This document shows, piece by piece, positions 1 through 64,000 of a DNA stretch of 64,000 bases. The position numbers were made by a program, and so were the translations under genes. Under the pieces are notes generated by a model. That model was not told the origin of the DNA, ran no database searches, and was given only the letters and a program-made list of their open reading frames with translations. How positions within the stretch are numbered: the stretch's first letter is position 1; every line of letters starts with the position of its first letter. The DNA is taken from sequence record OR050627.1. One strand, 5' to 3'.

Positions 1-2
1 AT

Positions 3-197
3 CTACGTAGCCAAGCTATAGAGTTCAAATATGAAGACTGGGATAAAGCAATTTTTGTGCCTAACGAATACTTGAACAAAACTACTGCTATGGAATTGAG
101 AAATATGTGGGCAGACTTTACTAGAAATCGTGCACTAAACCAATTGTCATCTAGCAATTTAGAAAATTTATTGTCCGGTAATGGCCAAAGAAGGTAG
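3..197 (+). CDS. 3' end of a gene truncated by the window edge; possibly T4 gp2-like DNA end-protector protein
   Basis: Frame-3 ORF ...EFKYEDWDKAIFVPNEYLN...GQRR* ends with TAG at 195-197. W-x-x-A-I-F-x-P resembles the gp2-family C-terminus, and the gene lies directly before the portal. Confidence 0.35.
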   Translation, partial: LRSQAIEFKYEDWDKAIFVPNEYLNKTTAMELRNMWADFTRNRALNQLSSSNLENLLSGNGQRR

Positions 198-278
198 AAC
201 GTTAAGCCTAGCTAACGTTATTACGTTCATAACGTTAAGCATAACTAACGTTAAACAACATTTTGCATAAGCTTTCGT

Positions 279-324
279 AACGTAAAAGCTTCCGGAACGT
301 AAAAGCTTCCGGAACGTAAAAGCT
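279..324. repeat. 17-bp tandem repeat AACGTAAAAGCTTCCGG x2.7 inside an ACGT-rich intergenic region
   Basis: Units read directly at 279-295, 296-312 and 313-324 (partial). Confidence 0.9.
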
Positions 325-422
325 AAATTTTGCAAAAGCCTACATAACGTCAACAACAAATTACGTTAAGCTAATATATAAACTACCTAACTACACACAA
401 CAAAGTTCAAATATTACATCAC

Positions 423-2135
423 ATGACAGTAGAAAATTTTAATAAAAACATAAACGTCACTAAGCAGAATGACTTGTTGCGTAAGCGTATCTTTAAGGAG
501 ATGCAAAACAACACAACAAAATCGGTCATAAACAAAATTTATAACTCAATCCAAGGTAACCAAACTACCATGGATAACATTATAAATGAGGATGCAGTGT
601 CTCCTGGAAACTTGGCTGGCAAAGCGCAGCAAACTGTTTTCAATACAAAAGTAGCTTCAGTAGCTGATTGTATTGGCGCAGCCTCCGAAATGGAAATTGC
701 AGACATTCTAGATCGTTTTGTTGACGAAATGATTGTATACGGAACCGGCAACAACAGATTCTGCGAACCTGATTATTCTGCAATTGAACAGCTTGATATA
801 ACTGACGATGCTAAACAGGAATTAAAGAACGAAATTGACAAGGCATTTTCAAGAGTTTATAGATTGCTTAAGTACTCACGGCATAACATTCGTAGCGTTG
901 AGGACGTTTCTGCATTAGCTAAACGTTGGCTAACAATTGGTAAACTTGCATACTTTATTGTCTATGACAACCTCGAAAAGCCAACAAAAATATTAGACAT
1001 CATTCCTATAGACTTACGTAGATACACGCTAATTAAGCATGATATTCCAGTTAAAATTAATAATGGAAAATATACATCTACAAAGACCGTTACTTATTGG
1101 ACACTGCATGAAAACACTGGTAATGATCAGTACGGACGGACGATGTATAATTCGGCAATGACTAACTTTACGTACTCGTTAGATAACGCTCAGTTCCAAA
1201 AAGACATATTTACTGATATGGAAATTACTATGGCTGACTGGTCTAGAGTAGAATTTGAGCTATCTAATGTTCAGTCATATACTGCTATGCTACTTAGACC
1301 TTTCAACATTCTACGTATCATGGAACGTACAAGAATTATCTGGGCTGTTATGAACTCACGTTACAGAACAATGTACAAAATTCCGGTTGCTAACTTAGGT
1401 AAGCAAAGAGGTAAACAAGTCATCTCAATGGTTATGAATGACTATAAAGAAAATGTAGAGTTCAATTCAACTACAGGACAAATTTCAGTTAACGGGCAAC
1501 CAGATTTACCATTTAACAAGGATATTTGGATGGGCCGAGGTAATGCAGGTGAACCTGAAATTATTCCGCTAGGAGGCAACGGTCCTGACATGTCAGATAC
1601 ACAATCTTCATTGCTGCCTTTCTATCAAAAACTTCAAAAGGCTTCAAAAATGCCAATGACTAGATTCGAGGAAAACAATTCAGTTTACTGGGATGTTAAC
1701 CCTATGGCAATTTCATTAGAAGAACGTAGATTTGGCAAATACAACGAAAAAGTTCAGCAACAATTTATCGAACCTCTACGTAAATGTACGTATTATCAGC
1801 TACTTATAGCTAATCCAAAATACATTGGCGATACTAACATTTATGACGCACTTAACATTCGATGCAACCGTAACAATGAGCTTGAACAAATGATGGAACT
1901 TGAAACTTTGAACAAGAAAATAGAACTTATCGGAGATGTTAAAGACAAAATGAAAGTTTACGATAAGGATGGTAATGAAGTTCCGCTTATTTCTGCTAGA
2001 TTGCTACTTGACAAATACTTACCACTTACTAAGGCTGAAAAAGAACTTAATGAGAAGTACATCAAAGAGGAACAGGAGAATATTAAGAAAGCTATACAAA
2101 ATCAAACATATTCTGGTGAAAACCAAGGTTACTAA
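423..2135 (+). CDS. gp20: Portal protein, T4 gp20-like
   Basis: 570 aa. LRPFNILRIMERTRIIWAVMNSRYRTMYKIPVANLGKQRGKQ, DIWMGRGNAGEPEIIPLGGNG and FYQKLQKASKMPMTRF match the gp20 pattern; synteny with protease and capsid genes. Confidence 0.9.
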   Translation: MTVENFNKNINVTKQNDLLRKRIFKEMQNNTTKSVINKIYNSIQGNQTTMDNIINEDAVSPGNLAGKAQQTVFNTKVASVADCIGAASEMEIADILDRFVDEMIVYGTGNNRFCEPDYSAIEQLDITDDAKQELKNEIDKAFSRVYRLLKYSRHNIRSVEDVSALAKRWLTIGKLAYFIVYDNLEKPTKILDIIPIDLRRYTLIKHDIPVKINNGKYTSTKTVTYWTLHENTGNDQYGRTMYNSAMTNFTYSLDNAQFQKDIFTDMEITMADWSRVEFELSNVQSYTAMLLRPFNILRIMERTRIIWAVMNSRYRTMYKIPVANLGKQRGKQVISMVMNDYKENVEFNSTTGQISVNGQPDLPFNKDIWMGRGNAGEPEIIPLGGNGPDMSDTQSSLLPFYQKLQKASKMPMTRFEENNSVYWDVNPMAISLEERRFGKYNEKVQQQFIEPLRKCTYYQLLIANPKYIGDTNIYDALNIRCNRNNELEQMMELETLNKKIELIGDVKDKMKVYDKDGNEVPLISARLLLDKYLPLTKAEKELNEKYIKEEQENIKKAIQNQTYSGENQGY

Positions 2136-2152
2136 CAACAAATAGTTACAGC

Positions 2153-2180
2153 AAAAGCCTAGCATAGCGTTAGGCTTTTT
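2153..2180 (+). terminator. Intrinsic terminator after the portal gene
   Basis: aaaagccta...taggctttt hairpin with T-run. Confidence 0.8.
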
Positions 2181-2204
2181 CTTAATTTAAAAATGCAATA
2201 CTAT

Positions 2205-2453
2205 ATGAAAACATTTACATGTTTTATTAATGAAGCTAAACGAAATGAAAATTTACGCAATGACGTTTATGCTAAATTGACTGCGGGCTCATCTAAAGTA
2301 CCGCTAACAGTTATACAACGATTAACTGCAATGATACAAGATAAAAAAGTATCATTGGCTGCAATTTTGTCATTTGCTGAAACTTTCATAAAAGACAAAG
2401 ACTTACTTAGTGAAATTGTTAGCATGCTAAATTCAAATTTTGTTAATGAATAA
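2205..2453 (+). CDS. Small putative internal head protein with T4-like capsid-targeting N-terminus (MKTFTCFINE/A)
   Basis: ORF-track start is 2193; the internal Met at 2205 gives MKTFTCFINEAK. Lies between the portal and protease genes. Confidence 0.55.
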   Translation: MKTFTCFINEAKRNENLRNDVYAKLTAGSSKVPLTVIQRLTAMIQDKKVSLAAILSFAETFIKDKDLLSEIVSMLNSNFVNE

Positions 2454-2500
2454 CACTATTGCGTAGTATACATACTAAAACCTACAATATTTAACAAATT

Positions 2501-5500
2501 ATGAACAACACACAGAACTTAGGTTTTCTTGTCGAAAATCATGTTTCGCATAACGTCTTCAAAAGAATTGACGAATCTGTTGCGTTACCAGACGGAGTTC
2601 TGATGCTTATGCGAGGTACGTTTATTCCTATGGACGTTCCTGGTGAAAACGGCCGATGGTACACTTACGCTGACTATGCACCGCAGGTAGAAATGTTACT
2701 ACCTAAAATTGCTAGAAAGGAATGTTTTGGAGAAATTGAACACCCTCAAAGAGTTCACGTTCCTTACGACTTAGCGTCTCACAGAGTTGAGGAAGTTTAC
2801 TACGACAAAGCATCAAATTCTTGGATTGGCACTATAGCAATTTTAGATACTGAAAAGGGTAGAGCAGTCTATGACATCGCCAAAACTGGAGCGCCTATAT
2901 ACGTTTCGCATAGAGCATTAGGTTCAGTTGACCAAAAGACAGGTAAAGGAATTCTACTTAAATTGTTGACTTGGGACGTTACTTCCAATCCATCATTTAA
3001 AGCTGCAGAATTTTCAAGAGCCGAACTTATCAATGAATCTGCTTACGTTTACTTGCCACTAGAAGGCGAAATGCTTAACGAATGCTATGCTGAACTTGGT
3101 TTAACTGCAGAAGACTTTATTAATGAATCTACTGTTACGTTAACGCAAAACGAATTGTTAGCTATGCTTAACGAAGCTGCTAACAATGCAAATGCTTTAG
3201 CTACTGAACGTTACGCAAAGCTTTTAGCTAACGCAATAAACGTAACTGACAATTTTGTTAATGAGCATATTGCGGTTCAGCCATCACAAGTAATTGACGT
3301 AGTTAAGAAAATTAAAGAACGTCCTTGGATGACTGCACAGGAAATGCTTGACCCGGAATTCAAATTTAACGATGAATATATGCATCCTTTAGATTTAATT
3401 GCTGCTATGCAAGCACTTGCTAGTGAAGGAATGCTGTATGACGAAGATGCTCCTGGCTTTGATGAAAAAGAACCTCAAGTAGCATCTATAATTGCAATAC
3501 CTCAACTAGAGGACGTAATTGCTAATTGGCAAATGGAACAGGATGCTTTAGCTGCAGATGCTATTGCCGCCGAAGAAGCTAAAGCTGCTAAATATGCAAA
3601 CGAATCTGCAGACTTCGTAAATAATTTTGCATCTGAATATGCTTTTGTAGGTCCTTATGAAGCTACTAAACAGGCAGTTGCTGCATTAACTGGTAAAGCT
3701 ATTTGCGATCTTTCAGAATCTGTAGAGGCTAGAATTTCTGACATCATGGTTAACGCCAAACCTGGTAATGCAGAAGAGATTATAAATGCTTTAGTCGATG
3801 CAGATTTGTACGCTAATGAAGCTTTGGCAGCTGCTAGCGATCCTAGCAAAAATAAACAAATGCTACAAATTTTAGTTAACTTTACAAAATATGTTGAACT
3901 AAAATTACATGTATTCCATCACAACACTAAAAGCTTTTCACAGCATAAAGCTTTCGATACTGCATACAAAAGCTTCCAAAAGCTAACTGATAGCATAATT
4001 GAACAAGCTATGGGATATAGCGGCGAACGTTACGATAGCATCGACCTTTCAGTTTCTATGCCAATTGTATATGCCGACGATTCTGGCGCAGATGTTATCG
4101 AATCACTTTATTCATTGTCAAAAGTTATCAAACTAATTTCTGAGGATTGGATTGCAGGAGGACTTTCTACGCTATCCGATGATGTTTCAGGAATTGCTGC
4201 TCAGCTTTCTTACTTAATGACGTTAAACGAATCTAAGCTTGACGAATTTGCTAATGAGGGCGTTGCTAGCTGGCTTAAAGATAAGTGGTCTAGGCTTAAA
4301 CGTTGGGCTAACTCAAATATGGATGCTACTGTAACTATTGATGGAGTAGACTACGTTATCGACGACATTCAGGAAGACGACAAAGTAATTTGCAGAGACT
4401 CCGATGGCAGAGCCAAAGAATTTACCTTCGATGAGGTTTATAAATACTTAAACGAAAACAACATATTACAACCACAAACAATGGCAAATACACACATTAA
4501 TGAGGGCGTTGACGAAGCAAAAGCAAACGTTCTAGCTATTCTTTCAGGAGCAAAATTTGTAAGCTCTGCAGATAGCGCAACAGATTATGATTTTTCAATT
4601 GAGGACGATGGTATTATTGCAGCTTCTGATGAAGTAGCTTTGGATATACTGACTGTTCTTAAAAATAACGCAGTCACTGCTTCCGTAGATGGCGCTAAAG
4701 TAAACATAACTTTCGGAATTGTTCCTGCAGTAGTTACTGACCAAATTAACGAATCTTTGGAGGACTTCTGCCAGAAAATGCTAACTTATGCTAACGAATC
4801 TGGTGTAGCGGAACACATTATTAACGCTGCTACTGCAATTCAGAACATTAACTGTGTAACTAATATAAACGAATCTTACGTTACTTACTGCGAACAAATT
4901 TTAGAATTTGCTAACGAATCCGGTGTAGCTTCTGACATTGCTAACGCTAATGCATTGTTACAAGGTGCTTTATCAGTAAAATTTGCTAACGAAGCTGACG
5001 AAACAGCAGCAATTGTATCTGATGCTACTATCGCTGGAGATGTTGCAGTTGATGACGTTAACGCAAGATATGCTGTAGGATGTACATTCTCAGTAGATTC
5101 TCAAAATTTCATAGTTGCTGAATTTGACGGTACTAACGTAGTAACTACTACTGGTGAAACTTTCACTGTAGCTGAATTGAAAAAAGAAGATGACGCTCCA
5201 ATTCCTGGAACTGATGATGCTTTAGAACCTGGTGCTGCTGTAGAAGGCGATAATGATGTTGATATGACTGTAACTCATGTAGGAACTATCGGTTCAATTG
5301 CAATTAATGAATCAGCATATAGCAAAACAAACAAACCAAAAATTGGCGATAAAGTTACTTTCATCATGGATAACCCAGATGGTCCTGGATTCGGAGGAAT
5401 TAAAAATGGCAAAAAAGTTACCGCTACTGTTTCAGATTTTGGCGACTGGGAAGGTGATGGTTATTCACTTGACGTAGTACTTACTGGTGTTTCTGAGGAA

Positions 5501-6544
5501 TACAGCGTTTACACTACTGAACTTATAAATGAAAGCGCTACTAAACCTAAAGTTGGCGACAAAGTTAAAGGTTCAAAAGATTTAACTGCAGGTAAAATTG
5601 GTACAGTTACTGAACTTGGTATGAATCAAGCTACAGTAGACTTCGGTAATGGAAACGCTTATGGAATTTCTTATGAAAGATTCGGTAATGAATTTACTTT
5701 CGTTAATGAATCTTTAAAGTATAAAGTCGAAGATTTTATTTCTGATGTAACTTACAGAGATGGCGTTGGTTATATTGATTTTGGTAGTGAAGTTAAATTC
5801 TCTGGATCAGGCAAAACTTTAACTGTTACTATTGCAGATGACGTTAATAAAAATAAAATTGTCAAGGCTATGGACGCTTATATTAAACAAAATGGCGGAA
5901 AATCTAATGGCTTAGTGTATACATTAAATGAAGCTGCCGAGGATTTAACTGATTTACCTAGCGGAACTGCAGAGAACATTGACCACAAAGTTATCGAGGA
6001 TGGTAATGAAACTAACATTCCAAACAACCTTGATAAGCCGCTAGAAAACAAATTGGCTGAGGACTTCCTTGCTAGAGCAGACAAAGCTGTAACGTTCGAG
6101 CAATGGATCGTTGACCAGGCTGCTTCAAATGACTTAGTAACTCCTCAATTAGTAATGACTGTGAAAACTATTATTTCTGATATGGAAGTTAAGCAAATGA
6201 TTAACGAATCTGCCGTGCTTACTGCAGCATTTATTAACGAATCTGCCGAAGCTACTGAACAATCTAAGCACTTAAAGCTTATTGGCGACCACATTGGACA
6301 ATCTCACAAATATATGTTTGAACACTTGAACGAATCTGCAAAAGGAGTTCTAGTTGCTCAAGCTGAATTGTATAATTTGTCTAGCCAAAATATCCACGAC
6401 TTCCTTGATACAAGAAACTGGGCCCAAATCGCTAATACTACAATTAACGAATCAGTCGCTCAAATTTCTGCAAATATTCAACAAAACGACTGGAAAGCTG
6501 CGCTTAAAGCATCTTTCAGAGCAGGTAGATATCAAACAATTTAA
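2501..6544 (+). CDS. gp21: Prohead protease (T4 gp21-like) fused to a long scaffold/cargo polyprotein
   Basis: First ~190 aa carry GENGRWY, FGEIEHP (His), YVSHRALGSV (Ser) and TWDVTSNPSF. The remainder is acidic with 21 [ILVA]NE[SAG] motifs, a Dps-like segment and two KOW/SH3-like segments. Confidence 0.88.
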   Translation: MNNTQNLGFLVENHVSHNVFKRIDESVALPDGVLMLMRGTFIPMDVPGENGRWYTYADYAPQVEMLLPKIARKECFGEIEHPQRVHVPYDLASHRVEEVYYDKASNSWIGTIAILDTEKGRAVYDIAKTGAPIYVSHRALGSVDQKTGKGILLKLLTWDVTSNPSFKAAEFSRAELINESAYVYLPLEGEMLNECYAELGLTAEDFINESTVTLTQNELLAMLNEAANNANALATERYAKLLANAINVTDNFVNEHIAVQPSQVIDVVKKIKERPWMTAQEMLDPEFKFNDEYMHPLDLIAAMQALASEGMLYDEDAPGFDEKEPQVASIIAIPQLEDVIANWQMEQDALAADAIAAEEAKAAKYANESADFVNNFASEYAFVGPYEATKQAVAALTGKAICDLSESVEARISDIMVNAKPGNAEEIINALVDADLYANEALAAASDPSKNKQMLQILVNFTKYVELKLHVFHHNTKSFSQHKAFDTAYKSFQKLTDSIIEQAMGYSGERYDSIDLSVSMPIVYADDSGADVIESLYSLSKVIKLISEDWIAGGLSTLSDDVSGIAAQLSYLMTLNESKLDEFANEGVASWLKDKWSRLKRWANSNMDATVTIDGVDYVIDDIQEDDKVICRDSDGRAKEFTFDEVYKYLNENNILQPQTMANTHINEGVDEAKANVLAILSGAKFVSSADSATDYDFSIEDDGIIAASDEVALDILTVLKNNAVTASVDGAKVNITFGIVPAVVTDQINESLEDFCQKMLTYANESGVAEHIINAATAIQNINCVTNINESYVTYCEQILEFANESGVASDIANANALLQGALSVKFANEADETAAIVSDATIAGDVAVDDVNARYAVGCTFSVDSQNFIVAEFDGTNVVTTTGETFTVAELKKEDDAPIPGTDDALEPGAAVEGDNDVDMTVTHVGTIGSIAINESAYSKTNKPKIGDKVTFIMDNPDGPGFGGIKNGKKVTATVSDFGDWEGDGYSLDVVLTGVSEEYSVYTTELINESATKPKVGDKVKGSKDLTAGKIGTVTELGMNQATVDFGNGNAYGISYERFGNEFTFVNESLKYKVEDFISDVTYRDGVGYIDFGSEVKFSGSGKTLTVTIADDVNKNKIVKAMDAYIKQNGGKSNGLVYTLNEAAEDLTDLPSGTAENIDHKVIEDGNETNIPNNLDKPLENKLAEDFLARADKAVTFEQWIVDQAASNDLVTPQLVMTVKTIISDMEVKQMINESAVLTAAFINESAEATEQSKHLKLIGDHIGQSHKYMFEHLNESAKGVLVAQAELYNLSSQNIHDFLDTRNWAQIANTTINESVAQISANIQQNDWKAALKASFRAGRYQTI

Positions 6545-6586
6545 AGTTAGGTTTTAAACAACGTGTGTTACACGTATATTTGAATG

Positions 6587-6618
6587 AACCCGGATTCTTT
6601 TTAGAGTCCGGGTTTTTT
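6587..6618 (+). terminator. Intrinsic terminator after the protease gene
   Basis: aacccgga/tccgggtt stem with T-run. Confidence 0.85.
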
Positions 6619-6714
6619 GTGTAGACTAAAGTCAATACTACGTATAAAATTTTCAAAAACTTTTCAAAAAAGTGCCCAAAATGGCCCATTTTTAAAACAA
6701 ACCTCGGGGTGGTG

Positions 6715-6722
6715 TATAAATA
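6715..6722 (+). promoter_or_regulatory. T4-type late promoter TATAAATA (capsid gene)
   Basis: Exact T4 gp55 late consensus 33 nt before the MCP ATG. Also exact at 43057 and 63214. Variants TATACATA at 2467, 26876, 32409 and 60121. Confidence 0.75.
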
Positions 6723-6754
6723 ATTTAACAATAACAAAAATAAAACATTTTCAC

Positions 6755-8476
6755 ATGCAAACATTATTTCCAAATGCTAACCAAGTTAGCAACATGGTAG
6801 ACAGATGGTCTGAATTTATTAACGAAGCAGCTCCTAAAGGTGGTAGTACTCTATCTGATGGTAAAAGAGCAATGATTGCTCAGGTTGCAGAATTCCATGC
6901 TCATGGTAAGGATATCGCAACTGGAGGATTCTTGAACGAATCTATCATCGGTACAAATATTATGTCAAACGGTGCTAACATGAACGGAATGGGTTCTATT
7001 ACTCTTCCTACTAACGTTAAAGCTGGATTTACTCAATTCAACCAACAAACTCCTGGTTCTGGTGATGTTCCTGTGACTGTGCTTTCAATGGCAATGTCAG
7101 TAGCTGCGACTACTATCGGTTTTGATTTGTTACCTACTATTCCAATTTATCAGCCTGCAGTAATGCTACAGTATGTAGATTACCTTTACGGTGGTGGTAA
7201 ACTTGATTCTGCTGATAACCCTCCTTTGATCGTTATGGCTAGAATCGAGGAACTTAGAGGACACCTTGATCTTAGACAAGGTTCTAAAGTTGCTATCCAC
7301 TCTGTTGCAGGTGATGCTACTTCTGGATGGACATTCGAGTTCGTTGGATTTACAAGATTAGAAGGGTATGCAACTTTAAAAGTTGACACTTTCGCTAACA
7401 AAGTAACTCCTGCATTAGGCACTCTTGCTTTAGTTGAATTTACTATTGATGGTGGCGCTCCTATGACTATTGCTCCTGCAGGAAATCCTAAATTAGAATT
7501 GGCTAGAGCGGTTGAAAACCACTTCTCAATGTTCACTGCTTACGGAAACCTTGATGGTGAAGGAGTTGATAGAGCTGAAGCTGAAAAGGGTACAAGATCA
7601 GTTATCGAAATGAGAACTTACTCTAAAGTAGTAAGAACTAAAGAACATGCTGTAGAAGGTATCGTTTCAAGACAACAAGCTAGAGATATCAAAGCTATGG
7701 GTCTTGATGCATTCCCTCAATTGAAAGTTGCAATGCAGAATGACATCTCTCAGTCATTAAACAAGGAAATCCTTATGAGAATGAGACAGATGGGTGTTTC
7801 TACACACTTAATGTTACAGAAATCTCAGGGAGTTAACTTGAACACTTACATTGACTTACCTGCTAACACTTCTAAGCCAATCGTACAGTTTAAAACTTCT
7901 CCACTTATCGACAAGAACGGAGTTAACCAAACTGCTAACTTCTTACCGGCGCCTAACTCTGAAACTAACTCGGCTGCTGAAAACCTTTGGACTAGACAAA
8001 GAAGAGTAACTTCTACCATCATCACTGGTGCTGCTCTAGTAGGACAGGCTTCTTTCCACGGTTCTGCTGATGCTGTAGTTGTTAACTCTCAGTTAATGGC
8101 TGCCATTAAGGAATCTGTTGGTTACCAACCAGCTACTATCGAGAACAAAATCTCTCAGTCTACAAAGGCTCTTTATTATGCAGGTACTATTTCTGACGTT
8201 GCAGTTTACTGTGACCCTAACATGAAATGGAACGATACTACTGCTATCTTGGCTAGAACAGGTAAAACTGATGACGGTCTAGATATTAACCAATTGGCAG
8301 AAGGGCTAGTTTTTCTTCCGTATGTCTTGAGTTCGGAAGTTGAAATTATCACTGAAGGAACTATGGGTCCTAAAGCGTTAATCGAAACTGTTTATGCTAT
8401 CGGTGAAATCGGTATCAGACCAGAACTTGCTTACTTAACTATCGTATTCGATAACGGATTTGGTAGATGGGCATAA
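6755..8476 (+). CDS. gp23: Major capsid protein, T4 gp23-like
   Basis: Start moved to ATG 6755, downstream of TATAAATA 6715-6722. Contains the gp23-type segments GFDLLPTIPIYQPAVMLQYVDYLY, SRQQARDIKAMGLDA and MQNDISQSLNKEIL. FINE/A (E24) and FLNE/S (E62) are predicted maturation sites. Confidence 0.92.
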   Translation: MQTLFPNANQVSNMVDRWSEFINEAAPKGGSTLSDGKRAMIAQVAEFHAHGKDIATGGFLNESIIGTNIMSNGANMNGMGSITLPTNVKAGFTQFNQQTPGSGDVPVTVLSMAMSVAATTIGFDLLPTIPIYQPAVMLQYVDYLYGGGKLDSADNPPLIVMARIEELRGHLDLRQGSKVAIHSVAGDATSGWTFEFVGFTRLEGYATLKVDTFANKVTPALGTLALVEFTIDGGAPMTIAPAGNPKLELARAVENHFSMFTAYGNLDGEGVDRAEAEKGTRSVIEMRTYSKVVRTKEHAVEGIVSRQQARDIKAMGLDAFPQLKVAMQNDISQSLNKEILMRMRQMGVSTHLMLQKSQGVNLNTYIDLPANTSKPIVQFKTSPLIDKNGVNQTANFLPAPNSETNSAAENLWTRQRRVTSTIITGAALVGQASFHGSADAVVVNSQLMAAIKESVGYQPATIENKISQSTKALYYAGTISDVAVYCDPNMKWNDTTAILARTGKTDDGLDINQLAEGLVFLPYVLSSEVEIITEGTMGPKALIETVYAIGEIGIRPELAYLTIVFDNGFGRWA

Positions 8477-8519
8477 GCCTAAAGGCTAATCCTAGCGGAT
8501 AATGCTTTATAACAATATG

Positions 8520-8552
8520 AACCTCGGTTACTTTTTGTAGCCGAGGTTTTTT
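8520..8552 (+). terminator. Intrinsic terminator after the capsid gene
   Basis: aacctcgg/ccgaggtt stem with T-run; two small hairpins upstream at 8478-8500. Confidence 0.85.
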
Positions 8553-8609
8553 GTATAAATTTAACACAAAATATTTTCATATGTTAAATAAAATGATTAA
8601 ATTTACATA

Positions 8610-10067
8610 ATGATTAAACGTAAAAGACTTACATATAGCGACGTTATAGCCGACTGCAAAAAGACACACGATAATTACTATGAATATGTAGATACTTCTG
8701 CAACTTGGTATAAGAAAACTGACAAACTTAGAATTATATGTCCAGTTCACGGAGAATTTGAACAATCTGGTAAAAATCATAGTAATGGCCAAGGATGTAC
8801 TAAATGCAAAAAGAACATGCAGTCATACGACCAAATTATGTCAAAAGTTTTAGAAGTTCATGCTAAACGAGGATATGCTTACGAAGATACTTCTGCAGAA
8901 TATACTGTGTCTACATCGTCTATGCTTAAAGCTAACTGTCATAAACATGGCAAATTTGAAGTCGGCGCGCATGCGCATAGTGTTGGCGTACTAGGCTGTC
9001 AAGGTTGTTATACTGATGATTTAGTTGAACGTCAAAGATATAGTAAAGATGAAATGCGCAATATTTGTACAGATATTTTGGCTAAACGAAACTTATCCAT
9101 TATAGACATTACTTTTTATGTCGATAAAGCAAATTCTAATTTTATAATAAATTGCCCTAAACATGGTAACTTTGAAAAGAACGCATATCAGATACTATTA
9201 AAACAAGGCTGCCCTAATTGTGTAGGTTACAACTCATCTAAAGCCGAAATATTTTTAAGAGATCATTTAGTCAGTAACGGAATTTTAGATGCTGTAGGAC
9301 GTAAACGTTTTAGACATCATGAAACTAATAAACTTTATGAAATTGACTTACAATCACCAAGCTTAAAAATTGGCATAGAATTTAACGGAATACATTGGCA
9401 TAGAGGTGAAATTTTTAAGCATAAGCATATGTTAAAAACTACAAGTCTAGACTATATGAACTGGCAGCTAATCCATATTTTCGAGGACGAATATCATACG
9501 AAGTTTAACTCAGTAATGTCAATGATTAATCATAAACATGGAGTCACTAAACAAAAAATTCATGCCAGGAAAACTAAGACTGCCCTAATTGACGAAGATA
9601 CTTATACACAATTCTGTAATGAAAATAGCGCACAAATTTTTGACAAACTAGCATTTAATTACGTCGGACTATATTTGGCTGAAACATTAGTTAGCGTAAT
9701 TGCTTATAACGTAGATAGCAAAGCTAACGTAAACATCATAAACATTGCAATGCTAAACAATCATACGATAATTGGTGGAGTTGGCAAATTAGTAGCTTAC
9801 ATAGAACGTTCAGAACGTCCGGCATCAATAACTGCTACGCTAAACAGGCAATTCTCAACTAAGCATAACGTTTTTGAAAAGTTAGGATTTGATTTTGTTG
9901 AATATACTGAACAAAATTTTATGTACAGTATACATAGTAGTACTAGGATTTTGCCAGAACACACGCCCATCGAACATCAAATAGATTACAACAAAGTCTG
10001 GGATGTCGGTAACATTATTATGAAAAAAGTGTTCAAATTATTTTCATATGTCATTTATTTTTCTTAA
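8610..10067 (+). mobile_element. Free-standing homing endonuclease: Zn-ribbon repeats + PD-(D/E)xK (DUF559/Vsr-like) nuclease + C-terminal GNAT-like domain
   Basis: Three I-x-C-x-x-HG-x-F...G-C-x-x-C repeats; YEIDLQSPSLKIGIEFNGIHWH; KIHARK. Inserted immediately after the capsid gene with its own promoter at 8581-8605. Confidence 0.75.
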
Positions 10068-10100
10068 ATTTACATATAATTAAAAAATAAAGATAACATT

Positions 10101-10283
10101 ATGAAAAAGACATATTTACTTAAAGGCCATGACAATTTGTACTATTGCTTTGAACACTATAGCTACTGGCATAAACAAAAAGACCAGGCTAAAGTTTTCC
10201 ATTCAATGGAAGACGTAGAAACTACAATAATCGAAAATAACCTTCAAGACGTAGAAATTATAACACTTTATAGCAAGCAATAA
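10101..10283 (+). CDS. Hypothetical early protein
   Basis: 60 aa, A-rich leader, follows promoter 10048-10072. Confidence 0.6.
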   Translation: MKKTYLLKGHDNLYYCFEHYSYWHKQKDQAKVFHSMEDVETTIIENNLQDVEIITLYSKQ

Positions 10284-10287
10284 AATT

Positions 10288-10716
10288 ATGAACATAGCAA
10301 ACATACAAAGGGCAATAGATCACCTTAAGACTATACAGCCAGAACATTTTGATATGACAGCATATCGTGACGTTAGAGATCAGTATGAGCCACAATGCAA
10401 TTCTGTCGGCTGTATAGTTGGTCACTGTACTATACTAGATAATGACAATATTTACGCTAACTTCATTGAACGTAACGACACAATTATGTTCACTGAATGG
10501 TCTTGCAATTTCTTTGGCATTGGGCTACTAAGCAAAACATGGGACTATATGTTCTCTTGTACTTGGGCAGATGCGCCAAAAACTAACACTATCGAACATG
10601 CAATATATCGAATGGAACGTATAATTGCAGGCTACAAACCAGGTCAAATTGATGAAGAGTTTGCGTATGAAACTGGCTATACTGAGCTTGAACCTGGCTA
10701 TACTGACAATGACTAA
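10288..10716 (+). CDS. Hypothetical phage protein (FDM...CNSVGCIVGH family)
   Basis: 142 aa with a Cys/His motif seen in phage hypotheticals. Confidence 0.6.
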   Translation: MNIANIQRAIDHLKTIQPEHFDMTAYRDVRDQYEPQCNSVGCIVGHCTILDNDNIYANFIERNDTIMFTEWSCNFFGIGLLSKTWDYMFSCTWADAPKTNTIEHAIYRMERIIAGYKPGQIDEEFAYETGYTELEPGYTDND

Positions 10717-10744
10717 CTTTTATAAACCAATAAATTTTAAAACA

Positions 10745-11695
10745 ATGACAAACATCAACGCGACCGAAAGACTCATTGCAATTTTTGCAGATGTACACGA
10801 GCGAAACTTAAAAAATGTACAACGAACTTACGCTACATCAGAATATGATGCTAACGGAAGACCTTACAAAAGTAAAATTAACTACGTCTATGCAGTATTA
10901 AGCCAAGACGTTATGACATCTATGCTGGAGGATTCTAAAATTTATGACTATCCAGGATTTGAATTTACTATTCCGGTTACTGACTTAAGCAAGCTGCCTC
11001 AACGAACTGAACATTTTGCAGTTTACGTTTTAGCCGATGGCTCAGTTATTAACATTTACGTAGACTACAACCAAAAGCCTAATCAAATGGTTATGTACTC
11101 TGCAGAACAAGAATATGACTTTGACAGACTTAGAAACGGCAGCAGGTCAAACCCTACACTAGGCAAAGTTTATTCAAAAATGTATCACAAAATAGTAACT
11201 ACAACACCAGTTACTGATTACTTGGGCGTTATGCTTTATAGACATCTTAACAACTTAGAAAACGTGCATACTAAATTTTATATGCTAATTTCTAGCAATG
11301 CTGCAAAGTATTTGAAAGATGAGGCTGACTTAACTGACCAACTAATGCTAACAAAAATTTCGGAAATTAAACACAATAAGTCAAGATTTGGCGTGTTTAA
11401 GCCTAAATACGATGTTAGTGGATATGGTCGTAAATTCGCAAATATTCTCGAAAACCATGCAGAAATTCAACTAATAGAATGTCATGACAAAGAATCTTCT
11501 ATTAACCAAGCGCATGCATATCCTATGGCAGTAGTGCTTACTAAGTACGTTATGCATAACCGATTCGACCAGGAATTAACACATTCGCCTATGAATCCAA
11601 ATGACCATACGCCAAAATCGCTAACATCTGAATTGATTGAGGATATTTTACAGCATTCTATAAAGCAACAAAACAAAGTTTTTTTAAAAAACTGA
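10745..11695 (+). CDS. Hypothetical protein, possibly two degenerate gp23 A-domain-like repeats
   Basis: Likely start ATG 10745 (leader ttttaaaaca). YVYAVLSQDVMTSM...INIYVDYNQKPNQMVM and FYMLISSNAAKYL...RKFANILENHAEIQLIE resemble the gp23 A-domain pattern. Confidence 0.4.
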   Translation: MTNINATERLIAIFADVHERNLKNVQRTYATSEYDANGRPYKSKINYVYAVLSQDVMTSMLEDSKIYDYPGFEFTIPVTDLSKLPQRTEHFAVYVLADGSVINIYVDYNQKPNQMVMYSAEQEYDFDRLRNGSRSNPTLGKVYSKMYHKIVTTTPVTDYLGVMLYRHLNNLENVHTKFYMLISSNAAKYLKDEADLTDQLMLTKISEIKHNKSRFGVFKPKYDVSGYGRKFANILENHAEIQLIECHDKESSINQAHAYPMAVVLTKYVMHNRFDQELTHSPMNPNDHTPKSLTSELIEDILQHSIKQQNKVFLKN

Positions 11696-11741
11696 CTAAA
11701 ATATGCAAAGCAAGTAAAACTTTATGGTTTTATATTTTCAC

Positions 11742-11766
11742 GTTTCAAAAATTTTTCTTATATTTG
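11742..11766 (+). promoter_or_regulatory. Bacteroidota-type early promoter (TATATTTG)
   Basis: TAnnTTTG at 11759-11766 upstream of the truncated MCP paralog. Confidence 0.75.
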
Positions 11767-11793
11767 TAATACAAAATAACACATAACAAAACA

Positions 11794-12528
11794 ATGCAAA
11801 ACAAACCAATCTTAACAAGAGACCAAAAGCTAGCAATCCTAGGAGATAACCCACATAACTGGGACGTAGACAACTTGGAAATTGTACAAGACATTGCAAT
11901 TACTAACGAATTTGTGCATCAGGCTAACGAAGCTAACTACAAAACTTTGCTAGGCTTAGGCTGGACAAACCACTACACAATTAACTTGCTAGACAAAATT
12001 AACATCAACTATTTTATTGCTACTCCGGAAGTTTCAGGAAAACCTTCAAGTGACTTCAAAATTTCAATGAGGAATCACTTTGACCAGGATGTTTCAGAAG
12101 ACTTAGGCACTACACCAAATGCAGAAGCTGGAACTGGCTTAGCTAACCTGTGGACTAGGCAAAACGCTTTAGTTGCACACTTATTTAGAGCGTCAAGCAT
12201 TATGAATACTATGTACGGTAACTTTGGCAAGACAATAATCGTAAACACGCATCTTGCTGCAGCTATAAAAAGTACAAATTTATTCAAGCCTACGCCAATT
12301 GAGGAATTGGTTGAAACTTCTACATCTACTATGCCGTACGTTGCAGGAACAATTACTACTGAAGATGGCAAAATGTCACTGAAAGTTGTTGTTAATCCTC
12401 AGCAACCTTGGGCAGACACTACGGCAATCCTGCATGATGGTGAATTTGACTTTCAGACAATTGACATGGAGGATGGCTTAACTTCAATTTCATTCGCATT
12501 TAACAATGACATTGGCCCATGGGCATAG
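11794..12528 (+). CDS. Truncated major-capsid-protein paralog (A-domain region only)
   Basis: ANLWTRQNAL / IIVNTHLAAAIKS / YVAGTI / NPQQPWADTTAIL / FNNDIGPWA align by eye to MCP ENLWTRQRRV / VVVNSQLMAAIKE / YYAGTI / DPNMKWNDTTAIL / FDNGFGRWA. Confidence 0.85.
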   Translation: MQNKPILTRDQKLAILGDNPHNWDVDNLEIVQDIAITNEFVHQANEANYKTLLGLGWTNHYTINLLDKININYFIATPEVSGKPSSDFKISMRNHFDQDVSEDLGTTPNAEAGTGLANLWTRQNALVAHLFRASSIMNTMYGNFGKTIIVNTHLAAAIKSTNLFKPTPIEELVETSTSTMPYVAGTITTEDGKMSLKVVVNPQQPWADTTAILHDGEFDFQTIDMEDGLTSISFAFNNDIGPWA

Positions 12529-12701
12529 AATTAACATCAGAAGAAAAGAAGGCGTATATCCAGTCAAAAGGCTGGACTACCCTTTGGCATAACAATTACT
12601 GGGTGCATTCAGGAATCATGGCAGGCGCTAATTTAGACTATTGCGGAATAGACTTAGAATCTGCATACAAATGCCAATTAAAACACGAACAACAAAATTA
12701 A
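12519..12701 (+). CDS. Hypothetical protein
   Basis: 60 aa, overlaps the upstream stop by 10 nt. Confidence 0.55.
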   Translation: MGIELTSEEKKAYIQSKGWTTLWHNNYWVHSGIMAGANLDYCGIDLESAYKCQLKHEQQN

Positions 12702-12720
12702 CAAACAAACTTTATACAAC

Positions 12721-13134
12721 ATGAAACAAAGACTTACAAAACTATTAACTTTTACATTCGTACTTATCACATTACTTTCACTACAATCATGCTGGGAATG
12801 GTCCAGGCAACAAAAAATCAAAGACGCAGAGGCTCATGGTATCGCAACTTTGAAAGAATCCGAATCTTCCAAGAAAGCTATGGTTGAACAAGCTAAAGCT
12901 GAAAACCAGGCATCTACACTTAAGGCTGAAGCTATGGTTAAAATTGCAAAAGCTCAAGCAGATGCCGAAATTGAAAGGGCTAAAGGCGTCGCTAAAGCAA
13001 ATGAAATTATCGGCAATTCGCTTAAAGGAAATTCTGAATACTTGAAGTACTTGCAAATTGATGCAATTAAGGAATCTAAAGGCGCCAAGGTTTACATTCC
13101 TACTGAGGCTGGACTTCCAATCATAGAAAAATAG
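12721..13134 (+). CDS. Membrane-anchored SPFH/band-7-tail-like protein
   Basis: N-terminal hydrophobic segment ending LQSC, an AEA-rich coiled coil, and C-terminal YLKYLQI...VYIPTEAGLPI typical of phage band-7-related proteins. Confidence 0.6.
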   Translation: MKQRLTKLLTFTFVLITLLSLQSCWEWSRQQKIKDAEAHGIATLKESESSKKAMVEQAKAENQASTLKAEAMVKIAKAQADAEIERAKGVAKANEIIGNSLKGNSEYLKYLQIDAIKESKGAKVYIPTEAGLPIIEK

Positions 13135-13158
13135 AATACATAAGCAGACTAATATAGC

Positions 13159-13190
13159 AATCCCAAGTGCCTAGTGTACTTGGGATTTTT
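13159..13190 (+). terminator. Intrinsic terminator
   Basis: aatcccaagt/acttgggatt; related element at 59708-59740. Confidence 0.8.
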
Positions 13191-13247
13191 GTGCATCTTA
13201 ACATTGCTTTGCACTAATATATACTTTATCAAACAAATTATTAAACT

Positions 13248-13478
13248 ATGACAACTCAACACGACATAACGATTCAAAACGTTACGGGTTCTGACAGCGG
13301 AGTTTGCGTTGTCACTCTCAAAAACTCAATTGACGAACAAACAAAACTAAGTATAGTAACTAAACCTAGCTATGTTTCAATAGTTCCAGTAATGGGTTCA
13401 AATAAAACTTTAAAACTAATATGGCATGCGGAAACAATTGCCGAACAATACAACGTCAAGCTAAAAATCGAAAGATAA
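13248..13478 (+). CDS. Hypothetical beta-rich protein
   Basis: 76 aa between two terminators. Confidence 0.55.
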   Translation: MTTQHDITIQNVTGSDSGVCVVTLKNSIDEQTKLSIVTKPSYVSIVPVMGSNKTLKLIWHAETIAEQYNVKLKIER

Positions 13479-13622
13479 CTCTGACGTTCTGCTTCTTGCA
13501 ACTTTGTCATGTGTATTTACAAAGGCGCATACTAAATTTAGTAGGCGCCTTTGTTGTGTTAAAAATTAACTTAATTTTATACCTTTGGCAATAACTTTTT
13601 ATTAAAAGTTTAACGTTTTAAA

Positions 13623-13654
13623 TTTTCATATGTCAAATAATTGTTATATATTTG
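13623..13654 (+). promoter_or_regulatory. Early/middle promoter TTTTCATATGTC-N12-TATATTTG
   Basis: Motif family member with fixed spacing. Confidence 0.8.
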
Positions 13655-13674
13655 TAATAACAAATTAAAATAAA

Positions 13675-13932
13675 ATGGCACCAAACAATTCATATTTAAC
13701 GCAAGCAGACATAGAAATTATACAATCTTTTGGTATGATTCGGCAAGATTCTAAGCATTCAGGATATTGGTATTACGAACATAGTTCTGCAGATGTTACA
13801 GTATTAATTCCATATCCTGACCACTTTAAAATAGAATGCTTAATTTATGACATTGACGGCAATGAACAACTATTTCCTACATTGTCAAAGCAAGGACAGA
13901 CATTAAAAGAATTTTTATCTGAAAATATTTAA
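13675..13932 (+). CDS. Hypothetical early protein
   Basis: 85 aa downstream of promoter 13623-13654. Confidence 0.65.
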   Translation: MAPNNSYLTQADIEIIQSFGMIRQDSKHSGYWYYEHSSADVTVLIPYPDHFKIECLIYDIDGNEQLFPTLSKQGQTLKEFLSENI

Positions 13933-14021
13933 AATTTTAACACTTTAAATTTTCTACTTTCAATTATTTTTCTTAAATTTACATTATAATAATTAAACAA
14001 TAACATTTAAAAACAAACATT

Positions 14022-14648
14022 ATGCAGGTAACTGCATTGTCAAACTTAAAATTTTTACATATGAAAAAGCAAATTAGAATTACGGCTATTATGAGAGAAA
14101 CTCTTACAACAAAACAAATTTTAAGCTTAGAAGCTAAACAAGCAAAAATTGCTAAAGCCAACAAGGAGGCTAAAGCAAAACAAAAAATCAAAGAAGCTAA
14201 AGCTGCAGAGAAAGCTGCTAAGGCTGAAGCTAAACGTTCAAAATTTGAACACGTAAAAATGCTTAACTATCCAGGAATGGAGTATATGCCAAATCTTGAT
14301 AACTTGCTAAAAGCTACTGATACTGTCGAGTTCTTTGCAAAGAAAAATCCGACTTCATTTGAAATTTTCAGAATCTGCAATAACAAGAAAACTCATGCTT
14401 TAGTTATTACGCCATCCAGGTTAGAACGTAACCACGTACTTTGCCAAAACTTAAATGGCAATTCAAGACAACAAGTAGTTTTAGAATTTGGCGCACAGGA
14501 TGAAATCCTTGCACTACTTGCAGGACTGCCAATCTACAATGACTACGATATGGACTATAACCACACTCAAAAGGACAAATATTACGTAGCAGGTCAATGT
14601 ATTCAGAACGACATGACTATCTACAGAGCAATATTTGCTTCCATCTAA
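14022..14648 (+). CDS. Hypothetical early protein with Lys/Ala-rich helix
   Basis: 208 aa downstream of promoter 13957-13981. Confidence 0.65.
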   Translation: MQVTALSNLKFLHMKKQIRITAIMRETLTTKQILSLEAKQAKIAKANKEAKAKQKIKEAKAAEKAAKAEAKRSKFEHVKMLNYPGMEYMPNLDNLLKATDTVEFFAKKNPTSFEIFRICNNKKTHALVITPSRLERNHVLCQNLNGNSRQQVVLEFGAQDEILALLAGLPIYNDYDMDYNHTQKDKYYVAGQCIQNDMTIYRAIFASI

Positions 14649-14720
14649 TAACGTTCTCTAATTCTTACAAAGCCTGGTTAAGGCCAGGCTTTTCTAAAAA
14701 TCAAACAAAATCAAAATATC

Positions 14721-15089
14721 ATGTTCACAATAAAATTACTTCAAGAAGCTTCAAAACTACAAAATGCTAACGATCCTAACGAAAGATTAATAGCAGTAGT
14801 ATCACAACTAACCCCGCAACAATATGTTGAGTTGCTTAGCGAAATTGATTTTGACGGCAATTATTCATTTGATGATGCTGGGCAGCTTTGGTTCTATGAT
14901 AAAATTGGTTATTATGACGAACCTAAGGTTAAAGTCGAAGACGCTAAGATTCCTACAAGCATGGTAATGTTTGTAGAACTTACGGATGAGTTACTTACTA
15001 CATTCGTAGAAATTTTGTATAGTTTAATACAAACTTACAATTCAGGCTTCAATCACCCTTCAAGAAGACATTTAAAAATCGCAATTTAA
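14721..15089 (+). CDS. Hypothetical acidic protein
   Basis: 122 aa, A-rich leader. Confidence 0.6.
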   Translation: MFTIKLLQEASKLQNANDPNERLIAVVSQLTPQQYVELLSEIDFDGNYSFDDAGQLWFYDKIGYYDEPKVKVEDAKIPTSMVMFVELTDELLTTFVEILYSLIQTYNSGFNHPSRRHLKIAI

Positions 15090-15096
15090 AAATAGC

Positions 15097-15378
15097 ATGG
15101 CAGAACTTACATTTTCAGAAAAATACAAAGCTTTACTGGCAGAAGCGCAAAACAAACTAAACGTTTGGTGTAATGATAATATAAAGTCTAAAGGCTTAAA
15201 GTCTATAAAGCTTAAGCATGAGTTTATCGACAATGGTGATGTGGATTGGTATAATTATGACGAACTTACGTCAGATGGCGAATTACTATCAACTGAAGAA
15301 AGCTACACGTTATCAGTTGCTTCAGCAACTAACGTATTTGGATTCCTTGAACTTATTGACGAACTTACACAAAACTAA
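15097..15378 (+). CDS. Hypothetical acidic protein
   Basis: 93 aa, in an operon with its neighbours. Confidence 0.6.
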   Translation: MAELTFSEKYKALLAEAQNKLNVWCNDNIKSKGLKSIKLKHEFIDNGDVDWYNYDELTSDGELLSTEESYTLSVASATNVFGFLELIDELTQN

Positions 15379-15384
15379 AATATC

Positions 15385-16299
15385 ATGGCAAAAACATTTG
15401 AACTTATAAAAGATGGTAGCATAAAGCATAACGGCTGTACGCTTTACAAAATCAAAGCTTTGGCGGACATTACAAATCATGGCGTAAAGGCTGGAGATAT
15501 TGGCGGCTGGGTAGAATCTGAAAATAACTTACAAAGCAATGAAGCTTGGATTGGTGATGCTGCTATGGTTTACGGAGATGCTGTAGTTTCAGAAAAGGCG
15601 TTAGTTACTGAATTTGCACAAGTTTCAGGGTTTGCTGAAATTAAAGGTTATGCTAAAGTACAAGGTAACGCTAAAATTTTAGGAAATGCTAGAGTTATGG
15701 GCAATTGTACAATTGAATGCTATGCTACAGTTTGTGGCAACGCATTTGTTGCAGACTTTGCCATAATACGAGGTCGTGCGCAAGTTTCAGGTGAAGTTCA
15801 AGTTAAAGACAATGCTAAAATTTGGGATCATGTAAATGCTTCAGGCAGTGCTATAATTAAAGGTTATGCGCAAGTTTACGGTCAAGCTAAAGTTTATGGC
15901 GGGACCATTGCAGGTAATACTATAGTTTATGATTATGCAAAAATTGGTTCGCGTGCTTATCTTAACAGCGGTATATTTTGCGGTCGAGCAATTATTACTG
16001 ATCATTCAGATTTTGCATTAATTTGCAACATTGGTTCAAGAAAAGGTACTACTATAGCATATAAAAATGATAATATTGCGCAAAATACATCGCAAATTGA
16101 AATTATATGCGGATGTTTTAAGGGTGACTTGCAACAATTTTATAACAGAGTAACTGAACATTACGGCGGACGTAATGCAGGCATAGCTTACAGACGTTAT
16201 TACAAAGAATACATGGCTGCCATACAACTTATTGAAGCTAAATTTACGGTTAAAGTAAAACGTAAAAGTCGACTTTTATCATGGTTATCAAAATCATAA
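15385..16299 (+). CDS. Left-handed beta-helix (hexapeptide-repeat) phage protein
   Basis: N-terminal LYKIKALADI...VKAGDIGGWVESENNL followed by many [AV]-x-V-x-G-x-A hexapeptides; C-terminal IICGCFKGDLQQF. Confidence 0.8.
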   Translation: MAKTFELIKDGSIKHNGCTLYKIKALADITNHGVKAGDIGGWVESENNLQSNEAWIGDAAMVYGDAVVSEKALVTEFAQVSGFAEIKGYAKVQGNAKILGNARVMGNCTIECYATVCGNAFVADFAIIRGRAQVSGEVQVKDNAKIWDHVNASGSAIIKGYAQVYGQAKVYGGTIAGNTIVYDYAKIGSRAYLNSGIFCGRAIITDHSDFALICNIGSRKGTTIAYKNDNIAQNTSQIEIICGCFKGDLQQFYNRVTEHYGGRNAGIAYRRYYKEYMAAIQLIEAKFTVKVKRKSRLLSWLSKS

Positions 16300-16365
16300 A
16301 CTTACTAATTGGAATTTTTGGTCTTAGGATTGAAATAACCAACTGTGAATACGAAAATTTTATTA

Positions 16366-17103
16366 ATGAACAAAGACAAATCGACAATGAACTATAACGA
16401 CATATCAATATCAATTCCTAACATTAAGTCAGGGTGCTATGAAAACCACATAGGCAACAATATTTCACCAAATGCTACCATAGCAGTGCTACTTTACGTT
16501 CTTTACGATCACAAAGTTATTAACAGACAATCGTTACTTGACAGAACAAAGATTTTACGTAACAAACCTAAGGAGCTTAACAGTAACTTGGAGAACTGCG
16601 GAGAACTATACCATTACTACGAAACTCACAAATGCCCAATTACTGGCGAGTGGTACAGTGACACTAGAAATCATCGCATTTTGAATGATGCTATTGACGA
16701 AAAAATAAACTTTCCTTCTGGTGACATCCAAGCACTAAGGATTCCTTATGCTAAAATGGTAGACTTTCTTATGTTAATCTACGGAGTTTCAAAAAGTAAG
16801 GCAAAATATTTGTTCAATAAACTATACATCATTGATGCTTTGGTTGATTTTAGATCACTAGGAAGTCATACAGTTGAATGGTATAAGTCACTTGGCTTTA
16901 CTGACATTGAACCTAAAGATTTTATGCTGCCTAGATACAACGACTTCAAGTTTGCATTTGTTGGAGAAATTGATACAGATGATTTTGAAACTGTGTTTAA
17001 CGAAGAGAAACGTAAAGCATATGCTAGGCTAGAACAACATAAACGTTCAACATTAGGATTGCTAATGCAAACCCATGCAATTAACCTTAAAGCATCATAC
17101 TAA
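16366..17103 (+). CDS. Hypothetical protein
   Basis: ~245 aa; the first ATG at 16366 is preferred over GTG 16345. Confidence 0.6.
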   Translation: MNKDKSTMNYNDISISIPNIKSGCYENHIGNNISPNATIAVLLYVLYDHKVINRQSLLDRTKILRNKPKELNSNLENCGELYHYYETHKCPITGEWYSDTRNHRILNDAIDEKINFPSGDIQALRIPYAKMVDFLMLIYGVSKSKAKYLFNKLYIIDALVDFRSLGSHTVEWYKSLGFTDIEPKDFMLPRYNDFKFAFVGEIDTDDFETVFNEEKRKAYARLEQHKRSTLGLLMQTHAINLKASY

Positions 17104-17104
17104 C

Positions 17105-17398
17105 ATGGACTTAGAACTATTACTTAGCAACATACTAACTAATGCTAGCAAAGCAGAACGTAAAGCCTACGAAACGTTGAACGAAACTAACCAAACGTTT
17201 AGCAACATAGGCACTTTCAAATTAAAGAAATTTGACAAACCATTTACAATAAAAGTGACTAAAGAACGCTGGTCTGGTAAGTTATGCTTCAGAAAGCAAG
17301 ACAAAAATAAGTACAAAGGTTTCACAGTTTCTACAGTACTTACTGATGATGAACTATCAGAAATCTACGGAAAATATTCAGACAATGACATAGCATAA
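17105..17398 (+). CDS. Hypothetical basic protein
   Basis: ATG 17105 lies directly after the upstream stop. Confidence 0.55.
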   Translation: MDLELLLSNILTNASKAERKAYETLNETNQTFSNIGTFKLKKFDKPFTIKVTKERWSGKLCFRKQDKNKYKGFTVSTVLTDDELSEIYGKYSDNDIA

Positions 17399-17400
17399 AC

Positions 17401-17437
17401 AAAAATGCCCAGCTAATTATTTAGCTGGGCATTTTTT
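17401..17437. terminator. Bidirectional terminator between convergent genes
   Basis: aaaaatgcccagctaa/ttagctgggcattttt. Confidence 0.88.
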
Positions 17438-17663
17438 ATTTCTTAGCAGATTCAAGTTTTTCGAGCTGATCAGCTTTAAGCTTCTTGTCTCCTTTTAATT
17501 TCTCCATTATAGCTTTATAAGTGATTGTTCCACCTACAGCAACAGTCGTCATTAGCGCAGTAGCCAAGTATTCAATTTGTTCTGGACTTAATCCTGAAAT
17601 TACGTCAGAAATTGATTCGTTGGCAAAAGATTGTTTAGGTCCTTGTTTTCTAAATGTACTCAT
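17436..17663 (-). CDS. Small putative head protein; the only credible minus-strand gene
   Basis: MSTFRKQGPKQSFANE/SI then a hydrophobic helix. GATAAATA late-like box on the - strand at 17697-17704; bidirectional terminator 17401-17437. Confidence 0.65.
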   Translation of the reverse strand: MSTFRKQGPKQSFANESISDVISGLSPEQIEYLATALMTTVAVGGTITYKAIMEKLKGDKKLKADQLEKLESAKK

Positions 17664-17740
17664 TGTAGTAAAGATTTAAATGTTGTTATGTTGAATTATT
17701 TATCACAACTTGCTAAAAGTTTTTGCAAAAATGTTTTACG

Positions 17741-17765
17741 ATGTCAAATAAAAGTTATATATTTG
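17741..17765 (+). promoter_or_regulatory. Early/middle promoter ATGTC-N12-TATATTTG
   Basis: Motif family member. Confidence 0.8.
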
Positions 17766-17788
17766 TATTATAAAATAAAGATAAAACT

Positions 17789-18061
17789 ATGAACAAACTA
17801 CAAATCTTAACAATAGTCGTATTATTCGGAATGCTATTTAGTGCCCTAGGCTACAAGATTTACAAAGGCAATTTTCAGCCAAAAGAAAACTTTATAATTG
17901 AGTTAACTTACATTGATGGCTACGCGGAAACTAAAACATACAACTTAAACAAAGACTCTGAGTTCTACGTGGAAACATCAAAGGGCAGCTATAGCCTGCT
18001 AACACAATATGCTGTGGTTGCGCCTGGCGTTATACGTTACAAACTTATAAACAATCAATAA
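17789..18061 (+). CDS. Hypothetical membrane-anchored early protein
   Basis: N-terminal TM segment; promoter 17741-17765. Confidence 0.65.
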   Translation: MNKLQILTIVVLFGMLFSALGYKIYKGNFQPKENFIIELTYIDGYAETKTYNLNKDSEFYVETSKGSYSLLTQYAVVAPGVIRYKLINNQ

Positions 18062-18063
18062 TC

Positions 18064-18294
18064 ATGGCAGAAACTAAACTTACTACAATTAACTATTGCA
18101 TTGACGACGTAACAGTTAAATTAGCATCAACTGCAGAAGACATCATAATTCCTAGCAAAAACTATTTTGTTATATTTTCAACTTATGCTGATGGTGAAAT
18201 TCGTATAAACAGTGCATATTATAACGGCCAACAAATTATGAAATGTACAATTCCTGCAAAATATATTCGTGAAAAACTTTTTGAAAATAAGTAA
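18064..18294 (+). CDS. Hypothetical protein
   Basis: 76 aa, coupled to the upstream gene. Confidence 0.55.
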   Translation: MAETKLTTINYCIDDVTVKLASTAEDIIIPSKNYFVIFSTYADGEIRINSAYYNGQQIMKCTIPAKYIREKLFENK

Positions 18295-18416
18295 CAAAAC
18301 ATTTTTTACTTTCAATTATTTTTCTTATATTTGTATTATAAAATTAATCAAATTAATAATTAACATTTATTATGCACTAAGGTGCAATTTACAAAAAACA
18401 AACAAAATCAAACAAA

Positions 18417-19700
18417 ATGACAGCAAACGTACAAAACTTAGGAACTATTTTCGCAGATAAATTCAATGAAGTAATGGCTAACGAAGCTAACGTAACAAAA
18501 GCTTACCAGGTCATAGCTAAATTTTGTATAAGCCAAGCTAACCAGGCTGACGAAGATGACTCAGAAACTATAGCTTTCTGGAATGAAAAGGAAACATATT
18601 GCATGGACAAAGCTAAAGCCGGAGTTGCTAAAGTTGCAACTACTATCGAACGTTTCCAAAAGAACACTTCAAATTTCAAAACAGAATTTAAGTTTTCAAG
18701 CAAGGAGGAGCGAACAATTTACCAAAGATTCGTAGAGAACAAAGAAAACACTACTAACAAGTTAATGTACTACACAGTAACTGATGAAAATTTCAATTAC
18801 AGAACACAATCAGGCGTTTACTTCCATAACATGGTTAATGCAATCGTTGAGAGGTTCAATGAAATTTCAAACTACGAATTTGCAATCGTTGACAAGGAGT
18901 TCTTAGTAAACAACGAATTTGCAATTGACACTGAACTTGGTAGAAGATATGCGTATTATGTAGATACTGAGGACTTCCATGCATCTACAAAAGAACAAGT
19001 AGCATCAGTATATTCAAAAGTACATCCTGGATGTAGAGTATTCGTATCTTATGAAGCATTAGCCGAACATATCTCAACTTACATCAGATACAAAGCAATT
19101 TACATTCTTAGCGACCAGGCGTTTAATGCTTTACGTTACTTAGTAGATTCCATCGAAGTTGTTAAATGTCCAAACCTTGACTTAACAGAATTTGAAGAGG
19201 ACGGTTTAATTAGCCATGACTTCCAGGCATACGCAGAATTCTTAAGCTTCAGAAAATTCAACACTCAGCATTATACTAATTCGGAAACTGTGGAGGTAGA
19301 AGTTGAACAAAAACAGGAGTTCTTCTCTGACTTCATCAGATTCAAAACTACTGGAAAATCAGAGAAAAAGTCAGTAACAAAGGACATTACATATGATTTA
19401 ATTACAATTTCCAAACCGGCATCCAAGGTACCAGTATATAGATTTGCTAAAAGAATGAAGCAAAACCCAGGTACTAGACAAATCCTGATTCAGAATATCT
19501 TGCTAACATTGAACGAAAACTTACAATTGGAAAACATTGAAGTTATGCCAGAAGACTTTACGTTAAGCAACAACAAAGATTACGTAATGCATAGCCAACT
19601 TAACTCCATCATTACAATTGCTAACAGAGATGCTGATAGATTCCATGCAGGAACGTTAGAAGTGCTAACAAACATTTTGCAAATACAAATTAGAAAGTAA
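18417..19700 (+). CDS. Hypothetical early protein (427 aa)
   Basis: Long ORF with highly-expressed-type codons; promoter TATATTTG 18326-18333; hairpin terminator near 19760-19790. Confidence 0.75.
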   Translation: MTANVQNLGTIFADKFNEVMANEANVTKAYQVIAKFCISQANQADEDDSETIAFWNEKETYCMDKAKAGVAKVATTIERFQKNTSNFKTEFKFSSKEERTIYQRFVENKENTTNKLMYYTVTDENFNYRTQSGVYFHNMVNAIVERFNEISNYEFAIVDKEFLVNNEFAIDTELGRRYAYYVDTEDFHASTKEQVASVYSKVHPGCRVFVSYEALAEHISTYIRYKAIYILSDQAFNALRYLVDSIEVVKCPNLDLTEFEEDGLISHDFQAYAEFLSFRKFNTQHYTNSETVEVEVEQKQEFFSDFIRFKTTGKSEKKSVTKDITYDLITISKPASKVPVYRFAKRMKQNPGTRQILIQNILLTLNENLQLENIEVMPEDFTLSNNKDYVMHSQLNSIITIANRDADRFHAGTLEVLTNILQIQIRK

Positions 19701-19809
19701 GCTTTCAGCCAATACTGACACATAGCATTTTCATTGACATATAATTTTTAATTGATTTGCCTGGGTAGTCTATAAGATTGCCCAGGATTTTTAAACAAAC
19801 AAAACACTC

Positions 19810-20286
19810 ATGGAAACAATAACAGTCATAACGAGTCCAGTTCACAGAAGCATTTATGAAGTCAACATTGGCGTAAATAGCTACGACATTACGTATGCGC
19901 AACAAAGTGGAACGTCAATACATCGCAACAAGGCAACTAATGATTTGCTAGAACTAAATCCTGATGATGAAGCTAAGCTAGAATTTGTATGCACGTACTT
20001 TAACGCTTTACGTAACTGGCATTTTGCATACATTAGCGAAAACCTTGATATTAGCGTAGGCTCCTTAATAATACCAGATATTTTAAAGAACAAATTTATC
20101 AGCGAAGTACGTAAACATACGCTAACTGCTATGTATGGCACTATACAAATAATGCATTCAATGAATGTAAAAATAGAAGTTCCTCAATCTGAAGTAGTCG
20201 GCAGACCTTTGCTAAAATACGCCAAAGCTATCGACCACTATCACAATTACTGCAAACAGATACTTAAAAATAATGAACAAAACTAA
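19810..20286 (+). CDS. Hypothetical protein
   Basis: 158 aa, overlaps the DHFR start. Confidence 0.6.
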   Translation: METITVITSPVHRSIYEVNIGVNSYDITYAQQSGTSIHRNKATNDLLELNPDDEAKLEFVCTYFNALRNWHFAYISENLDISVGSLIIPDILKNKFISEVRKHTLTAMYGTIQIMHSMNVKIEVPQSEVVGRPLLKYAKAIDHYHNYCKQILKNNEQN

Positions 20287-20869
20287 ACATACTCCAAAGC
20301 TTATAGCTATTTTTGCTACAACGACTAATAACGTTATTGGCGATATCAAAGATGGCCAGCATATTATGCCATGGCCTAGAATTAGCCAGGATATGAAAAG
20401 ATTCCGCAAACTTACCGAAGGTAATGTAGTTATTATGGGACGTAACACTTGGGATAGCCTAGGCGATTATGCACCTTTGCCTAACAGAACTAACATAATT
20501 GTTTCGCGTACGTTACGCTACACGGATGTTATGCATCACCCAAACACTTACGTTTTTGACAGCATTGATGACGCTATAGCATATGCTAAGGAAATTTGTG
20601 AGACTAACGTACCTGAACTTCGTAGAAACGTTTACATTATGGGAGGCGCTCAAATATACAGGCAAACTGCAGATATTGTAGATCAAATTGAAGTTACTAA
20701 CATTATAACATGCCCTATTGTAGGTCCAGATACTGTAAAGTTCAATTCATTCGAGGCATACAAAGGATTTAAACGTACAGAAACATCGCCAGTGTATAAC
20801 ATGACGGATAAAAGTACAGGTAAAAAGTTGGATTTTTATTTCTATACGGAGGTACGCAATACCCAATAA
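20273..20869 (+). CDS. folA: Dihydrofolate reductase
   Basis: MPWPRISQDMKRFRKLTEGNVVIMGRNTWDSL, PLPNRTNIIVSR, YIMGGAQIY. Confidence 0.93.
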   Translation: MNKTKHTPKLIAIFATTTNNVIGDIKDGQHIMPWPRISQDMKRFRKLTEGNVVIMGRNTWDSLGDYAPLPNRTNIIVSRTLRYTDVMHHPNTYVFDSIDDAIAYAKEICETNVPELRRNVYIMGGAQIYRQTADIVDQIEVTNIITCPIVGPDTVKFNSFEAYKGFKRTETSPVYNMTDKSTGKKLDFYFYTEVRNTQ

Positions 20870-20936
20870 TTGCCTTAAATTTTTGTACTTTAATATAACT
20901 TAACAAAATAAAATTAATACACAGACAAACACGACA

Positions 20937-21599
20937 ATGGCAAAAATCTTAAAAGAAATTACGACTATCGACTTAGGCATAAAATATGCAGGTAAAGTAT
21001 CAAAGTCAATCACTGACACTTTTGCAGACAGGCTTAACAATGTTACAATTAACGCAATAGTAACTCAGTTTGTGCATTCACCAGAAGGCGCCAAAATTAT
21101 GTTCATGGGTGTTGGTAAAAATTCATACCTTTCGCATAAACTTGCGGCTACTTGTCAGTCACTTAACATTAATGCAAACTACTTTGATTCTGTGCATGCT
21201 ATGCATGGTGACTTAGGCGCTTTACGCCCAGGCGATATCGTTATAGCATTTTCAAAATCAGGCAAAACTGCAGAATTACTGCATACTTTGGCTTATTTAA
21301 AGAAGCACAAAAAACATTTTGGCGTAACTACAGTAGGCGTTTTTGCATCCGATGAAGGCTACAATTCCGAGGCAGTTACTTCAATGGAAATAACTAAAAC
21401 TACAGACTACCAAATTTTGCTTAGATCATGCCAAGAATTGGACGACAACAAAACAGTTCCTACTACATCGGCATTAGTTATGCAAGCAGTCGGCGACGTT
21501 ATAGCATTACAAATTGCTTCAACTAACGGGCTTACTACAGAACAATTCGGGCTTACTCATCCTGGTGGATTAATTGGCGCAATACATAACAAAGACTAA
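20937..21599 (+). CDS. SIS-domain sugar-phosphate isomerase (KdsD/arabinose-5-phosphate isomerase-like, no CBS domains)
   Basis: MGVGKNSYLSHKLAAT, AMHGDLG, FSKSGKTAEL, PTTSA, THPGG. Confidence 0.88.
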   Translation: MAKILKEITTIDLGIKYAGKVSKSITDTFADRLNNVTINAIVTQFVHSPEGAKIMFMGVGKNSYLSHKLAATCQSLNINANYFDSVHAMHGDLGALRPGDIVIAFSKSGKTAELLHTLAYLKKHKKHFGVTTVGVFASDEGYNSEAVTSMEITKTTDYQILLRSCQELDDNKTVPTTSALVMQAVGDVIALQIASTNGLTTEQFGLTHPGGLIGAIHNKD

Positions 21600-21627
21600 T
21601 GTGGCTGTATCGCATAAACATGAAATA

Positions 21628-21846
21628 ATGGCAAAGCTAAAGCATCATTATGAACAAACAGATCATTATGATGCTGAGCTTGCTAAGCTATGCAAAGAGC
21701 ATATTAAACCTCTATGGGATAAAGCTCTTTGGGAAGAATGTAAACGTGCAGTCTATGACTTTTACGAAGGCTTAGACATCTCGATGGAAAAATACATGAT
21801 ACTTGCAAATTTAAACCAACGAATCAGACGCAACAAACAACCATAA
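21628..21846 (+). CDS. Hypothetical protein
   Basis: Probable start at internal Met 21628. Confidence 0.5.
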   Translation: MAKLKHHYEQTDHYDAELAKLCKEHIKPLWDKALWEECKRAVYDFYEGLDISMEKYMILANLNQRIRRNKQP

Positions 21847-21852
21847 TAACAT

Positions 21853-22095
21853 ATGAAAAAATACGTAGTAGCTACTATGAACTTTTTTGACAACAAAATA
21901 ATTCAAAAAGTTGTAGAGGCGGAATCAGATATCGAAGCTGCAAAGAAATTTAGAGCTTCGCAATACAACAATGACGAAGACAACGCAAATGAGCTAGAAT
22001 TTCAGCAATCGCCAGATTATCCAAAGACAGTCGAAGAACTAGATCAATATTTGTTTAATGGCGACGAGCTAATTTCGGTCATTGAAATTGAATAA
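21853..22095 (+). CDS. Hypothetical acidic protein
   Basis: 80 aa; followed by terminator 22101-22124. Confidence 0.6.
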   Translation: MKKYVVATMNFFDNKIIQKVVEAESDIEAAKKFRASQYNNDEDNANELEFQQSPDYPKTVEELDQYLFNGDELISVIEIE

Positions 22096-22100
22096 TAAAC

Positions 22101-22124
22101 AAGCCGAGGACATCCTCGGCTTTT
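22101..22124 (+). terminator. Intrinsic terminator
   Basis: aagccgagga/tcctcggctt. Confidence 0.85.
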
Positions 22125-22161
22125 GTACATTTCTTAAAAATTTATGTCAAACTATTTTAGC

Positions 22162-22186
22162 ATGTCGTAAATTTTGTTTATATTTG
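22162..22186 (+). promoter_or_regulatory. Early/middle promoter ATGTC-N12-TATATTTG
   Basis: Upstream of the NTP-transferase-kinase gene. Confidence 0.8.
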
Positions 22187-22219
22187 TACTAACAACAATA
22201 AAATACATCTACATATAAC

Positions 22220-23962
22220 ATGACAAAAAAGAAATTTGAAAACTTAATTATTGTAGCATCTGGCGCAGGAACTAGAATGGCTGAGTATACGATGAACAAC
22301 ACAATTCCAAAGTTGTTAGTAAGTCTAGGAAACGAAACAATCTGGTCGTCTATGCTTAAAAATATTGACCAAGTAGCTGAGTATGTTTTTGTTGTAGCAA
22401 ATTCTAAGCACATTCCAATGCTTAAAGAGGTTGCAAAACTTACATATCCTGAACAATCAGAGGACATTATCTACGTCGAATACGATGAGCAAGATGGCAC
22501 TGCTAACACAATTTCAAAAGTAGTTTCTGACAGAATGATTGATGGTAATGCTTTGATAGTTTGGTCAGATATTCTTGAAGCTTCTACAGAATCTTTGCTA
22601 CCTCTTACTGGTGCGTTATCTAAGCTTAATGAATATGATGTAGAAAACCTGGAAATGGTAGTTATTACAGACAATCAGCCAAGACATCGATTTAAAATTG
22701 ATGGTCCAGTTATTGAAGAAGTTGCCGATGCTTCTGGTAACATAGTAGGCGCTTATGCTACTAACGAAATTGCAAAATTCGGAAATTGGTCAGGTTCTTA
22801 CGGTAGAGGTTTAAGGGATTTTAAATTTACTGGTGAAGTGTTGAGACATAACCAGGATTTTATTTCGCTAGTCAAAGTTATGCATGAACGTGATGATATT
22901 AGAACTATCAAAACTTTCAAAGCGGATTTTATTGACCTTGGAGATTCTGCAAAATACCAAGCTTACATGGCTTCCAAAGAGATCAAAACTCGTTACTTTA
23001 ATGCTTTGGAAATTGACACAGACAGTGTTACAAAACGTGCAATAAACACTAAAGGCAAAGAAGTCATGGCTAACGAGGCAGACTTCTACAATTTTATGGA
23101 ATATGCAGGCTTTGATTCTATGTTTGCAAAAGTTATTGAAATTATTGGCGATGACGCTAACTATATTGACTGCATAACATTAGAGAAGCTTGACAAAACT
23201 ATACATCAACATATTACTGAGCATTCAGCTACAAGCAAACAAAAAACTGCAAGATCATATGCTGCAAGGATAGCTTACAAAAACTTTAAGCAGTTTATGA
23301 AGCCTTTGCATACTGCAAATCCCGAGGACTTCATACAACAAATGGATTTTTCAGATGATGCGTTGTATAACGCTGCTTGGAAGGAATACATTGAAGTAAC
23401 TAGGTCTAGGTACGAATCAATCAAAGGATTGCTTTCGGCATCTGACGTTATAAGATTTAATGGCGAACCGGCGCCTAACTTTGACTATGTAATGGCTAAG
23501 TTAGAGGACTACTTAAAAAATGCAAATCCTCTTAGACTAGGCCTTATTCATGGTGACACTAATACTGCCAATGTTATGATGGATGCCAAAGGTGCTATGA
23601 AGCTTATTGACCCTCGTGGAGTTTTTGGTGACATGCAATATGCTGGTGATACTAATTATGACCTAGCTAAATTCATTTATGGATTGACAGGCTATACTGA
23701 CTTTAATGATTCTACAGACTTTAAAGTTAAAAAGGACGGTACTTCGTTATACTGTGAATTATTCAACAAATTGCCGTCGCCATGGTATGTTTGCCAGGAT
23801 AACGATGGTAACGATGATATCAATGCAGTTATCTTAGTAGGCTTAATTTGGCTTAAACTACCTGCTTACATTATCAACAATCCGCTAAAATCGTTAGTAG
23901 CTTATTACAAAGGCTTAACATTGCTAAACAAAGCATTGAATGAATACGAATTTGCAAGATAA
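22220..23962 (+). CDS. Fusion: NTP-transferase (sugar-phosphate nucleotidyltransferase) + APH/choline-kinase-like phosphotransferase
   Basis: N-terminal IIVASGAGTRM...IPKLL; C-terminal LIHGDTNTANVM, KLIDPRG, GDTNYDLAKF; own promoter 22162-22186. Confidence 0.85.
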   Translation: MTKKKFENLIIVASGAGTRMAEYTMNNTIPKLLVSLGNETIWSSMLKNIDQVAEYVFVVANSKHIPMLKEVAKLTYPEQSEDIIYVEYDEQDGTANTISKVVSDRMIDGNALIVWSDILEASTESLLPLTGALSKLNEYDVENLEMVVITDNQPRHRFKIDGPVIEEVADASGNIVGAYATNEIAKFGNWSGSYGRGLRDFKFTGEVLRHNQDFISLVKVMHERDDIRTIKTFKADFIDLGDSAKYQAYMASKEIKTRYFNALEIDTDSVTKRAINTKGKEVMANEADFYNFMEYAGFDSMFAKVIEIIGDDANYIDCITLEKLDKTIHQHITEHSATSKQKTARSYAARIAYKNFKQFMKPLHTANPEDFIQQMDFSDDALYNAAWKEYIEVTRSRYESIKGLLSASDVIRFNGEPAPNFDYVMAKLEDYLKNANPLRLGLIHGDTNTANVMMDAKGAMKLIDPRGVFGDMQYAGDTNYDLAKFIYGLTGYTDFNDSTDFKVKKDGTSLYCELFNKLPSPWYVCQDNDGNDDINAVILVGLIWLKLPAYIINNPLKSLVAYYKGLTLLNKALNEYEFAR

Positions 23963-23970
23963 AGCTTTGA

Positions 23971-24001
23971 AGCCAGAACGTTCTGAACGTTCTGGCTTTT
24001 T
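23971..24001 (+). terminator. Intrinsic terminator (AAGCC-AACGTT family)
   Basis: aagccagaacgtt ctg aacgttctggctttt; relatives at 26757, 50165, 61642 and 63169. Confidence 0.85.
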
Positions 24002-24052
24002 GCATTAACTGCTGAATATATAAATCATAACAATATAAACAAACATTACGTA

Positions 24053-26722
24053 ATGGCAAAATTTACAAAACTTGCTGGAGAAGTTGCTAAGCTTTACGAC
24101 GGTAAAGTTACTGGTAACACTATCAAATTTGACAGTGAGGACGACTTATTTAAAGCAGCTGATGAAATTGCTGATCAGTTTGCATTTACGATGGACCAGG
24201 ATAAACTGACCATTGAGTTCCTTAACGAAAACATCGACATTAAATTCCTTAAACAATTTGCATCTGCTATGGGCGTTAGCAAATTTACAAACGAATATGT
24301 CGGTAAACTTACTAAACAAATAGGTATTCAGCTTAATGAGACTGAAGTTGACACAGTTACTACATTACTAAACAAAGTAGAAAGTCCGGAATATCCTGAT
24401 GTTGCTAAAGTTGCAGCTGACCCAATGCAACAAATTGCAGATACAATTACAGCATCTACGTCAACAGGCGCTACATTAGACATTGTTGATGGCGAAAATT
24501 CTGCAAAGCAAATAGTTATTAGAACTGACGGCAAACTTATTGCAGCCACGCCTACTGACATCGTAGCAATCAATGAATCTGCTTACGTGCACTACGGAAT
24601 GCATCAACTTAATGAAAATGAGTACAACGCACTTAAAGCTTTGGCAGATGTTGAAGCTAAACGTAGATTCCTAACAAGCATGGGTATTCAAGACCTTGAC
24701 GCCGAATCAATTGCTAAGAACTTAGAGTTGCTTAAACCTCTACATCCTGACATGGATGCAAACGGACTACTTCCACTAAACGAAGCCAAAGTTGAAATTG
24801 AGGTTGGCGTTACTTACGCTAGCAAAGCTAATGATGCTTTGGAAGATGTTAAACATCTGTACAAAAAACTAAAGCAAAAAGCTTCAAACTCATGGGTTGT
24901 CAAAGACTATGACGTCAATGATATTGTAGAAACTTTAGAAAAAGCCGGAGTTCCTGCTAACGAAATTTACGTTAACGAGTCTACAAAAGACATGGACATA
25001 TACAACTTACAATCTAAAGTCGCGCTATTCTGTAAAAAGTCAGGACTTTCTGGAGCCGATGTACAAAAAGCTTTACTACTTGTTAACTTAGAAGCTAAAG
25101 AAGCTAAGCCTAATTTTAGCAAATACATTAACATCAAGGACAGTATGCTAAACGAATCTGCAGATGCTGAGGACGCTGAGGAAATGTTCGAACGTAAGAA
25201 CAAAGCTTACTCTAAGATGATTGAGCAAGATGGCTTAGCTAAAGAACTTTCAGAATTCCTTGCGTCTTTTGGCGAAAACACTAAAATTCCTAAGGATGGC
25301 TTAGTTGGTGAGTATGGCGAACTTTCTGCAGATTTGCAAGAAGGAATCAACAAATTCATGGAAGAGCGTGGTTATTTTGCTAATGAGTCTGACAGTACTA
25401 ACGAAGAAATTGAAAGTGTATACAAATTTGAGTCGATAAAAGATATTGAAGTTGCTGCAGCGGCTAAAGGATATGTTTGCAAAGGGCATTCAGGACAATC
25501 TGAGTCTTCTGACAAATACAAATTTGACATTCTAGCCAAAGGTGGCAAAAAATGTGCAATGGGTGTTTATGACAAAACTAAAAAGATTGCAATATTGGAT
25601 GTTAATGATGAACATAAAGGAACTTCATTACTTGAGGCTAAAATGATCAATGAGAGCGCAGGCATTGAAAACTTCTTTGCATCTATGGGCGCTACGTTCA
25701 GCAAAGAGTTACGTACAGATGGCACTTACAAATACCAAGTCACTGGCTTAGTAGGTTATGCTAATGAGGCTACTGAAGTGCCTAACACTGCCGATCTAAT
25801 TGCATTTGAGATTCTTAAACTATACGGAAACTTCAAAGAAGCTACAAGGCTTTCACGTTCAGTAGTTAAGCAAGCATTACGTAACGTTATTGACACGTTG
25901 AAAGTTGACGACTCTTGGTTAACTGACGAATCAAAGTTTATTTCGCTTTTTGAAGCTATCGACACTATGAGAGTAGACTTTGGCCTAATTGACGAATCAA
26001 TACCTCAGCAAGAAGCTAAAATTGCCGGAACTAAAGCTAAGATAGCAGAAATTAAATCAGAAGCTAAGGCTGCTTCAGCTAACGCATCTTCTAAAATTTC
26101 TACAGAAAAGGCTAAGCTTGCAAATGCTAAAGCTACTTTGAAAAACCTTAAAAAGTCAAAGTCGTTAAATGAATCTAAAGCACCTCAAGGTGTAGGCGGA
26201 AATGTTTACGTAGTACCAAACTCGTCTTTCCAAAATCCTTGGCTGACTCATAAACTTGAAACGTCACAAGGCATGAGAGGATATCAGTTTGCAAATCAAT
26301 TTAAGTCTAACATAGTTAACGCAGACATTATGGTTGACTATTATTTGCCTAAAGATGACAATGTTGTTAATGAAGTTGGTATGGATACGGAAGGAACTTC
26401 AAAACCGCAAAAATCTGAAATTATAGCTACGCCAGTTTCAATTTACATTAACGAAAACAACGTACTTTGTTTCAATGAAAATCCGATCCCTTCTGAAATT
26501 GCAGAAAACGGTCAAATTGGCTCAGTTGCACAATTCAAGGAATATGCTAAATACATTCTTGGAGGAGGCATTCCTGGTGCAGAATCTGCATGCGAAGAAG
26601 GCCCAGTAACTGAAGAGGATATTGCAAAAATTGACATTATTTGTGATGCATGCGGTGAAAACTATGGCGCTATGATGGGTAAATTTGATGATTATCTTAG
26701 TCAGAAAGCTTCCAATTGCTAA
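24053..26722 (+). CDS. Large acidic putative internal-head polyprotein
   Basis: 889 aa with 8 [ILVA]NE[SAG] motifs; late-like TATAAATC at 24019-24026. Confidence 0.65.
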   Translation: MAKFTKLAGEVAKLYDGKVTGNTIKFDSEDDLFKAADEIADQFAFTMDQDKLTIEFLNENIDIKFLKQFASAMGVSKFTNEYVGKLTKQIGIQLNETEVDTVTTLLNKVESPEYPDVAKVAADPMQQIADTITASTSTGATLDIVDGENSAKQIVIRTDGKLIAATPTDIVAINESAYVHYGMHQLNENEYNALKALADVEAKRRFLTSMGIQDLDAESIAKNLELLKPLHPDMDANGLLPLNEAKVEIEVGVTYASKANDALEDVKHLYKKLKQKASNSWVVKDYDVNDIVETLEKAGVPANEIYVNESTKDMDIYNLQSKVALFCKKSGLSGADVQKALLLVNLEAKEAKPNFSKYINIKDSMLNESADAEDAEEMFERKNKAYSKMIEQDGLAKELSEFLASFGENTKIPKDGLVGEYGELSADLQEGINKFMEERGYFANESDSTNEEIESVYKFESIKDIEVAAAAKGYVCKGHSGQSESSDKYKFDILAKGGKKCAMGVYDKTKKIAILDVNDEHKGTSLLEAKMINESAGIENFFASMGATFSKELRTDGTYKYQVTGLVGYANEATEVPNTADLIAFEILKLYGNFKEATRLSRSVVKQALRNVIDTLKVDDSWLTDESKFISLFEAIDTMRVDFGLIDESIPQQEAKIAGTKAKIAEIKSEAKAASANASSKISTEKAKLANAKATLKNLKKSKSLNESKAPQGVGGNVYVVPNSSFQNPWLTHKLETSQGMRGYQFANQFKSNIVNADIMVDYYLPKDDNVVNEVGMDTEGTSKPQKSEIIATPVSIYINENNVLCFNENPIPSEIAENGQIGSVAQFKEYAKYILGGGIPGAESACEEGPVTEEDIAKIDIICDACGENYGAMMGKFDDYLSQKASNC

Positions 26723-26902
26723 CAAAACGTTAAGCATAAATAACGTAACGACTACAAAAGCCTGAACTAACATAACGTTCAGGCTTTTAAAACGTTCTAC
26801 AACATTTTGCAAAAGCTTTACTTACGTTAAACCTTACTTACGTTAAGCTACATTTAGCAAAAGCCTAACAAAACGTATACATACTAAAACATAACAAATA
26901 CA

Positions 26903-28204
26903 ATGTCAAATTACATAAATGAAGCAATGTCACTTAATGGCAAAGTGGCATATAACGAAGGCCAAGTAGCTTTCAAAACTAACACTGCGTTCTCCATCAT
27001 ACAGCATTTAGCTTGGCAATACAACGACACTTACGTTGGTAGTGTTAAGACGATAAAAATGCCTTACGAAATTAAAGCCAAAGCAGTTAAGCAACTTTCA
27101 TTAAATGGAACTCCTTGCATTTTTAGAGAACTTGGTGAACTTGAAACATTCCAGTCTGTAGGTGAATTTGACTTCCTACAAATGGTTTATATGTTCACTG
27201 ACAAGCCTGAATTGCTACAATACATTGACCAGTCATACGTAGAATTTGGAATTTTCTTACAAAATGGCACATGGTGGTTTGTTGAAAAGCAGAACAACGC
27301 TAAGCTTTTTGAAGAAATTGACGAACTTAACGTTGGCTACTACAACCTAGATTTGCCAACAGCTAAGCTGCCAAAAACAATTTCTATGATTGATTCTGTT
27401 AGTCAAGGCAAAACTGCATTACGTACATATGCAAAAGACAATGCACTTACTGATTTTGTTATATCTACGTTTACTACGCCAATGGCAGTACAACTTAATG
27501 CGTATCCATCAATAGCTAAATTTGCATCATTTGCTCCAGATGCTAACGAATTTACTAACCAACTAATTTCTGTAGTTTTAAAAGAAGAAACGGAAGTTCC
27601 TTACTTACTTGACAAAACTTCCGAGCATATGGTATTGTTAATATGTGTAGATGGCGTAAACAAATGGTTCAAAATTTCAGCATCAGACGTTCTTGCTGCA
27701 ATTAGCAAAAATCAACAAAACTTTTTTGTAGATAGCGTTAAGAACTCACTAGAATCTAGCAGATTAAATGCTGGATTAAAATCAGATGACTTGTATGCAG
27801 CAATTAAACGTTTACGTGCGGTAGCATTATTCAACAATTTGCTACAAGATACTGGTTACTCTGGCTATTATTACGTTAAGAACAACTCACATACACTAAA
27901 GGCTGATGCTTTCAACAAATTCAGCATTAATTCTCAAGGTTATGTTAACCAGATTTTTAATGACAAGGACTTAGTGCTTTACAAGGACACTATAATTTCA
28001 TATAGCGTCGATCTTAAAGCAGGCATCGTAGTTATTGGCTATCCTGCGTTAAACCATACTTGCTATATAACGTCAATTGATCAGTTGCCAGAATTGCAAA
28101 ATGAATTCCTGGATGGCAATGCTAAACTGGACACAGTAGTTTCAATTTCCGACATCTACTTTAAGGACAACGGTTCCAAGAAAGGCGATGGCGGTAAAAA
28201 ATAA
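26903..28204 (+). CDS. Late protein of unknown function, with N-terminal YINE/A motif
   Basis: 433 aa; TATACATA at 26876-26883. Confidence 0.65.
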   Translation: MSNYINEAMSLNGKVAYNEGQVAFKTNTAFSIIQHLAWQYNDTYVGSVKTIKMPYEIKAKAVKQLSLNGTPCIFRELGELETFQSVGEFDFLQMVYMFTDKPELLQYIDQSYVEFGIFLQNGTWWFVEKQNNAKLFEEIDELNVGYYNLDLPTAKLPKTISMIDSVSQGKTALRTYAKDNALTDFVISTFTTPMAVQLNAYPSIAKFASFAPDANEFTNQLISVVLKEETEVPYLLDKTSEHMVLLICVDGVNKWFKISASDVLAAISKNQQNFFVDSVKNSLESSRLNAGLKSDDLYAAIKRLRAVALFNNLLQDTGYSGYYYVKNNSHTLKADAFNKFSINSQGYVNQIFNDKDLVLYKDTIISYSVDLKAGIVVIGYPALNHTCYITSIDQLPELQNEFLDGNAKLDTVVSISDIYFKDNGSKKGDGGKK

Positions 28205-28266
28205 ACAGTAATTTAATATGCCGAATATGCTTAGACTTCGCACAAATCATTCGGTTTTCTTAAATC

Positions 28267-28290
28267 AAAGCAGGCTTCGGCCTGCTTTTT
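28267..28290 (+). terminator. Intrinsic terminator with C(UUCG)G loop
   Basis: aaagcaggc ttcg gcctgcttttt. Confidence 0.88.
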
Positions 28291-28302
28291 AAAGCTTAAA
28301 GC

Positions 28303-28521
28303 ATGACACATATACACATAACAGATTCCTGGATAATTAAAAACGTTAACAATCCAGAGTTAGTATTAGAACGTTTTGAAGCGTCTGAAGTAGTTTATGC
28401 TACAACTAAACTTACGCAAAGCATAGATAACGTAATTGCTAACAAAACGTTATTACGTAAAGACGTTATACATACAATATCAAACATAATCAAACAATAC
28501 CACAAAGAACTGTACTCATAA
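28303..28521 (+). CDS. Hypothetical protein
   Basis: 72 aa, directly upstream of the Ntn-hydrolase gene. Confidence 0.5.
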   Translation: MTHIHITDSWIIKNVNNPELVLERFEASEVVYATTKLTQSIDNVIANKTLLRKDVIHTISNIIKQYHKELYS

Positions 28522-28522
28522 T

Positions 28523-29368
28523 ATGCTAAATACATTTACAAATATGACGTCCGCCAATAACAATGAATTCTTAAATGAATGTGTTATTGCTGCTAAGAAA
28601 TTCGATGGCCACTTTATTATTGCAAAAAATCGTGACCGTCCGTACGATCCATCATTAACGTTAATCCACGAAATTATTGACGGTATTGAAACTGTGTGGA
28701 TGGTTGATGAAGATACTGACTGGTCAGAAGGTATGAATGAATTTGGCATTAGCATAGTTAATTCGGCGCTTATGGTTGCTAGAGATGAGGCTGAAAAGAA
28801 AACTGCCAAGAAAGAAGGCAAAAAGTTTTTGAAGGACGGCACAATAATTCGTGAAGCGCTAAAGCATTCTGATGTTGAAAAGATCATTGACATTATCATA
28901 AGCAAAGACGGCGGGCTTAAAGGTCATACTTTCGTTTGTACAAAAGATGAACTTTATGCAGTTGAATTGACTTCTAAACATCAGCCAGAAGTTCAAAACA
29001 TTTCTGATTCTGACAATGAAGTTAGGACTAACCACGGAATCAAACATACTTCTGCAGGTTACCAAAAAGGCTTGTCATTCAAGTCATCTGCAATTCGTAA
29101 AAATTCTGCAATTGCTCAGATTAGTAAAGCTAATACGCCTGAGGAAGTTCTGCAAAGAATGCGTAAACGTCTTTATAAAAAGGATTCTATGCTTAATATG
29201 AAACGTGATACTAAAAAGCTTTGGACATCTTCGCAACTTATGATGGACCCGACAAATCTGACCATTAAGCTAGTAGCATTTTCTGACAAAACTCAGGATT
29301 TGAAAATTGACAACAGATTGCCAGAAGGTTATGTGCCTAAAATCAAACTTGAATTGCAAGTTATATAA
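28523..29368 (+). CDS. Ntn-hydrolase (peptidase C45 / choloylglycine hydrolase-like)
   Basis: C20-VIAAKKFDGHFIIAKNRD and EGMNEFGISIVNSAL are typical Cys-Ntn motifs; later VRTNH. The Cys is preceded by FLNE. Confidence 0.75.
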   Translation: MLNTFTNMTSANNNEFLNECVIAAKKFDGHFIIAKNRDRPYDPSLTLIHEIIDGIETVWMVDEDTDWSEGMNEFGISIVNSALMVARDEAEKKTAKKEGKKFLKDGTIIREALKHSDVEKIIDIIISKDGGLKGHTFVCTKDELYAVELTSKHQPEVQNISDSDNEVRTNHGIKHTSAGYQKGLSFKSSAIRKNSAIAQISKANTPEEVLQRMRKRLYKKDSMLNMKRDTKKLWTSSQLMMDPTNLTIKLVAFSDKTQDLKIDNRLPEGYVPKIKLELQVI

Positions 29369-29417
29369 AAATAGTTGACATAAAATTTTCAAATGTCAAA
29401 TAATTTTTATATATTTG
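29368..29417 (+). promoter_or_regulatory. Full promoter AAAATAGTTG...ATGTC-N12-TATATTTG
   Basis: All three elements present. Confidence 0.8.
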
Positions 29418-29448
29418 CATTAATAAATAATCAAACAACATACACAAT

Positions 29449-30489
29449 ATGAACTTTAACAAAAATGAGGCCTACGGAATTGGAGGCGAAAAATTAACTT
29501 ATAAGGGCCAGACTTCTACAGCCAATAAAGTATACCATGCATTCGTTAACGAATCAGGAAGTAATGTTTTCTTAACTGCTGAGCAGATTAACGAAGCCAC
29601 AAACGGTTCTGCCGACGAAGAAGTTTACAATCAATGGGCCGAACTTTTACTTCAGCATATTGGCGTTACAAGAGCTAAAAAGTATCTTAATGCTAACGAC
29701 ATCAACAAAGAACTTAAAGCTATGCTTGATGCTAATCATGACATGGAGTCTGACATTCTTTACGATAAAGCAATGAACGCTAAGCTTATTGCTGCAGTAA
29801 GCAGACGTAGAAAGGCTGCAGGCTATGTTAATGAAAACGAATCTAGCGGCTTCATTAATTTCATTAACGAGCATTTTGAGCGTAGACGTTTTGGTTCGCC
29901 AAACTTTGAAGTTACTGACAGATTAGATAGTCAGCTTGATGGCGATGAAGTTATGGCAATTGCAGAAAAATATTGGAAAGGAGTTTCAAAATCTATCAGC
30001 TATCAGAACAACGTAGCATATGATGCTCAGAAAAAATTGGCAAAATATTTTAACGATAACAGGGCATCTATTGACAAAGCAGATTTTGATGTTTTTGCAT
30101 CTGAATATATTGCTGCATCTAAACGTAAATTAGATAATAAGCCTGCGTATACGCCGCCACCTGCAAACAGAATGGAGACTTATGCAGATTTCATTACTAA
30201 AAACTTCCCAGTTTTCAAAGGATTTAGGTTTCCGGAAGTCAAGGGCGACAAGCAATTCGAAGACACTCTTTATGTAAAAGTTAAGCCTGCAGATTATGGC
30301 GCATTAGCACCGCTATTTAAAGATATTACTGCATACATTTACATTCAAATAAATTCAAATGGTTCTGGTGATGTATCTTATGGACTTAAAGGTACTACAG
30401 TTCAAACTGGCAAAGAAAAACAGATTTACAAAGCTGGTTGGAATACTAAAGATGGAGGCAAAACCTTCAAAACTTTAGGTTGGGACTAA
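29449..30489 (+). CDS. Putative multi-domain internal head protein
   Basis: FVNE/S, QINE/A, YVNENE/S and FINE/H motifs; the C-terminal domain is paralogous to the next ORF. Confidence 0.6.
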   Translation: MNFNKNEAYGIGGEKLTYKGQTSTANKVYHAFVNESGSNVFLTAEQINEATNGSADEEVYNQWAELLLQHIGVTRAKKYLNANDINKELKAMLDANHDMESDILYDKAMNAKLIAAVSRRRKAAGYVNENESSGFINFINEHFERRRFGSPNFEVTDRLDSQLDGDEVMAIAEKYWKGVSKSISYQNNVAYDAQKKLAKYFNDNRASIDKADFDVFASEYIAASKRKLDNKPAYTPPPANRMETYADFITKNFPVFKGFRFPEVKGDKQFEDTLYVKVKPADYGALAPLFKDITAYIYIQINSNGSGDVSYGLKGTTVQTGKEKQIYKAGWNTKDGGKTFKTLGWD

Positions 30490-30508
30490 CATAAATACAT
30501 TAAGCAGC

Positions 30509-30850
30509 ATGAAAGGATTTTTTATTAACGAAGCTACTGAAAGCTTCGATTCTAAAGATACGGTAGCATTTATTAACAAAACATTCCCAGGAATTTCAAC
30601 AAAATTCTTGCCGGCTAACTTCATGACTAAAATGAAGTACGAAAACAGTAACATTATTGCTGACAAGGAAATGTGAATTTTCTCAGCAGTATTAGCTGAT
30701 TGTATCAGCAAACTGACTGTTAGAACTTTTGGAGTTAATGAAGTTGAGATATTATTTGACTTAAGCTATGAACTTAAAAACCGTAAAAGCAATGGAATGT
30801 CAGTTTCTTACACATCTAGCGATGGCGGTAAGAACTTCAAAATTCAATAA
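30509..30850 (+). pseudogene. Paralog of the upstream C-terminal domain, interrupted by one in-frame TGA (30674-30676); pseudogene, read-through or sequencing error
   Basis: MKGFFINE/ATESF...DKEM*IFSAVLAD...SYTSSDGGKNFKIQ*, compared with upstream ...DYGALAPLFKD...GWNTKDGGKTFK. CATAAATA late-like box at 30490-30497. Not in the ORF track. Confidence 0.7.
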
Positions 30851-30867
30851 GCATACTTTAAAATAGC

Positions 30868-30900
30868 AATGCCTAGCACTTTAGAGTGCTAGGCATTTTT
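30868..30900 (+). terminator. Intrinsic terminator (GCCTAGCACT family)
   Basis: aatgcctagcact/agtgctaggcatt; relatives near 32366 and at 45403. Confidence 0.85.
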
Positions 30901-30950
30901 GTACATTTAAGCTAGCCGAATAAATAATAAAACTAAACAAATTTTTTATA

Positions 30951-31349
30951 ATGGCATTTGACTTTAAAGATATTTTGTACGACAGAGTCAGATTTGAAAC
31001 GCCAGGAATTCCAGGTAATGTAGTTATTGAGGACGGTTTGGTACGTCAAACGCAAATGCCTGATGGCGACATCGACAATCTTTTTAAGTACATTTACATT
31101 TATGCAGGTGATGGCACGCCTAGAAAAATACCAGCTACTTCAATTGCTAGTGTTTATTATGCTGATGGTCAGCTATCATCAAACAGAACAATAGACACTA
31201 ACGGATTTACTTTTGCAATATCCGGACTAACTAAACAAACAACCAATCTAAGTAACTACACAGTAATGCTACAGGATGGCAATGCTAATATGCATGTAGC
31301 AGATGCTAGTGAATTTGTTAACAACGTATATACAGAAACTGATTGGTAA
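30951..31349 (+). CDS. Putative tail-fibre-associated protein
   Basis: First gene of the fibre cluster; N-terminus paralogous to 40849..41955. Confidence 0.55.
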   Translation: MAFDFKDILYDRVRFETPGIPGNVVIEDGLVRQTQMPDGDIDNLFKYIYIYAGDGTPRKIPATSIASVYYADGQLSSNRTIDTNGFTFAISGLTKQTTNLSNYTVMLQDGNANMHVADASEFVNNVYTETDW

Positions 31350-31409
31350 CAAAACACGACTTGACCTAAAAGACTACATAAAAATCTAACATATAACAAA
31401 ACAACACTA

Positions 31410-32333
31410 ATGGCAAACAAGGCTGTAGGGATGTTATGGAAGACCGCACTACCGGCTGTAGCGGACTTACTCCCAAATTCAATTTATTTTATTAAACCGG
31501 CTACTGGTGTAAAACCAGGAGTATTCGTTACGAACAATGATGCTTCACAGGTTATGCAAATTAACCCTGATACTATTGTCGGGGACTTTGTTGCCAAAAT
31601 TAACGGCATAGCGCCAACAGACGGTAATGTTAATTTGGACATTGCGTTTAACGCTACTACTGGAGTGCTTACATTTACTGGAGGAGCTAACCAAGTTAAC
31701 CTTGACGCTAGGTACGTTAAGAAGGCAGATTTTGCACCTTGGCAGTCTACTACAGATAATAGACTTACTGCATTAGAAGCGTTAGCTGCTACAGGACTAA
31801 AAACTCCAGTTGCATTCGATGCATCAGCCAATGCAACGTTCCCTACACAAGCACAAGGTTTTACGTACAAAGTTACTGTAGCAGGTACAACTTCAGGAGT
31901 ACTACTTGAAGTAGGAGATACAATTATTTACGACAAGCCAGGAAATACTAACACACCTTATGTCGTTCAGGCAAACATTGATGCCGCAACTACAACAGTA
32001 AAAGGTATCATCAGAATAGCTACACAAACTGAAGTTAACAACAAAGTAGTAGGTTCGTTAGTAGGCGATGCTTCCGTAACGCCACTTACGCTTTACTACA
32101 AACTAAATGCTTGGCTAGCAGATATTACTGCATCTCAGACTGACGTAAACGCCGGAACTCGTAATGATGTTTTCGTTACTCCTGCTACTTTAAAAGTTAG
32201 GCTAGACACTATCGTAGCTAGTTTACATACCCACACCAACAAAACTCAGCTAGATAAAATAGGAGAGGATGCTGGCGGTAATATGACTTATGGTGGCAAG
32301 CCAGTTTACACTCTGCAAATTTCCGAGTGGTAG
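31410..32333 (+). CDS. Tail fibre protein (proximal/connector type)
   Basis: RIATQTEV...VTPLTL and ASQTDVNAG...VTPATL fibre repeats; ends with the HTHTNKTQLDKI motif. Confidence 0.7.
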   Translation: MANKAVGMLWKTALPAVADLLPNSIYFIKPATGVKPGVFVTNNDASQVMQINPDTIVGDFVAKINGIAPTDGNVNLDIAFNATTGVLTFTGGANQVNLDARYVKKADFAPWQSTTDNRLTALEALAATGLKTPVAFDASANATFPTQAQGFTYKVTVAGTTSGVLLEVGDTIIYDKPGNTNTPYVVQANIDAATTTVKGIIRIATQTEVNNKVVGSLVGDASVTPLTLYYKLNAWLADITASQTDVNAGTRNDVFVTPATLKVRLDTIVASLHTHTNKTQLDKIGEDAGGNMTYGGKPVYTLQISEW

Positions 32334-32443
32334 TGTAAATTAAAACTTTTAACGACAACAAATTCAAGCCTAGTACTTTTAAAAGTGCTGGGCATTTGTC
32401 GTTGACTATATACATACTTAAAATATAACATAACTTTTCGACG

Positions 32444-35400
32444 ATGCTATACAAATACACAACACTCCCGGCAGATACTTCAGCGTTACCAGTAGGCGCT
32501 TTGATTCTTACAAAGAGTGGTGACGGTTACATTCTTGACAATAATAAAGTTGCGGTGCCTTTCAAAGGTAATGTACTTACTACTACGCTAATAAACAATT
32601 GGAATGACGCTTACACTAAAGCGCATGTGCATGCTAACAAAGATACGTTGGACCTTATTAGCTTACTTTCAATTCAAAAATGGGATGAGGCTTACTCACT
32701 AAAGCACTCGCATACTAACCTGGCAACGTTAGAAACTATAACTCCTTCTAAAATTGCTGAGTGGAACAGTGCAATGAAGTTTATAAAAACATTGTCTACT
32801 GAGGACTTAGATACTGTAATTACTAACGGAATCTATACTCAGCCATCTAATGCCAACGCGACAACAGCAAATCACTATCCAATTGGTTACGCCGGAACGT
32901 TAACAGTGCTAGGCAATGGTACTAACCACATTGTTCAGGAATATGTTAGGCTTGCGTCAGGTGCTACTGGCAACGTAAAATATCGCAGATACTACTATGT
33001 TTCATCAGGATGGTCTAACTGGCAAAAATCGTTAGATGATCGTGATATTACTCAGGCAATGATTGATTCTTGGAATCTTGCAGTGTCTTGGGGTAACCAC
33101 GCATCGGCTGGATATTTAACTAGCACTACTGGTGACGCTAGGTATCTAAAACTTACTGGAGGCACATTAACTGGTGATGTTGCAGTAACTGGAGGTAAAA
33201 CATTTACATTCACTGCTACCGATGGCAAAACTTATGAAGTTAACGGTTCAGGCACTAAGCATACTTCTGGAGCTAACGTTTTCAGCACTAACTTTATTAA
33301 CGCTACAACGTATGGGCTGACTCATGGTACTCAGCAAATGCTAACCAAGGACATTACTAACAACATACTAAAAATTGGTAATGACACTGCACCTGCACAA
33401 TTAAGATTAAAATCTGCAGTAGGTCCAAATCCTACATCAACAGTACTTACTGATAGCAATGGTGACGTTTCTATAGTTCCTGCTTTACCGCTATTTACGA
33501 ACTATCTTGAACCGCAACTAATTGCTAATGCTGATAGCGCAACAACAAAAGGCATAGAGCTTAACTACTTAGACTCTACTTCACTAAACAAACCTACTAC
33601 ATTAGCTAACGGAACGTTAATGTCGTTGAACATAAACAGTTCAGGAGGCTCGCAATTAGCAATATCAACATCAACTGATCCTGCAGTTTATTTCAGAACT
33701 AGATCAAACACTACATTCGGTGGATGGACTAGGTTAGCTACAACTAACGATCTTACTGCAATTGGCAATGACTATATTAGCAAAACTACTAACGACTTAC
33801 CTGCTAATTCGGCTTGGTATGTTAAGAAAGGAACTTCTGGAATTGGTGTAGTAGATACTAACTTTATTGGATTGTTTGATGCTTCTACAAAAGCTTACGT
33901 TACTGGCGGAGTGCTAAAAATTGTTAATGGGGGTGTAGAAACTAATGCATTATCTACATTTAACGGAACGACTACGTTCAACAACAACACTACTTATGTT
34001 AACGCTAGTACGTTATTTATGTTAGGCGTGCATAACGCTACGCTAGGTATGCAAGGCAACGGCAGACTTTCCGTAACGTCTGGAAGTGCTAACAAAACCG
34101 GTAGTATAATTGTTGAAGGAGATTCACCAATTATTGCAAGACCTGAAACTATAGTTAATTCTGATACTGTACTTGCAAACTTACCTGTAGGTACTCATGG
34201 TGCAGGTACTAGCATAGGAGGCGTTAATGCATCATTCATAACTTTTGGTAGCCCAGTTACTGGAACTAAAACAAACTTGCTTGGCTCTACTACAGGCTTC
34301 TTGAAATTCAGATCATCGTCAGGTGCTACTTTTAACGATTGGAAGTCTTTAGTTTCTTTTGAAGACTTACAATTAGCTACTACAGAAACTTCAGTTAGCT
34401 TAACGTTCAATGGCGTAACAAAGACTGCGCCAATAACTACCGGAACGTTAACTGGCGTAATGTACACAAACAACTGGACATTACCATTTGGTACAACTAA
34501 AGGTTATATTGATATTGAAATGCCGACGTCTACTACCGGTGACATAGTACTTACGTTAGTAGGCTACTGGGGTAACGAACGACAATCAGGTTCTGTTAAG
34601 TATCAAATTGGATTTGGCGCAAATACTACTCAGATTTACGATCAGTATGCAAATATAGTTTCGGTTACAGGAGGTCAAGTTTTGTTAGATAGCTATGCAG
34701 TTAATTTATCTGCGGCTATAGTGCTAGTTAATGCTAAGCCTTGTTTACGTATTTGGTGTATGCGTGATGGCATTTCACAAACTAACACAGTTAGGGCTTT
34801 CTTACAAATAAAAACTAGACAAGGTACTCCGTTTACATCATTGGCTGATGTTAAGCCGTTAGCTTTCGTAGCAGAGCCTAACATACCAACATTTATGGAC
34901 CTTGACCAGGCGCCTAAGTCAGTTTCATTTAATCAGATTGCAGTAAGATCATCTGCGCAAAATGATGACAACGCCGCAATTAAGCTTAAAACTGCTAGAA
35001 TTTCAACATCGCCAACAAATACAAATGGTATTCGTGTAGTAGGTACATCAAATACTGCAGCAGGTTATCTTTATTTAGGTTCAGGTAACAATAGACTAGG
35101 AGTTGATGACGGCTCAGCAAATTCGCCTTTGCTTTATAACTCATCACCAGTAGTTACAAGAGACTATGCTATAGCAAATGGTTTTATATTTTCAGAAGGC
35201 AATGCCAGAGGTACTATAAATGGAGTTTCTGCTGAAGTAGGACTTCCTGCTAACTCATTTAAACCAGTAAAATCAGGATTCTACAGAGCTAATGGCGAAA
35301 ACAACTGGGGCGCATTATCGCTAAACATTGCACACCCATCGCAATCTAATGGAGGATTTATGGCAGGTATTGCTTTTGATTATTCGGGAGCTAATGCATA

Positions 35401-38400
35401 CTTAACGGGTAATGATTCGGCAGGTAACAAACTTCCTAACAAGAAAATTTTAACATCTGCAGATATCGACATATCTAAGTATTGGGAGAAATGGACCGAT
35501 GGCACTAATGTAGGATTTAATAATGTTACACCTTACTACTTCCTAGGCGCAGATGCTAACACTGCACAGAAAGTTTATACTGGCGGATTACTTGCATCAA
35601 ACAGCTTCAGTGATGGTACTAAAATTCCTACTTTTGGATTATATTCAAAGGGTGACATTGCATTTGACGGCAATTTAAACAGGTTATCAGGCGAATTAAA
35701 CATTCAACGTACAGGCATTAATAAGCTTAGAACTAACGGGCCATCTACAATTTTATCTGCCGAAGCGACTAACACTACATCAGGTGCTTTTATTAGACCT
35801 TTAGGTGATAACAATACTGCAGGGCAAACTATATTTGCTAAAGACATCGTACGTTACAACACAAAAGCTAGACAATTTAGTAGTGTATCTAACGTAACTA
35901 AATATGAAAACTTGGCAGCAGTATCGTTGGCACATAACGGCCCTAGTACAATAAAAGTTATGTTCCCTCATAGTTTGAATACTATAATGTGGAACATTAA
36001 GCTTACTGTAGTTTCATATACTGGCGCAAACAATACTAACGTTAACCAGCTGCCAATGGAACTAACAATTTCAGGTTATGGCTCGGCGCCTACAACACCG
36101 TCGACTAATACTGGTGCTTCTGTAGTGAACGCGTTTCCTGCGTTCACTGGAGTTAAAATTGGTTTAGATGATGCTACTGGCTTTAAAACGTTAATGCTTA
36201 ATTTTAGTGCGCCTTTAGCATATCCAAAAGTCATAATCGACCAAGTAATTTATCATCACTCTGGGCTAACGCCGACAATTACTGACTTAGATAATGACTA
36301 TGTTATTACACAAACTGCTGACGAAACTGGATTTACTGCACAAACTGATATTCCGTTAACGCAATTTAAAGGTTATTTTGACATTGCTAAGGCTAGCACA
36401 GCATTTCCTACTAACATAGCTAATGCTAACCAAGCATCAGCAATAAACCAGGATATGAACACATTGCCTAGCGGTAACTACGTTGGCGGTGTAAGTGTAT
36501 CTGCACAAAATTTGCCGATTCCTGTAGGCACTGGCAATCCAGGAGGCTTAATATCTTTTGGTAGCGGTTCACAGACGACTAGAATTCTAGGCGCTAGTGA
36601 TGGTTCTGATAATCTTTGGTTTAATTCAGGTACTTCTACAAAATGGTATCAGCTAGCTTCAAGAGATTACGTAACTACGCAATTAGCAAACTACATACCA
36701 ACGTCACAGAAAGGCGTAGCTAATGGGGTTGCTACGTTAGATGCTAATGGTACTGTACCTTCTACGCAACTGCCTTCTTACGTTGATGATGTTTTAGAAT
36801 TTGCATCGTTATCGGCATTCCCAGCAGTAGGTGAATCTGGTAAAATTTATATTGCTATTGATACTAATTTACAGTATAGATGGTCTGGTTCAGTTTACGT
36901 ACCTATTATGAGTTCCGGAGGTGTAATATCCGTAAATGGTAAAACTGGCATAGTTACTTTAGATAAAACTGACATTGGTTTAGGAAATGTAGACAATACT
37001 GCAGATAACGTAAAGAACGTACTTAGCGCCACTAAGTGGACTACGCCAAGAACATTTACGTTAAATGGTGACATTTCTGCTATAGGTACAGTTGATGGCT
37101 CGGCTAACGTAACGTTCGCAACTACTTTGCCAAACATTGTAACTGCAGGAACTTATAAAATTACTACAGTCAATGCTAAAGGCCAAGTTACTGGAGGTTC
37201 AAATCCTACAACTTTAGCAGGCTTTGGCATTACTGATGCTATGTCAACATCGCATCCAGCTAATGTGATTACTTCAACTGACATTGCTAACTGGAATGCT
37301 CAAGTAGCAGTAGGCAATTTTAGAACTTATGGTTTAGGAACATACAATGCACAAACTATATCTGATTTTAATACGTTACAGACGCAACTTGAAAATGTAA
37401 CTAGATTCTATGGTTCAGTTAATGCTGCAGTTACTAATGGGCCTGCCGGAATTGATTATCCTGGAGGTGTTTTTAATAGTATAAGTAATGCAGTACAATC
37501 TGCATTAGTTTTTGGAGGTCATGGCAATAACAATGGTTTAGCATACAGAAACAAAACTGGTACTAATGCATGGGGTAACTGGATATACGCTTGGACAGAC
37601 AAGCATTTTAGCCAAACTAACATAAACAATTGGAATGCCGCGTTTGGTTGGGGTAACCACTCAACTCAAGGCTACTTAAAGGCTGCAGATTTAACAGGAT
37701 TAGTTAAGAAATCTGGCGATACTATGTCAGGTATGCTTACGATAAACTCAACATCGCAACCATTAGCACTTAAAGGCGCATCTGCAAATACTAACTACAC
37801 TACTTACATTAAACATGATGGCAGCGGTAATATTGGATTTATTGGTTCAAATGGCGGTGGTGCTATTGGTGATGGCGGAACTGGTGACCGATTTGTAATT
37901 CGCGGAACTGCAGGTCTTGATCTTTATAATGATGCTGGTGCAATTACTGCTAATGGTGGCGCAATTTGGAGCACTATGCATTTTTCAAGCACTGATTTAG
38001 AAAGTTTCTTTGAAGCTTATAATAACAGCATTTCAGGCGGAACTATGACACCTACACAGCTACAGCTTACAAGAACAGGGTCCACTCCAATTAACATTGC
38101 TATACCGACGTTCAACCAAAATACTACAGGCAATGCAGGTTCTGCAACTAAATTGCAAACTGCAAGGACTATAAAAATTGGTGAGCAATCAGGAGCTTTT
38201 GATGGTACTGGAAACTTAACTTTCGGTCACAACGAAATGAAAGTTACTATGTGCGGTGTTAAGACATATGGCGAATCTTGGAACTCAGTAGTAGTGCTAG
38301 ATACTAGAAATGCCAGCCCATTACCATCGACAGATTTACAATCAGCAGTTACATTTGACTTTAAGCAGTCATCTGCAATTGGACTAAATAGCATTCCTGG

Positions 38401-39565
38401 AGTTTCTACATATGCAAGTGCTATTACTATGGCGCCATTCGTTAACGACTCCGGTAATAATAATTCTGCATTTACACTAGCTCAATCTAATGGTGTTTTA
38501 GCATTTAAAAATTATGTTAATGGCGCATGGGGTTCATGGATTAAATTGTTAACATCTGCAGATATTTCTACAGCGTCAATTAACAACTGGAACCAGGCAT
38601 ATTCTTGGGGTAACCATGCAAATGCAGGCTATATGTCCAAGTCTACGCAGATGGGAATATTAAGTTTTAACAGTTTATCTGGAACTGGTGCTAACGGAAT
38701 TTATCGTTCTGATGCTGACCCAACTACAGCAAATGGCGTTAAGAACAAGTATTCGCCAATGTTGCATATGGGCGCTTCTGATACAATGACGCAATTGTCC
38801 ATAGCTTACCAAACTGGTGAACTTTCATTCAGAGGAGGCTACAATAATAGCTGGCAAGATTGGCGTACTGCTTGGGATAACGTTAATTTACCTCAGCCAG
38901 TAACAAGAAACACTGCACAAACTATTACGGCAGATAAAACTCACACAGAGAACATTTTGCTTAATGGTAACAACATGATTAAGTTTTTTGGTACTGCGTC
39001 AACAAGAGTAATGATACTATCTGCTGATAGAATTACTGGTTGGACTGGTATCTCTGATGACCAAGATCGTAAAGTTGCAGGTATTGACTATGGTTCAGGT
39101 AACTATACGTTAGGTGAAATGATCTATGTTAGGAAGACTAACAATGGCACTGGTAATGTAGGTATTAGATCAACTCCGCATGCAACATATCCAGTTTACT
39201 TAAATGGTGACACTGCATGTACTGGTAACTTCATTGGTGTAGGATTCTATGAGTCTTCACGTAGGGCACTGAAAACTAACATTAAAGCTTTTGAGAAATC
39301 AGGACTTGACTTAGTTAATGAACTTGACATTGTAACGTTTGACCGTAAGGACAACGAGGAAATTAAAGATAAAATCGGAGTTATCATAGATGACACACCA
39401 TCCGAATTTGCTTCAATTTCAGGTGATGAGGTTGACTTATACAAAACAACCTTCATTCAAGCCAAGGCTATTCAGGAACTTTCTGCAACTGTTGAGAAGC
39501 AATCTGCCGAAATTGAAGAGCTAAAGAAAATGGTAAATATATTACTAAAAGGTACGAATGGATAA
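32444..39565 (+). CDS. Long tail fibre / receptor-binding protein with C-terminal intramolecular chaperone (peptidase S74)
   Basis: 2,373 aa, G/T/N/S-rich; several knob-like modules; three WGNH repeats; C-terminal SSRRALKTNI...KAIQEL plus coiled coil. Confidence 0.9.
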   Translation: MLYKYTTLPADTSALPVGALILTKSGDGYILDNNKVAVPFKGNVLTTTLINNWNDAYTKAHVHANKDTLDLISLLSIQKWDEAYSLKHSHTNLATLETITPSKIAEWNSAMKFIKTLSTEDLDTVITNGIYTQPSNANATTANHYPIGYAGTLTVLGNGTNHIVQEYVRLASGATGNVKYRRYYYVSSGWSNWQKSLDDRDITQAMIDSWNLAVSWGNHASAGYLTSTTGDARYLKLTGGTLTGDVAVTGGKTFTFTATDGKTYEVNGSGTKHTSGANVFSTNFINATTYGLTHGTQQMLTKDITNNILKIGNDTAPAQLRLKSAVGPNPTSTVLTDSNGDVSIVPALPLFTNYLEPQLIANADSATTKGIELNYLDSTSLNKPTTLANGTLMSLNINSSGGSQLAISTSTDPAVYFRTRSNTTFGGWTRLATTNDLTAIGNDYISKTTNDLPANSAWYVKKGTSGIGVVDTNFIGLFDASTKAYVTGGVLKIVNGGVETNALSTFNGTTTFNNNTTYVNASTLFMLGVHNATLGMQGNGRLSVTSGSANKTGSIIVEGDSPIIARPETIVNSDTVLANLPVGTHGAGTSIGGVNASFITFGSPVTGTKTNLLGSTTGFLKFRSSSGATFNDWKSLVSFEDLQLATTETSVSLTFNGVTKTAPITTGTLTGVMYTNNWTLPFGTTKGYIDIEMPTSTTGDIVLTLVGYWGNERQSGSVKYQIGFGANTTQIYDQYANIVSVTGGQVLLDSYAVNLSAAIVLVNAKPCLRIWCMRDGISQTNTVRAFLQIKTRQGTPFTSLADVKPLAFVAEPNIPTFMDLDQAPKSVSFNQIAVRSSAQNDDNAAIKLKTARISTSPTNTNGIRVVGTSNTAAGYLYLGSGNNRLGVDDGSANSPLLYNSSPVVTRDYAIANGFIFSEGNARGTINGVSAEVGLPANSFKPVKSGFYRANGENNWGALSLNIAHPSQSNGGFMAGIAFDYSGANAYLTGNDSAGNKLPNKKILTSADIDISKYWEKWTDGTNVGFNNVTPYYFLGADANTAQKVYTGGLLASNSFSDGTKIPTFGLYSKGDIAFDGNLNRLSGELNIQRTGINKLRTNGPSTILSAEATNTTSGAFIRPLGDNNTAGQTIFAKDIVRYNTKARQFSSVSNVTKYENLAAVSLAHNGPSTIKVMFPHSLNTIMWNIKLTVVSYTGANNTNVNQLPMELTISGYGSAPTTPSTNTGASVVNAFPAFTGVKIGLDDATGFKTLMLNFSAPLAYPKVIIDQVIYHHSGLTPTITDLDNDYVITQTADETGFTAQTDIPLTQFKGYFDIAKASTAFPTNIANANQASAINQDMNTLPSGNYVGGVSVSAQNLPIPVGTGNPGGLISFGSGSQTTRILGASDGSDNLWFNSGTSTKWYQLASRDYVTTQLANYIPTSQKGVANGVATLDANGTVPSTQLPSYVDDVLEFASLSAFPAVGESGKIYIAIDTNLQYRWSGSVYVPIMSSGGVISVNGKTGIVTLDKTDIGLGNVDNTADNVKNVLSATKWTTPRTFTLNGDISAIGTVDGSANVTFATTLPNIVTAGTYKITTVNAKGQVTGGSNPTTLAGFGITDAMSTSHPANVITSTDIANWNAQVAVGNFRTYGLGTYNAQTISDFNTLQTQLENVTRFYGSVNAAVTNGPAGIDYPGGVFNSISNAVQSALVFGGHGNNNGLAYRNKTGTNAWGNWIYAWTDKHFSQTNINNWNAAFGWGNHSTQGYLKAADLTGLVKKSGDTMSGMLTINSTSQPLALKGASANTNYTTYIKHDGSGNIGFIGSNGGGAIGDGGTGDRFVIRGTAGLDLYNDAGAITANGGAIWSTMHFSSTDLESFFEAYNNSISGGTMTPTQLQLTRTGSTPINIAIPTFNQNTTGNAGSATKLQTARTIKIGEQSGAFDGTGNLTFGHNEMKVTMCGVKTYGESWNSVVVLDTRNASPLPSTDLQSAVTFDFKQSSAIGLNSIPGVSTYASAITMAPFVNDSGNNNSAFTLAQSNGVLAFKNYVNGAWGSWIKLLTSADISTASINNWNQAYSWGNHANAGYMSKSTQMGILSFNSLSGTGANGIYRSDADPTTANGVKNKYSPMLHMGASDTMTQLSIAYQTGELSFRGGYNNSWQDWRTAWDNVNLPQPVTRNTAQTITADKTHTENILLNGNNMIKFFGTASTRVMILSADRITGWTGISDDQDRKVAGIDYGSGNYTLGEMIYVRKTNNGTGNVGIRSTPHATYPVYLNGDTACTGNFIGVGFYESSRRALKTNIKAFEKSGLDLVNELDIVTFDRKDNEEIKDKIGVIIDDTPSEFASISGDEVDLYKTTFIQAKAIQELSATVEKQSAEIEELKKMVNILLKGTNG

Positions 39566-40460
39566 AATTATAACTTTTGAATATGCTGCAGCTAACCTTG
39601 CAGCATTTCAATTGCAACCAATACCAAATACCAAGAAAGGTATGACTAAGGACGAGGTCAACGCTTACATTAGCGTTGACCAAGTTCCGTTAGCTTCATA
39701 TGTAGGTAACCGTTTAGTACCTATTAGCAAAGTTATTGGAGTTACTAAAGTGCCTGCTGATTTAACTTATTACATAATGGGCTCAATGTATAACGAGCAA
39801 GGTAATTACAATGAGTCTTATGTTTGGAACAACGGATATTCAGAATACCGTAACTTTTCAACATTGGCTAATGACGACATGGTAGTTAATGTAGTTGCTT
39901 ATTTTCAAAAAGTCTATAGACGTTCAAATTCCGACCCATCGTTTAATGCAGAATTTGCTTTGAATTTTAGAGAACCTCTTAATGCTATATTGGAAGATGT
40001 CTTTAACTTGGCAGGATTTGCACTTAATGCAAACAATATAGAAATGTCGAGGACTATGTTACAGATGATAGGATGGCCTGCTGCAGATTATGGTGATCAG
40101 ATTTACAAAGAAAATGGCACTGACATTACTAAGTCTACTACATACCAAAAAATGTTTACGTCATCACCGCCACTAGTTAATCCATCAACAAACTTAGGAA
40201 TTATGACTTATGGTGAATCCGACTTGCCGAATACTAACGCACACAATAAAGTTAGGGATAGGGAACTGCTTAAAATTAATGTAGGCCCTTCCGGACAGAA
40301 TGAAATTTTACCTCAAATGACCAGGGATACGCTTAACACTAACACTAATGGTTATTGGGACGTTCAGTTTAGTCTTAATCCATTTGAATGTTCTTATGTA
40401 ATTAAACGATTGACTGGAGGTGACGCTAAGTTTGCAGTTAAATATTTTGCACCTTTATAA
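39558..40460 (+). CDS. Putative tail-fibre accessory/adhesin protein
   Basis: Overlaps the fibre stop; N-terminal MTKDEV...YVGNRLVPISKV resembles modules that follow Bacteroidota phage fibres. Confidence 0.5.
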   Translation: MDKIITFEYAAANLAAFQLQPIPNTKKGMTKDEVNAYISVDQVPLASYVGNRLVPISKVIGVTKVPADLTYYIMGSMYNEQGNYNESYVWNNGYSEYRNFSTLANDDMVVNVVAYFQKVYRRSNSDPSFNAEFALNFREPLNAILEDVFNLAGFALNANNIEMSRTMLQMIGWPAADYGDQIYKENGTDITKSTTYQKMFTSSPPLVNPSTNLGIMTYGESDLPNTNAHNKVRDRELLKINVGPSGQNEILPQMTRDTLNTNTNGYWDVQFSLNPFECSYVIKRLTGGDAKFAVKYFAPL

Positions 40461-40471
40461 ACCAATAGCGC

Positions 40472-40837
40472 ATGAAAAATATTGAATTAACAAAGGAAAA
40501 TGCGTTAGTATCGAAAGTGGTCGAGATAGCTGAATACAACAATTTCAGTGCGTTTCTTGTTGGTTCACAGCTTGACGACAGTAAACAATCAAAGGATATA
40601 AATATCATAGGCGTTATGGAAAACCAAGACTTTATTGATAAGTTCGGCTTTCCATACACCGAAATATTCAGGCGTTTAATGCAATCAGACTATTCTGACT
40701 TGCGTACAATACGTTACATAAGCATAAGTAACCGAATTAAAATTGAATTGCGATTTACTACAGCAATGAACGTTACTTTTATTCTAATGGATGTCGAAAG
40801 CTTTGACTACGACTTACCTTACAAACAAATACACTAA
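40472..40837 (+). CDS. Degenerate minimal nucleotidyltransferase-like protein
   Basis: FLVGS-x9-DINII resembles hG[GS]-x9-13-DhD with the second Asp replaced by Asn. Confidence 0.35.
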   Translation: MKNIELTKENALVSKVVEIAEYNNFSAFLVGSQLDDSKQSKDINIIGVMENQDFIDKFGFPYTEIFRRLMQSDYSDLRTIRYISISNRIKIELRFTTAMNVTFILMDVESFDYDLPYKQIH

Positions 40838-40848
40838 ACAAAACAAAA

Positions 40849-41955
40849 ATGAGCATAAAATACGGCTTAAATCAATTTAAAAATACTGCAGACAATAGTA
40901 CTGAAGTAGTCATTGACAATGGTTTACTTTATGAAATTGGCATACCAATTGGCGAAGTTAACGAAGCTACAAACAACATTTACGTAACTGATGCTTCTGG
41001 CAAAAAGATAAGAGTGCCTATACATGATGCAATAATTCAGTCAATTCAGCTAATGTCTGATGACGTTAAAAGCCAATTTAAGTCTAGCGTTTTTGGCGAA
41101 ATAGACTTATTGCCAGCATCAATTTCAGGAGCTATGCCATTCATGCTAACTTCGGCAGATTTTGGCAAGTCGATAGACGTCATAATTTACGGCAAAAATA
41201 TGAATATGCACGACACTGCAAATACTAAAGTTGCGTTAGTCGACAAAAATTCAGGTGCCGAGATAGTAGCGACTACTTGGAATACATTGAACGTCAACCA
41301 AATGCAGGCCACTTTTAAAATCCCTGCTAAATGCAAAGCTACTGCGTTTTTAGTTGCAGTGACTTATGGTGACATCGCAGCACAATCTACTGCAGAAATT
41401 ATCGTTAACACTTCGGTAACTTTTGAACCTGTAGAGCTTAACTTTACAAAATTTGGTGAAGAATATTGCATAGCAACTACACCAAAATCTATAACATTTT
41501 CGCCACTTTTTAACAACAATATTGGTGCAGATTCAGTGTCAGTTACTTCCGAAGCTATCGACTGTACAAAGAATTTTGTTTTGTCGGCAGACTTGGCAAT
41601 AAATACTAAATCCGGAGCTTCACTTAACGCTATTGACTTGACTAGGTCAGGCTTTGGTTTAGGCTTTGCAGGACAGCCTGGAGAAGTTAGGTTTGACGGC
41701 GTTAACATGGACTTACGTGACTTTAAGCCAAGGTTCAACACATTCCTAACTAAGGAACCTATAAAGCATGTAAAATTCATAAAGCAAGGTAACTCAATTT
41801 ATAAGCTGCTATATTCAGATAATAGCGTGTATACATTCAAAACTATACTTAGTATAGATGATGACATAGCCATATGCGCATCTATGCAAAGACTTGATGA
41901 TAGCGGAAGTATCATTAATGTATCATACAACAATATAACTTTAAAAACATTCTAA
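40849..41955 (+). CDS. Putative virion fibre/appendage protein
   Basis: N-terminus shared with 30951..31349; beta-rich Ig-like and lectin-like segments. Confidence 0.5.
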   Translation: MSIKYGLNQFKNTADNSTEVVIDNGLLYEIGIPIGEVNEATNNIYVTDASGKKIRVPIHDAIIQSIQLMSDDVKSQFKSSVFGEIDLLPASISGAMPFMLTSADFGKSIDVIIYGKNMNMHDTANTKVALVDKNSGAEIVATTWNTLNVNQMQATFKIPAKCKATAFLVAVTYGDIAAQSTAEIIVNTSVTFEPVELNFTKFGEEYCIATTPKSITFSPLFNNNIGADSVSVTSEAIDCTKNFVLSADLAINTKSGASLNAIDLTRSGFGLGFAGQPGEVRFDGVNMDLRDFKPRFNTFLTKEPIKHVKFIKQGNSIYKLLYSDNSVYTFKTILSIDDDIAICASMQRLDDSGSIINVSYNNITLKTF

Positions 41956-41957
41956 AA

Positions 41958-42380
41958 ATGGCAAATTTCTTAATTGCATACAAAAAGACAGGAGGCTTTG
42001 AAGGCGGCTGGAACCACATAAAAGGAGATACTGGAGGAGAAACATATTGCGGAATTGCAAGAAACTATTGGCCTAAATGGGCTGGCTGGGCAATCATAGA
42101 TTCTAAAAAGCCAATTAAAACAGGTACAATTTTTAAAGACAACGCTAAACTTGAAGATTTAGTGCATGCGTTTTACAAAACTAATTTCTGGGACGTTGTC
42201 GGTGGAGATGACATCGAGGACCAAACTATAGCTAACACGCTTTATGATTTTGGGGTTAACGCCGGAACGTCAAGATCAGTTAAGCAAATTCAGGGCGCTT
42301 TAGGCTTAGCACAAACTGGTAAAGTAGACAAAGCTTTAGTTGAAGCTATCAACAATCCATCCAAAAACTTACTTAAATAA
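41958..42380 (+). CDS. Endolysin catalytic half, glycoside hydrolase family 108
   Basis: FEGG motif, DTGGETYCGIAR, YKTNFWD, LYDFGVNAG. Stops before the usual C-terminal PG-binding-3 domain. Confidence 0.9.
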   Translation: MANFLIAYKKTGGFEGGWNHIKGDTGGETYCGIARNYWPKWAGWAIIDSKKPIKTGTIFKDNAKLEDLVHAFYKTNFWDVVGGDDIEDQTIANTLYDFGVNAGTSRSVKQIQGALGLAQTGKVDKALVEAINNPSKNLLK

Positions 42381-42384
42381 CAAA

Positions 42385-43053
42385 ATGAAGAACATATTTT
42401 TTAGTATGATGTTAGGGCTTTTTGCTTTAACATCATGCAACAACAAAAATGCTAGTAACGTTAAGAATGACGTTGACTCATTAACACTAGTAGACACTGC
42501 GTTTATCGTAGTAGACTCAGCAACTAGAGATTCAGTTCCAATTTACATCGAACAGGAAGCTTACGACAATAAAGCACAGATTGCTAAAGAAGAGTTTAGC
42601 AGACTTAAAAAATCGGCCGACTCACTTTACAATATTACGTTATCACTTAAGCATCTGGAAGGTCAGTATGCCAATATAATCGCAACAGGCAAAGCAGACT
42701 ACAAAAGCTTAGACGCTAAAAAGATTAAGTTAGCACAATATAAAGCTAAACTTAAAGCTAACTTAGAACGTAAAATTGTTAAAAAGTCATTTGACGATGA
42801 AGTCATAGCTTCACCAATATTTACTGAGGCAGACTCTGCAAAAGACAAATTTGTAGTATATCTTGGTGTTATAGAAAAAATTGAGACTGAGATCATACCT
42901 ACATTAAAAGAACAAGAACTTGACATTAGTCGATCTACATTGCATAAAAAGTTAGTAGTTGCAAATGCACAATATTACTTAAACATCACATTACGTAATC
43001 CAAGCCAGGACAAATTCTTGAAAGGTTGGACACGAAGAGCCTGGTCTCAGTAA
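42385..43053 (+). CDS. Lipoprotein carrying the GH108 C-terminal PG-binding-3 motif
   Basis: MKNIFFSMMLGLFALTS-C18 lipobox; ends QYYLNITLRNPSQDKFLKGWTRRAW. Confidence 0.75.
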   Translation: MKNIFFSMMLGLFALTSCNNKNASNVKNDVDSLTLVDTAFIVVDSATRDSVPIYIEQEAYDNKAQIAKEEFSRLKKSADSLYNITLSLKHLEGQYANIIATGKADYKSLDAKKIKLAQYKAKLKANLERKIVKKSFDDEVIASPIFTEADSAKDKFVVYLGVIEKIETEIIPTLKEQELDISRSTLHKKLVVANAQYYLNITLRNPSQDKFLKGWTRRAWSQ

Positions 43054-43056
43054 CAA

Positions 43057-43064
43057 TATAAATA
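43057..43064 (+). promoter_or_regulatory. Late promoter TATAAATA (holin/spanin genes)
   Basis: Exact consensus in the intergenic gap. Confidence 0.65.
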
Positions 43065-43100
43065 CTAAAATTTAAAAAACAAAATCCAGAATAAAACCAA

Positions 43101-43715
43101 ATGACTATGTCTATACTACAAGACTACAGCGTAGTTATAGGAAGCATTCTAGTTATTGTCGCTACATTTTTGAAAAAAGGTAATGTTCAACAACTAAACC
43201 AGTATATTAACACAATTAATATGCTGAGAGTTGACTTATTAGCACTCAAAAAGGACAATGCAGATATTGCATCCGACATACGTAAGTTACAGGCCGAATT
43301 GCACGACAAGGATCGTTTGGTTGCATTATTGGAAGCGACTTCTTGGGACTTACCGTTTCCTTATTGGCTTAAGGACATGCAACATAACATGGTGTACATT
43401 AATGCTAAATATGAAAAAACGTTTAACGTTAGGTCCATTGATTATGTTGGCAAAAAAGATAGCGACATCTGGCCTGTAGAAATTGCCGAAAAGTTCAAAG
43501 CTAATGACCAAAAGATGATTGACGGTGACGACGAGTTTATAATTTCACAAACAGAAGTTGACGGCTTTGTAGTCATAAAATGGAAACGTTGGGCTGGTAG
43601 CATTTTAATTGGCGTTGCAGGAATGTGTATACCAATTAATGTATTTCATAATTTTACGCAAGATGTCTTAAACGTAGTTAATCAGAATAACAGCAATGAG
43701 CGAACACGAAACTAA
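43101..43715 (+). CDS. Holin candidate: single TM + coiled coil + PAS domain
   Basis: TM VVIGSILVIVATFL then KK; PAS signature LPFPYWLKD...YINAKYEKTF...YVGKKDSDIWP...F...D; located in the lysis cassette after TATAAATA 43057-43064. Confidence 0.65.
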   Translation: MTMSILQDYSVVIGSILVIVATFLKKGNVQQLNQYINTINMLRVDLLALKKDNADIASDIRKLQAELHDKDRLVALLEATSWDLPFPYWLKDMQHNMVYINAKYEKTFNVRSIDYVGKKDSDIWPVEIAEKFKANDQKMIDGDDEFIISQTEVDGFVVIKWKRWAGSILIGVAGMCIPINVFHNFTQDVLNVVNQNNSNERTRN

Positions 43716-44094
43716 CACAGAATATACAATGCCGCAAGAGGAAACTACAGCAGGCGGCATCTTAAACAACATGGAGCTTGCTCAAAAAAATCCTAGTTTA
43801 TGGCTTTGGATTGGAATTATAATAGCAATAGTAGCCATTTTTGGCTATTTTACAAGGTCGCAAGAGCTTAGAATCGATGAGGTTAAGGCTGAACGTGATA
43901 CTTGGAAGAGTAAATTTGAGGAAGTGTCTAAAGCTTACAATGAATTATTGATGAGTCGATACTACGGAAACGTTACTACTATGCCAGGAGTTCCTCAAGT
44001 TCCTCATGATTCAGTTGGCAAATTCCAAAACCAGGATGCAATAAGACCAAAAGAACTAGAAGACAAAACAAAAACAAATACTGACAATGATTAA
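43696..44094 (+). CDS. Putative inner-membrane spanin (or antiholin)
   Basis: Single TM (LWLWIGIIIAIVAIFGYF) followed by a coiled coil; overlaps both neighbours. Confidence 0.55.
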   Translation: MSEHETNTEYTMPQEETTAGGILNNMELAQKNPSLWLWIGIIIAIVAIFGYFTRSQELRIDEVKAERDTWKSKFEEVSKAYNELLMSRYYGNVTTMPGVPQVPHDSVGKFQNQDAIRPKELEDKTKTNTDND

Positions 44095-44719
44095 AACAAT
44101 TAAAAGCGCTATAGTTATTACAACAATTGCGCTTTTTGCGTTTGGATGCGGTGCACGTAAAGTCGATCTTTCAAAACATAAGGAAGTTGAAACTACTGAA
44201 TATGCCAAAGAAAACGTAAAGCAAACAGAAAGTAACGTACAGACTAACGTTACGCAGAGCGAAAAGAACGTAACTACTAAGCAAACAGAAGCTACGAAGA
44301 GCGAAAAGGCTGATAATACTGAGCTAAACATAACAATTGAACCTTCAGGAAAAGGTGAAGTTGCTGAGTATGAATTTGTATTTGGTGACAAAGTTTTCAA
44401 AGGCAAAACGTCAGGTAAGCTAATAGTTTCCAACAAAACTGGAACTAACGTTAAGGACGAAAAGAACGTTAGTAACGAAAATGCTAACAACGAAAAGAAC
44501 GCTAGCGACAATAGCGTAAGTAACGTAAAAGCTTCAGAAGCAAACAAAGAGTCTGGCTCTAGCGAAAATAAAGTAGAAGACAAAACTAAAAACACTGACA
44601 AAAAGGAACCGTTTATTTTCAATTTCATGTCAGGCCTAGCCATTGTAGCAGGTGTTGCTATACTAGGATTCCTTGTCTACTTAGTATTACTTAGATTTGG
44701 ATTGATTAAAAGAACATAG
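44087..44719 (+). CDS. Putative spanin lipoprotein with additional C-terminal TM
   Basis: Lipobox LFAFG-C; low-complexity T/N/E/K linker; C-terminal hydrophobic helix. This layout could be a unimolecular spanin. Confidence 0.6.
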   Translation: MIKTIKSAIVITTIALFAFGCGARKVDLSKHKEVETTEYAKENVKQTESNVQTNVTQSEKNVTTKQTEATKSEKADNTELNITIEPSGKGEVAEYEFVFGDKVFKGKTSGKLIVSNKTGTNVKDEKNVSNENANNEKNASDNSVSNVKASEANKESGSSENKVEDKTKNTDKKEPFIFNFMSGLAIVAGVAILGFLVYLVLLRFGLIKRT

Positions 44720-44784
44720 TATAAATTAAAGTAAATATGCGGTCATATATGTATAATAAATTCACAATATAAAACAAATATATT

Positions 44785-45300
44785 ATGAGCAATACATTAG
44801 CCTTACCGGATAGCAAGCGGTTTGCAGACAACAAAATCATTCATTCATTATTCCGTAACTATATCGGAATATATCATTACAGTGGCCCTTCGCCAAAATC
44901 TCCAGATGCTAAACAAACTAAAAAGTTTAGTGAACATGGCTATCAAATGGTAAACAGAGAGGACGGCAAACCTTCACATTTTTACATTTTTGACCCTACA
45001 GATGATCCTAATAATTATTTCAGACTGCAGATAATTTGGGCCTTTGATACAATTAATCGCATACTTAAACATTATGACCTGTCAGTAACTTTTGAATTTA
45101 TTGACGTAGACTTTTGGCAATTCTTTTATTCTGAGTTTTTGAATAAACCTGCAGCTGAATCTAAACGATATAAATTTGTGGAAGGTTTAAGAGGTTTTGC
45201 ATCGCAAACACGAGGATTAGCATCTTACGGTTATACAATTAATGATGTTTTAGCTTTTGAAAAAGTACAATTATCAAAATACAGACTTAATAAAAGATAA
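44785..45300 (+). CDS. Hypothetical protein
   Basis: 171 aa, A-rich leader. Confidence 0.65.
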   Translation: MSNTLALPDSKRFADNKIIHSLFRNYIGIYHYSGPSPKSPDAKQTKKFSEHGYQMVNREDGKPSHFYIFDPTDDPNNYFRLQIIWAFDTINRILKHYDLSVTFEFIDVDFWQFFYSEFLNKPAAESKRYKFVEGLRGFASQTRGLASYGYTINDVLAFEKVQLSKYRLNKR

Positions 45301-45397
45301 CCGGCCCCGCTAAGCGTTGATTTGGAATTATGCCTTATCTGTAATACGCCTTAGCCGAGCAATCTTGGCAGGTAGGTACCACTGGGCCAAGCGTTAT
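45297..45397 (+). ncRNA. Candidate structured RNA (unclassified)
   Basis: About 52% GC island (counted over 45301-45390) with several complementary segments, lying between a stop codon and terminator 45403-45433. Confidence 0.4.
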
Positions 45398-45402
45398 TTA
45401 TA

Positions 45403-45433
45403 AGCCTAGCACTCAAAAAGTGCTAGGCTTTTT
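45403..45433 (+). terminator. Intrinsic terminator downstream of the candidate RNA
   Basis: aagcctagcact/agtgctaggctt with T-run. Confidence 0.85.
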
Positions 45434-45448
45434 GCGTTAAAAATGTTG

Positions 45449-45498
45449 AAAATAGTTGCATAAAAATTTTCAGATGTCAAATAATTGTTATATATTTG
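45449..45498 (+). promoter_or_regulatory. Full promoter AAAATAGTTG...ATGTC-N12-TATATTTG
   Basis: Upstream of the PolB-like fragment operon. Confidence 0.8.
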
Positions 45499-45569
45499 TA
45501 TTATAAAATTAAGGTAATAACATACAATTGATAAAATCATAAACAACTAATTTTTAAAACATTCATAAA

Positions 45570-46433
45570 ATGAACAAATTCACAGAAAGCCTAGATAAAT
45601 TCAGGCTTAACCCAGAACAACTACAAAACCTAATTTGGGCGTTAAACAAAAGATATGACGCGGAACCTGCAGTAAACAATCCTAAACAAATGACTACTGT
45701 CGACGTCGGCATGCTGTATGGAAATTATGCATTTACTAGCAACTACAGACGTATGGCAAATGCTTTAATAAAAGATGCTAAAATTGTAGGCGACTATCCT
45801 CACTTCTTTACTGAAATTGATGATTCCAGGGAGTTCTTTACTACGCATTTAACGTCTAAACTTTCGCATCGTAGCTGCAAAGCTAACGCGACTATCGTAG
45901 ACAAAGATTACCTTGAAGATGTATACTTCATAGAGTTAAAACGACTTTACACTGCGCTTTTCGTAAAATCATTTGTAGATGGGCGACTTGAAGTTGATTT
46001 GAATGGATTTAAGGAATTGTACATTGCATTGCATTTACACTTAGAAGACTTCAAGCAATATGACGAATTGCGTAAAACTAACACTGCATATATGGCTAGG
46101 TATATTATGAATGCATTTTACGGAGTTATTTGCGGCAAAGCCAATGCAAAAGTATTCCAAATTTCAGGACATACTCAACCAATATTCTACGACTTCTACA
46201 AAAAGCTTAATGAAATTGTACCAACCGAAAAGCTAATTATGCTTTCTACTGACGATTTATGGCTGCCGCAAACAAATGAATCATTGGAAATTCTTAAAAA
46301 AATGATTACGTTATGCGAAGACTACGGTGTACACATGGACTTTAGCAAACTTAGACATTACAAAGTTGAACGTAACATTCTACGTAGAACTTTAGGAATT
46401 CCTGCAAACAGACCTAACAAAAACACCAGATAA
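45570..46433 (+). CDS. Truncated, degenerate family-B DNA polymerase palm/fingers domain
   Basis: IELKRLYTAL (motif A, DxxSLYPS), RYIMNAFYG (motif B, KxxxNSxYG) and LSTDD (motif C, DTDS) occur in the correct order; 287 aa. Confidence 0.65.
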   Translation: MNKFTESLDKFRLNPEQLQNLIWALNKRYDAEPAVNNPKQMTTVDVGMLYGNYAFTSNYRRMANALIKDAKIVGDYPHFFTEIDDSREFFTTHLTSKLSHRSCKANATIVDKDYLEDVYFIELKRLYTALFVKSFVDGRLEVDLNGFKELYIALHLHLEDFKQYDELRKTNTAYMARYIMNAFYGVICGKANAKVFQISGHTQPIFYDFYKKLNEIVPTEKLIMLSTDDLWLPQTNESLEILKKMITLCEDYGVHMDFSKLRHYKVERNILRRTLGIPANRPNKNTR

Positions 46434-46437
46434 TATC

Positions 46438-47316
46438 ATGACAAAGAATATCGAACTTTTACAAAAAGAGGCTAAATCATGTCCAAGACTAATTAAGCCG
46501 TTTACTACCGTACATAATGCATTAAAGCAAGCATTGTTTGCTGGCCATAAGAAATTCAAACTTTACAAAGTCGAAGCATTCGACATTTACAAAAATAACC
46601 TTGCTGACGATGACTATGAAGTTATGATTGACAATTTGGCTAACAATGCGTCGACTAATTGTGACAACTGGGATAACTACGCATCTTATGTTACTAAACA
46701 ATCAGTTATTAGGGCAATTTCGACAAGAGTTATTGCGTTTACTAAAGCAGAGCCTCATAGATTGCCTTACGTTACTGGTGTTCTTGGAGGCAAAAGCGTA
46801 ACGTTAGCTAACGTAACAGCATATGTACGCAAGCATATTGAAGAGGTTGACATGTCCAAAGTTACACTTAATGTTGCCGAAGAAAACAAAGATACTGCTT
46901 ACGAAAAATGCAACAAAATTTTAGCATCCGGCGAATATGGCTTAATTGCTTTGGGCACTACTACATTTGCAATAGTTAAACGTCTAAAAGGTGGAAAATT
47001 CGATGTAGCGTACAATGTTAACGTAATATTCAATCCTGTAGCTGAAATTTACGCAGTAATGGTACAAACTCCTGAACAATTTAAAGAATCTAGCGATGAA
47101 TACTTATTTGCATTTACATCTGAAGAGCCTACTGCTTTGCTAACTATACTTAACATTTACTACGTTAAGCCTTCCATTGAATTAAAAAGTCATTCATGTA
47201 TCTGCGGATTTAAGCCGGAACGTACTACGTTAGAAACGTTCTACCGCATAACGCAAGGACTGCTTGAACATACTTTGATTAACTTTGGAAATGTTGAATA
47301 TGGATCGCTATCATAG
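46438..47316 (+). CDS. Hypothetical early protein
   Basis: 292 aa, in operon. Confidence 0.65.
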   Translation: MTKNIELLQKEAKSCPRLIKPFTTVHNALKQALFAGHKKFKLYKVEAFDIYKNNLADDDYEVMIDNLANNASTNCDNWDNYASYVTKQSVIRAISTRVIAFTKAEPHRLPYVTGVLGGKSVTLANVTAYVRKHIEEVDMSKVTLNVAEENKDTAYEKCNKILASGEYGLIALGTTTFAIVKRLKGGKFDVAYNVNVIFNPVAEIYAVMVQTPEQFKESSDEYLFAFTSEEPTALLTILNIYYVKPSIELKSHSCICGFKPERTTLETFYRITQGLLEHTLINFGNVEYGSLS

Positions 47317-48031
47317 ACAAACATACGACAGCCTGGCGGAACGCACTACAACGTACCGCCAGGCTAAATATAAAGCTTTTACGTCACTTAGCCAAACTGA
47401 CTTAACGTTATGGGCGTTATACAAACAAGACGTAAACGCTTTTAGATTGTATAGCTTTGAAATGGCTGGACATAAATATTTTGTAACACATGACGATAAT
47501 AGCAACTTAGAGTTGTTACGTCAACAATGTATTGCATATGGACTTATGTACTTTCATGCAGCTTGGCTACACAGTACGTTACGTAGAGAAGGTTTTACGT
47601 TAACTGAGTTAACGCCGGATAACTACAAACTAACAGGAACTAAATTGTTTGACTCTACATTAGCTAAGTCAGATGTCGCTGATATTATCGTACAAAATTC
47701 AGCATTGCGTCTTATTAGAGCTAGTTCGGCTAATGGAAGTTTTGCGCATAGCATAAACATTTACAACAAAAAGGTTATCATAACGTCACGCTATCATACG
47801 TCAAATGTTTATGACTTTGAATGCTTTATGCATATGATGCTTTTTATGGCTCGCTATGAAACGTTTTATGCTTTAAGCTTTATAAAAAATATGAAGAATT
47901 TTGGTAGACGATTTATAGCAGATCGTGATAACGTCATAGATTTTTTGACATATGGCGATGTAGTAATAGATCACCTCAACAAATCCAAAATTTCATACAA
48001 AACACTACAAAACAATGTCGACACAATATAA
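47300..48031 (+). CDS. Hypothetical early protein
   Basis: Probable start ATG 47300. Confidence 0.6.
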   Translation: MDRYHRQTYDSLAERTTTYRQAKYKAFTSLSQTDLTLWALYKQDVNAFRLYSFEMAGHKYFVTHDDNSNLELLRQQCIAYGLMYFHAAWLHSTLRREGFTLTELTPDNYKLTGTKLFDSTLAKSDVADIIVQNSALRLIRASSANGSFAHSINIYNKKVIITSRYHTSNVYDFECFMHMMLFMARYETFYALSFIKNMKNFGRRFIADRDNVIDFLTYGDVVIDHLNKSKISYKTLQNNVDTI

Positions 48032-48560
48032 AGTAATTTGCGGTACTGGCCACAGACCAGACAAGCTAGGAGGTTATGACAACCAAGCAGCACACGACTG
48101 CCTAGTGCATTTGTTAATTGATGCTTTACGTGAAATAGAACCTGAATTAGTAATTGTTGGCATGGCTCAAGGTTTTGACCAAGCATTAGCCGAAGCTGCA
48201 TATGAATTAGACATTCCGTTTATTGCAGCACTACCATACAAAGGTCAGGAGTTACGTTGGCCACAAAAAGCTCAACGGCATTATAACTATTTGCTAAGTT
48301 TAGCAAAAGCTATAACAATTGTTAATGAAGGCGACTATAAACCATGGTTCATGCAAACTAGAAATAAATTTATGGTAGACAATAGCCAGGCAGTTTTGAC
48401 AATTTGGGATGGCACGTCTGGCGGAACTTGCAATACAATTGAGTATGCCTCTGGCATGCACAAAAACAATGATTTTGTGTATACTAAACAAAATGAAAAA
48501 CCAATAATCAACATATACGACAAATGGAAAACCAAATACAACTCAAAAACCGGACATTAA
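48015..48560 (+). CDS. SLOG-family protein (YspA/DUF1273-like)
   Basis: CGTGHRPDKLGGY, GMAQGFDQ, RNKFMVDNS, WDGTSGGTCNTIEYA. Confidence 0.88.
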   Translation: MSTQYKVICGTGHRPDKLGGYDNQAAHDCLVHLLIDALREIEPELVIVGMAQGFDQALAEAAYELDIPFIAALPYKGQELRWPQKAQRHYNYLLSLAKAITIVNEGDYKPWFMQTRNKFMVDNSQAVLTIWDGTSGGTCNTIEYASGMHKNNDFVYTKQNEKPIINIYDKWKTKYNSKTGH

Positions 48561-49099
48561 ACGCTTTCGTAAACAAATCTGCTAAACGACAAGATCACGA
48601 ATACATTACATCGGATTGCCTTTATTTAGGTAGTATCACATCATCTACAATAGATTTATGGCTAGGCTTCGACTACAAAGACCCATCTGGATTAGTAGGA
48701 TTTGCTACATTAAATGCCGATGACGAAGCTTTTCAAGTACGTATAGATCATGACGATTCTGAGTATGGCACGTTAGCCGATGAGCACGAATATATAGCGC
48801 TTACTGAAATTCGTAAGCGTGCAGTAGCGCTTAACTTAATTAGCGAAGAGTATTTGAAACTTAACGTTAAGATACATGCAACAAAGGCTGTATGGCTAAA
48901 ACAAAATGGCTGGATTAGAATTGGCGACTATTGGTCGTTACAATATACTAATGGTCCAGGTAGACCGCCGCAGTACGGAACTGATCAAGCATATTACGTT
49001 GCAGTGTTGTCAAGGATTAAACTTGATAATGAAATTCGTTCAACGTTACGAAAGCAAATAGAGGACCAACAAGAACAGTACAAAAAACAAACAAAATAG
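48524..49099 (+). CDS. Hypothetical protein
   Basis: 191 aa, in operon. Confidence 0.6.
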   Translation: MENQIQLKNRTLNAFVNKSAKRQDHEYITSDCLYLGSITSSTIDLWLGFDYKDPSGLVGFATLNADDEAFQVRIDHDDSEYGTLADEHEYIALTEIRKRAVALNLISEEYLKLNVKIHATKAVWLKQNGWIRIGDYWSLQYTNGPGRPPQYGTDQAYYVAVLSRIKLDNEIRSTLRKQIEDQQEQYKKQTK

Positions 49100-49111
49100 T
49101 ACAATAGCAAC

Positions 49112-49615
49112 ATGACAAAACAACAACAATTAGAAAAGCTAGAATGCAAAGTTATCGAATGGGCAGATGCTCGTAATATGTTTGACAAAGACAACGGAGG
49201 CACGATAACAACACAATTATTCAAATTAGTAGAGGAACAGGGCGAAGCATTTTCAGCAAAACTTAAAAACAAGCAGGATTTATTAAAGGACGGTACTGGT
49301 GACCAGAAAGTATGTCTCATAAATATGAAAAAGTTATTTGAGGAATTTGGCCTTGGCCAGGTTGACAGACTTGAACTTTGGGAAAAGTTAAGACTACTTC
49401 AATTAGCTACAATAGGTAAAATTGCAGAAAGTATTTTGACTGACGACAACATTGGTGTAAGCGAGGGTATCAATTCACTTGATGATATTCTAAAAGACTT
49501 GGCTGAGGCTGATGGCCTTGACTTCCTTGAATGCCTTGGTATAGCTTACGACGAAATTAAAAATCGTAAAGGCAAGATGGTTAACCGAACTTTTGTTAAA
49601 GAATCTGACCTTTAG
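49112..49615 (+). CDS. MazG-like nucleotide pyrophosphohydrolase
   Basis: EWADARNM, KLVEEQGE, DGTGD, ECLGIAYDEIKNRKGKMVNRTFVKE. Confidence 0.85.
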   Translation: MTKQQQLEKLECKVIEWADARNMFDKDNGGTITTQLFKLVEEQGEAFSAKLKNKQDLLKDGTGDQKVCLINMKKLFEEFGLGQVDRLELWEKLRLLQLATIGKIAESILTDDNIGVSEGINSLDDILKDLAEADGLDFLECLGIAYDEIKNRKGKMVNRTFVKESDL

Positions 49616-49655
49616 CAACCTTATTTAAAATGAATATAAATTGCAACTATTTTCA

Positions 49656-49705
49656 AAAATAGTTGCAATTTTGTTTTTATATGTCATAAAAATTGATTAA
49701 TTTTA
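49656..49705 (+). promoter_or_regulatory. Promoter variant with TAATTTTA; overlaps a 16-bp-arm inverted repeat at 49638-49671
   Basis: Same spacings as the family; same variant at 50660-50709. Confidence 0.7.
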
Positions 49706-49747
49706 TACTATCAAAATAAAACAATAACAATTTAAAACTTTAAAACA

Positions 49748-50158
49748 ATGGCAAAATTAAGATTTATCGCAATGGGAAGAGACCCACTTAATGTATTAGG
49801 AGGTTATTATAACCAGGAGGCTGCCAAGAATCTTTGTAAATCGGCAAAGATTATGAACGAAGGTTCACAAACATATGGCCATAAAGAATTGGCTGACAAC
49901 AAAAAGTCATACTTCTACGATCATACAACTAATGTACATTTATTGACTAACGATGGTGTAGCTATAGAGTTCTCAACGTTAACAACAACTTACGTTAATA
50001 CATCACAGAAGTTACCGTTAGGCCCAAGAACTTCACTAAAAGAAGCTTCATTGAAAATTGATGGCATTCCTGTAGAGGCATTACCTCATGAATTGTTTCT
50101 GAACAACAGAGATAGTTTAGTGCATTTAATTGAAAACTTAGTAAAATTAACAAAATAA
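49748..50158 (+). CDS. Hypothetical early protein
   Basis: Promoter 49656-49705. Confidence 0.65.
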   Translation: MAKLRFIAMGRDPLNVLGGYYNQEAAKNLCKSAKIMNEGSQTYGHKELADNKKSYFYDHTTNVHLLTNDGVAIEFSTLTTTYVNTSQKLPLGPRTSLKEASLKIDGIPVEALPHELFLNNRDSLVHLIENLVKLTK

Positions 50159-50210
50159 ACAACAAAAAGCCAGAACATTACTAACGTTCTGGCTTTTAAA
50201 TGCAAAGCAT

Positions 50211-50666
50211 ATGGAAGCTACAAACAACATAGCGTTCGACTACAATTACGTAAGTACGTTACTAACGCCATACTATGATAAGCCAGGCAAACTAACTATG
50301 CCAGCATCAGATACTACAGGACTGCAACTTGGAATAAACCAAGGAGGTCACACTAAATTTTTTGTACATGATAACAAAATTTCATTTATTCATAACGGAA
50401 CAAATTACGCTGCGGTACAGGATTTTGAGTATATGCTAAACAAAACTACGCAGAATTTGTTGAAAATATCTTGTCTAGACTATAACAAATTGGACCCTGA
50501 AAAATTTAAGGGCATACATAGTGGCTACAATGCTTTGCGTGATGGATTGCTTGAATATTTTAGCATACAACTATGTGCAATTTATTTTGACGACATTAAG
50601 TCAATGGAGGTTAGCCAAGAAGGCTTTGTAGTTAATGATGTTCAATTTAAACTTTCTAAAAAATAG
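50211..50666 (+). CDS. Hypothetical protein
   Basis: 151 aa. Confidence 0.6.
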   Translation: MEATNNIAFDYNYVSTLLTPYYDKPGKLTMPASDTTGLQLGINQGGHTKFFVHDNKISFIHNGTNYAAVQDFEYMLNKTTQNLLKISCLDYNKLDPEKFKGIHSGYNALRDGLLEYFSIQLCAIYFDDIKSMEVSQEGFVVNDVQFKLSKK

Positions 50667-50761
50667 TTGCCAAAATATTTTCATATGTCGTTTATTTTGA
50701 TTAATTTTACTATAACAAAATAACAATATACACAAAGTGTAATTGCTAAAGCATAAAAATT

Positions 50762-51010
50762 ATGATTAACGAAGAACTTACAACAGATCACTTTAAAGGA
50801 CTTCCAAAATTTGGAACTTGTAAAGTAGGAATGCGAATTGAATGTTTAGATACATTTGGTGACCCAATAAAGGAAATTTCAGGAGTTATACTTGAACTTT
50901 CAGAAGACAAAAAAGAAGCTTTAATTCAGTCAAGCTATGGCTTTGGAAAGCTACGTACATCTAAAATGCTGTACAACAGAATCAAACAAATTAACCAACA
51001 AGAATATTAG
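50762..51010 (+). CDS. Hypothetical early protein (SH3/KOW-like)
   Basis: KVGMRIEC...GVILE pattern; promoter 50660-50709. Confidence 0.55.
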   Translation: MINEELTTDHFKGLPKFGTCKVGMRIECLDTFGDPIKEISGVILELSEDKKEALIQSSYGFGKLRTSKMLYNRIKQINQQEY

Positions 51011-51014
51011 TATT

Positions 51015-52130
51015 ATGTTTATCTACCCGCTACACGAAGACCCTAAGCAGTCAGTTAAATATTTAACCGACTTCCATATAAAGAAACACGTTAAGTCAGT
51101 AACTAAGCTTTTGTTAGCGCACTTAGTAGCTAACGAAAGTGAAATTTACGATGAGGTTCCTGCACATTTGAAATTTTTTAAGTTTGAAAAGGAAATTAAC
51201 AAAACTGAGGAATGGCTTAACGAAAGCATGGCTAACGTACATTGGTTGCTAATTTATGGCACAGCAATGTTCGATGAGTACAAATTTAGATTTGGCAAAG
51301 ACTATAAATACTTGAAAATTTGGTCTGAATTAATGTCGTTAGTTTATGGTGCTGCAATGAAGCATTACAAAGACTTGATATACGAAGACCATACGTCATT
51401 CCTGCTAACAATTCCGGATATGTATGTCGTTTACGAAGAACCTGTTGATTGTTACAGATACTTCTATGTTCATGCAAGACTTTCTGGTGATAAAAGCGTT
51501 AAGTGGACAAAAGGTACTCCGCCAGACTTCCTAGATCAAACAAAATACACTCAGGAAATCGACTCTTTTGAAGGAGGTACTAAATTGGCTAAGATGGTTG
51601 CTAAATACAAAGATTCTGCAGTATCTGCCGAGGAAAAGGACATGATTCTAGGCTTTATACAAAAAGAAGCTGACAAGTTAAGAATGCCAGTAGAACGACT
51701 AATTTATGATAAATTTGAAAAACGTAAATGGCATTTTTTCAGATGGTATACACAATTAGACAGTCAGCTGCTGACAAAATTAGCACTGCATTTATTTGGC
51801 GATATTCCTCAATACTATGGTTCACATAACAAAAAAGTTAAGGAATGGAAGTTCAAATTGACTGACATTGAAGCCATTAAACTTCGCGAATACTACGACT
51901 TCCATAGAGCTAAACTTTGGCAAGAATTCAAAAAGGTAGAGGATTCTATGGCTACTGCATATGCCGCAGCACAAGGCTTGGATATTAGTGAAAATGTAGA
52001 CATTGATTACGCTAACGATGACGACGATTACAAATCTAAGTCTACATCATTTTATGATCATGCTACTGCAGCCGGATTAACTATGGGTATGGAAAAACAT
52101 ACGTATACTAAAACTTTAGGTAACAAGTAA
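51015..52130 (+). CDS. Pyrimidine-dimer-glycosylase-like domain fused to a DUF2786-like domain
   Basis: The N-terminal half parallels 53646..54140 (MFIYPLHEDP...DFHIKKH vs MNIFVLDEHP...NKHVVKM; DCYRYFY vs NSYRAYY). C-terminal KLAKMV...SAEEKDMI resembles DUF2786. Confidence 0.55.
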   Translation: MFIYPLHEDPKQSVKYLTDFHIKKHVKSVTKLLLAHLVANESEIYDEVPAHLKFFKFEKEINKTEEWLNESMANVHWLLIYGTAMFDEYKFRFGKDYKYLKIWSELMSLVYGAAMKHYKDLIYEDHTSFLLTIPDMYVVYEEPVDCYRYFYVHARLSGDKSVKWTKGTPPDFLDQTKYTQEIDSFEGGTKLAKMVAKYKDSAVSAEEKDMILGFIQKEADKLRMPVERLIYDKFEKRKWHFFRWYTQLDSQLLTKLALHLFGDIPQYYGSHNKKVKEWKFKLTDIEAIKLREYYDFHRAKLWQEFKKVEDSMATAYAAAQGLDISENVDIDYANDDDDYKSKSTSFYDHATAAGLTMGMEKHTYTKTLGNK

Positions 52131-52212
52131 AACTAACACCATTTTAAATGGTGTATGTAAAAACACGTACAAATTGCTAGCAATTTGTGTAAATAAACAA
52201 ATTACAACAACA

Positions 52213-52512
52213 ATGAAAACATTTTTCAACTTCGTTAACGAATCTATAACAAATTATCCTAAAGTAGCGTCTACTGCAGATTTAGTTGCTGCATTACCAG
52301 GATTAGTTGCAGAAAAATCAAAAGTTCAAGAGGGCAAACTATATAACACTTTATTAGCCAAAAACAATGGCAGCGTAATTATAGAATTGCAAACTTCCAA
52401 TGGCGCTGTTAAGGATGCTACTACTGAGGTTCTTGAATTTTATGCAAAAGTAAAATCATTCAAGTCGTATGAATATGACAGTAAAATGGGCATATTTATT
52501 GTACAATTCTAA
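52213..52512 (+). CDS. Small putative internal head protein with capsid-targeting N-terminus (MKTFFNFVNE/S)
   Basis: ATG 52213; late-like TGTAAATA at 52188-52195. Confidence 0.6.
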   Translation: MKTFFNFVNESITNYPKVASTADLVAALPGLVAEKSKVQEGKLYNTLLAKNNGSVIIELQTSNGAVKDATTEVLEFYAKVKSFKSYEYDSKMGIFIVQF

Positions 52513-52535
52513 CAACTTAAAAATCTAAAAATAAA

Positions 52536-52913
52536 ATGACATTTACCGAAATTTTCAGCGAAGAGATTATTGCGGAATTCAGAGCAGAATTGGCTAAAAT
52601 TAAAAAATCACAAAGCGTTAATATGTTCACCGAACCAGTTATTGATGCATACGAGGACATTCTGGAATGCATTGAAAATGGGTCAATAAATGATATTGAC
52701 GAATTGGAGGACTACATAGACATTCATTACGGAAGTACTGAGGAGGACGACAATGAATATTTTATAATTTGCTCACTTACGCAATATGCTGATGGCGACT
52801 TCGACGATGTTCACCAAATTTTCAAACAGGCCACATTATCCAAAAAGAAAATTAACCTTGAGGAGTTGTTAGCTGAAGAAGGTGATACGTTCGCATATGA
52901 AGACGAATTCTAG
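52536..52913 (+). CDS. Highly acidic protein (DNA-mimic candidate)
   Basis: 34 D/E versus 8 K/R in 125 aa (hand count). Confidence 0.5.
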   Translation: MTFTEIFSEEIIAEFRAELAKIKKSQSVNMFTEPVIDAYEDILECIENGSINDIDELEDYIDIHYGSTEEDDNEYFIICSLTQYADGDFDDVHQIFKQATLSKKKINLEELLAEEGDTFAYEDEF

Positions 52914-52932
52914 GTAGCATAAAACCAAACAC

Positions 52933-53187
52933 ATGGCAGAGTTAAATACAAACGACACAATAATACTTTATGACATTTATGATTATAACGTAGTACCAAT
53001 TGAAGTAGTCATGCAGATAAACGAAAATTATACTGCATGCATAAACCGATCAACAGATACACCAATAAAAATTTACAACAAACGTTTACTTGAGCTTTAC
53101 ACTAGCAAACGTGATGCGCTGGAAGCTTTACGTGAGCTTTTGTTGGCAAAGCTACAAGAAACTTTAGGACATATAAACGAACTTTAG
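52933..53187 (+). CDS. Hypothetical protein
   Basis: 84 aa. Confidence 0.55.
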   Translation: MAELNTNDTIILYDIYDYNVVPIEVVMQINENYTACINRSTDTPIKIYNKRLLELYTSKRDALEALRELLLAKLQETLGHINEL

Positions 53188-53195
53188 AACAAACA

Positions 53196-53474
53196 ATGAA
53201 GATTTTAAAATTTTACGCTGATTGGTGCGGACCATGTAAAGCGTTAAGCAACGCACTAGCTGGAATTGAAGGCGACTTAGCAGAAAGAAATGTAAAGCTA
53301 GAAAACATAAATGCTGATGACAAGGATGAACTTGCAGCAGATTTTGGCGTACGAGGATTGCCTACAACTTTAATCATTGCAGAAGATGGTGAAACTGTAC
53401 TTTTCAGAAAGCCTGGAATGTATAGCAAAGAGGACCTTTTGGCAATTATAGATGAACTGCAAAAACCAAAATAA
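53196..53474 (+). CDS. trxA: Thioredoxin
   Basis: FYADWCGPCK; FGVRGLPT. Confidence 0.95.
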   Translation: MKILKFYADWCGPCKALSNALAGIEGDLAERNVKLENINADDKDELAADFGVRGLPTTLIIAEDGETVLFRKPGMYSKEDLLAIIDELQKPK

Positions 53475-53645
53475 CTTAACATACTATGAAAAGAGACGTT
53501 ATCGTAATTGGTAGTGAAACTACTGAAGGATTTGCCAATGAATACTATTGGGGAATCTAAAATTTTTTAAAAATAAATTCCCAAATGTTTTCACGTTTGG
53601 GAATTTTTGTTTATATTTGTAATAACAAATTAAACAATAAAAGCT

Positions 53646-54140
53646 ATGAATATTTTTGTATTAGATGAACATCCAGTTAAAGCTGCACAAATGCAATGTA
53701 ATAAGCATGTAGTAAAAATGATAGTAGAAACTGCACAAATGCTTTCTACATATGCAAGAAAACATGAATTGCCTGGTAGTGATATGCTTTACAAAGCGAC
53801 ACATAAAAATCATCCATGTACATTATGGCTAGATGAATCTGTTAATAACGTACATTGGTTAGCTTTGCACGGCTTAGCATTAATTAAAGAATATTATCGT
53901 AGATATGGCAAACGACATAAAACTACTGATGTAATGTTGAATTTTTATAGCGTAGCATATAAAGAATTAATGCATGCAGATTTTAGCAAGCATACTAAAT
54001 TTGCATTAGCTATGCCAGAGGAATACATTACTGATGATGCAATAAATAGCTATAGAGCATATTATGCTAACGCCAAGAAAGATTTGTTGATTTACACTAA
54101 CAGAGAAATGCCTGAATGGATATCTTACTTTACTAAATAA
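53646..54140 (+). CDS. Pyrimidine dimer DNA glycosylase / endonuclease V superfamily protein
   Basis: MNIFVLD...KHVVKMIVETAQMLST, YKATHKNHPCTLW, AMPEEY...YRAYY. Confidence 0.8.
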   Translation: MNIFVLDEHPVKAAQMQCNKHVVKMIVETAQMLSTYARKHELPGSDMLYKATHKNHPCTLWLDESVNNVHWLALHGLALIKEYYRRYGKRHKTTDVMLNFYSVAYKELMHADFSKHTKFALAMPEEYITDDAINSYRAYYANAKKDLLIYTNREMPEWISYFTK

Positions 54141-54205
54141 AGTTGCATTAAAATTTTTACATGCCATAAATGTTTATGAAAAATTTAATAAATTTTTAAC
54201 ATTTT

Positions 54206-54240
54206 AAATTTTACTACGTAGTAAAATTTTAATATATTTG
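54206..54240 (+). promoter_or_regulatory. Topoisomerase promoter with a perfect 24-bp palindrome in the spacer
   Basis: AAATTTTACTACGTAGTAAAATTT at 54206-54229; TATATTTG at 54233-54240. Confidence 0.7.
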
Positions 54241-54274
54241 TATTATAAAATTAATCAAACAATAAAATTACATA

Positions 54275-56254
54275 ATGTCAGACGAACAAAATTACCAAGA
54301 AGTACACCAAAATGCGGATATCGAAAATAAGTACAAGAAACTTACAGATATTGAGCATGTACTTATTAGGCCTACAATTTACATAGGTTCAGTTATAGCA
54401 GAAAAATTTGTAACTGAAAAATACGTAACATTTCCAGATTCTGATGAAAAACCAAAAATCGTAACAGCAGAACTTACTTATAGTAAAGGCATCATTACGT
54501 TATTCAATGAGTTAGTCAATAACTCTTACGATGAGTACATCAGAACATTGAAAATGCGTCCAGCCGAAAGACTTACAGAATTACGTGTTACTATCAAAAG
54601 AAAGTCAGGAATTCTGGAAGTTGGCGATAACGGCGGTATTCCAGTAGTTTTGCATAAGGGTGAAAATATGCTATTGCCTACAATGTTATTTGGTCACTTA
54701 CGTTCAGGTTCAAACTACGACGATAGTAGAGGAGATGTTTCTGGAACTAATGGTGTCGGAGCATCTTTGGTTAACGTAATGTCTAAGTCATTCAAAGTAG
54801 AAACTTGCGATGGCAAAAACGTTTACGAAGGTAAGTGGTCAAACAATATGCAAACGTTCGAAGGCGATAATGTAACTAAAGCTAAACGTGACAACTCAAA
54901 AGGCACAACAATTTCTGCAGAATTAGATTTTGCCAGATTAGGAATGGAAGGCTTTACGCAGGATTTGGTTGACAAATTTAGAACCAGAACTTTAGAAGTT
55001 GCAGCTATGGCGGCATCCAAAGATAAGCCTATGAAAGTTATTTTCACTGTACTTAATGAAGAATCAAACTTAGCTGATTCAAGTGAAGAATTTTTGTTCC
55101 ATAGTTTCCAGGATTATGCAAGACTTTACGAAGGCGTTGACGAAAACTTCAATGGATTTACTTTGGAAAAAATGGACTTCTTAGTAGGACCTTCCACTTC
55201 CGATAGTTTAGAATCTTCGGCTTTATTGAACTCAATCAGATGTGACTATGGTACGCATATTGATACTTTGGCTGACAGAATAGTAGGACATATAAGATGG
55301 TTCATTAACAAAAAGCATAAAATTGATTTGAAGCCAAAACAAATCAAGGATAGACTTAGGTTTATTTCAAAATGGTCAGTACCTCAACCATCGTTTAACA
55401 ACCAAACTAAGGATGCTTTAGTAACTCCACCAAAAGACTTTGGATATGATGTTACTGAATTACCTTTGAAATTCTGCGGATGGCTTGACAAATCTGAAAT
55501 CGTTGCCAGACTTTTAGACTTCCACAAAAACAAACAACAAGAGGAGGAAAACGCTGCAGTACGTAGAGCAACAAAAGTCAAAGTTAATCACCAAAAGATC
55601 GACAAATTACTAGATGCTTCATCGCGTAACCAACGTAACAAATGTGAAATATTCTTGGCCGAAGGGGACTCTGCTATGAATGGTGTTCGTAGATGTAGGA
55701 ATGCAGAATATCAAGGTGCCTTTGGACTTGGTGGTAAATTCTCAAATGTTTTCTATGCCAAACCTGCCGATATTATCAAAGTTAGAGGTAAGGAAACTGC
55801 GTCTAAAGCTAAAAACTTAATGGACGCTACAGGTTTACAATTTGGAGTTAATGCTTTGGAAACTCTACGTTGGAACAGAATTAACATTATGACTGACGCT
55901 GACTACGATGGATACGCTATCGCATGCCAATTAGTTTTGTTCTTTAGAAAGTTCTGGCCTGAGTTGATTGAAGCTGGTAAGATAGCCAGAGTACTTTCGC
56001 CAATCATGGTTGCTAGAAAAGACAAAGATGTTAAAGTTTACTACACAATGGAAGACTATCAAAAAGATGAGGCTTGGTTAAACAAAAACAAATACCAATC
56101 AAAGCATATCAAAGGACTTGCAGCATTAAGACCTGAGGAATATGCAGATGTTATCAAAAATCCAGTGTTACAAAAAATCACTGAGGATTCAGAAGACTGG
56201 GCATCATTAGAACAATGGTTCGGAGATAATGCCGATGCAAGAAAAGTATTTTAA
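54275..56254 (+). CDS. Type IIA DNA topoisomerase large subunit (GHKL + TOPRIM; T4 gp39+gp60 equivalent in one ORF)
   Basis: EHVLIRPTIYIGS, ELVNNSYDE, GTNGVGASL, IFLAEGDSA, IMTDADYDG, IKGLAAL. Confidence 0.95.
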   Translation: MSDEQNYQEVHQNADIENKYKKLTDIEHVLIRPTIYIGSVIAEKFVTEKYVTFPDSDEKPKIVTAELTYSKGIITLFNELVNNSYDEYIRTLKMRPAERLTELRVTIKRKSGILEVGDNGGIPVVLHKGENMLLPTMLFGHLRSGSNYDDSRGDVSGTNGVGASLVNVMSKSFKVETCDGKNVYEGKWSNNMQTFEGDNVTKAKRDNSKGTTISAELDFARLGMEGFTQDLVDKFRTRTLEVAAMAASKDKPMKVIFTVLNEESNLADSSEEFLFHSFQDYARLYEGVDENFNGFTLEKMDFLVGPSTSDSLESSALLNSIRCDYGTHIDTLADRIVGHIRWFINKKHKIDLKPKQIKDRLRFISKWSVPQPSFNNQTKDALVTPPKDFGYDVTELPLKFCGWLDKSEIVARLLDFHKNKQQEEENAAVRRATKVKVNHQKIDKLLDASSRNQRNKCEIFLAEGDSAMNGVRRCRNAEYQGAFGLGGKFSNVFYAKPADIIKVRGKETASKAKNLMDATGLQFGVNALETLRWNRINIMTDADYDGYAIACQLVLFFRKFWPELIEAGKIARVLSPIMVARKDKDVKVYYTMEDYQKDEAWLNKNKYQSKHIKGLAALRPEEYADVIKNPVLQKITEDSEDWASLEQWFGDNADARKVF

Positions 56255-56274
56255 AAGTAAATGACAATACAATA

Positions 56275-56307
56275 AAAACGAGGTACCAAAAAGTACCTCG
56301 TTTTTTC
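56275..56307 (+). terminator. Intrinsic terminator after the topoisomerase large subunit
   Basis: aaaacgaggtac/gtacctcgtttt. Confidence 0.85.
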
Positions 56308-56594
56308 GTTTAATATTTAACCAAAATAAAATTTTTTATGGCCTTAGAATGTCTGATTTGGTATATGCACGTTTTATGAATTGAATAATAAAATGTATAT
56401 TATGATAGATATGCCAATGCAAGAAATTTGGCAAGCCAAACAAAGTTTACAAAGTCAAGGCTTTGATGAAACTAAAAAGATCATTACAAACCTGATGGTA
56501 CTTTAGGCTGGGAAGACATTCCGCAAAATCCATAACGCTAAAAAGACACTGCAATTGCAGTGTCTTTTGTATTTTAAACAAAACATTAAATATC

Positions 56595-56861
56595 ATGGCA
56601 GACTACAAAATCAAAAGAACTGGCGAAATGTTAAGCCTAAAAGACATTATGAAATCGCACATTGACGGTAACGTTGCCGAAAACGCACGATTTGAAAGTA
56701 CTGATGGCAAATTTACAATCAGCAATAGCTACTCGCTAGGCTTAACTTACATTAAAAATGATGATAAGTCGAATCCTCGTAAAATTTACCTTAAGCCATC
56801 TACTGAATATGTTACGCTATCTAAGCTAACGTTTGAAAAAGTTTTTGTAAATTGGCATTAA
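56595..56861 (+). CDS. Hypothetical protein
   Basis: 88 aa, A-rich leader. Confidence 0.55.
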   Translation: MADYKIKRTGEMLSLKDIMKSHIDGNVAENARFESTDGKFTISNSYSLGLTYIKNDDKSNPRKIYLKPSTEYVTLSKLTFEKVFVNWH

Positions 56862-56929
56862 AATAGTTGTAAAAATATTTTTTAGTTTGATAAAAAATTC
56901 TTATATTTGTACTATAAAATTTAACAATT

Positions 56930-57154
56930 ATGGACATTTTTTTAATTAAAGCAGCATATAAAGTCGGTTACGATAGCTTTGACAGCCATGTAATTGCAGC
57001 AAATTCCAAATTTGAAGTTGTAGAACTAGCAATTGATACATGCGCAGATGAAGGCGAGCATGCATGGTTAGTAACTAACGTAATACGCTTAGGTACTTAT
57101 GAAGGTAATAAAAGTGAACCTTTTGTTATAATTTCATCATTTAATGCAGGATAA
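56930..57154 (+). CDS. Hypothetical early protein
   Basis: Promoter 56860-56909. Confidence 0.6.
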   Translation: MDIFLIKAAYKVGYDSFDSHVIAANSKFEVVELAIDTCADEGEHAWLVTNVIRLGTYEGNKSEPFVIISSFNAG

Positions 57155-57163
57155 AATTTTCAC

Positions 57164-57188
57164 ATGTCAAATATTTTTCTTATATTTG
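57164..57188 (+). promoter_or_regulatory. Early/middle promoter ATGTC-N12-TATATTTG (topoisomerase medium subunit)
   Basis: Motif family member. Confidence 0.8.
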
Positions 57189-57260
57189 TATTATACAAAT
57201 GGTAATAATTACCATTTTTGAATTGGTCAACAACCTATAAATTATAACAATCAATAACAC

Positions 57261-58730
57261 ATGGCAAAACGTAAAAATGTAGCGGAAGCATCTGAATTTG
57301 AACTAACTGAGTTTAACGACCAGATCAACATCACTACTTTACTTAACACTGATTATAAGGCTTATGCAGGATATACTGTATTTAACAGGGCAATTCCATC
57401 ATTAGCCGACGGATTCAAAACTGTACAACGAAAAATTATGTACACTGCTTTAGGCGAACTTAAAGGCAACAAACCAATTAAGGTAGCTGCATTAGGAGGA
57501 TTCGTAATGGCAAAATCACATTACGCTCACGGTGATGCTTCGCTAGAATCTGCTATCGTAACAATGGGCCAAGGATTTAAACAATCGCTGCCTTATTTCT
57601 TACCTGATGGTGACTTTGGTGAAATTTATACACCTCAAGCTGGTGCGGCAAGGTATATTTCAATGTACAAATCTGATGTTTTCGATTTGTTGATGAAAGA
57701 TTCCAACCAGCTTGTTAAGCAATATTCAGAAGGTGATGAAATTGAACCTACTCATTACTTACCAATTATTCCAACAGTACTTATCAATTCAACTGAAGGT
57801 ATGGCTGTAGGATATTCATCAAACATCATTAACAAAAACCCGCTTGGCTTAATTGATGCTTGTATCGAATATGTTAAGTCAGGAAAATTGGACGATTCGT
57901 TAGAGTTGATTCCTTACTTCCAAGGAGCTATAGGACGTTACGTTAACTATACCAATCATATTGGTGAGTCCAGATTTGAACATTACGGACTTTGGGAACA
58001 AGTTAATCCTAAAATGCTTAGAGTTACAGGACTTCCTGCAGGAACTACATTAGAAAAGTTTGAAGATCACTTAAACTCATTGATTGACGCAGGTCAAATT
58101 TTCGACTGGGTTAACCGATCAGAAAACAACAAAATTAACTACGAGGTTCACTTTGACAAAAACGTACTTGCAGACATTATCAAAAAAGGAACAGTGCTTA
58201 ACGTTCTAAAATTGTTCACAAGACTTCAAGTTGATAACTTAACAATGCTGGATATTGATGGAAAAGTTAAAAGATTTGATAATGTTGCACAAGTTATCCG
58301 TAGATTTATCGATTGGAGAATGCCGTACGTAGAAACTCGTAGACAGCTAAAAATTGATGAAATTGCCAAAAAGATCAAGGCTGCAAATGACAAACTAAAA
58401 TTCATTCAGCTTGTTCAGGAAGGTAAAATTGATGTTAAGTCATTCGTTTCAAGAGCCAATGCTGCAGAAAAACTTAGCAAATTCGACTTACCTGTTGAAA
58501 TGGTAGACATCAAAATTTATTCAATATCCAAGGAGGAAGTTGAAAAACTAAAGAAAAGTATTGCAGACTTAGAAAAAGAGCTTAGCTACTATGAAAAGCT
58601 GACTGCAAAGAAAATGTACCTAACAGATTTAACTGACTTACTTAAAGCAGTAGAAGCAAAAGGTTATCAAAGAGACGAATGCGAATACATTGTAGATAAA
58701 GTATGGCAAGCACAACTGGCTCAACAATAA
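57261..58730 (+). CDS. Type IIA DNA topoisomerase medium subunit (T4 gp52 / GyrA-ParC-like)
   Basis: RAIPSLADGFKTVQRK, YAHGDASL, active-site AARYI, GMAVGYSSNI. Confidence 0.95.
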   Translation: MAKRKNVAEASEFELTEFNDQINITTLLNTDYKAYAGYTVFNRAIPSLADGFKTVQRKIMYTALGELKGNKPIKVAALGGFVMAKSHYAHGDASLESAIVTMGQGFKQSLPYFLPDGDFGEIYTPQAGAARYISMYKSDVFDLLMKDSNQLVKQYSEGDEIEPTHYLPIIPTVLINSTEGMAVGYSSNIINKNPLGLIDACIEYVKSGKLDDSLELIPYFQGAIGRYVNYTNHIGESRFEHYGLWEQVNPKMLRVTGLPAGTTLEKFEDHLNSLIDAGQIFDWVNRSENNKINYEVHFDKNVLADIIKKGTVLNVLKLFTRLQVDNLTMLDIDGKVKRFDNVAQVIRRFIDWRMPYVETRRQLKIDEIAKKIKAANDKLKFIQLVQEGKIDVKSFVSRANAAEKLSKFDLPVEMVDIKIYSISKEEVEKLKKSIADLEKELSYYEKLTAKKMYLTDLTDLLKAVEAKGYQRDECEYIVDKVWQAQLAQQ

Positions 58731-58957
58731 CAATAAAGTTCCAAAAAGGAGTATATGCTTTCCAGCGTGAATTAACGCTGGAAATGTATCTCCACTTACT
58801 AAAGGAAAATCCGCAACCATTGATCGACGATATTCAAAAGATCAGGGCAGATATTGACAGAATGCCGGAATCACACTCTGGAAACTGTAGATGCGCATGT
58901 TGTTATGCACATCATAAAGACGACTTACCGCCAACAGTAGACCCAATAATTATTTAA
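58703..58957 (+). CDS. Hypothetical protein with CRCACC/His cluster (start uncertain)
   Basis: Fills the gap between topoisomerase and the next gene. Confidence 0.4.
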   Translation: MASTTGSTITIKFQKGVYAFQRELTLEMYLHLLKENPQPLIDDIQKIRADIDRMPESHSGNCRCACCYAHHKDDLPPTVDPIII

Positions 58958-58962
58958 AAACT

Positions 58963-59301
58963 ATGAAATTACCACAACAAGTAGATTCAGAATCTACAGA
59001 AGCTAAACTAGCTGAAAAGCTTGAAGAAGTAAAAACAGAAATCAAAATTTTGTTATTGCATACTGCGCTATTATTCGTACACGTTACTATAATCTGGCTA
59101 ATATACAGCTGGATTGCCCCAAAAATTGTACAGTTCAGCCTACCAGAATTTTCATGGACGGAATTTGCATTTGCACTTATTCTTGGTAGATTTTTGTATG
59201 CAGGAATATCAGTAAAAATTGAGGCTAGGAAAGCATACAACAAATACAAAGAACGTGAAGCTAAACGAAAGAATGAAGAAGTTACGACTTGGTTAGATTA
59301 A
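58963..59301 (+). CDS. Hypothetical membrane protein (2 TM)
   Basis: Two hydrophobic segments. Confidence 0.6.
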   Translation: MKLPQQVDSESTEAKLAEKLEEVKTEIKILLLHTALLFVHVTIIWLIYSWIAPKIVQFSLPEFSWTEFAFALILGRFLYAGISVKIEARKAYNKYKEREAKRKNEEVTTWLD

Positions 59302-59350
59302 CAGCCAACTTTCTAAGCAACATAGTATAATAAAAACATAATACAAGACA

Positions 59351-59671
59351 ATGCAAAATACACAACAAGAAGATAACGTAGCTGACGTACAAATCGACAG
59401 TAAAGAATTACTTAATGAACTTGAACAACTTACTGGACAACGAATAGTTTCTGAGGAATACCAAAAGGACCAGGCTCAGCTTATGGAGTACATGGAGCAA
59501 AACAAATTATACAATAGGTCTTCAATGAACAGACAACAAAAACGTAACCACTTCTTAAAAGCCGATCTTGGCGGAGATAAGTCTAACCAACAAAGAGCTC
59601 AGGCTAAAAAGATTGCCAAAGTAAAAGCTAAATCCAAAGCCGCTAAGAAAGCTAGGAAAAAGCAAAGATAA
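59351..59671 (+). CDS. Hypothetical protein with basic C-terminal tail
   Basis: 106 aa; K/A/R-rich tail. Confidence 0.6.
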   Translation: MQNTQQEDNVADVQIDSKELLNELEQLTGQRIVSEEYQKDQAQLMEYMEQNKLYNRSSMNRQQKRNHFLKADLGGDKSNQQRAQAKKIAKVKAKSKAAKKARKKQR

Positions 59672-59785
59672 CGACCATGATTTTTGATTTTTAATATTAT
59701 TGATTTTATCCCAAGTGTCTTAATTGATACTTGGGATTTTTGCATTTATTAATGCTTAATACATAAAATCTAAAAATTATAAAAT

Positions 59786-60067
59786 ATGGCTAACGACACA
59801 TTTGAATGGAAAACACCTGCAGAAGCATTGCCTAAAATAGGCGAAGTAATTATTGTAGAATTAATGCCTGCATCAGGTGAACCTAACAGTAACGTTATTA
59901 GGTTCAATGGACAATATGTTAATGTATTTTCTGACAATGCTACGTTCAATCACAAAAATTACTTTTTTGACATTGACCAAAAACATGATGAAAAAACTTT
60001 TACGGTTGACAAAGTTAAGCAATGGTCGCCTTGGTTCGAAGGTTGGGAAACTGCATCAGTAGATTAA
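59786..60067 (+). CDS. DUF551-like protein, paralog 1
   Basis: EWKTPAEALPKIGEVIIV...VKQWSPWFEGW. Confidence 0.55.
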   Translation: MANDTFEWKTPAEALPKIGEVIIVELMPASGEPNSNVIRFNGQYVNVFSDNATFNHKNYFFDIDQKHDEKTFTVDKVKQWSPWFEGWETASVD

Positions 60068-60155
60068 GTTAACAAACAAAACTCCTATACTTTTTGTTTA
60101 GGAGTTTTGTTTTATACGTTTATACATACATTAATTATACAAATTAAAATTACAT

Positions 60156-60476
60156 ATGGCAACAATAACTTGGAAGCAAGTTTCCGCAGAAAAGCCGGAA
60201 CCAAACACAAAAATACTAATCAAAGCTAAATTTACTCAATACGAATCTTGGAATGACGTAAAAATTGGTAACAATAACTGTCAGACTATAGTAGCTAAAG
60301 ATTTTGAAGAGCCACTAGAGGCTGTACTATCAGGAGAATATAACGACAATGCAACACTAACCAATTTTACTCCGCTTTGGAAATTATTCAAAGCCAGACA
60401 CGGAGTATCTGCATTTGAATTTGACAAAATTACAGAGTGGGCTGAGTGGTTCCCTGGATGGGATTTAGAAGACTAA
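60156..60476 (+). CDS. DUF551-like protein, paralog 2
   Basis: TWKQVSAEKPEPNTKILI...ITEWAEWFPGW. Confidence 0.55.
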   Translation: MATITWKQVSAEKPEPNTKILIKAKFTQYESWNDVKIGNNNCQTIVAKDFEEPLEAVLSGEYNDNATLTNFTPLWKLFKARHGVSAFEFDKITEWAEWFPGWDLED

Positions 60477-60509
60477 GATTAAACCAAAAACTTTTTAAAA
60501 TATTTTAAT

Positions 60510-60785
60510 ATGGCCGAAATAAAATGGATTAGCACTAAGGACCGTATGCCTAAAAAAGACACTACTGTGCTAATAAAAGCAGTGTTTTATACTAATGAAG
60601 GCATGCCATATGAAAGAATTGTAGAAGCTAAGCTTATTGACAAACTTAACGATCATGGCTCAGTAGCATGGAACACAACTACTTTATGGCAAATGCCTAG
60701 AGGCTTGGCTGGCGTAAATGCTTTTGAATATTACAAAATTTTAGAATGGGCTGAGTGGTTCAAAGATTGGCAAAATACAAACTAA
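60510..60785 (+). CDS. DUF551-like protein, paralog 3
   Basis: KWISTKDRMPKKDTTVLI...ILEWAEWFKDW. Confidence 0.65.
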   Translation: MAEIKWISTKDRMPKKDTTVLIKAVFYTNEGMPYERIVEAKLIDKLNDHGSVAWNTTTLWQMPRGLAGVNAFEYYKILEWAEWFKDWQNTN

Positions 60786-60799
60786 CAACAAATTTTAAT

Positions 60800-61141
60800 A
60801 TGGCAACAAAATATAACGTTAACGATAGACTACCGCAAGAAAATCGTTTAGTAAGCATAACTTACACTGATGAGTACGGAAAGACTCGTACACGTAACGC
60901 TTACATGGGTAGAAGCTACCAAAATGTAGGCAAAGATTCTTATACAATTCAATGGTTCTTTAAACCGCAATTTGACTTTGTATCTGGCGCTTTATTAGCT
61001 GACACTGAATGGTCGTTTTTACCAGGTGATGAGGACAAAGAATGGTTTGCACTATCTAGCAAAGATGGCTCTTTCTTAACATTCAAGGATGTATCAGGAG
61101 GCGAATGTTTGCTAGTACAAGCAGAAGTTCCTGCGCCTTAA
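60800..61141 (+). CDS. DUF551-like protein, paralog 4 (divergent)
   Basis: Start ATG 60800; YNVNDRLPQENRLVSI. Confidence 0.5.
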   Translation: MATKYNVNDRLPQENRLVSITYTDEYGKTRTRNAYMGRSYQNVGKDSYTIQWFFKPQFDFVSGALLADTEWSFLPGDEDKEWFALSSKDGSFLTFKDVSGGECLLVQAEVPAP

Positions 61142-61183
61142 CAATTTTTACAAAACACAAAAACAAACAAATTTATTTTTATT

Positions 61184-61615
61184 ATGGCTGACGAAACTTT
61201 AAACAAATTGCCAGTTGACCAATTACCTGCAGCTACTAGTGCTACAGGAATTAATGTAGTAGTTCATAAAGACGGCGTACTTATGCAATCTGCTGTTAGC
61301 GTTATTACGTCTGCAGTTAATGCAGAAATTACGACAATAAAGGCTGACGTTGCTACTGCAAAAGCTGATGCTAGTGCTGCTAAGGGCGATCTTGACGTTT
61401 TTAAACAAAACGAATTTGCTCCAGTTAAAGCAGAATCCGCTGCTACTAAAACACTGGCTAATACTAACAAAACTGACATTGCTACGTTAAAAACTAATAA
61501 CACAGCAAACAAAGCAGATATTGCTACATTAAAAACTACATTAACTAAAGATGGCAAAATTGTAGTTTTGTCATTTGAAGCTGACGGTACTGTTAAGTGG
61601 GCTGCAGGAACGTAA
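61184..61615 (+). CDS. Short coiled-coil fibre-like protein
   Basis: N-terminal KLPVDQLPAAT; heptads such as DIATLKT x2. Confidence 0.55.
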   Translation: MADETLNKLPVDQLPAATSATGINVVVHKDGVLMQSAVSVITSAVNAEITTIKADVATAKADASAAKGDLDVFKQNEFAPVKAESAATKTLANTNKTDIATLKTNNTANKADIATLKTTLTKDGKIVVLSFEADGTVKWAAGT

Positions 61616-61737
61616 ATAACCAATAACGTCAACAACAAATTAAGCCAGGGCGTCCTGAACGTCCTGGCTTTTTACATTAAACATGACATTAATATCATTG
61701 CAAATAGAACGAACTGCATGTACGTAAAACTTAAAAT

Positions 61738-63162
61738 ATGCTAAACGAATATAATGACAGCCATAAGTGTAATGTAGCGCTTATTGATGCTGATGCTAAA
61801 TGGGAAACTAACGACAAGTTTCCTGAAAATTTTCAAAGAGTCTACATTAAATGGAAATATCCAAATGCTGAGGAAGTTAATACAGCTTATGCGTATTTTT
61901 GGCGGGCTTACGGCGAAGGTGTAGGATATCATTTTAAGCATAGATTTTGGCTAGTATGCCCAGTAGATGAAATGAAATCTGTGCCTATGGAATGGGTTAC
62001 TGGCTGGACTACTGGCGAAAAAGACGAAGATAATAATGTAGGCAAAGTTATTGGTACTATTTACGATCTTACAGATTTTTCTGACAGATCTTTATTTTCG
62101 CTTAGATTTGGCGATGTTAATACATCCGAAGGCACTCTAAAATTTGACCTTGGAGGTAACAACTTGGTGCAATTTAAACGATATACTGGATTTGTAAATT
62201 GTACTTACACTATAGTAGTTGAAAATTTAGGCAAGCTTAGATTTTATTTGCAAGGTGATTTTTATGATACTGAAACTAACAAGTCTACTAACACATCCAT
62301 AATGCTAGACCATGAAATGTGGGATGGCATGAACCTTAGAGGTTTTGGCTTGTGGGAGACGCTTGAAAAACTGCCTGACGAGCTAATGGGTAAAACTGAC
62401 AACTGGGAAATAACTCTAAAATTTAGTTATGCTGGCATAAAACTTACTTACAAACATTTAGGTACAGGTCAAATTTTTGAACGTTATAGCGGGCCTAACT
62501 TATGTTCAAATGCGCATTATTTTTCAGTAGGATCATCATGGTCAACTACTACAGACTATGCTACAGTTAAGCAGATTAAGCTTGATGCTGATGATGTACT
62601 TAGTAGAACGTTAGTCATTGCAGATGCTTCTGGAATAGGTACTGATAGTAATGATGGATTGACAGGTACTGGCTGGGCTAGCAATTTCGGCGGCTTACTT
62701 TATGGCGGCGCAGTAGCTACCAACATGGACATTATAAAATTGTTGCCTGAAATAAATGAGTTTATTAAGCCTACAAAAATTATTTTTGCAGCAGGTAGTT
62801 ATCCAAGTGCATTAACAATGACTGCAGCAGAAGCGTCTGAGGCTGTACATAATGCAATAGGATTGGTTCAGACAGTTAGGCAATACGGCGTATGTACTAT
62901 GCCAGTTTACGAAGCGACTAATGCAAATTGCGCATTCCAGTTTAAAGTAACTAATTTGCTACGTAACTTACCTGATAACAAATATAAATTATACAATGAC
63001 ATAGACATTTGGAACTCTTTAGCAGACAAAACAAATATAGATGCTCCAGTATTGCAATCGACGTATGCATCCGGCAGAAACAGTAAGTTCTGGGGAACTT
63101 TATCTGATACGGGTAATAATGAAATTGCAAATTTACTAAGCTCATCAAATTCACCTGCTTAA
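61738..63162 (+). CDS. DUF551-like N-terminus + beta-rich domain + degenerate SGNH-like domain
   Basis: KWETNDKFPENFQRVYIKW...EWVTGW; C-terminal LVIADAS, FAAGS and LSDTGNNEIA lack the canonical catalytic His. Confidence 0.45.
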   Translation: MLNEYNDSHKCNVALIDADAKWETNDKFPENFQRVYIKWKYPNAEEVNTAYAYFWRAYGEGVGYHFKHRFWLVCPVDEMKSVPMEWVTGWTTGEKDEDNNVGKVIGTIYDLTDFSDRSLFSLRFGDVNTSEGTLKFDLGGNNLVQFKRYTGFVNCTYTIVVENLGKLRFYLQGDFYDTETNKSTNTSIMLDHEMWDGMNLRGFGLWETLEKLPDELMGKTDNWEITLKFSYAGIKLTYKHLGTGQIFERYSGPNLCSNAHYFSVGSSWSTTTDYATVKQIKLDADDVLSRTLVIADASGIGTDSNDGLTGTGWASNFGGLLYGGAVATNMDIIKLLPEINEFIKPTKIIFAAGSYPSALTMTAAEASEAVHNAIGLVQTVRQYGVCTMPVYEATNANCAFQFKVTNLLRNLPDNKYKLYNDIDIWNSLADKTNIDAPVLQSTYASGRNSKFWGTLSDTGNNEIANLLSSSNSPA

Positions 63163-63168
63163 AGCTTT

Positions 63169-63201
63169 AAAGCCTGAACGTTACGAACGTTCAGGCTTTT
63201 T
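63169..63201 (+). terminator. Intrinsic terminator
   Basis: aaagcctgaacgtt/aacgttcaggcttt. Confidence 0.85.
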
Positions 63202-63213
63202 GTTGTTCAACGT

Positions 63214-63221
63214 TATAAATA
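63214..63221 (+). promoter_or_regulatory. Late promoter TATAAATA
   Basis: Exact consensus just after a terminator, 21 nt before the ATG. Confidence 0.7.
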
Positions 63222-63241
63222 AACTACAAATATTTCCAAAC

Positions 63242-64000
63242 ATGGCATTTAACGTAATTACGTTGATGGACGCTAACGTTCTTGTTGAGAAAACGCGAAA
63301 CATCGACATACTTTCAGATAATAAACTTTACAAATTAAATACTACTCATGGCGAACAAGTTTGGTCGTCTAATAAAGCTACAAACAATTCAGAAGCTTCT
63401 ACGTTCACAAGGGAGTATATTAGACCTGTTTTAGTTGGCAAAAATTCAGATGGATTCAGGCCAGTAGCACCTACTGAAATTGTAGCAGATGGTAATGCTC
63501 AGCTACTTTGTAGCATACATAACATTTTTATTTCGTCATTTGACTTTAAAACGTTGTATGCTAACGCGTACTCAGCTACTTTGGAAATCTACCAAGTTTA
63601 TGGCGGCAAAGAAATTATACTAAGCTCAAATGTTTTGGCCTTAATGGACTTCAGGCTTTCAAAATTTGACTTGGAATATGCTAATCGTTTTTATAGCACT
63701 TATTGCCCAGTTCAGGTAGTTGACTTAACTTCAATGCTACTGTCCAAAAATCCTGACCATATTGAGTTAGTTTCGCAAATTATTGATGTTCCTAGCAGCC
63801 AAATTAACGAGGCTTTACTTAGCAATATCCATTACAGATTCGCGTATATTGACGAATCTACAATAACAGTTCCGCCGACTACACCATACTTTGAATTTGA
63901 CATTACTGAAATTGTAAGTAGACCAGAAAGTCCTGCATCTTGGGCACTTGAAGGTGATTTAAATGTGTTAGTTACTAGGTCAGGTCGCAGAATACAAATT
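63242..64000 (+). CDS. Late gene, truncated by the window end
   Basis: MAFNVITLMDANVLVEK... stays open to 64000; TATAAATA at 63214-63221. Confidence 0.75.
   Translation, partial: MAFNVITLMDANVLVEKTRNIDILSDNKLYKLNTTHGEQVWSSNKATNNSEASTFTREYIRPVLVGKNSDGFRPVAPTEIVADGNAQLLCSIHNIFISSFDFKTLYANAYSATLEIYQVYGGKEIILSSNVLALMDFRLSKFDLEYANRFYSTYCPVQVVDLTSMLLSKNPDHIELVSQIIDVPSSQINEALLSNIHYRFAYIDESTITVPPTTPYFEFDITEIVSRPESPASWALEGDLNVLVTRSGRRIQI

Follow-up and report, generated by a model that had tools for sequence, protein, structure and literature searches.

T4-like capsid-targeting leaders predicted on ORF207 and other proteins of the Chryseobacterium jumbo phage MA9V-1

In phage T4, the internal proteins and Alt reach the scaffolding core by means of a capsid targeting sequence, which gp21 removes (PMC3012670, PMC5694885). 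[quoted passage not shown] In the T4 record, IPII and IPIII begin with M-K-T-Y-Q-E-F-I-A-E↓A (here and below, the arrow marks a known or predicted cut) and IPI with M-K-T-F-K-E-F-T-S. The capsid targeting sequence of IPI, IPII and IPIII was reportedly described by Mullaney and Black in 1996, and the loading of foreign proteins by a capsid tag has already been achieved in T4.

Processing by a gp21-related protease that cuts after Glu is also known from the phiKZ-like giant phages (SPN3US, 201phi2-1, phiKZ), where it affects many internal or ejection proteins, and where the propeptides are believed to direct proteins into the prohead (PMC5694885, PMC10052503). These propeptides are mostly longer than 100 residues and have no short common tag (PMC5694885), unlike those of the phage described here, and their processing is backed by mass spectrometry, whereas that of MA9V-1 is predicted from sequence.

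Chryseobacterium phage MA9V-1 (OR050627.1) is a 213.5-kb myovirus (jumbo phage) isolated on C. indologenes MA9. The window, to which all coordinates refer, is the whole 64,000-nt stretch analysed, positions 124001-188000 of this record; the entire record and that of the close relative MA9V-2 were scanned as well. In the published SDS-PAGE gel of MA9V virion proteins, at least 15 bands are seen. Contigs from two public read sets contain MA9V-1 at 99-100% identity, one set being a wastewater metatranscriptome and the other a run labelled as a tick metagenome.

MA9V-1 resembles T4 in carrying a leader of ~10 residues, M-K-T-[F/Y]-x-x-F-[I/V]-x-E↓[A/S], on unrelated small proteins, in its types of portal, protease and coat protein, in the cut after Glu with a hydrophobic P3 (predicted for MA9V-1), and in a set of leader genes that varies among close relatives. 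It differs from T4 in that P2 is almost always Asn rather than variable, that the leader genes are spread across some 150 kb, and that the protease is fused to a many-site extension of ~1,170 aa, whereas T4 has the separate scaffold gp22. Further differences are the Bacteroidota host, mature parts without similarity to IPI*, and packaging, cutting and injection that are predicted in the case of MA9V-1.

The leader motif in the MA9V-1 genome

The original prediction had listed five N-termini as T4-like targeting sequences on scattered small genes, and all five are present in the sequence. They belong to ORF207 (start at 52213, plus strand; M-K-T-F-F-N-F-V-N-E↓S; 99 aa), ORF150 (2205, plus strand; M-K-T-F-T-C-F-I-N-E↓A; 82 aa), ORF184 (30509, plus strand; M-K-G-F-F-I-N-E↓A; 55 aa), ORF180 (26903, plus strand; M-S-N-Y-I-N-E↓A; 433 aa) and ORF169 (17663, minus strand; M-S-T-F-R-K-Q-G-P-K-Q-S-F-A-N-E↓S; 75 aa). 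With 433 aa, the product of ORF180 is not small.

A genome-wide scan for hydrophobic-N-E-[A/S/G] sites whose Glu falls no later than position 25 returned 13 MA9V-1 proteins, compared with 2.6 expected from the density of internal sites (Poisson p = 4e-6); 300 residue shuffles gave 1.8 on average and never more than 7. Bearers beyond the five listed above are the coat protein ORF152, ORF172 and ORF182 within the window, and six more outside it. On 8 of the 13 bearers the leader takes the form M-[K/R/Q]-x-F-(1-4 residues)-[I/V]-N-E↓[A/S], a strict pattern that was fixed post hoc, after inspection of the data. The genes with this strict leader are ORF207, ORF150 and ORF184 in the window, ORF113, ORF119, ORF126 and ORF146 in the rest of the genome, and a ParB-like gene that is split across both ends of the linear record.

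In an all-against-all BLASTP comparison of the 13 bearers, similarity was confined to residues 1-11 (57-73% identity), the mature parts being unrelated. Within the leaders, synonymous codons vary (Ser TCT/TCC/AGC, Arg CGC/AGA, Ile ATT/ATC/ATA). As this variation includes both Ser and both Arg codon families, it argues for selection on the leader at the level of the peptide and against a cause at the level of the nucleotides. ORF207, ORF113, ORF126 and ORF119, the last of which resembles a small acetyltransferase, contain just one site each, at the N-terminus.

The original prediction also stated that most of the five genes have a late-like box of their own, even when embedded in early regions. 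A T4-like box, TATA[A/C]ATA, lies 24-47 nt upstream of the genes for the sheath, the protease and the coat protein and of ORF147, ORF180, ORF182 and ORF187; perfect copies are TATAAATA at 6715 for ORF152 and TATACATA at 26876 for ORF180. For the five genes, the claim holds in part only: the box is perfect for ORF180 alone, differs by one mismatch each for ORF207, ORF169 (GATAAATA, 41 nt upstream) and ORF184 (CATAAATA), and is absent for ORF150. The box of ORF207, TGTAAATA at 52188..52195 on the plus strand, has one mismatch to TATAAATA, is located 25 nt before the ATG and just downstream of a hairpin (52136-52154), and corresponds to AATAAATA at equal distance from the MA9V-2 orthologue. ORF207 does have neighbours with early-type promoters, at window positions 49676, 50680 and 57159, the recurrent motif T-T-C-A-T-A-T-G-T-C around ORF207 being taken to be such a promoter. 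A box with at most one mismatch precedes 9/13 leader genes versus 60/238 others (Fisher p = 0.0016), and a perfect box 4/13 versus 10/238. No late box was found upstream of ORF150, ORF146 and ORF172, and ORF113 has an early-type promoter. These counts were obtained with explicit patterns, which were used instead of a refined position weight matrix of the late motif, as the refinement drifted to A-rich matches of low information.

The T4-type head module and its predicted cleavage sites

The window encodes prohead machinery of the T4 type, with a gp20 portal, a gp21 serine protease and a gp23 coat protein. The portal is ORF149 (423..2135, plus strand; Pfam Portal_T4, E = 1e-54; phrog_213). ORF150 (2205..2453, plus strand) lies between portal and protease, ends in F-V-N-E at its C-terminus, and has a 93% identical orthologue in MA9V-2 that retains the leader. 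Its N-terminus is identical to that of IPIII in 7 of 11 residues. The same interval between portal and protease is occupied in T4 by gp67, with 80 aa close in length to the 82 aa of ORF150, and by gp68; on side-by-side reading these proteins have no sequence similarity to ORF150, and the leader of the internal-protein type is found in ORF150 alone.

ORF151 (2501..6544, plus strand; 1347 aa) combines a gp21-type prohead serine protease (~aa 1-179) with a long extension. It matches phrog_207 (E = 9e-25), and its score for Pfam S77, 25.9 bits, is just under the 27-bit cut-off. A PDB search with the single sequence of the protease domain gave no match, and a profile of four protease domains (MA9V-1, pT24, PAU, PTm1) matched the T4 gp21 structure 5JBL with E = 1.7e-7. 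His81 and Ser136 are invariant in the four domains, where they lie in conserved E-H-P and S-x-R-G blocks, and we take them to be the catalytic pair.

The extension of ORF151 (~1,170 aa), which includes a DUF5856 domain at aa 473-572 (46.8 bits), holds 21 hydrophobic-N-E-[ASG] sites with the consensus [F/Y/M]-[I/A/L]-N-E↓S-A. In 21 of the 28 hydrophobic-x-E-[ASG] motifs of ORF151 the variable residue is Asn, and 21 of its 27 N-E dipeptides lie inside the motif. Cleavage at the first site, after aa 179, would release the protease domain. Eight further internal sites, of the form hydrophobic-N-E-[AS], are found in ORF179 (24053..26722, plus strand; 889 aa), whose syntenic homologues in relatives have 7-10 such sites each; ORF179 is a candidate for a processed internal or scaffold-like protein. 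At 16 of the 29 sites in ORF151 and ORF179, P4 is F, Y or M, which matches the leaders.

The gp23-type major capsid protein ORF152 (6794..8476, plus strand; Pfam Gp23, E = 1e-12) contains two propeptide sites, F-I-N-E↓A at aa 11 and F-L-N-E↓S at about aa 51, and for comparison the cut site of T4 gp23 is F-L-T-E↓A at aa 65. In a four-phage alignment both sites of ORF152 coincide in position with sites in the coat proteins of pT24 (I-T-E↓S and I-L-E↓S), PAU (L-N-E↓S and L-M-E↓N) and PTm1 (I-T-E↓S and I-N-E↓S). A further site, A-N-E↓A, is present at aa 46 of ORF157 (11794..12528, plus strand; 244 aa). As the second tblastn match of the coat protein is to the MA9V-2 orthologue of ORF157 (29% identity, E = 1e-18), ORF157 might possibly be a truncated, gp24-like paralogue of the coat protein, an assignment that we consider weak.

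Because the same motif recurs in ORF151, ORF179 and the propeptide of the coat protein, the leaders almost certainly end in the site of the MA9V-1 prohead protease. Judged from these sequences, the cut site almost certainly follows the T4 rule in a more restricted form, P2 being Asn.

ORF207 and the other leader-bearing proteins

ORF207 (MA9V1_207; 52213..52512, plus strand) consists of the 10-aa leader, a predicted cut before Ser11 and an orphan mature part of 89 aa with a predicted mass of 9.7 kDa and a near-neutral pI of 7.9. Its orthologue in MA9V-2 is 88% identical and has kept the leader as M-K-T-F-F-T-F-V-N-E↓S. Apart from MA9V-1 itself, MA9V-2 was the only match in a tblastn search against phages, and it was also the only match in a word-based search of 5.8 billion proteins; the ESM Atlas gave no usable match, Pfam and PHROG gave none, and among PDB sequences nothing was found under E = 1.4. 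The AF2 model is of low confidence (pLDDT 54.6) and had zero Foldseek matches in the PDB at E ≤ 0.001. The top Foldseek rows, H-NOX and gyrase, were discarded as folds for ORF207, as their TM-scores were below 0.5.

A full HMMER scan of 1.84 billion representatives yielded three weak matches to ORF207 (E = 8.5e-7 to 6.6e-5). Two of these (P0003, P0004) were rejected as spurious, being Ig-like tandem-repeat proteins whose scores were summed over several stretches, and the third (P0005; 2525 aa, 8 stretches) was dropped for the same multi-stretch pattern. No sequence or fold similarity to IPI* was detected in the protein and PDB searches or with the low-confidence model against the PDB. As ORF207 is an orphan with a low-confidence fold, a role in anti-defence is speculation; that its mature form acts against host defences or in host takeover, by analogy with T4, is a guess which we regard as rather improbable.

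Separate evidence is provided by ORF182 (28523..29368, plus strand), by its predicted fold a cysteine Ntn hydrolase, with a propeptide of ~19 aa that ends in F-L-N-E and is directly followed by the nucleophile Cys20. Its true start is probably the ATG at 28523 rather than the annotated one at 28544. The Pfam match, to AAT, is weak; the AF2 model (pLDDT 88.1) places the first strand, residues 21-27, right after Cys20, and Foldseek matches it to isopenicillin N acyltransferase (2X1C/2X1D; E = 3e-8, probability 1.00) as well as to bile salt hydrolases, penicillin V acylase and NAAA. The Cys and an N-R-D-R motif are invariant. Of the 115 homologues that bear the Cys, 104 have Glu right before it and 103 have I, L or V at P3; the propeptide spans 4 to 91 residues, and in 10 homologues the Cys comes straight after the initiator Met. 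One homologue (P0014) has the leader M-K-T-F-K-E-L-T-S…, which agrees with IPI at 8 of the first 9 positions.

ORF182 shares with the cysteine Ntn hydrolases their fold and, as predicted, a nucleophile Cys that opens the first strand and becomes exposed once a propeptide is removed. What sets it apart from these enzymes is a propeptide with the phage protease motif, [I/L/V]-x-E, at its end (104/115 homologues), which suggests that the prohead protease, and not self-cleavage, activates it. The simplest reading of sequences and model is that a T4-type cut would create the nucleophile and that the enzyme would be active solely inside the maturing head; ORF182 could also process itself.

ORF180 (26903..28204, plus strand; 48 kDa) has a leader of 7 aa. 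In 8 homologues (41-55% identity) I-N-E is invariant and the residues upstream are variable, one homologue having a 134-aa extension ahead of I-N-E. The 16-aa leader of ORF169 (17436..17663, minus strand) ends in F-A-N-E↓S, and its orthologue in MA9V-2 is 97% identical. A weaker candidate is ORF172 (18417..19700, plus strand; 427 aa), which is kept in MA9V-2 and has a possible 23-aa propeptide ending in M-A-N-E↓A.

ORF183 and ORF184 differ in arrangement between the two phages. ORF183 (29449..30489, plus strand; 346 aa) contains F-V-N-E↓S at aa 35, I-N-E↓A at aa 49 and a junction Y-V-N-E at ~aa 127; ORF184 (30509..30850, plus strand) is read for 55 aa up to an in-frame TGA, which is followed by 57 conserved codons. 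In MA9V-2 the mature domain of ORF184 is fused behind the N-terminal part of ORF183 at an internal Y-V-N-E↓S, and in MA9V-1 an insertion of ~690 bp supplies the ORF184 domain with its own box and its own leader. Cleavage at the predicted sites would give a nearly equal ORF184 product in both phages. MA9V-2 retains the leader on every gene that it shares with MA9V-1. The leader genes ORF113 and ORF126 are present in MA9V-1 only, and three leader genes, one of them encoding a beta-solenoid protein, in MA9V-2 only.

Interpretation and relation to other phages

With a probability of roughly 0.7, we read ORF207 and some twelve further proteins of MA9V-1 as bearing a capsid-targeting propeptide of the T4 type. 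[quoted passage not shown] As the T4-like tag ends in the predicted protease site, the bearers are probably packaged in the capsid in the same way as in T4. The further proposal that the bearers are prime candidates for injected anti-defence factors is unlikely to extend to ORF152, which is the coat protein, to ORF150, with its gp67/gp68 position, or to the 48-kDa ORF180, which is conserved in relatives.

In the mechanism that we infer, the leader M-[K/R/Q]-x-F-(1-4 residues)-[I/V]-N-E would dock a freshly synthesised protein onto the prohead core during assembly, a core that is probably built from the long extension of ORF151 and from ORF179, and the shell of coat protein would then close round this core. 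The gp21-type domain of ORF151 would cut after the Glu in [F/Y/M]-[I/A/L]-N-E↓[S/A/G/C] and in doing so free itself, chop the core polyproteins, trim the coat protein and strip the leaders. The mature proteins, in the case of ORF207 the 89-aa part, would stay inside the head alongside the DNA, with which they would probably pass into the host cell; this retention and injection are plausible.

Some bearers may instead belong to the core and be degraded, not kept as cargo, a fate for which T4 gp22, gp67 and gp68 are the precedent. Generalised to all leaders, this would make them propeptides of core or structural proteins that are chopped and expelled at maturation, with a role in assembly and neither retained nor injected. 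ORF150, at the exact place of gp67/gp68 and of the same size as gp67, fits such a role, as do the resemblance of ORF151 and ORF179 to polyproteins cut many times and the leader on the coat protein itself. We nevertheless consider it unlikely as a general explanation: with their single site, ORF207, ORF113, ORF126 and ORF119 would keep a folded mature domain through maturation, the acetyltransferase-like ORF119 and the Ntn hydrolase-like ORF182 are enzymes and not scaffold, and an accessory, variable gene content is unusual among essential assembly proteins.

Far less probable is an origin of the leader in a nucleotide-level feature, such as the context of translation starts in an AT-rich genome or a recombination hot spot, to which the ending N-E-[A/S] would be coincidental. 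Many genes do begin with M-K and A-rich second codons, and the junction of the ORF183/ORF184 rearrangement falls at the motif, but the use of two unrelated Ser codon families, the 29 occurrences of the tetrapeptide within ORF151 and ORF179, remote from any start, the N-terminal enrichment and the conservation of the motif ahead of a catalytic Cys in more than 100 homologues all speak against it. The short hydrophobic, aromatic-rich stretch (F-F-x-F) of the leader could also be seen as a localisation signal for a destination other than the capsid, for example for membrane insertion or export. However, 7-10 residues with an acidic end are too short for a signal peptide or a transmembrane helix, a lipobox Cys is absent from the leader, and the motif is also present in the coat protein and the protease, which act in the cytoplasm, so that we give this idea hardly any credence.

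A capsid-targeting propeptide also finds a parallel in Sphingomonas phage PAU, a member of the same jumbo-phage clade, whose coat protein is 33% identical to that of MA9V-1. The PAU leader pattern has 17 forward-strand matches and 0 in reverse or control scans, and the bearers gp142 and gp154 (NC_019521) are annotated as 'internal capsid protein'. Like MA9V-1, PAU has a common leader that ends in a Glu cut-site motif, in its case on at least 17 genes; its scaffold bears the leader, and both its scaffold and its coat protein bear the motif, as in MA9V-1. The PAU leader differs in sequence, reading M-K-T-L-T-Q-L-Y-E↓A and often continuing with K-L-N-E↓A, its genes cluster at the head module, whereas those of MA9V-1 are more scattered, and the mature proteins are not homologous.

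Relatives were also sought in IMG/VR, where a scan with the single coat protein sequence found none and a scan with the coat protein alignment gave 63 loci, whose ORF N-termini were subjected to unbiased clustering. This clustering revealed a leader family M-K-H-I-K-L-F-E-E-F-I-x-E at one locus (L028) and 11 genes with a leader ending in F-I-N-E on a 425-kb contig (L073); further examples of leaders come from the locus L080 and from a 145-kb ENA contig.

Taken jointly, these observations could reflect an ancient cargo-address code that extends from T4 to the jumbo phages and megaphages of the Bacteroidota type and is combined with polyprotein release, zymogen activation and movement of modules, a reading that we put forward tentatively and with more doubt than confidence. 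The common element would be the leader M-K-T-F…hydrophobic-x-E↓, and the protease would also release small proteins from the ORF151 extension, ORF179 and ORF183 and switch on packaged zymogens such as ORF182. Cargo modules would shift between an arrangement with their own leader and one within a polyprotein by recombination at the cleavage motif.

The findings extend a known T4 mechanism to a distant phage group, that of MA9V-1, which is related to PAU, Tenacibaculum phages and Lak-like megaphages by coat protein similarity; existing concepts are thereby extended and not changed. If the reading is true, the T4 cargo-loading tag reaches the phages of Bacteroidota, and the leaders provide a list of probable virion-delivered proteins for a group in which nearly all genes are called 'hypothetical'. 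The 10-residue tag might then load foreign proteins into such capsids, and ORF182, with the Cys directly after the cut site, would be a directly testable case in which capsid maturation activates an enzyme.

Polyprotein-like prohead protease and the Ntn hydrolase ORF182

The protease gene ORF151 (window 2501-6544, plus strand) encodes a 1347-aa polyprotein-like product, in which 21 predicted cuts by the gp21-type prohead protease, at hydrophobic-N-E-[ASG] sites, would yield fragments of 9-179 aa. A DUF5856 domain (Pfam, 46.8 bits) lies within one predicted fragment of 137 aa, and the matching PHROG carries the name starvation-inducible regulator. The close relative MA9V-2 encodes an orthologue with 17 such sites, 140 aa shorter than ORF151.

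ORF182 (window 28523-29368, plus strand) is a cysteine Ntn hydrolase by predicted fold; Foldseek matches of the AF2 model (pLDDT 88) include 2X1C/2X1D, BSH, PVA and NAAA. The nucleophile Cys is directly preceded by F-L-N-E, the end of the propeptide, and of 115 homologues, 104 have Glu just before this Cys; many of the homologues come from contigs of jumbo-phage size. ORF182 is probably a zymogen, activated by the prohead protease. Translation probably does not begin at the annotated position 28544; the ATG at window 28523 agrees with the leaders (short N-terminal tags) of relatives.

Further genes, most with a leader or predicted cleavage site

ORF184 (window 30509-30850, plus strand) contains an in-frame TGA after codon 55. 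MA9V-2 has GGA at this position, and the 57 codons beyond the TGA are conserved with this phage; the stop may have arisen by recent nonsense mutation or be an artefact of sequencing. Outside the window, the 126-aa ORF119 (L004:49933-50313 region of the MA9V-1 record, genome 99933-100313) bears the leader M-Q-T-F-L-Q-T-I-N-E|S (bar, predicted cut) and shows weak acetyltransferase similarity to phrog_3810 (6e-4). The protein is a candidate packaged enzyme.

The ParB-like gene (154 aa), which adjoins the terminase gene, is divided over the two ends of the linear MA9V-1 record (minus-strand L003:1-196; L006 around 25112-25507), since these ends overlap by ~126 bp. Its first 65 codons are without annotation and include the leader M-R-T-F-T-Q-I-I-N-E|S; the intact gene in MA9V-2 is MA9V2_054.

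ORF157 (window 11794-12528, plus strand; 244 aa), with an A-N-E|A site at about residue 46, looks by sequence like a truncated coat protein paralogue: residues 312-514 of the coat protein match the orthologue in MA9V-2 with 29% identity. A role as vertex protein is possible. Immediately 3' of the coat protein gene, ORF153 (window 8610-10067, plus strand) has weak homing-endonuclease-type matches (DUF723, MTES_1575 REase); in the relative PTm1, a Hef-like homing endonuclease likewise follows the coat protein gene.

Putative early promoter motif and metagenome presence

Two public data sets, a wastewater metatranscriptome (2024) and a run labelled tick metagenome (2022), contain short contigs that match the phage at 99-100% identity within window 50500-56000, which indicates presence only.

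The motif T-T-C-A-T-A-T-G-T-C occurs genome-wide in 32 copies on the plus strand (≤1 mismatch) and 15 on the minus strand, with window copies at 8576, 10043, 13625, 29388, 45469, 49676, 50680 and 57159. The copies sit upstream of non-structural genes, often with T-A-T-A-T-T-T-G downstream of the motif. They probably mark early promoters of one class, in which the -7 element is of the Bacteroidota type.
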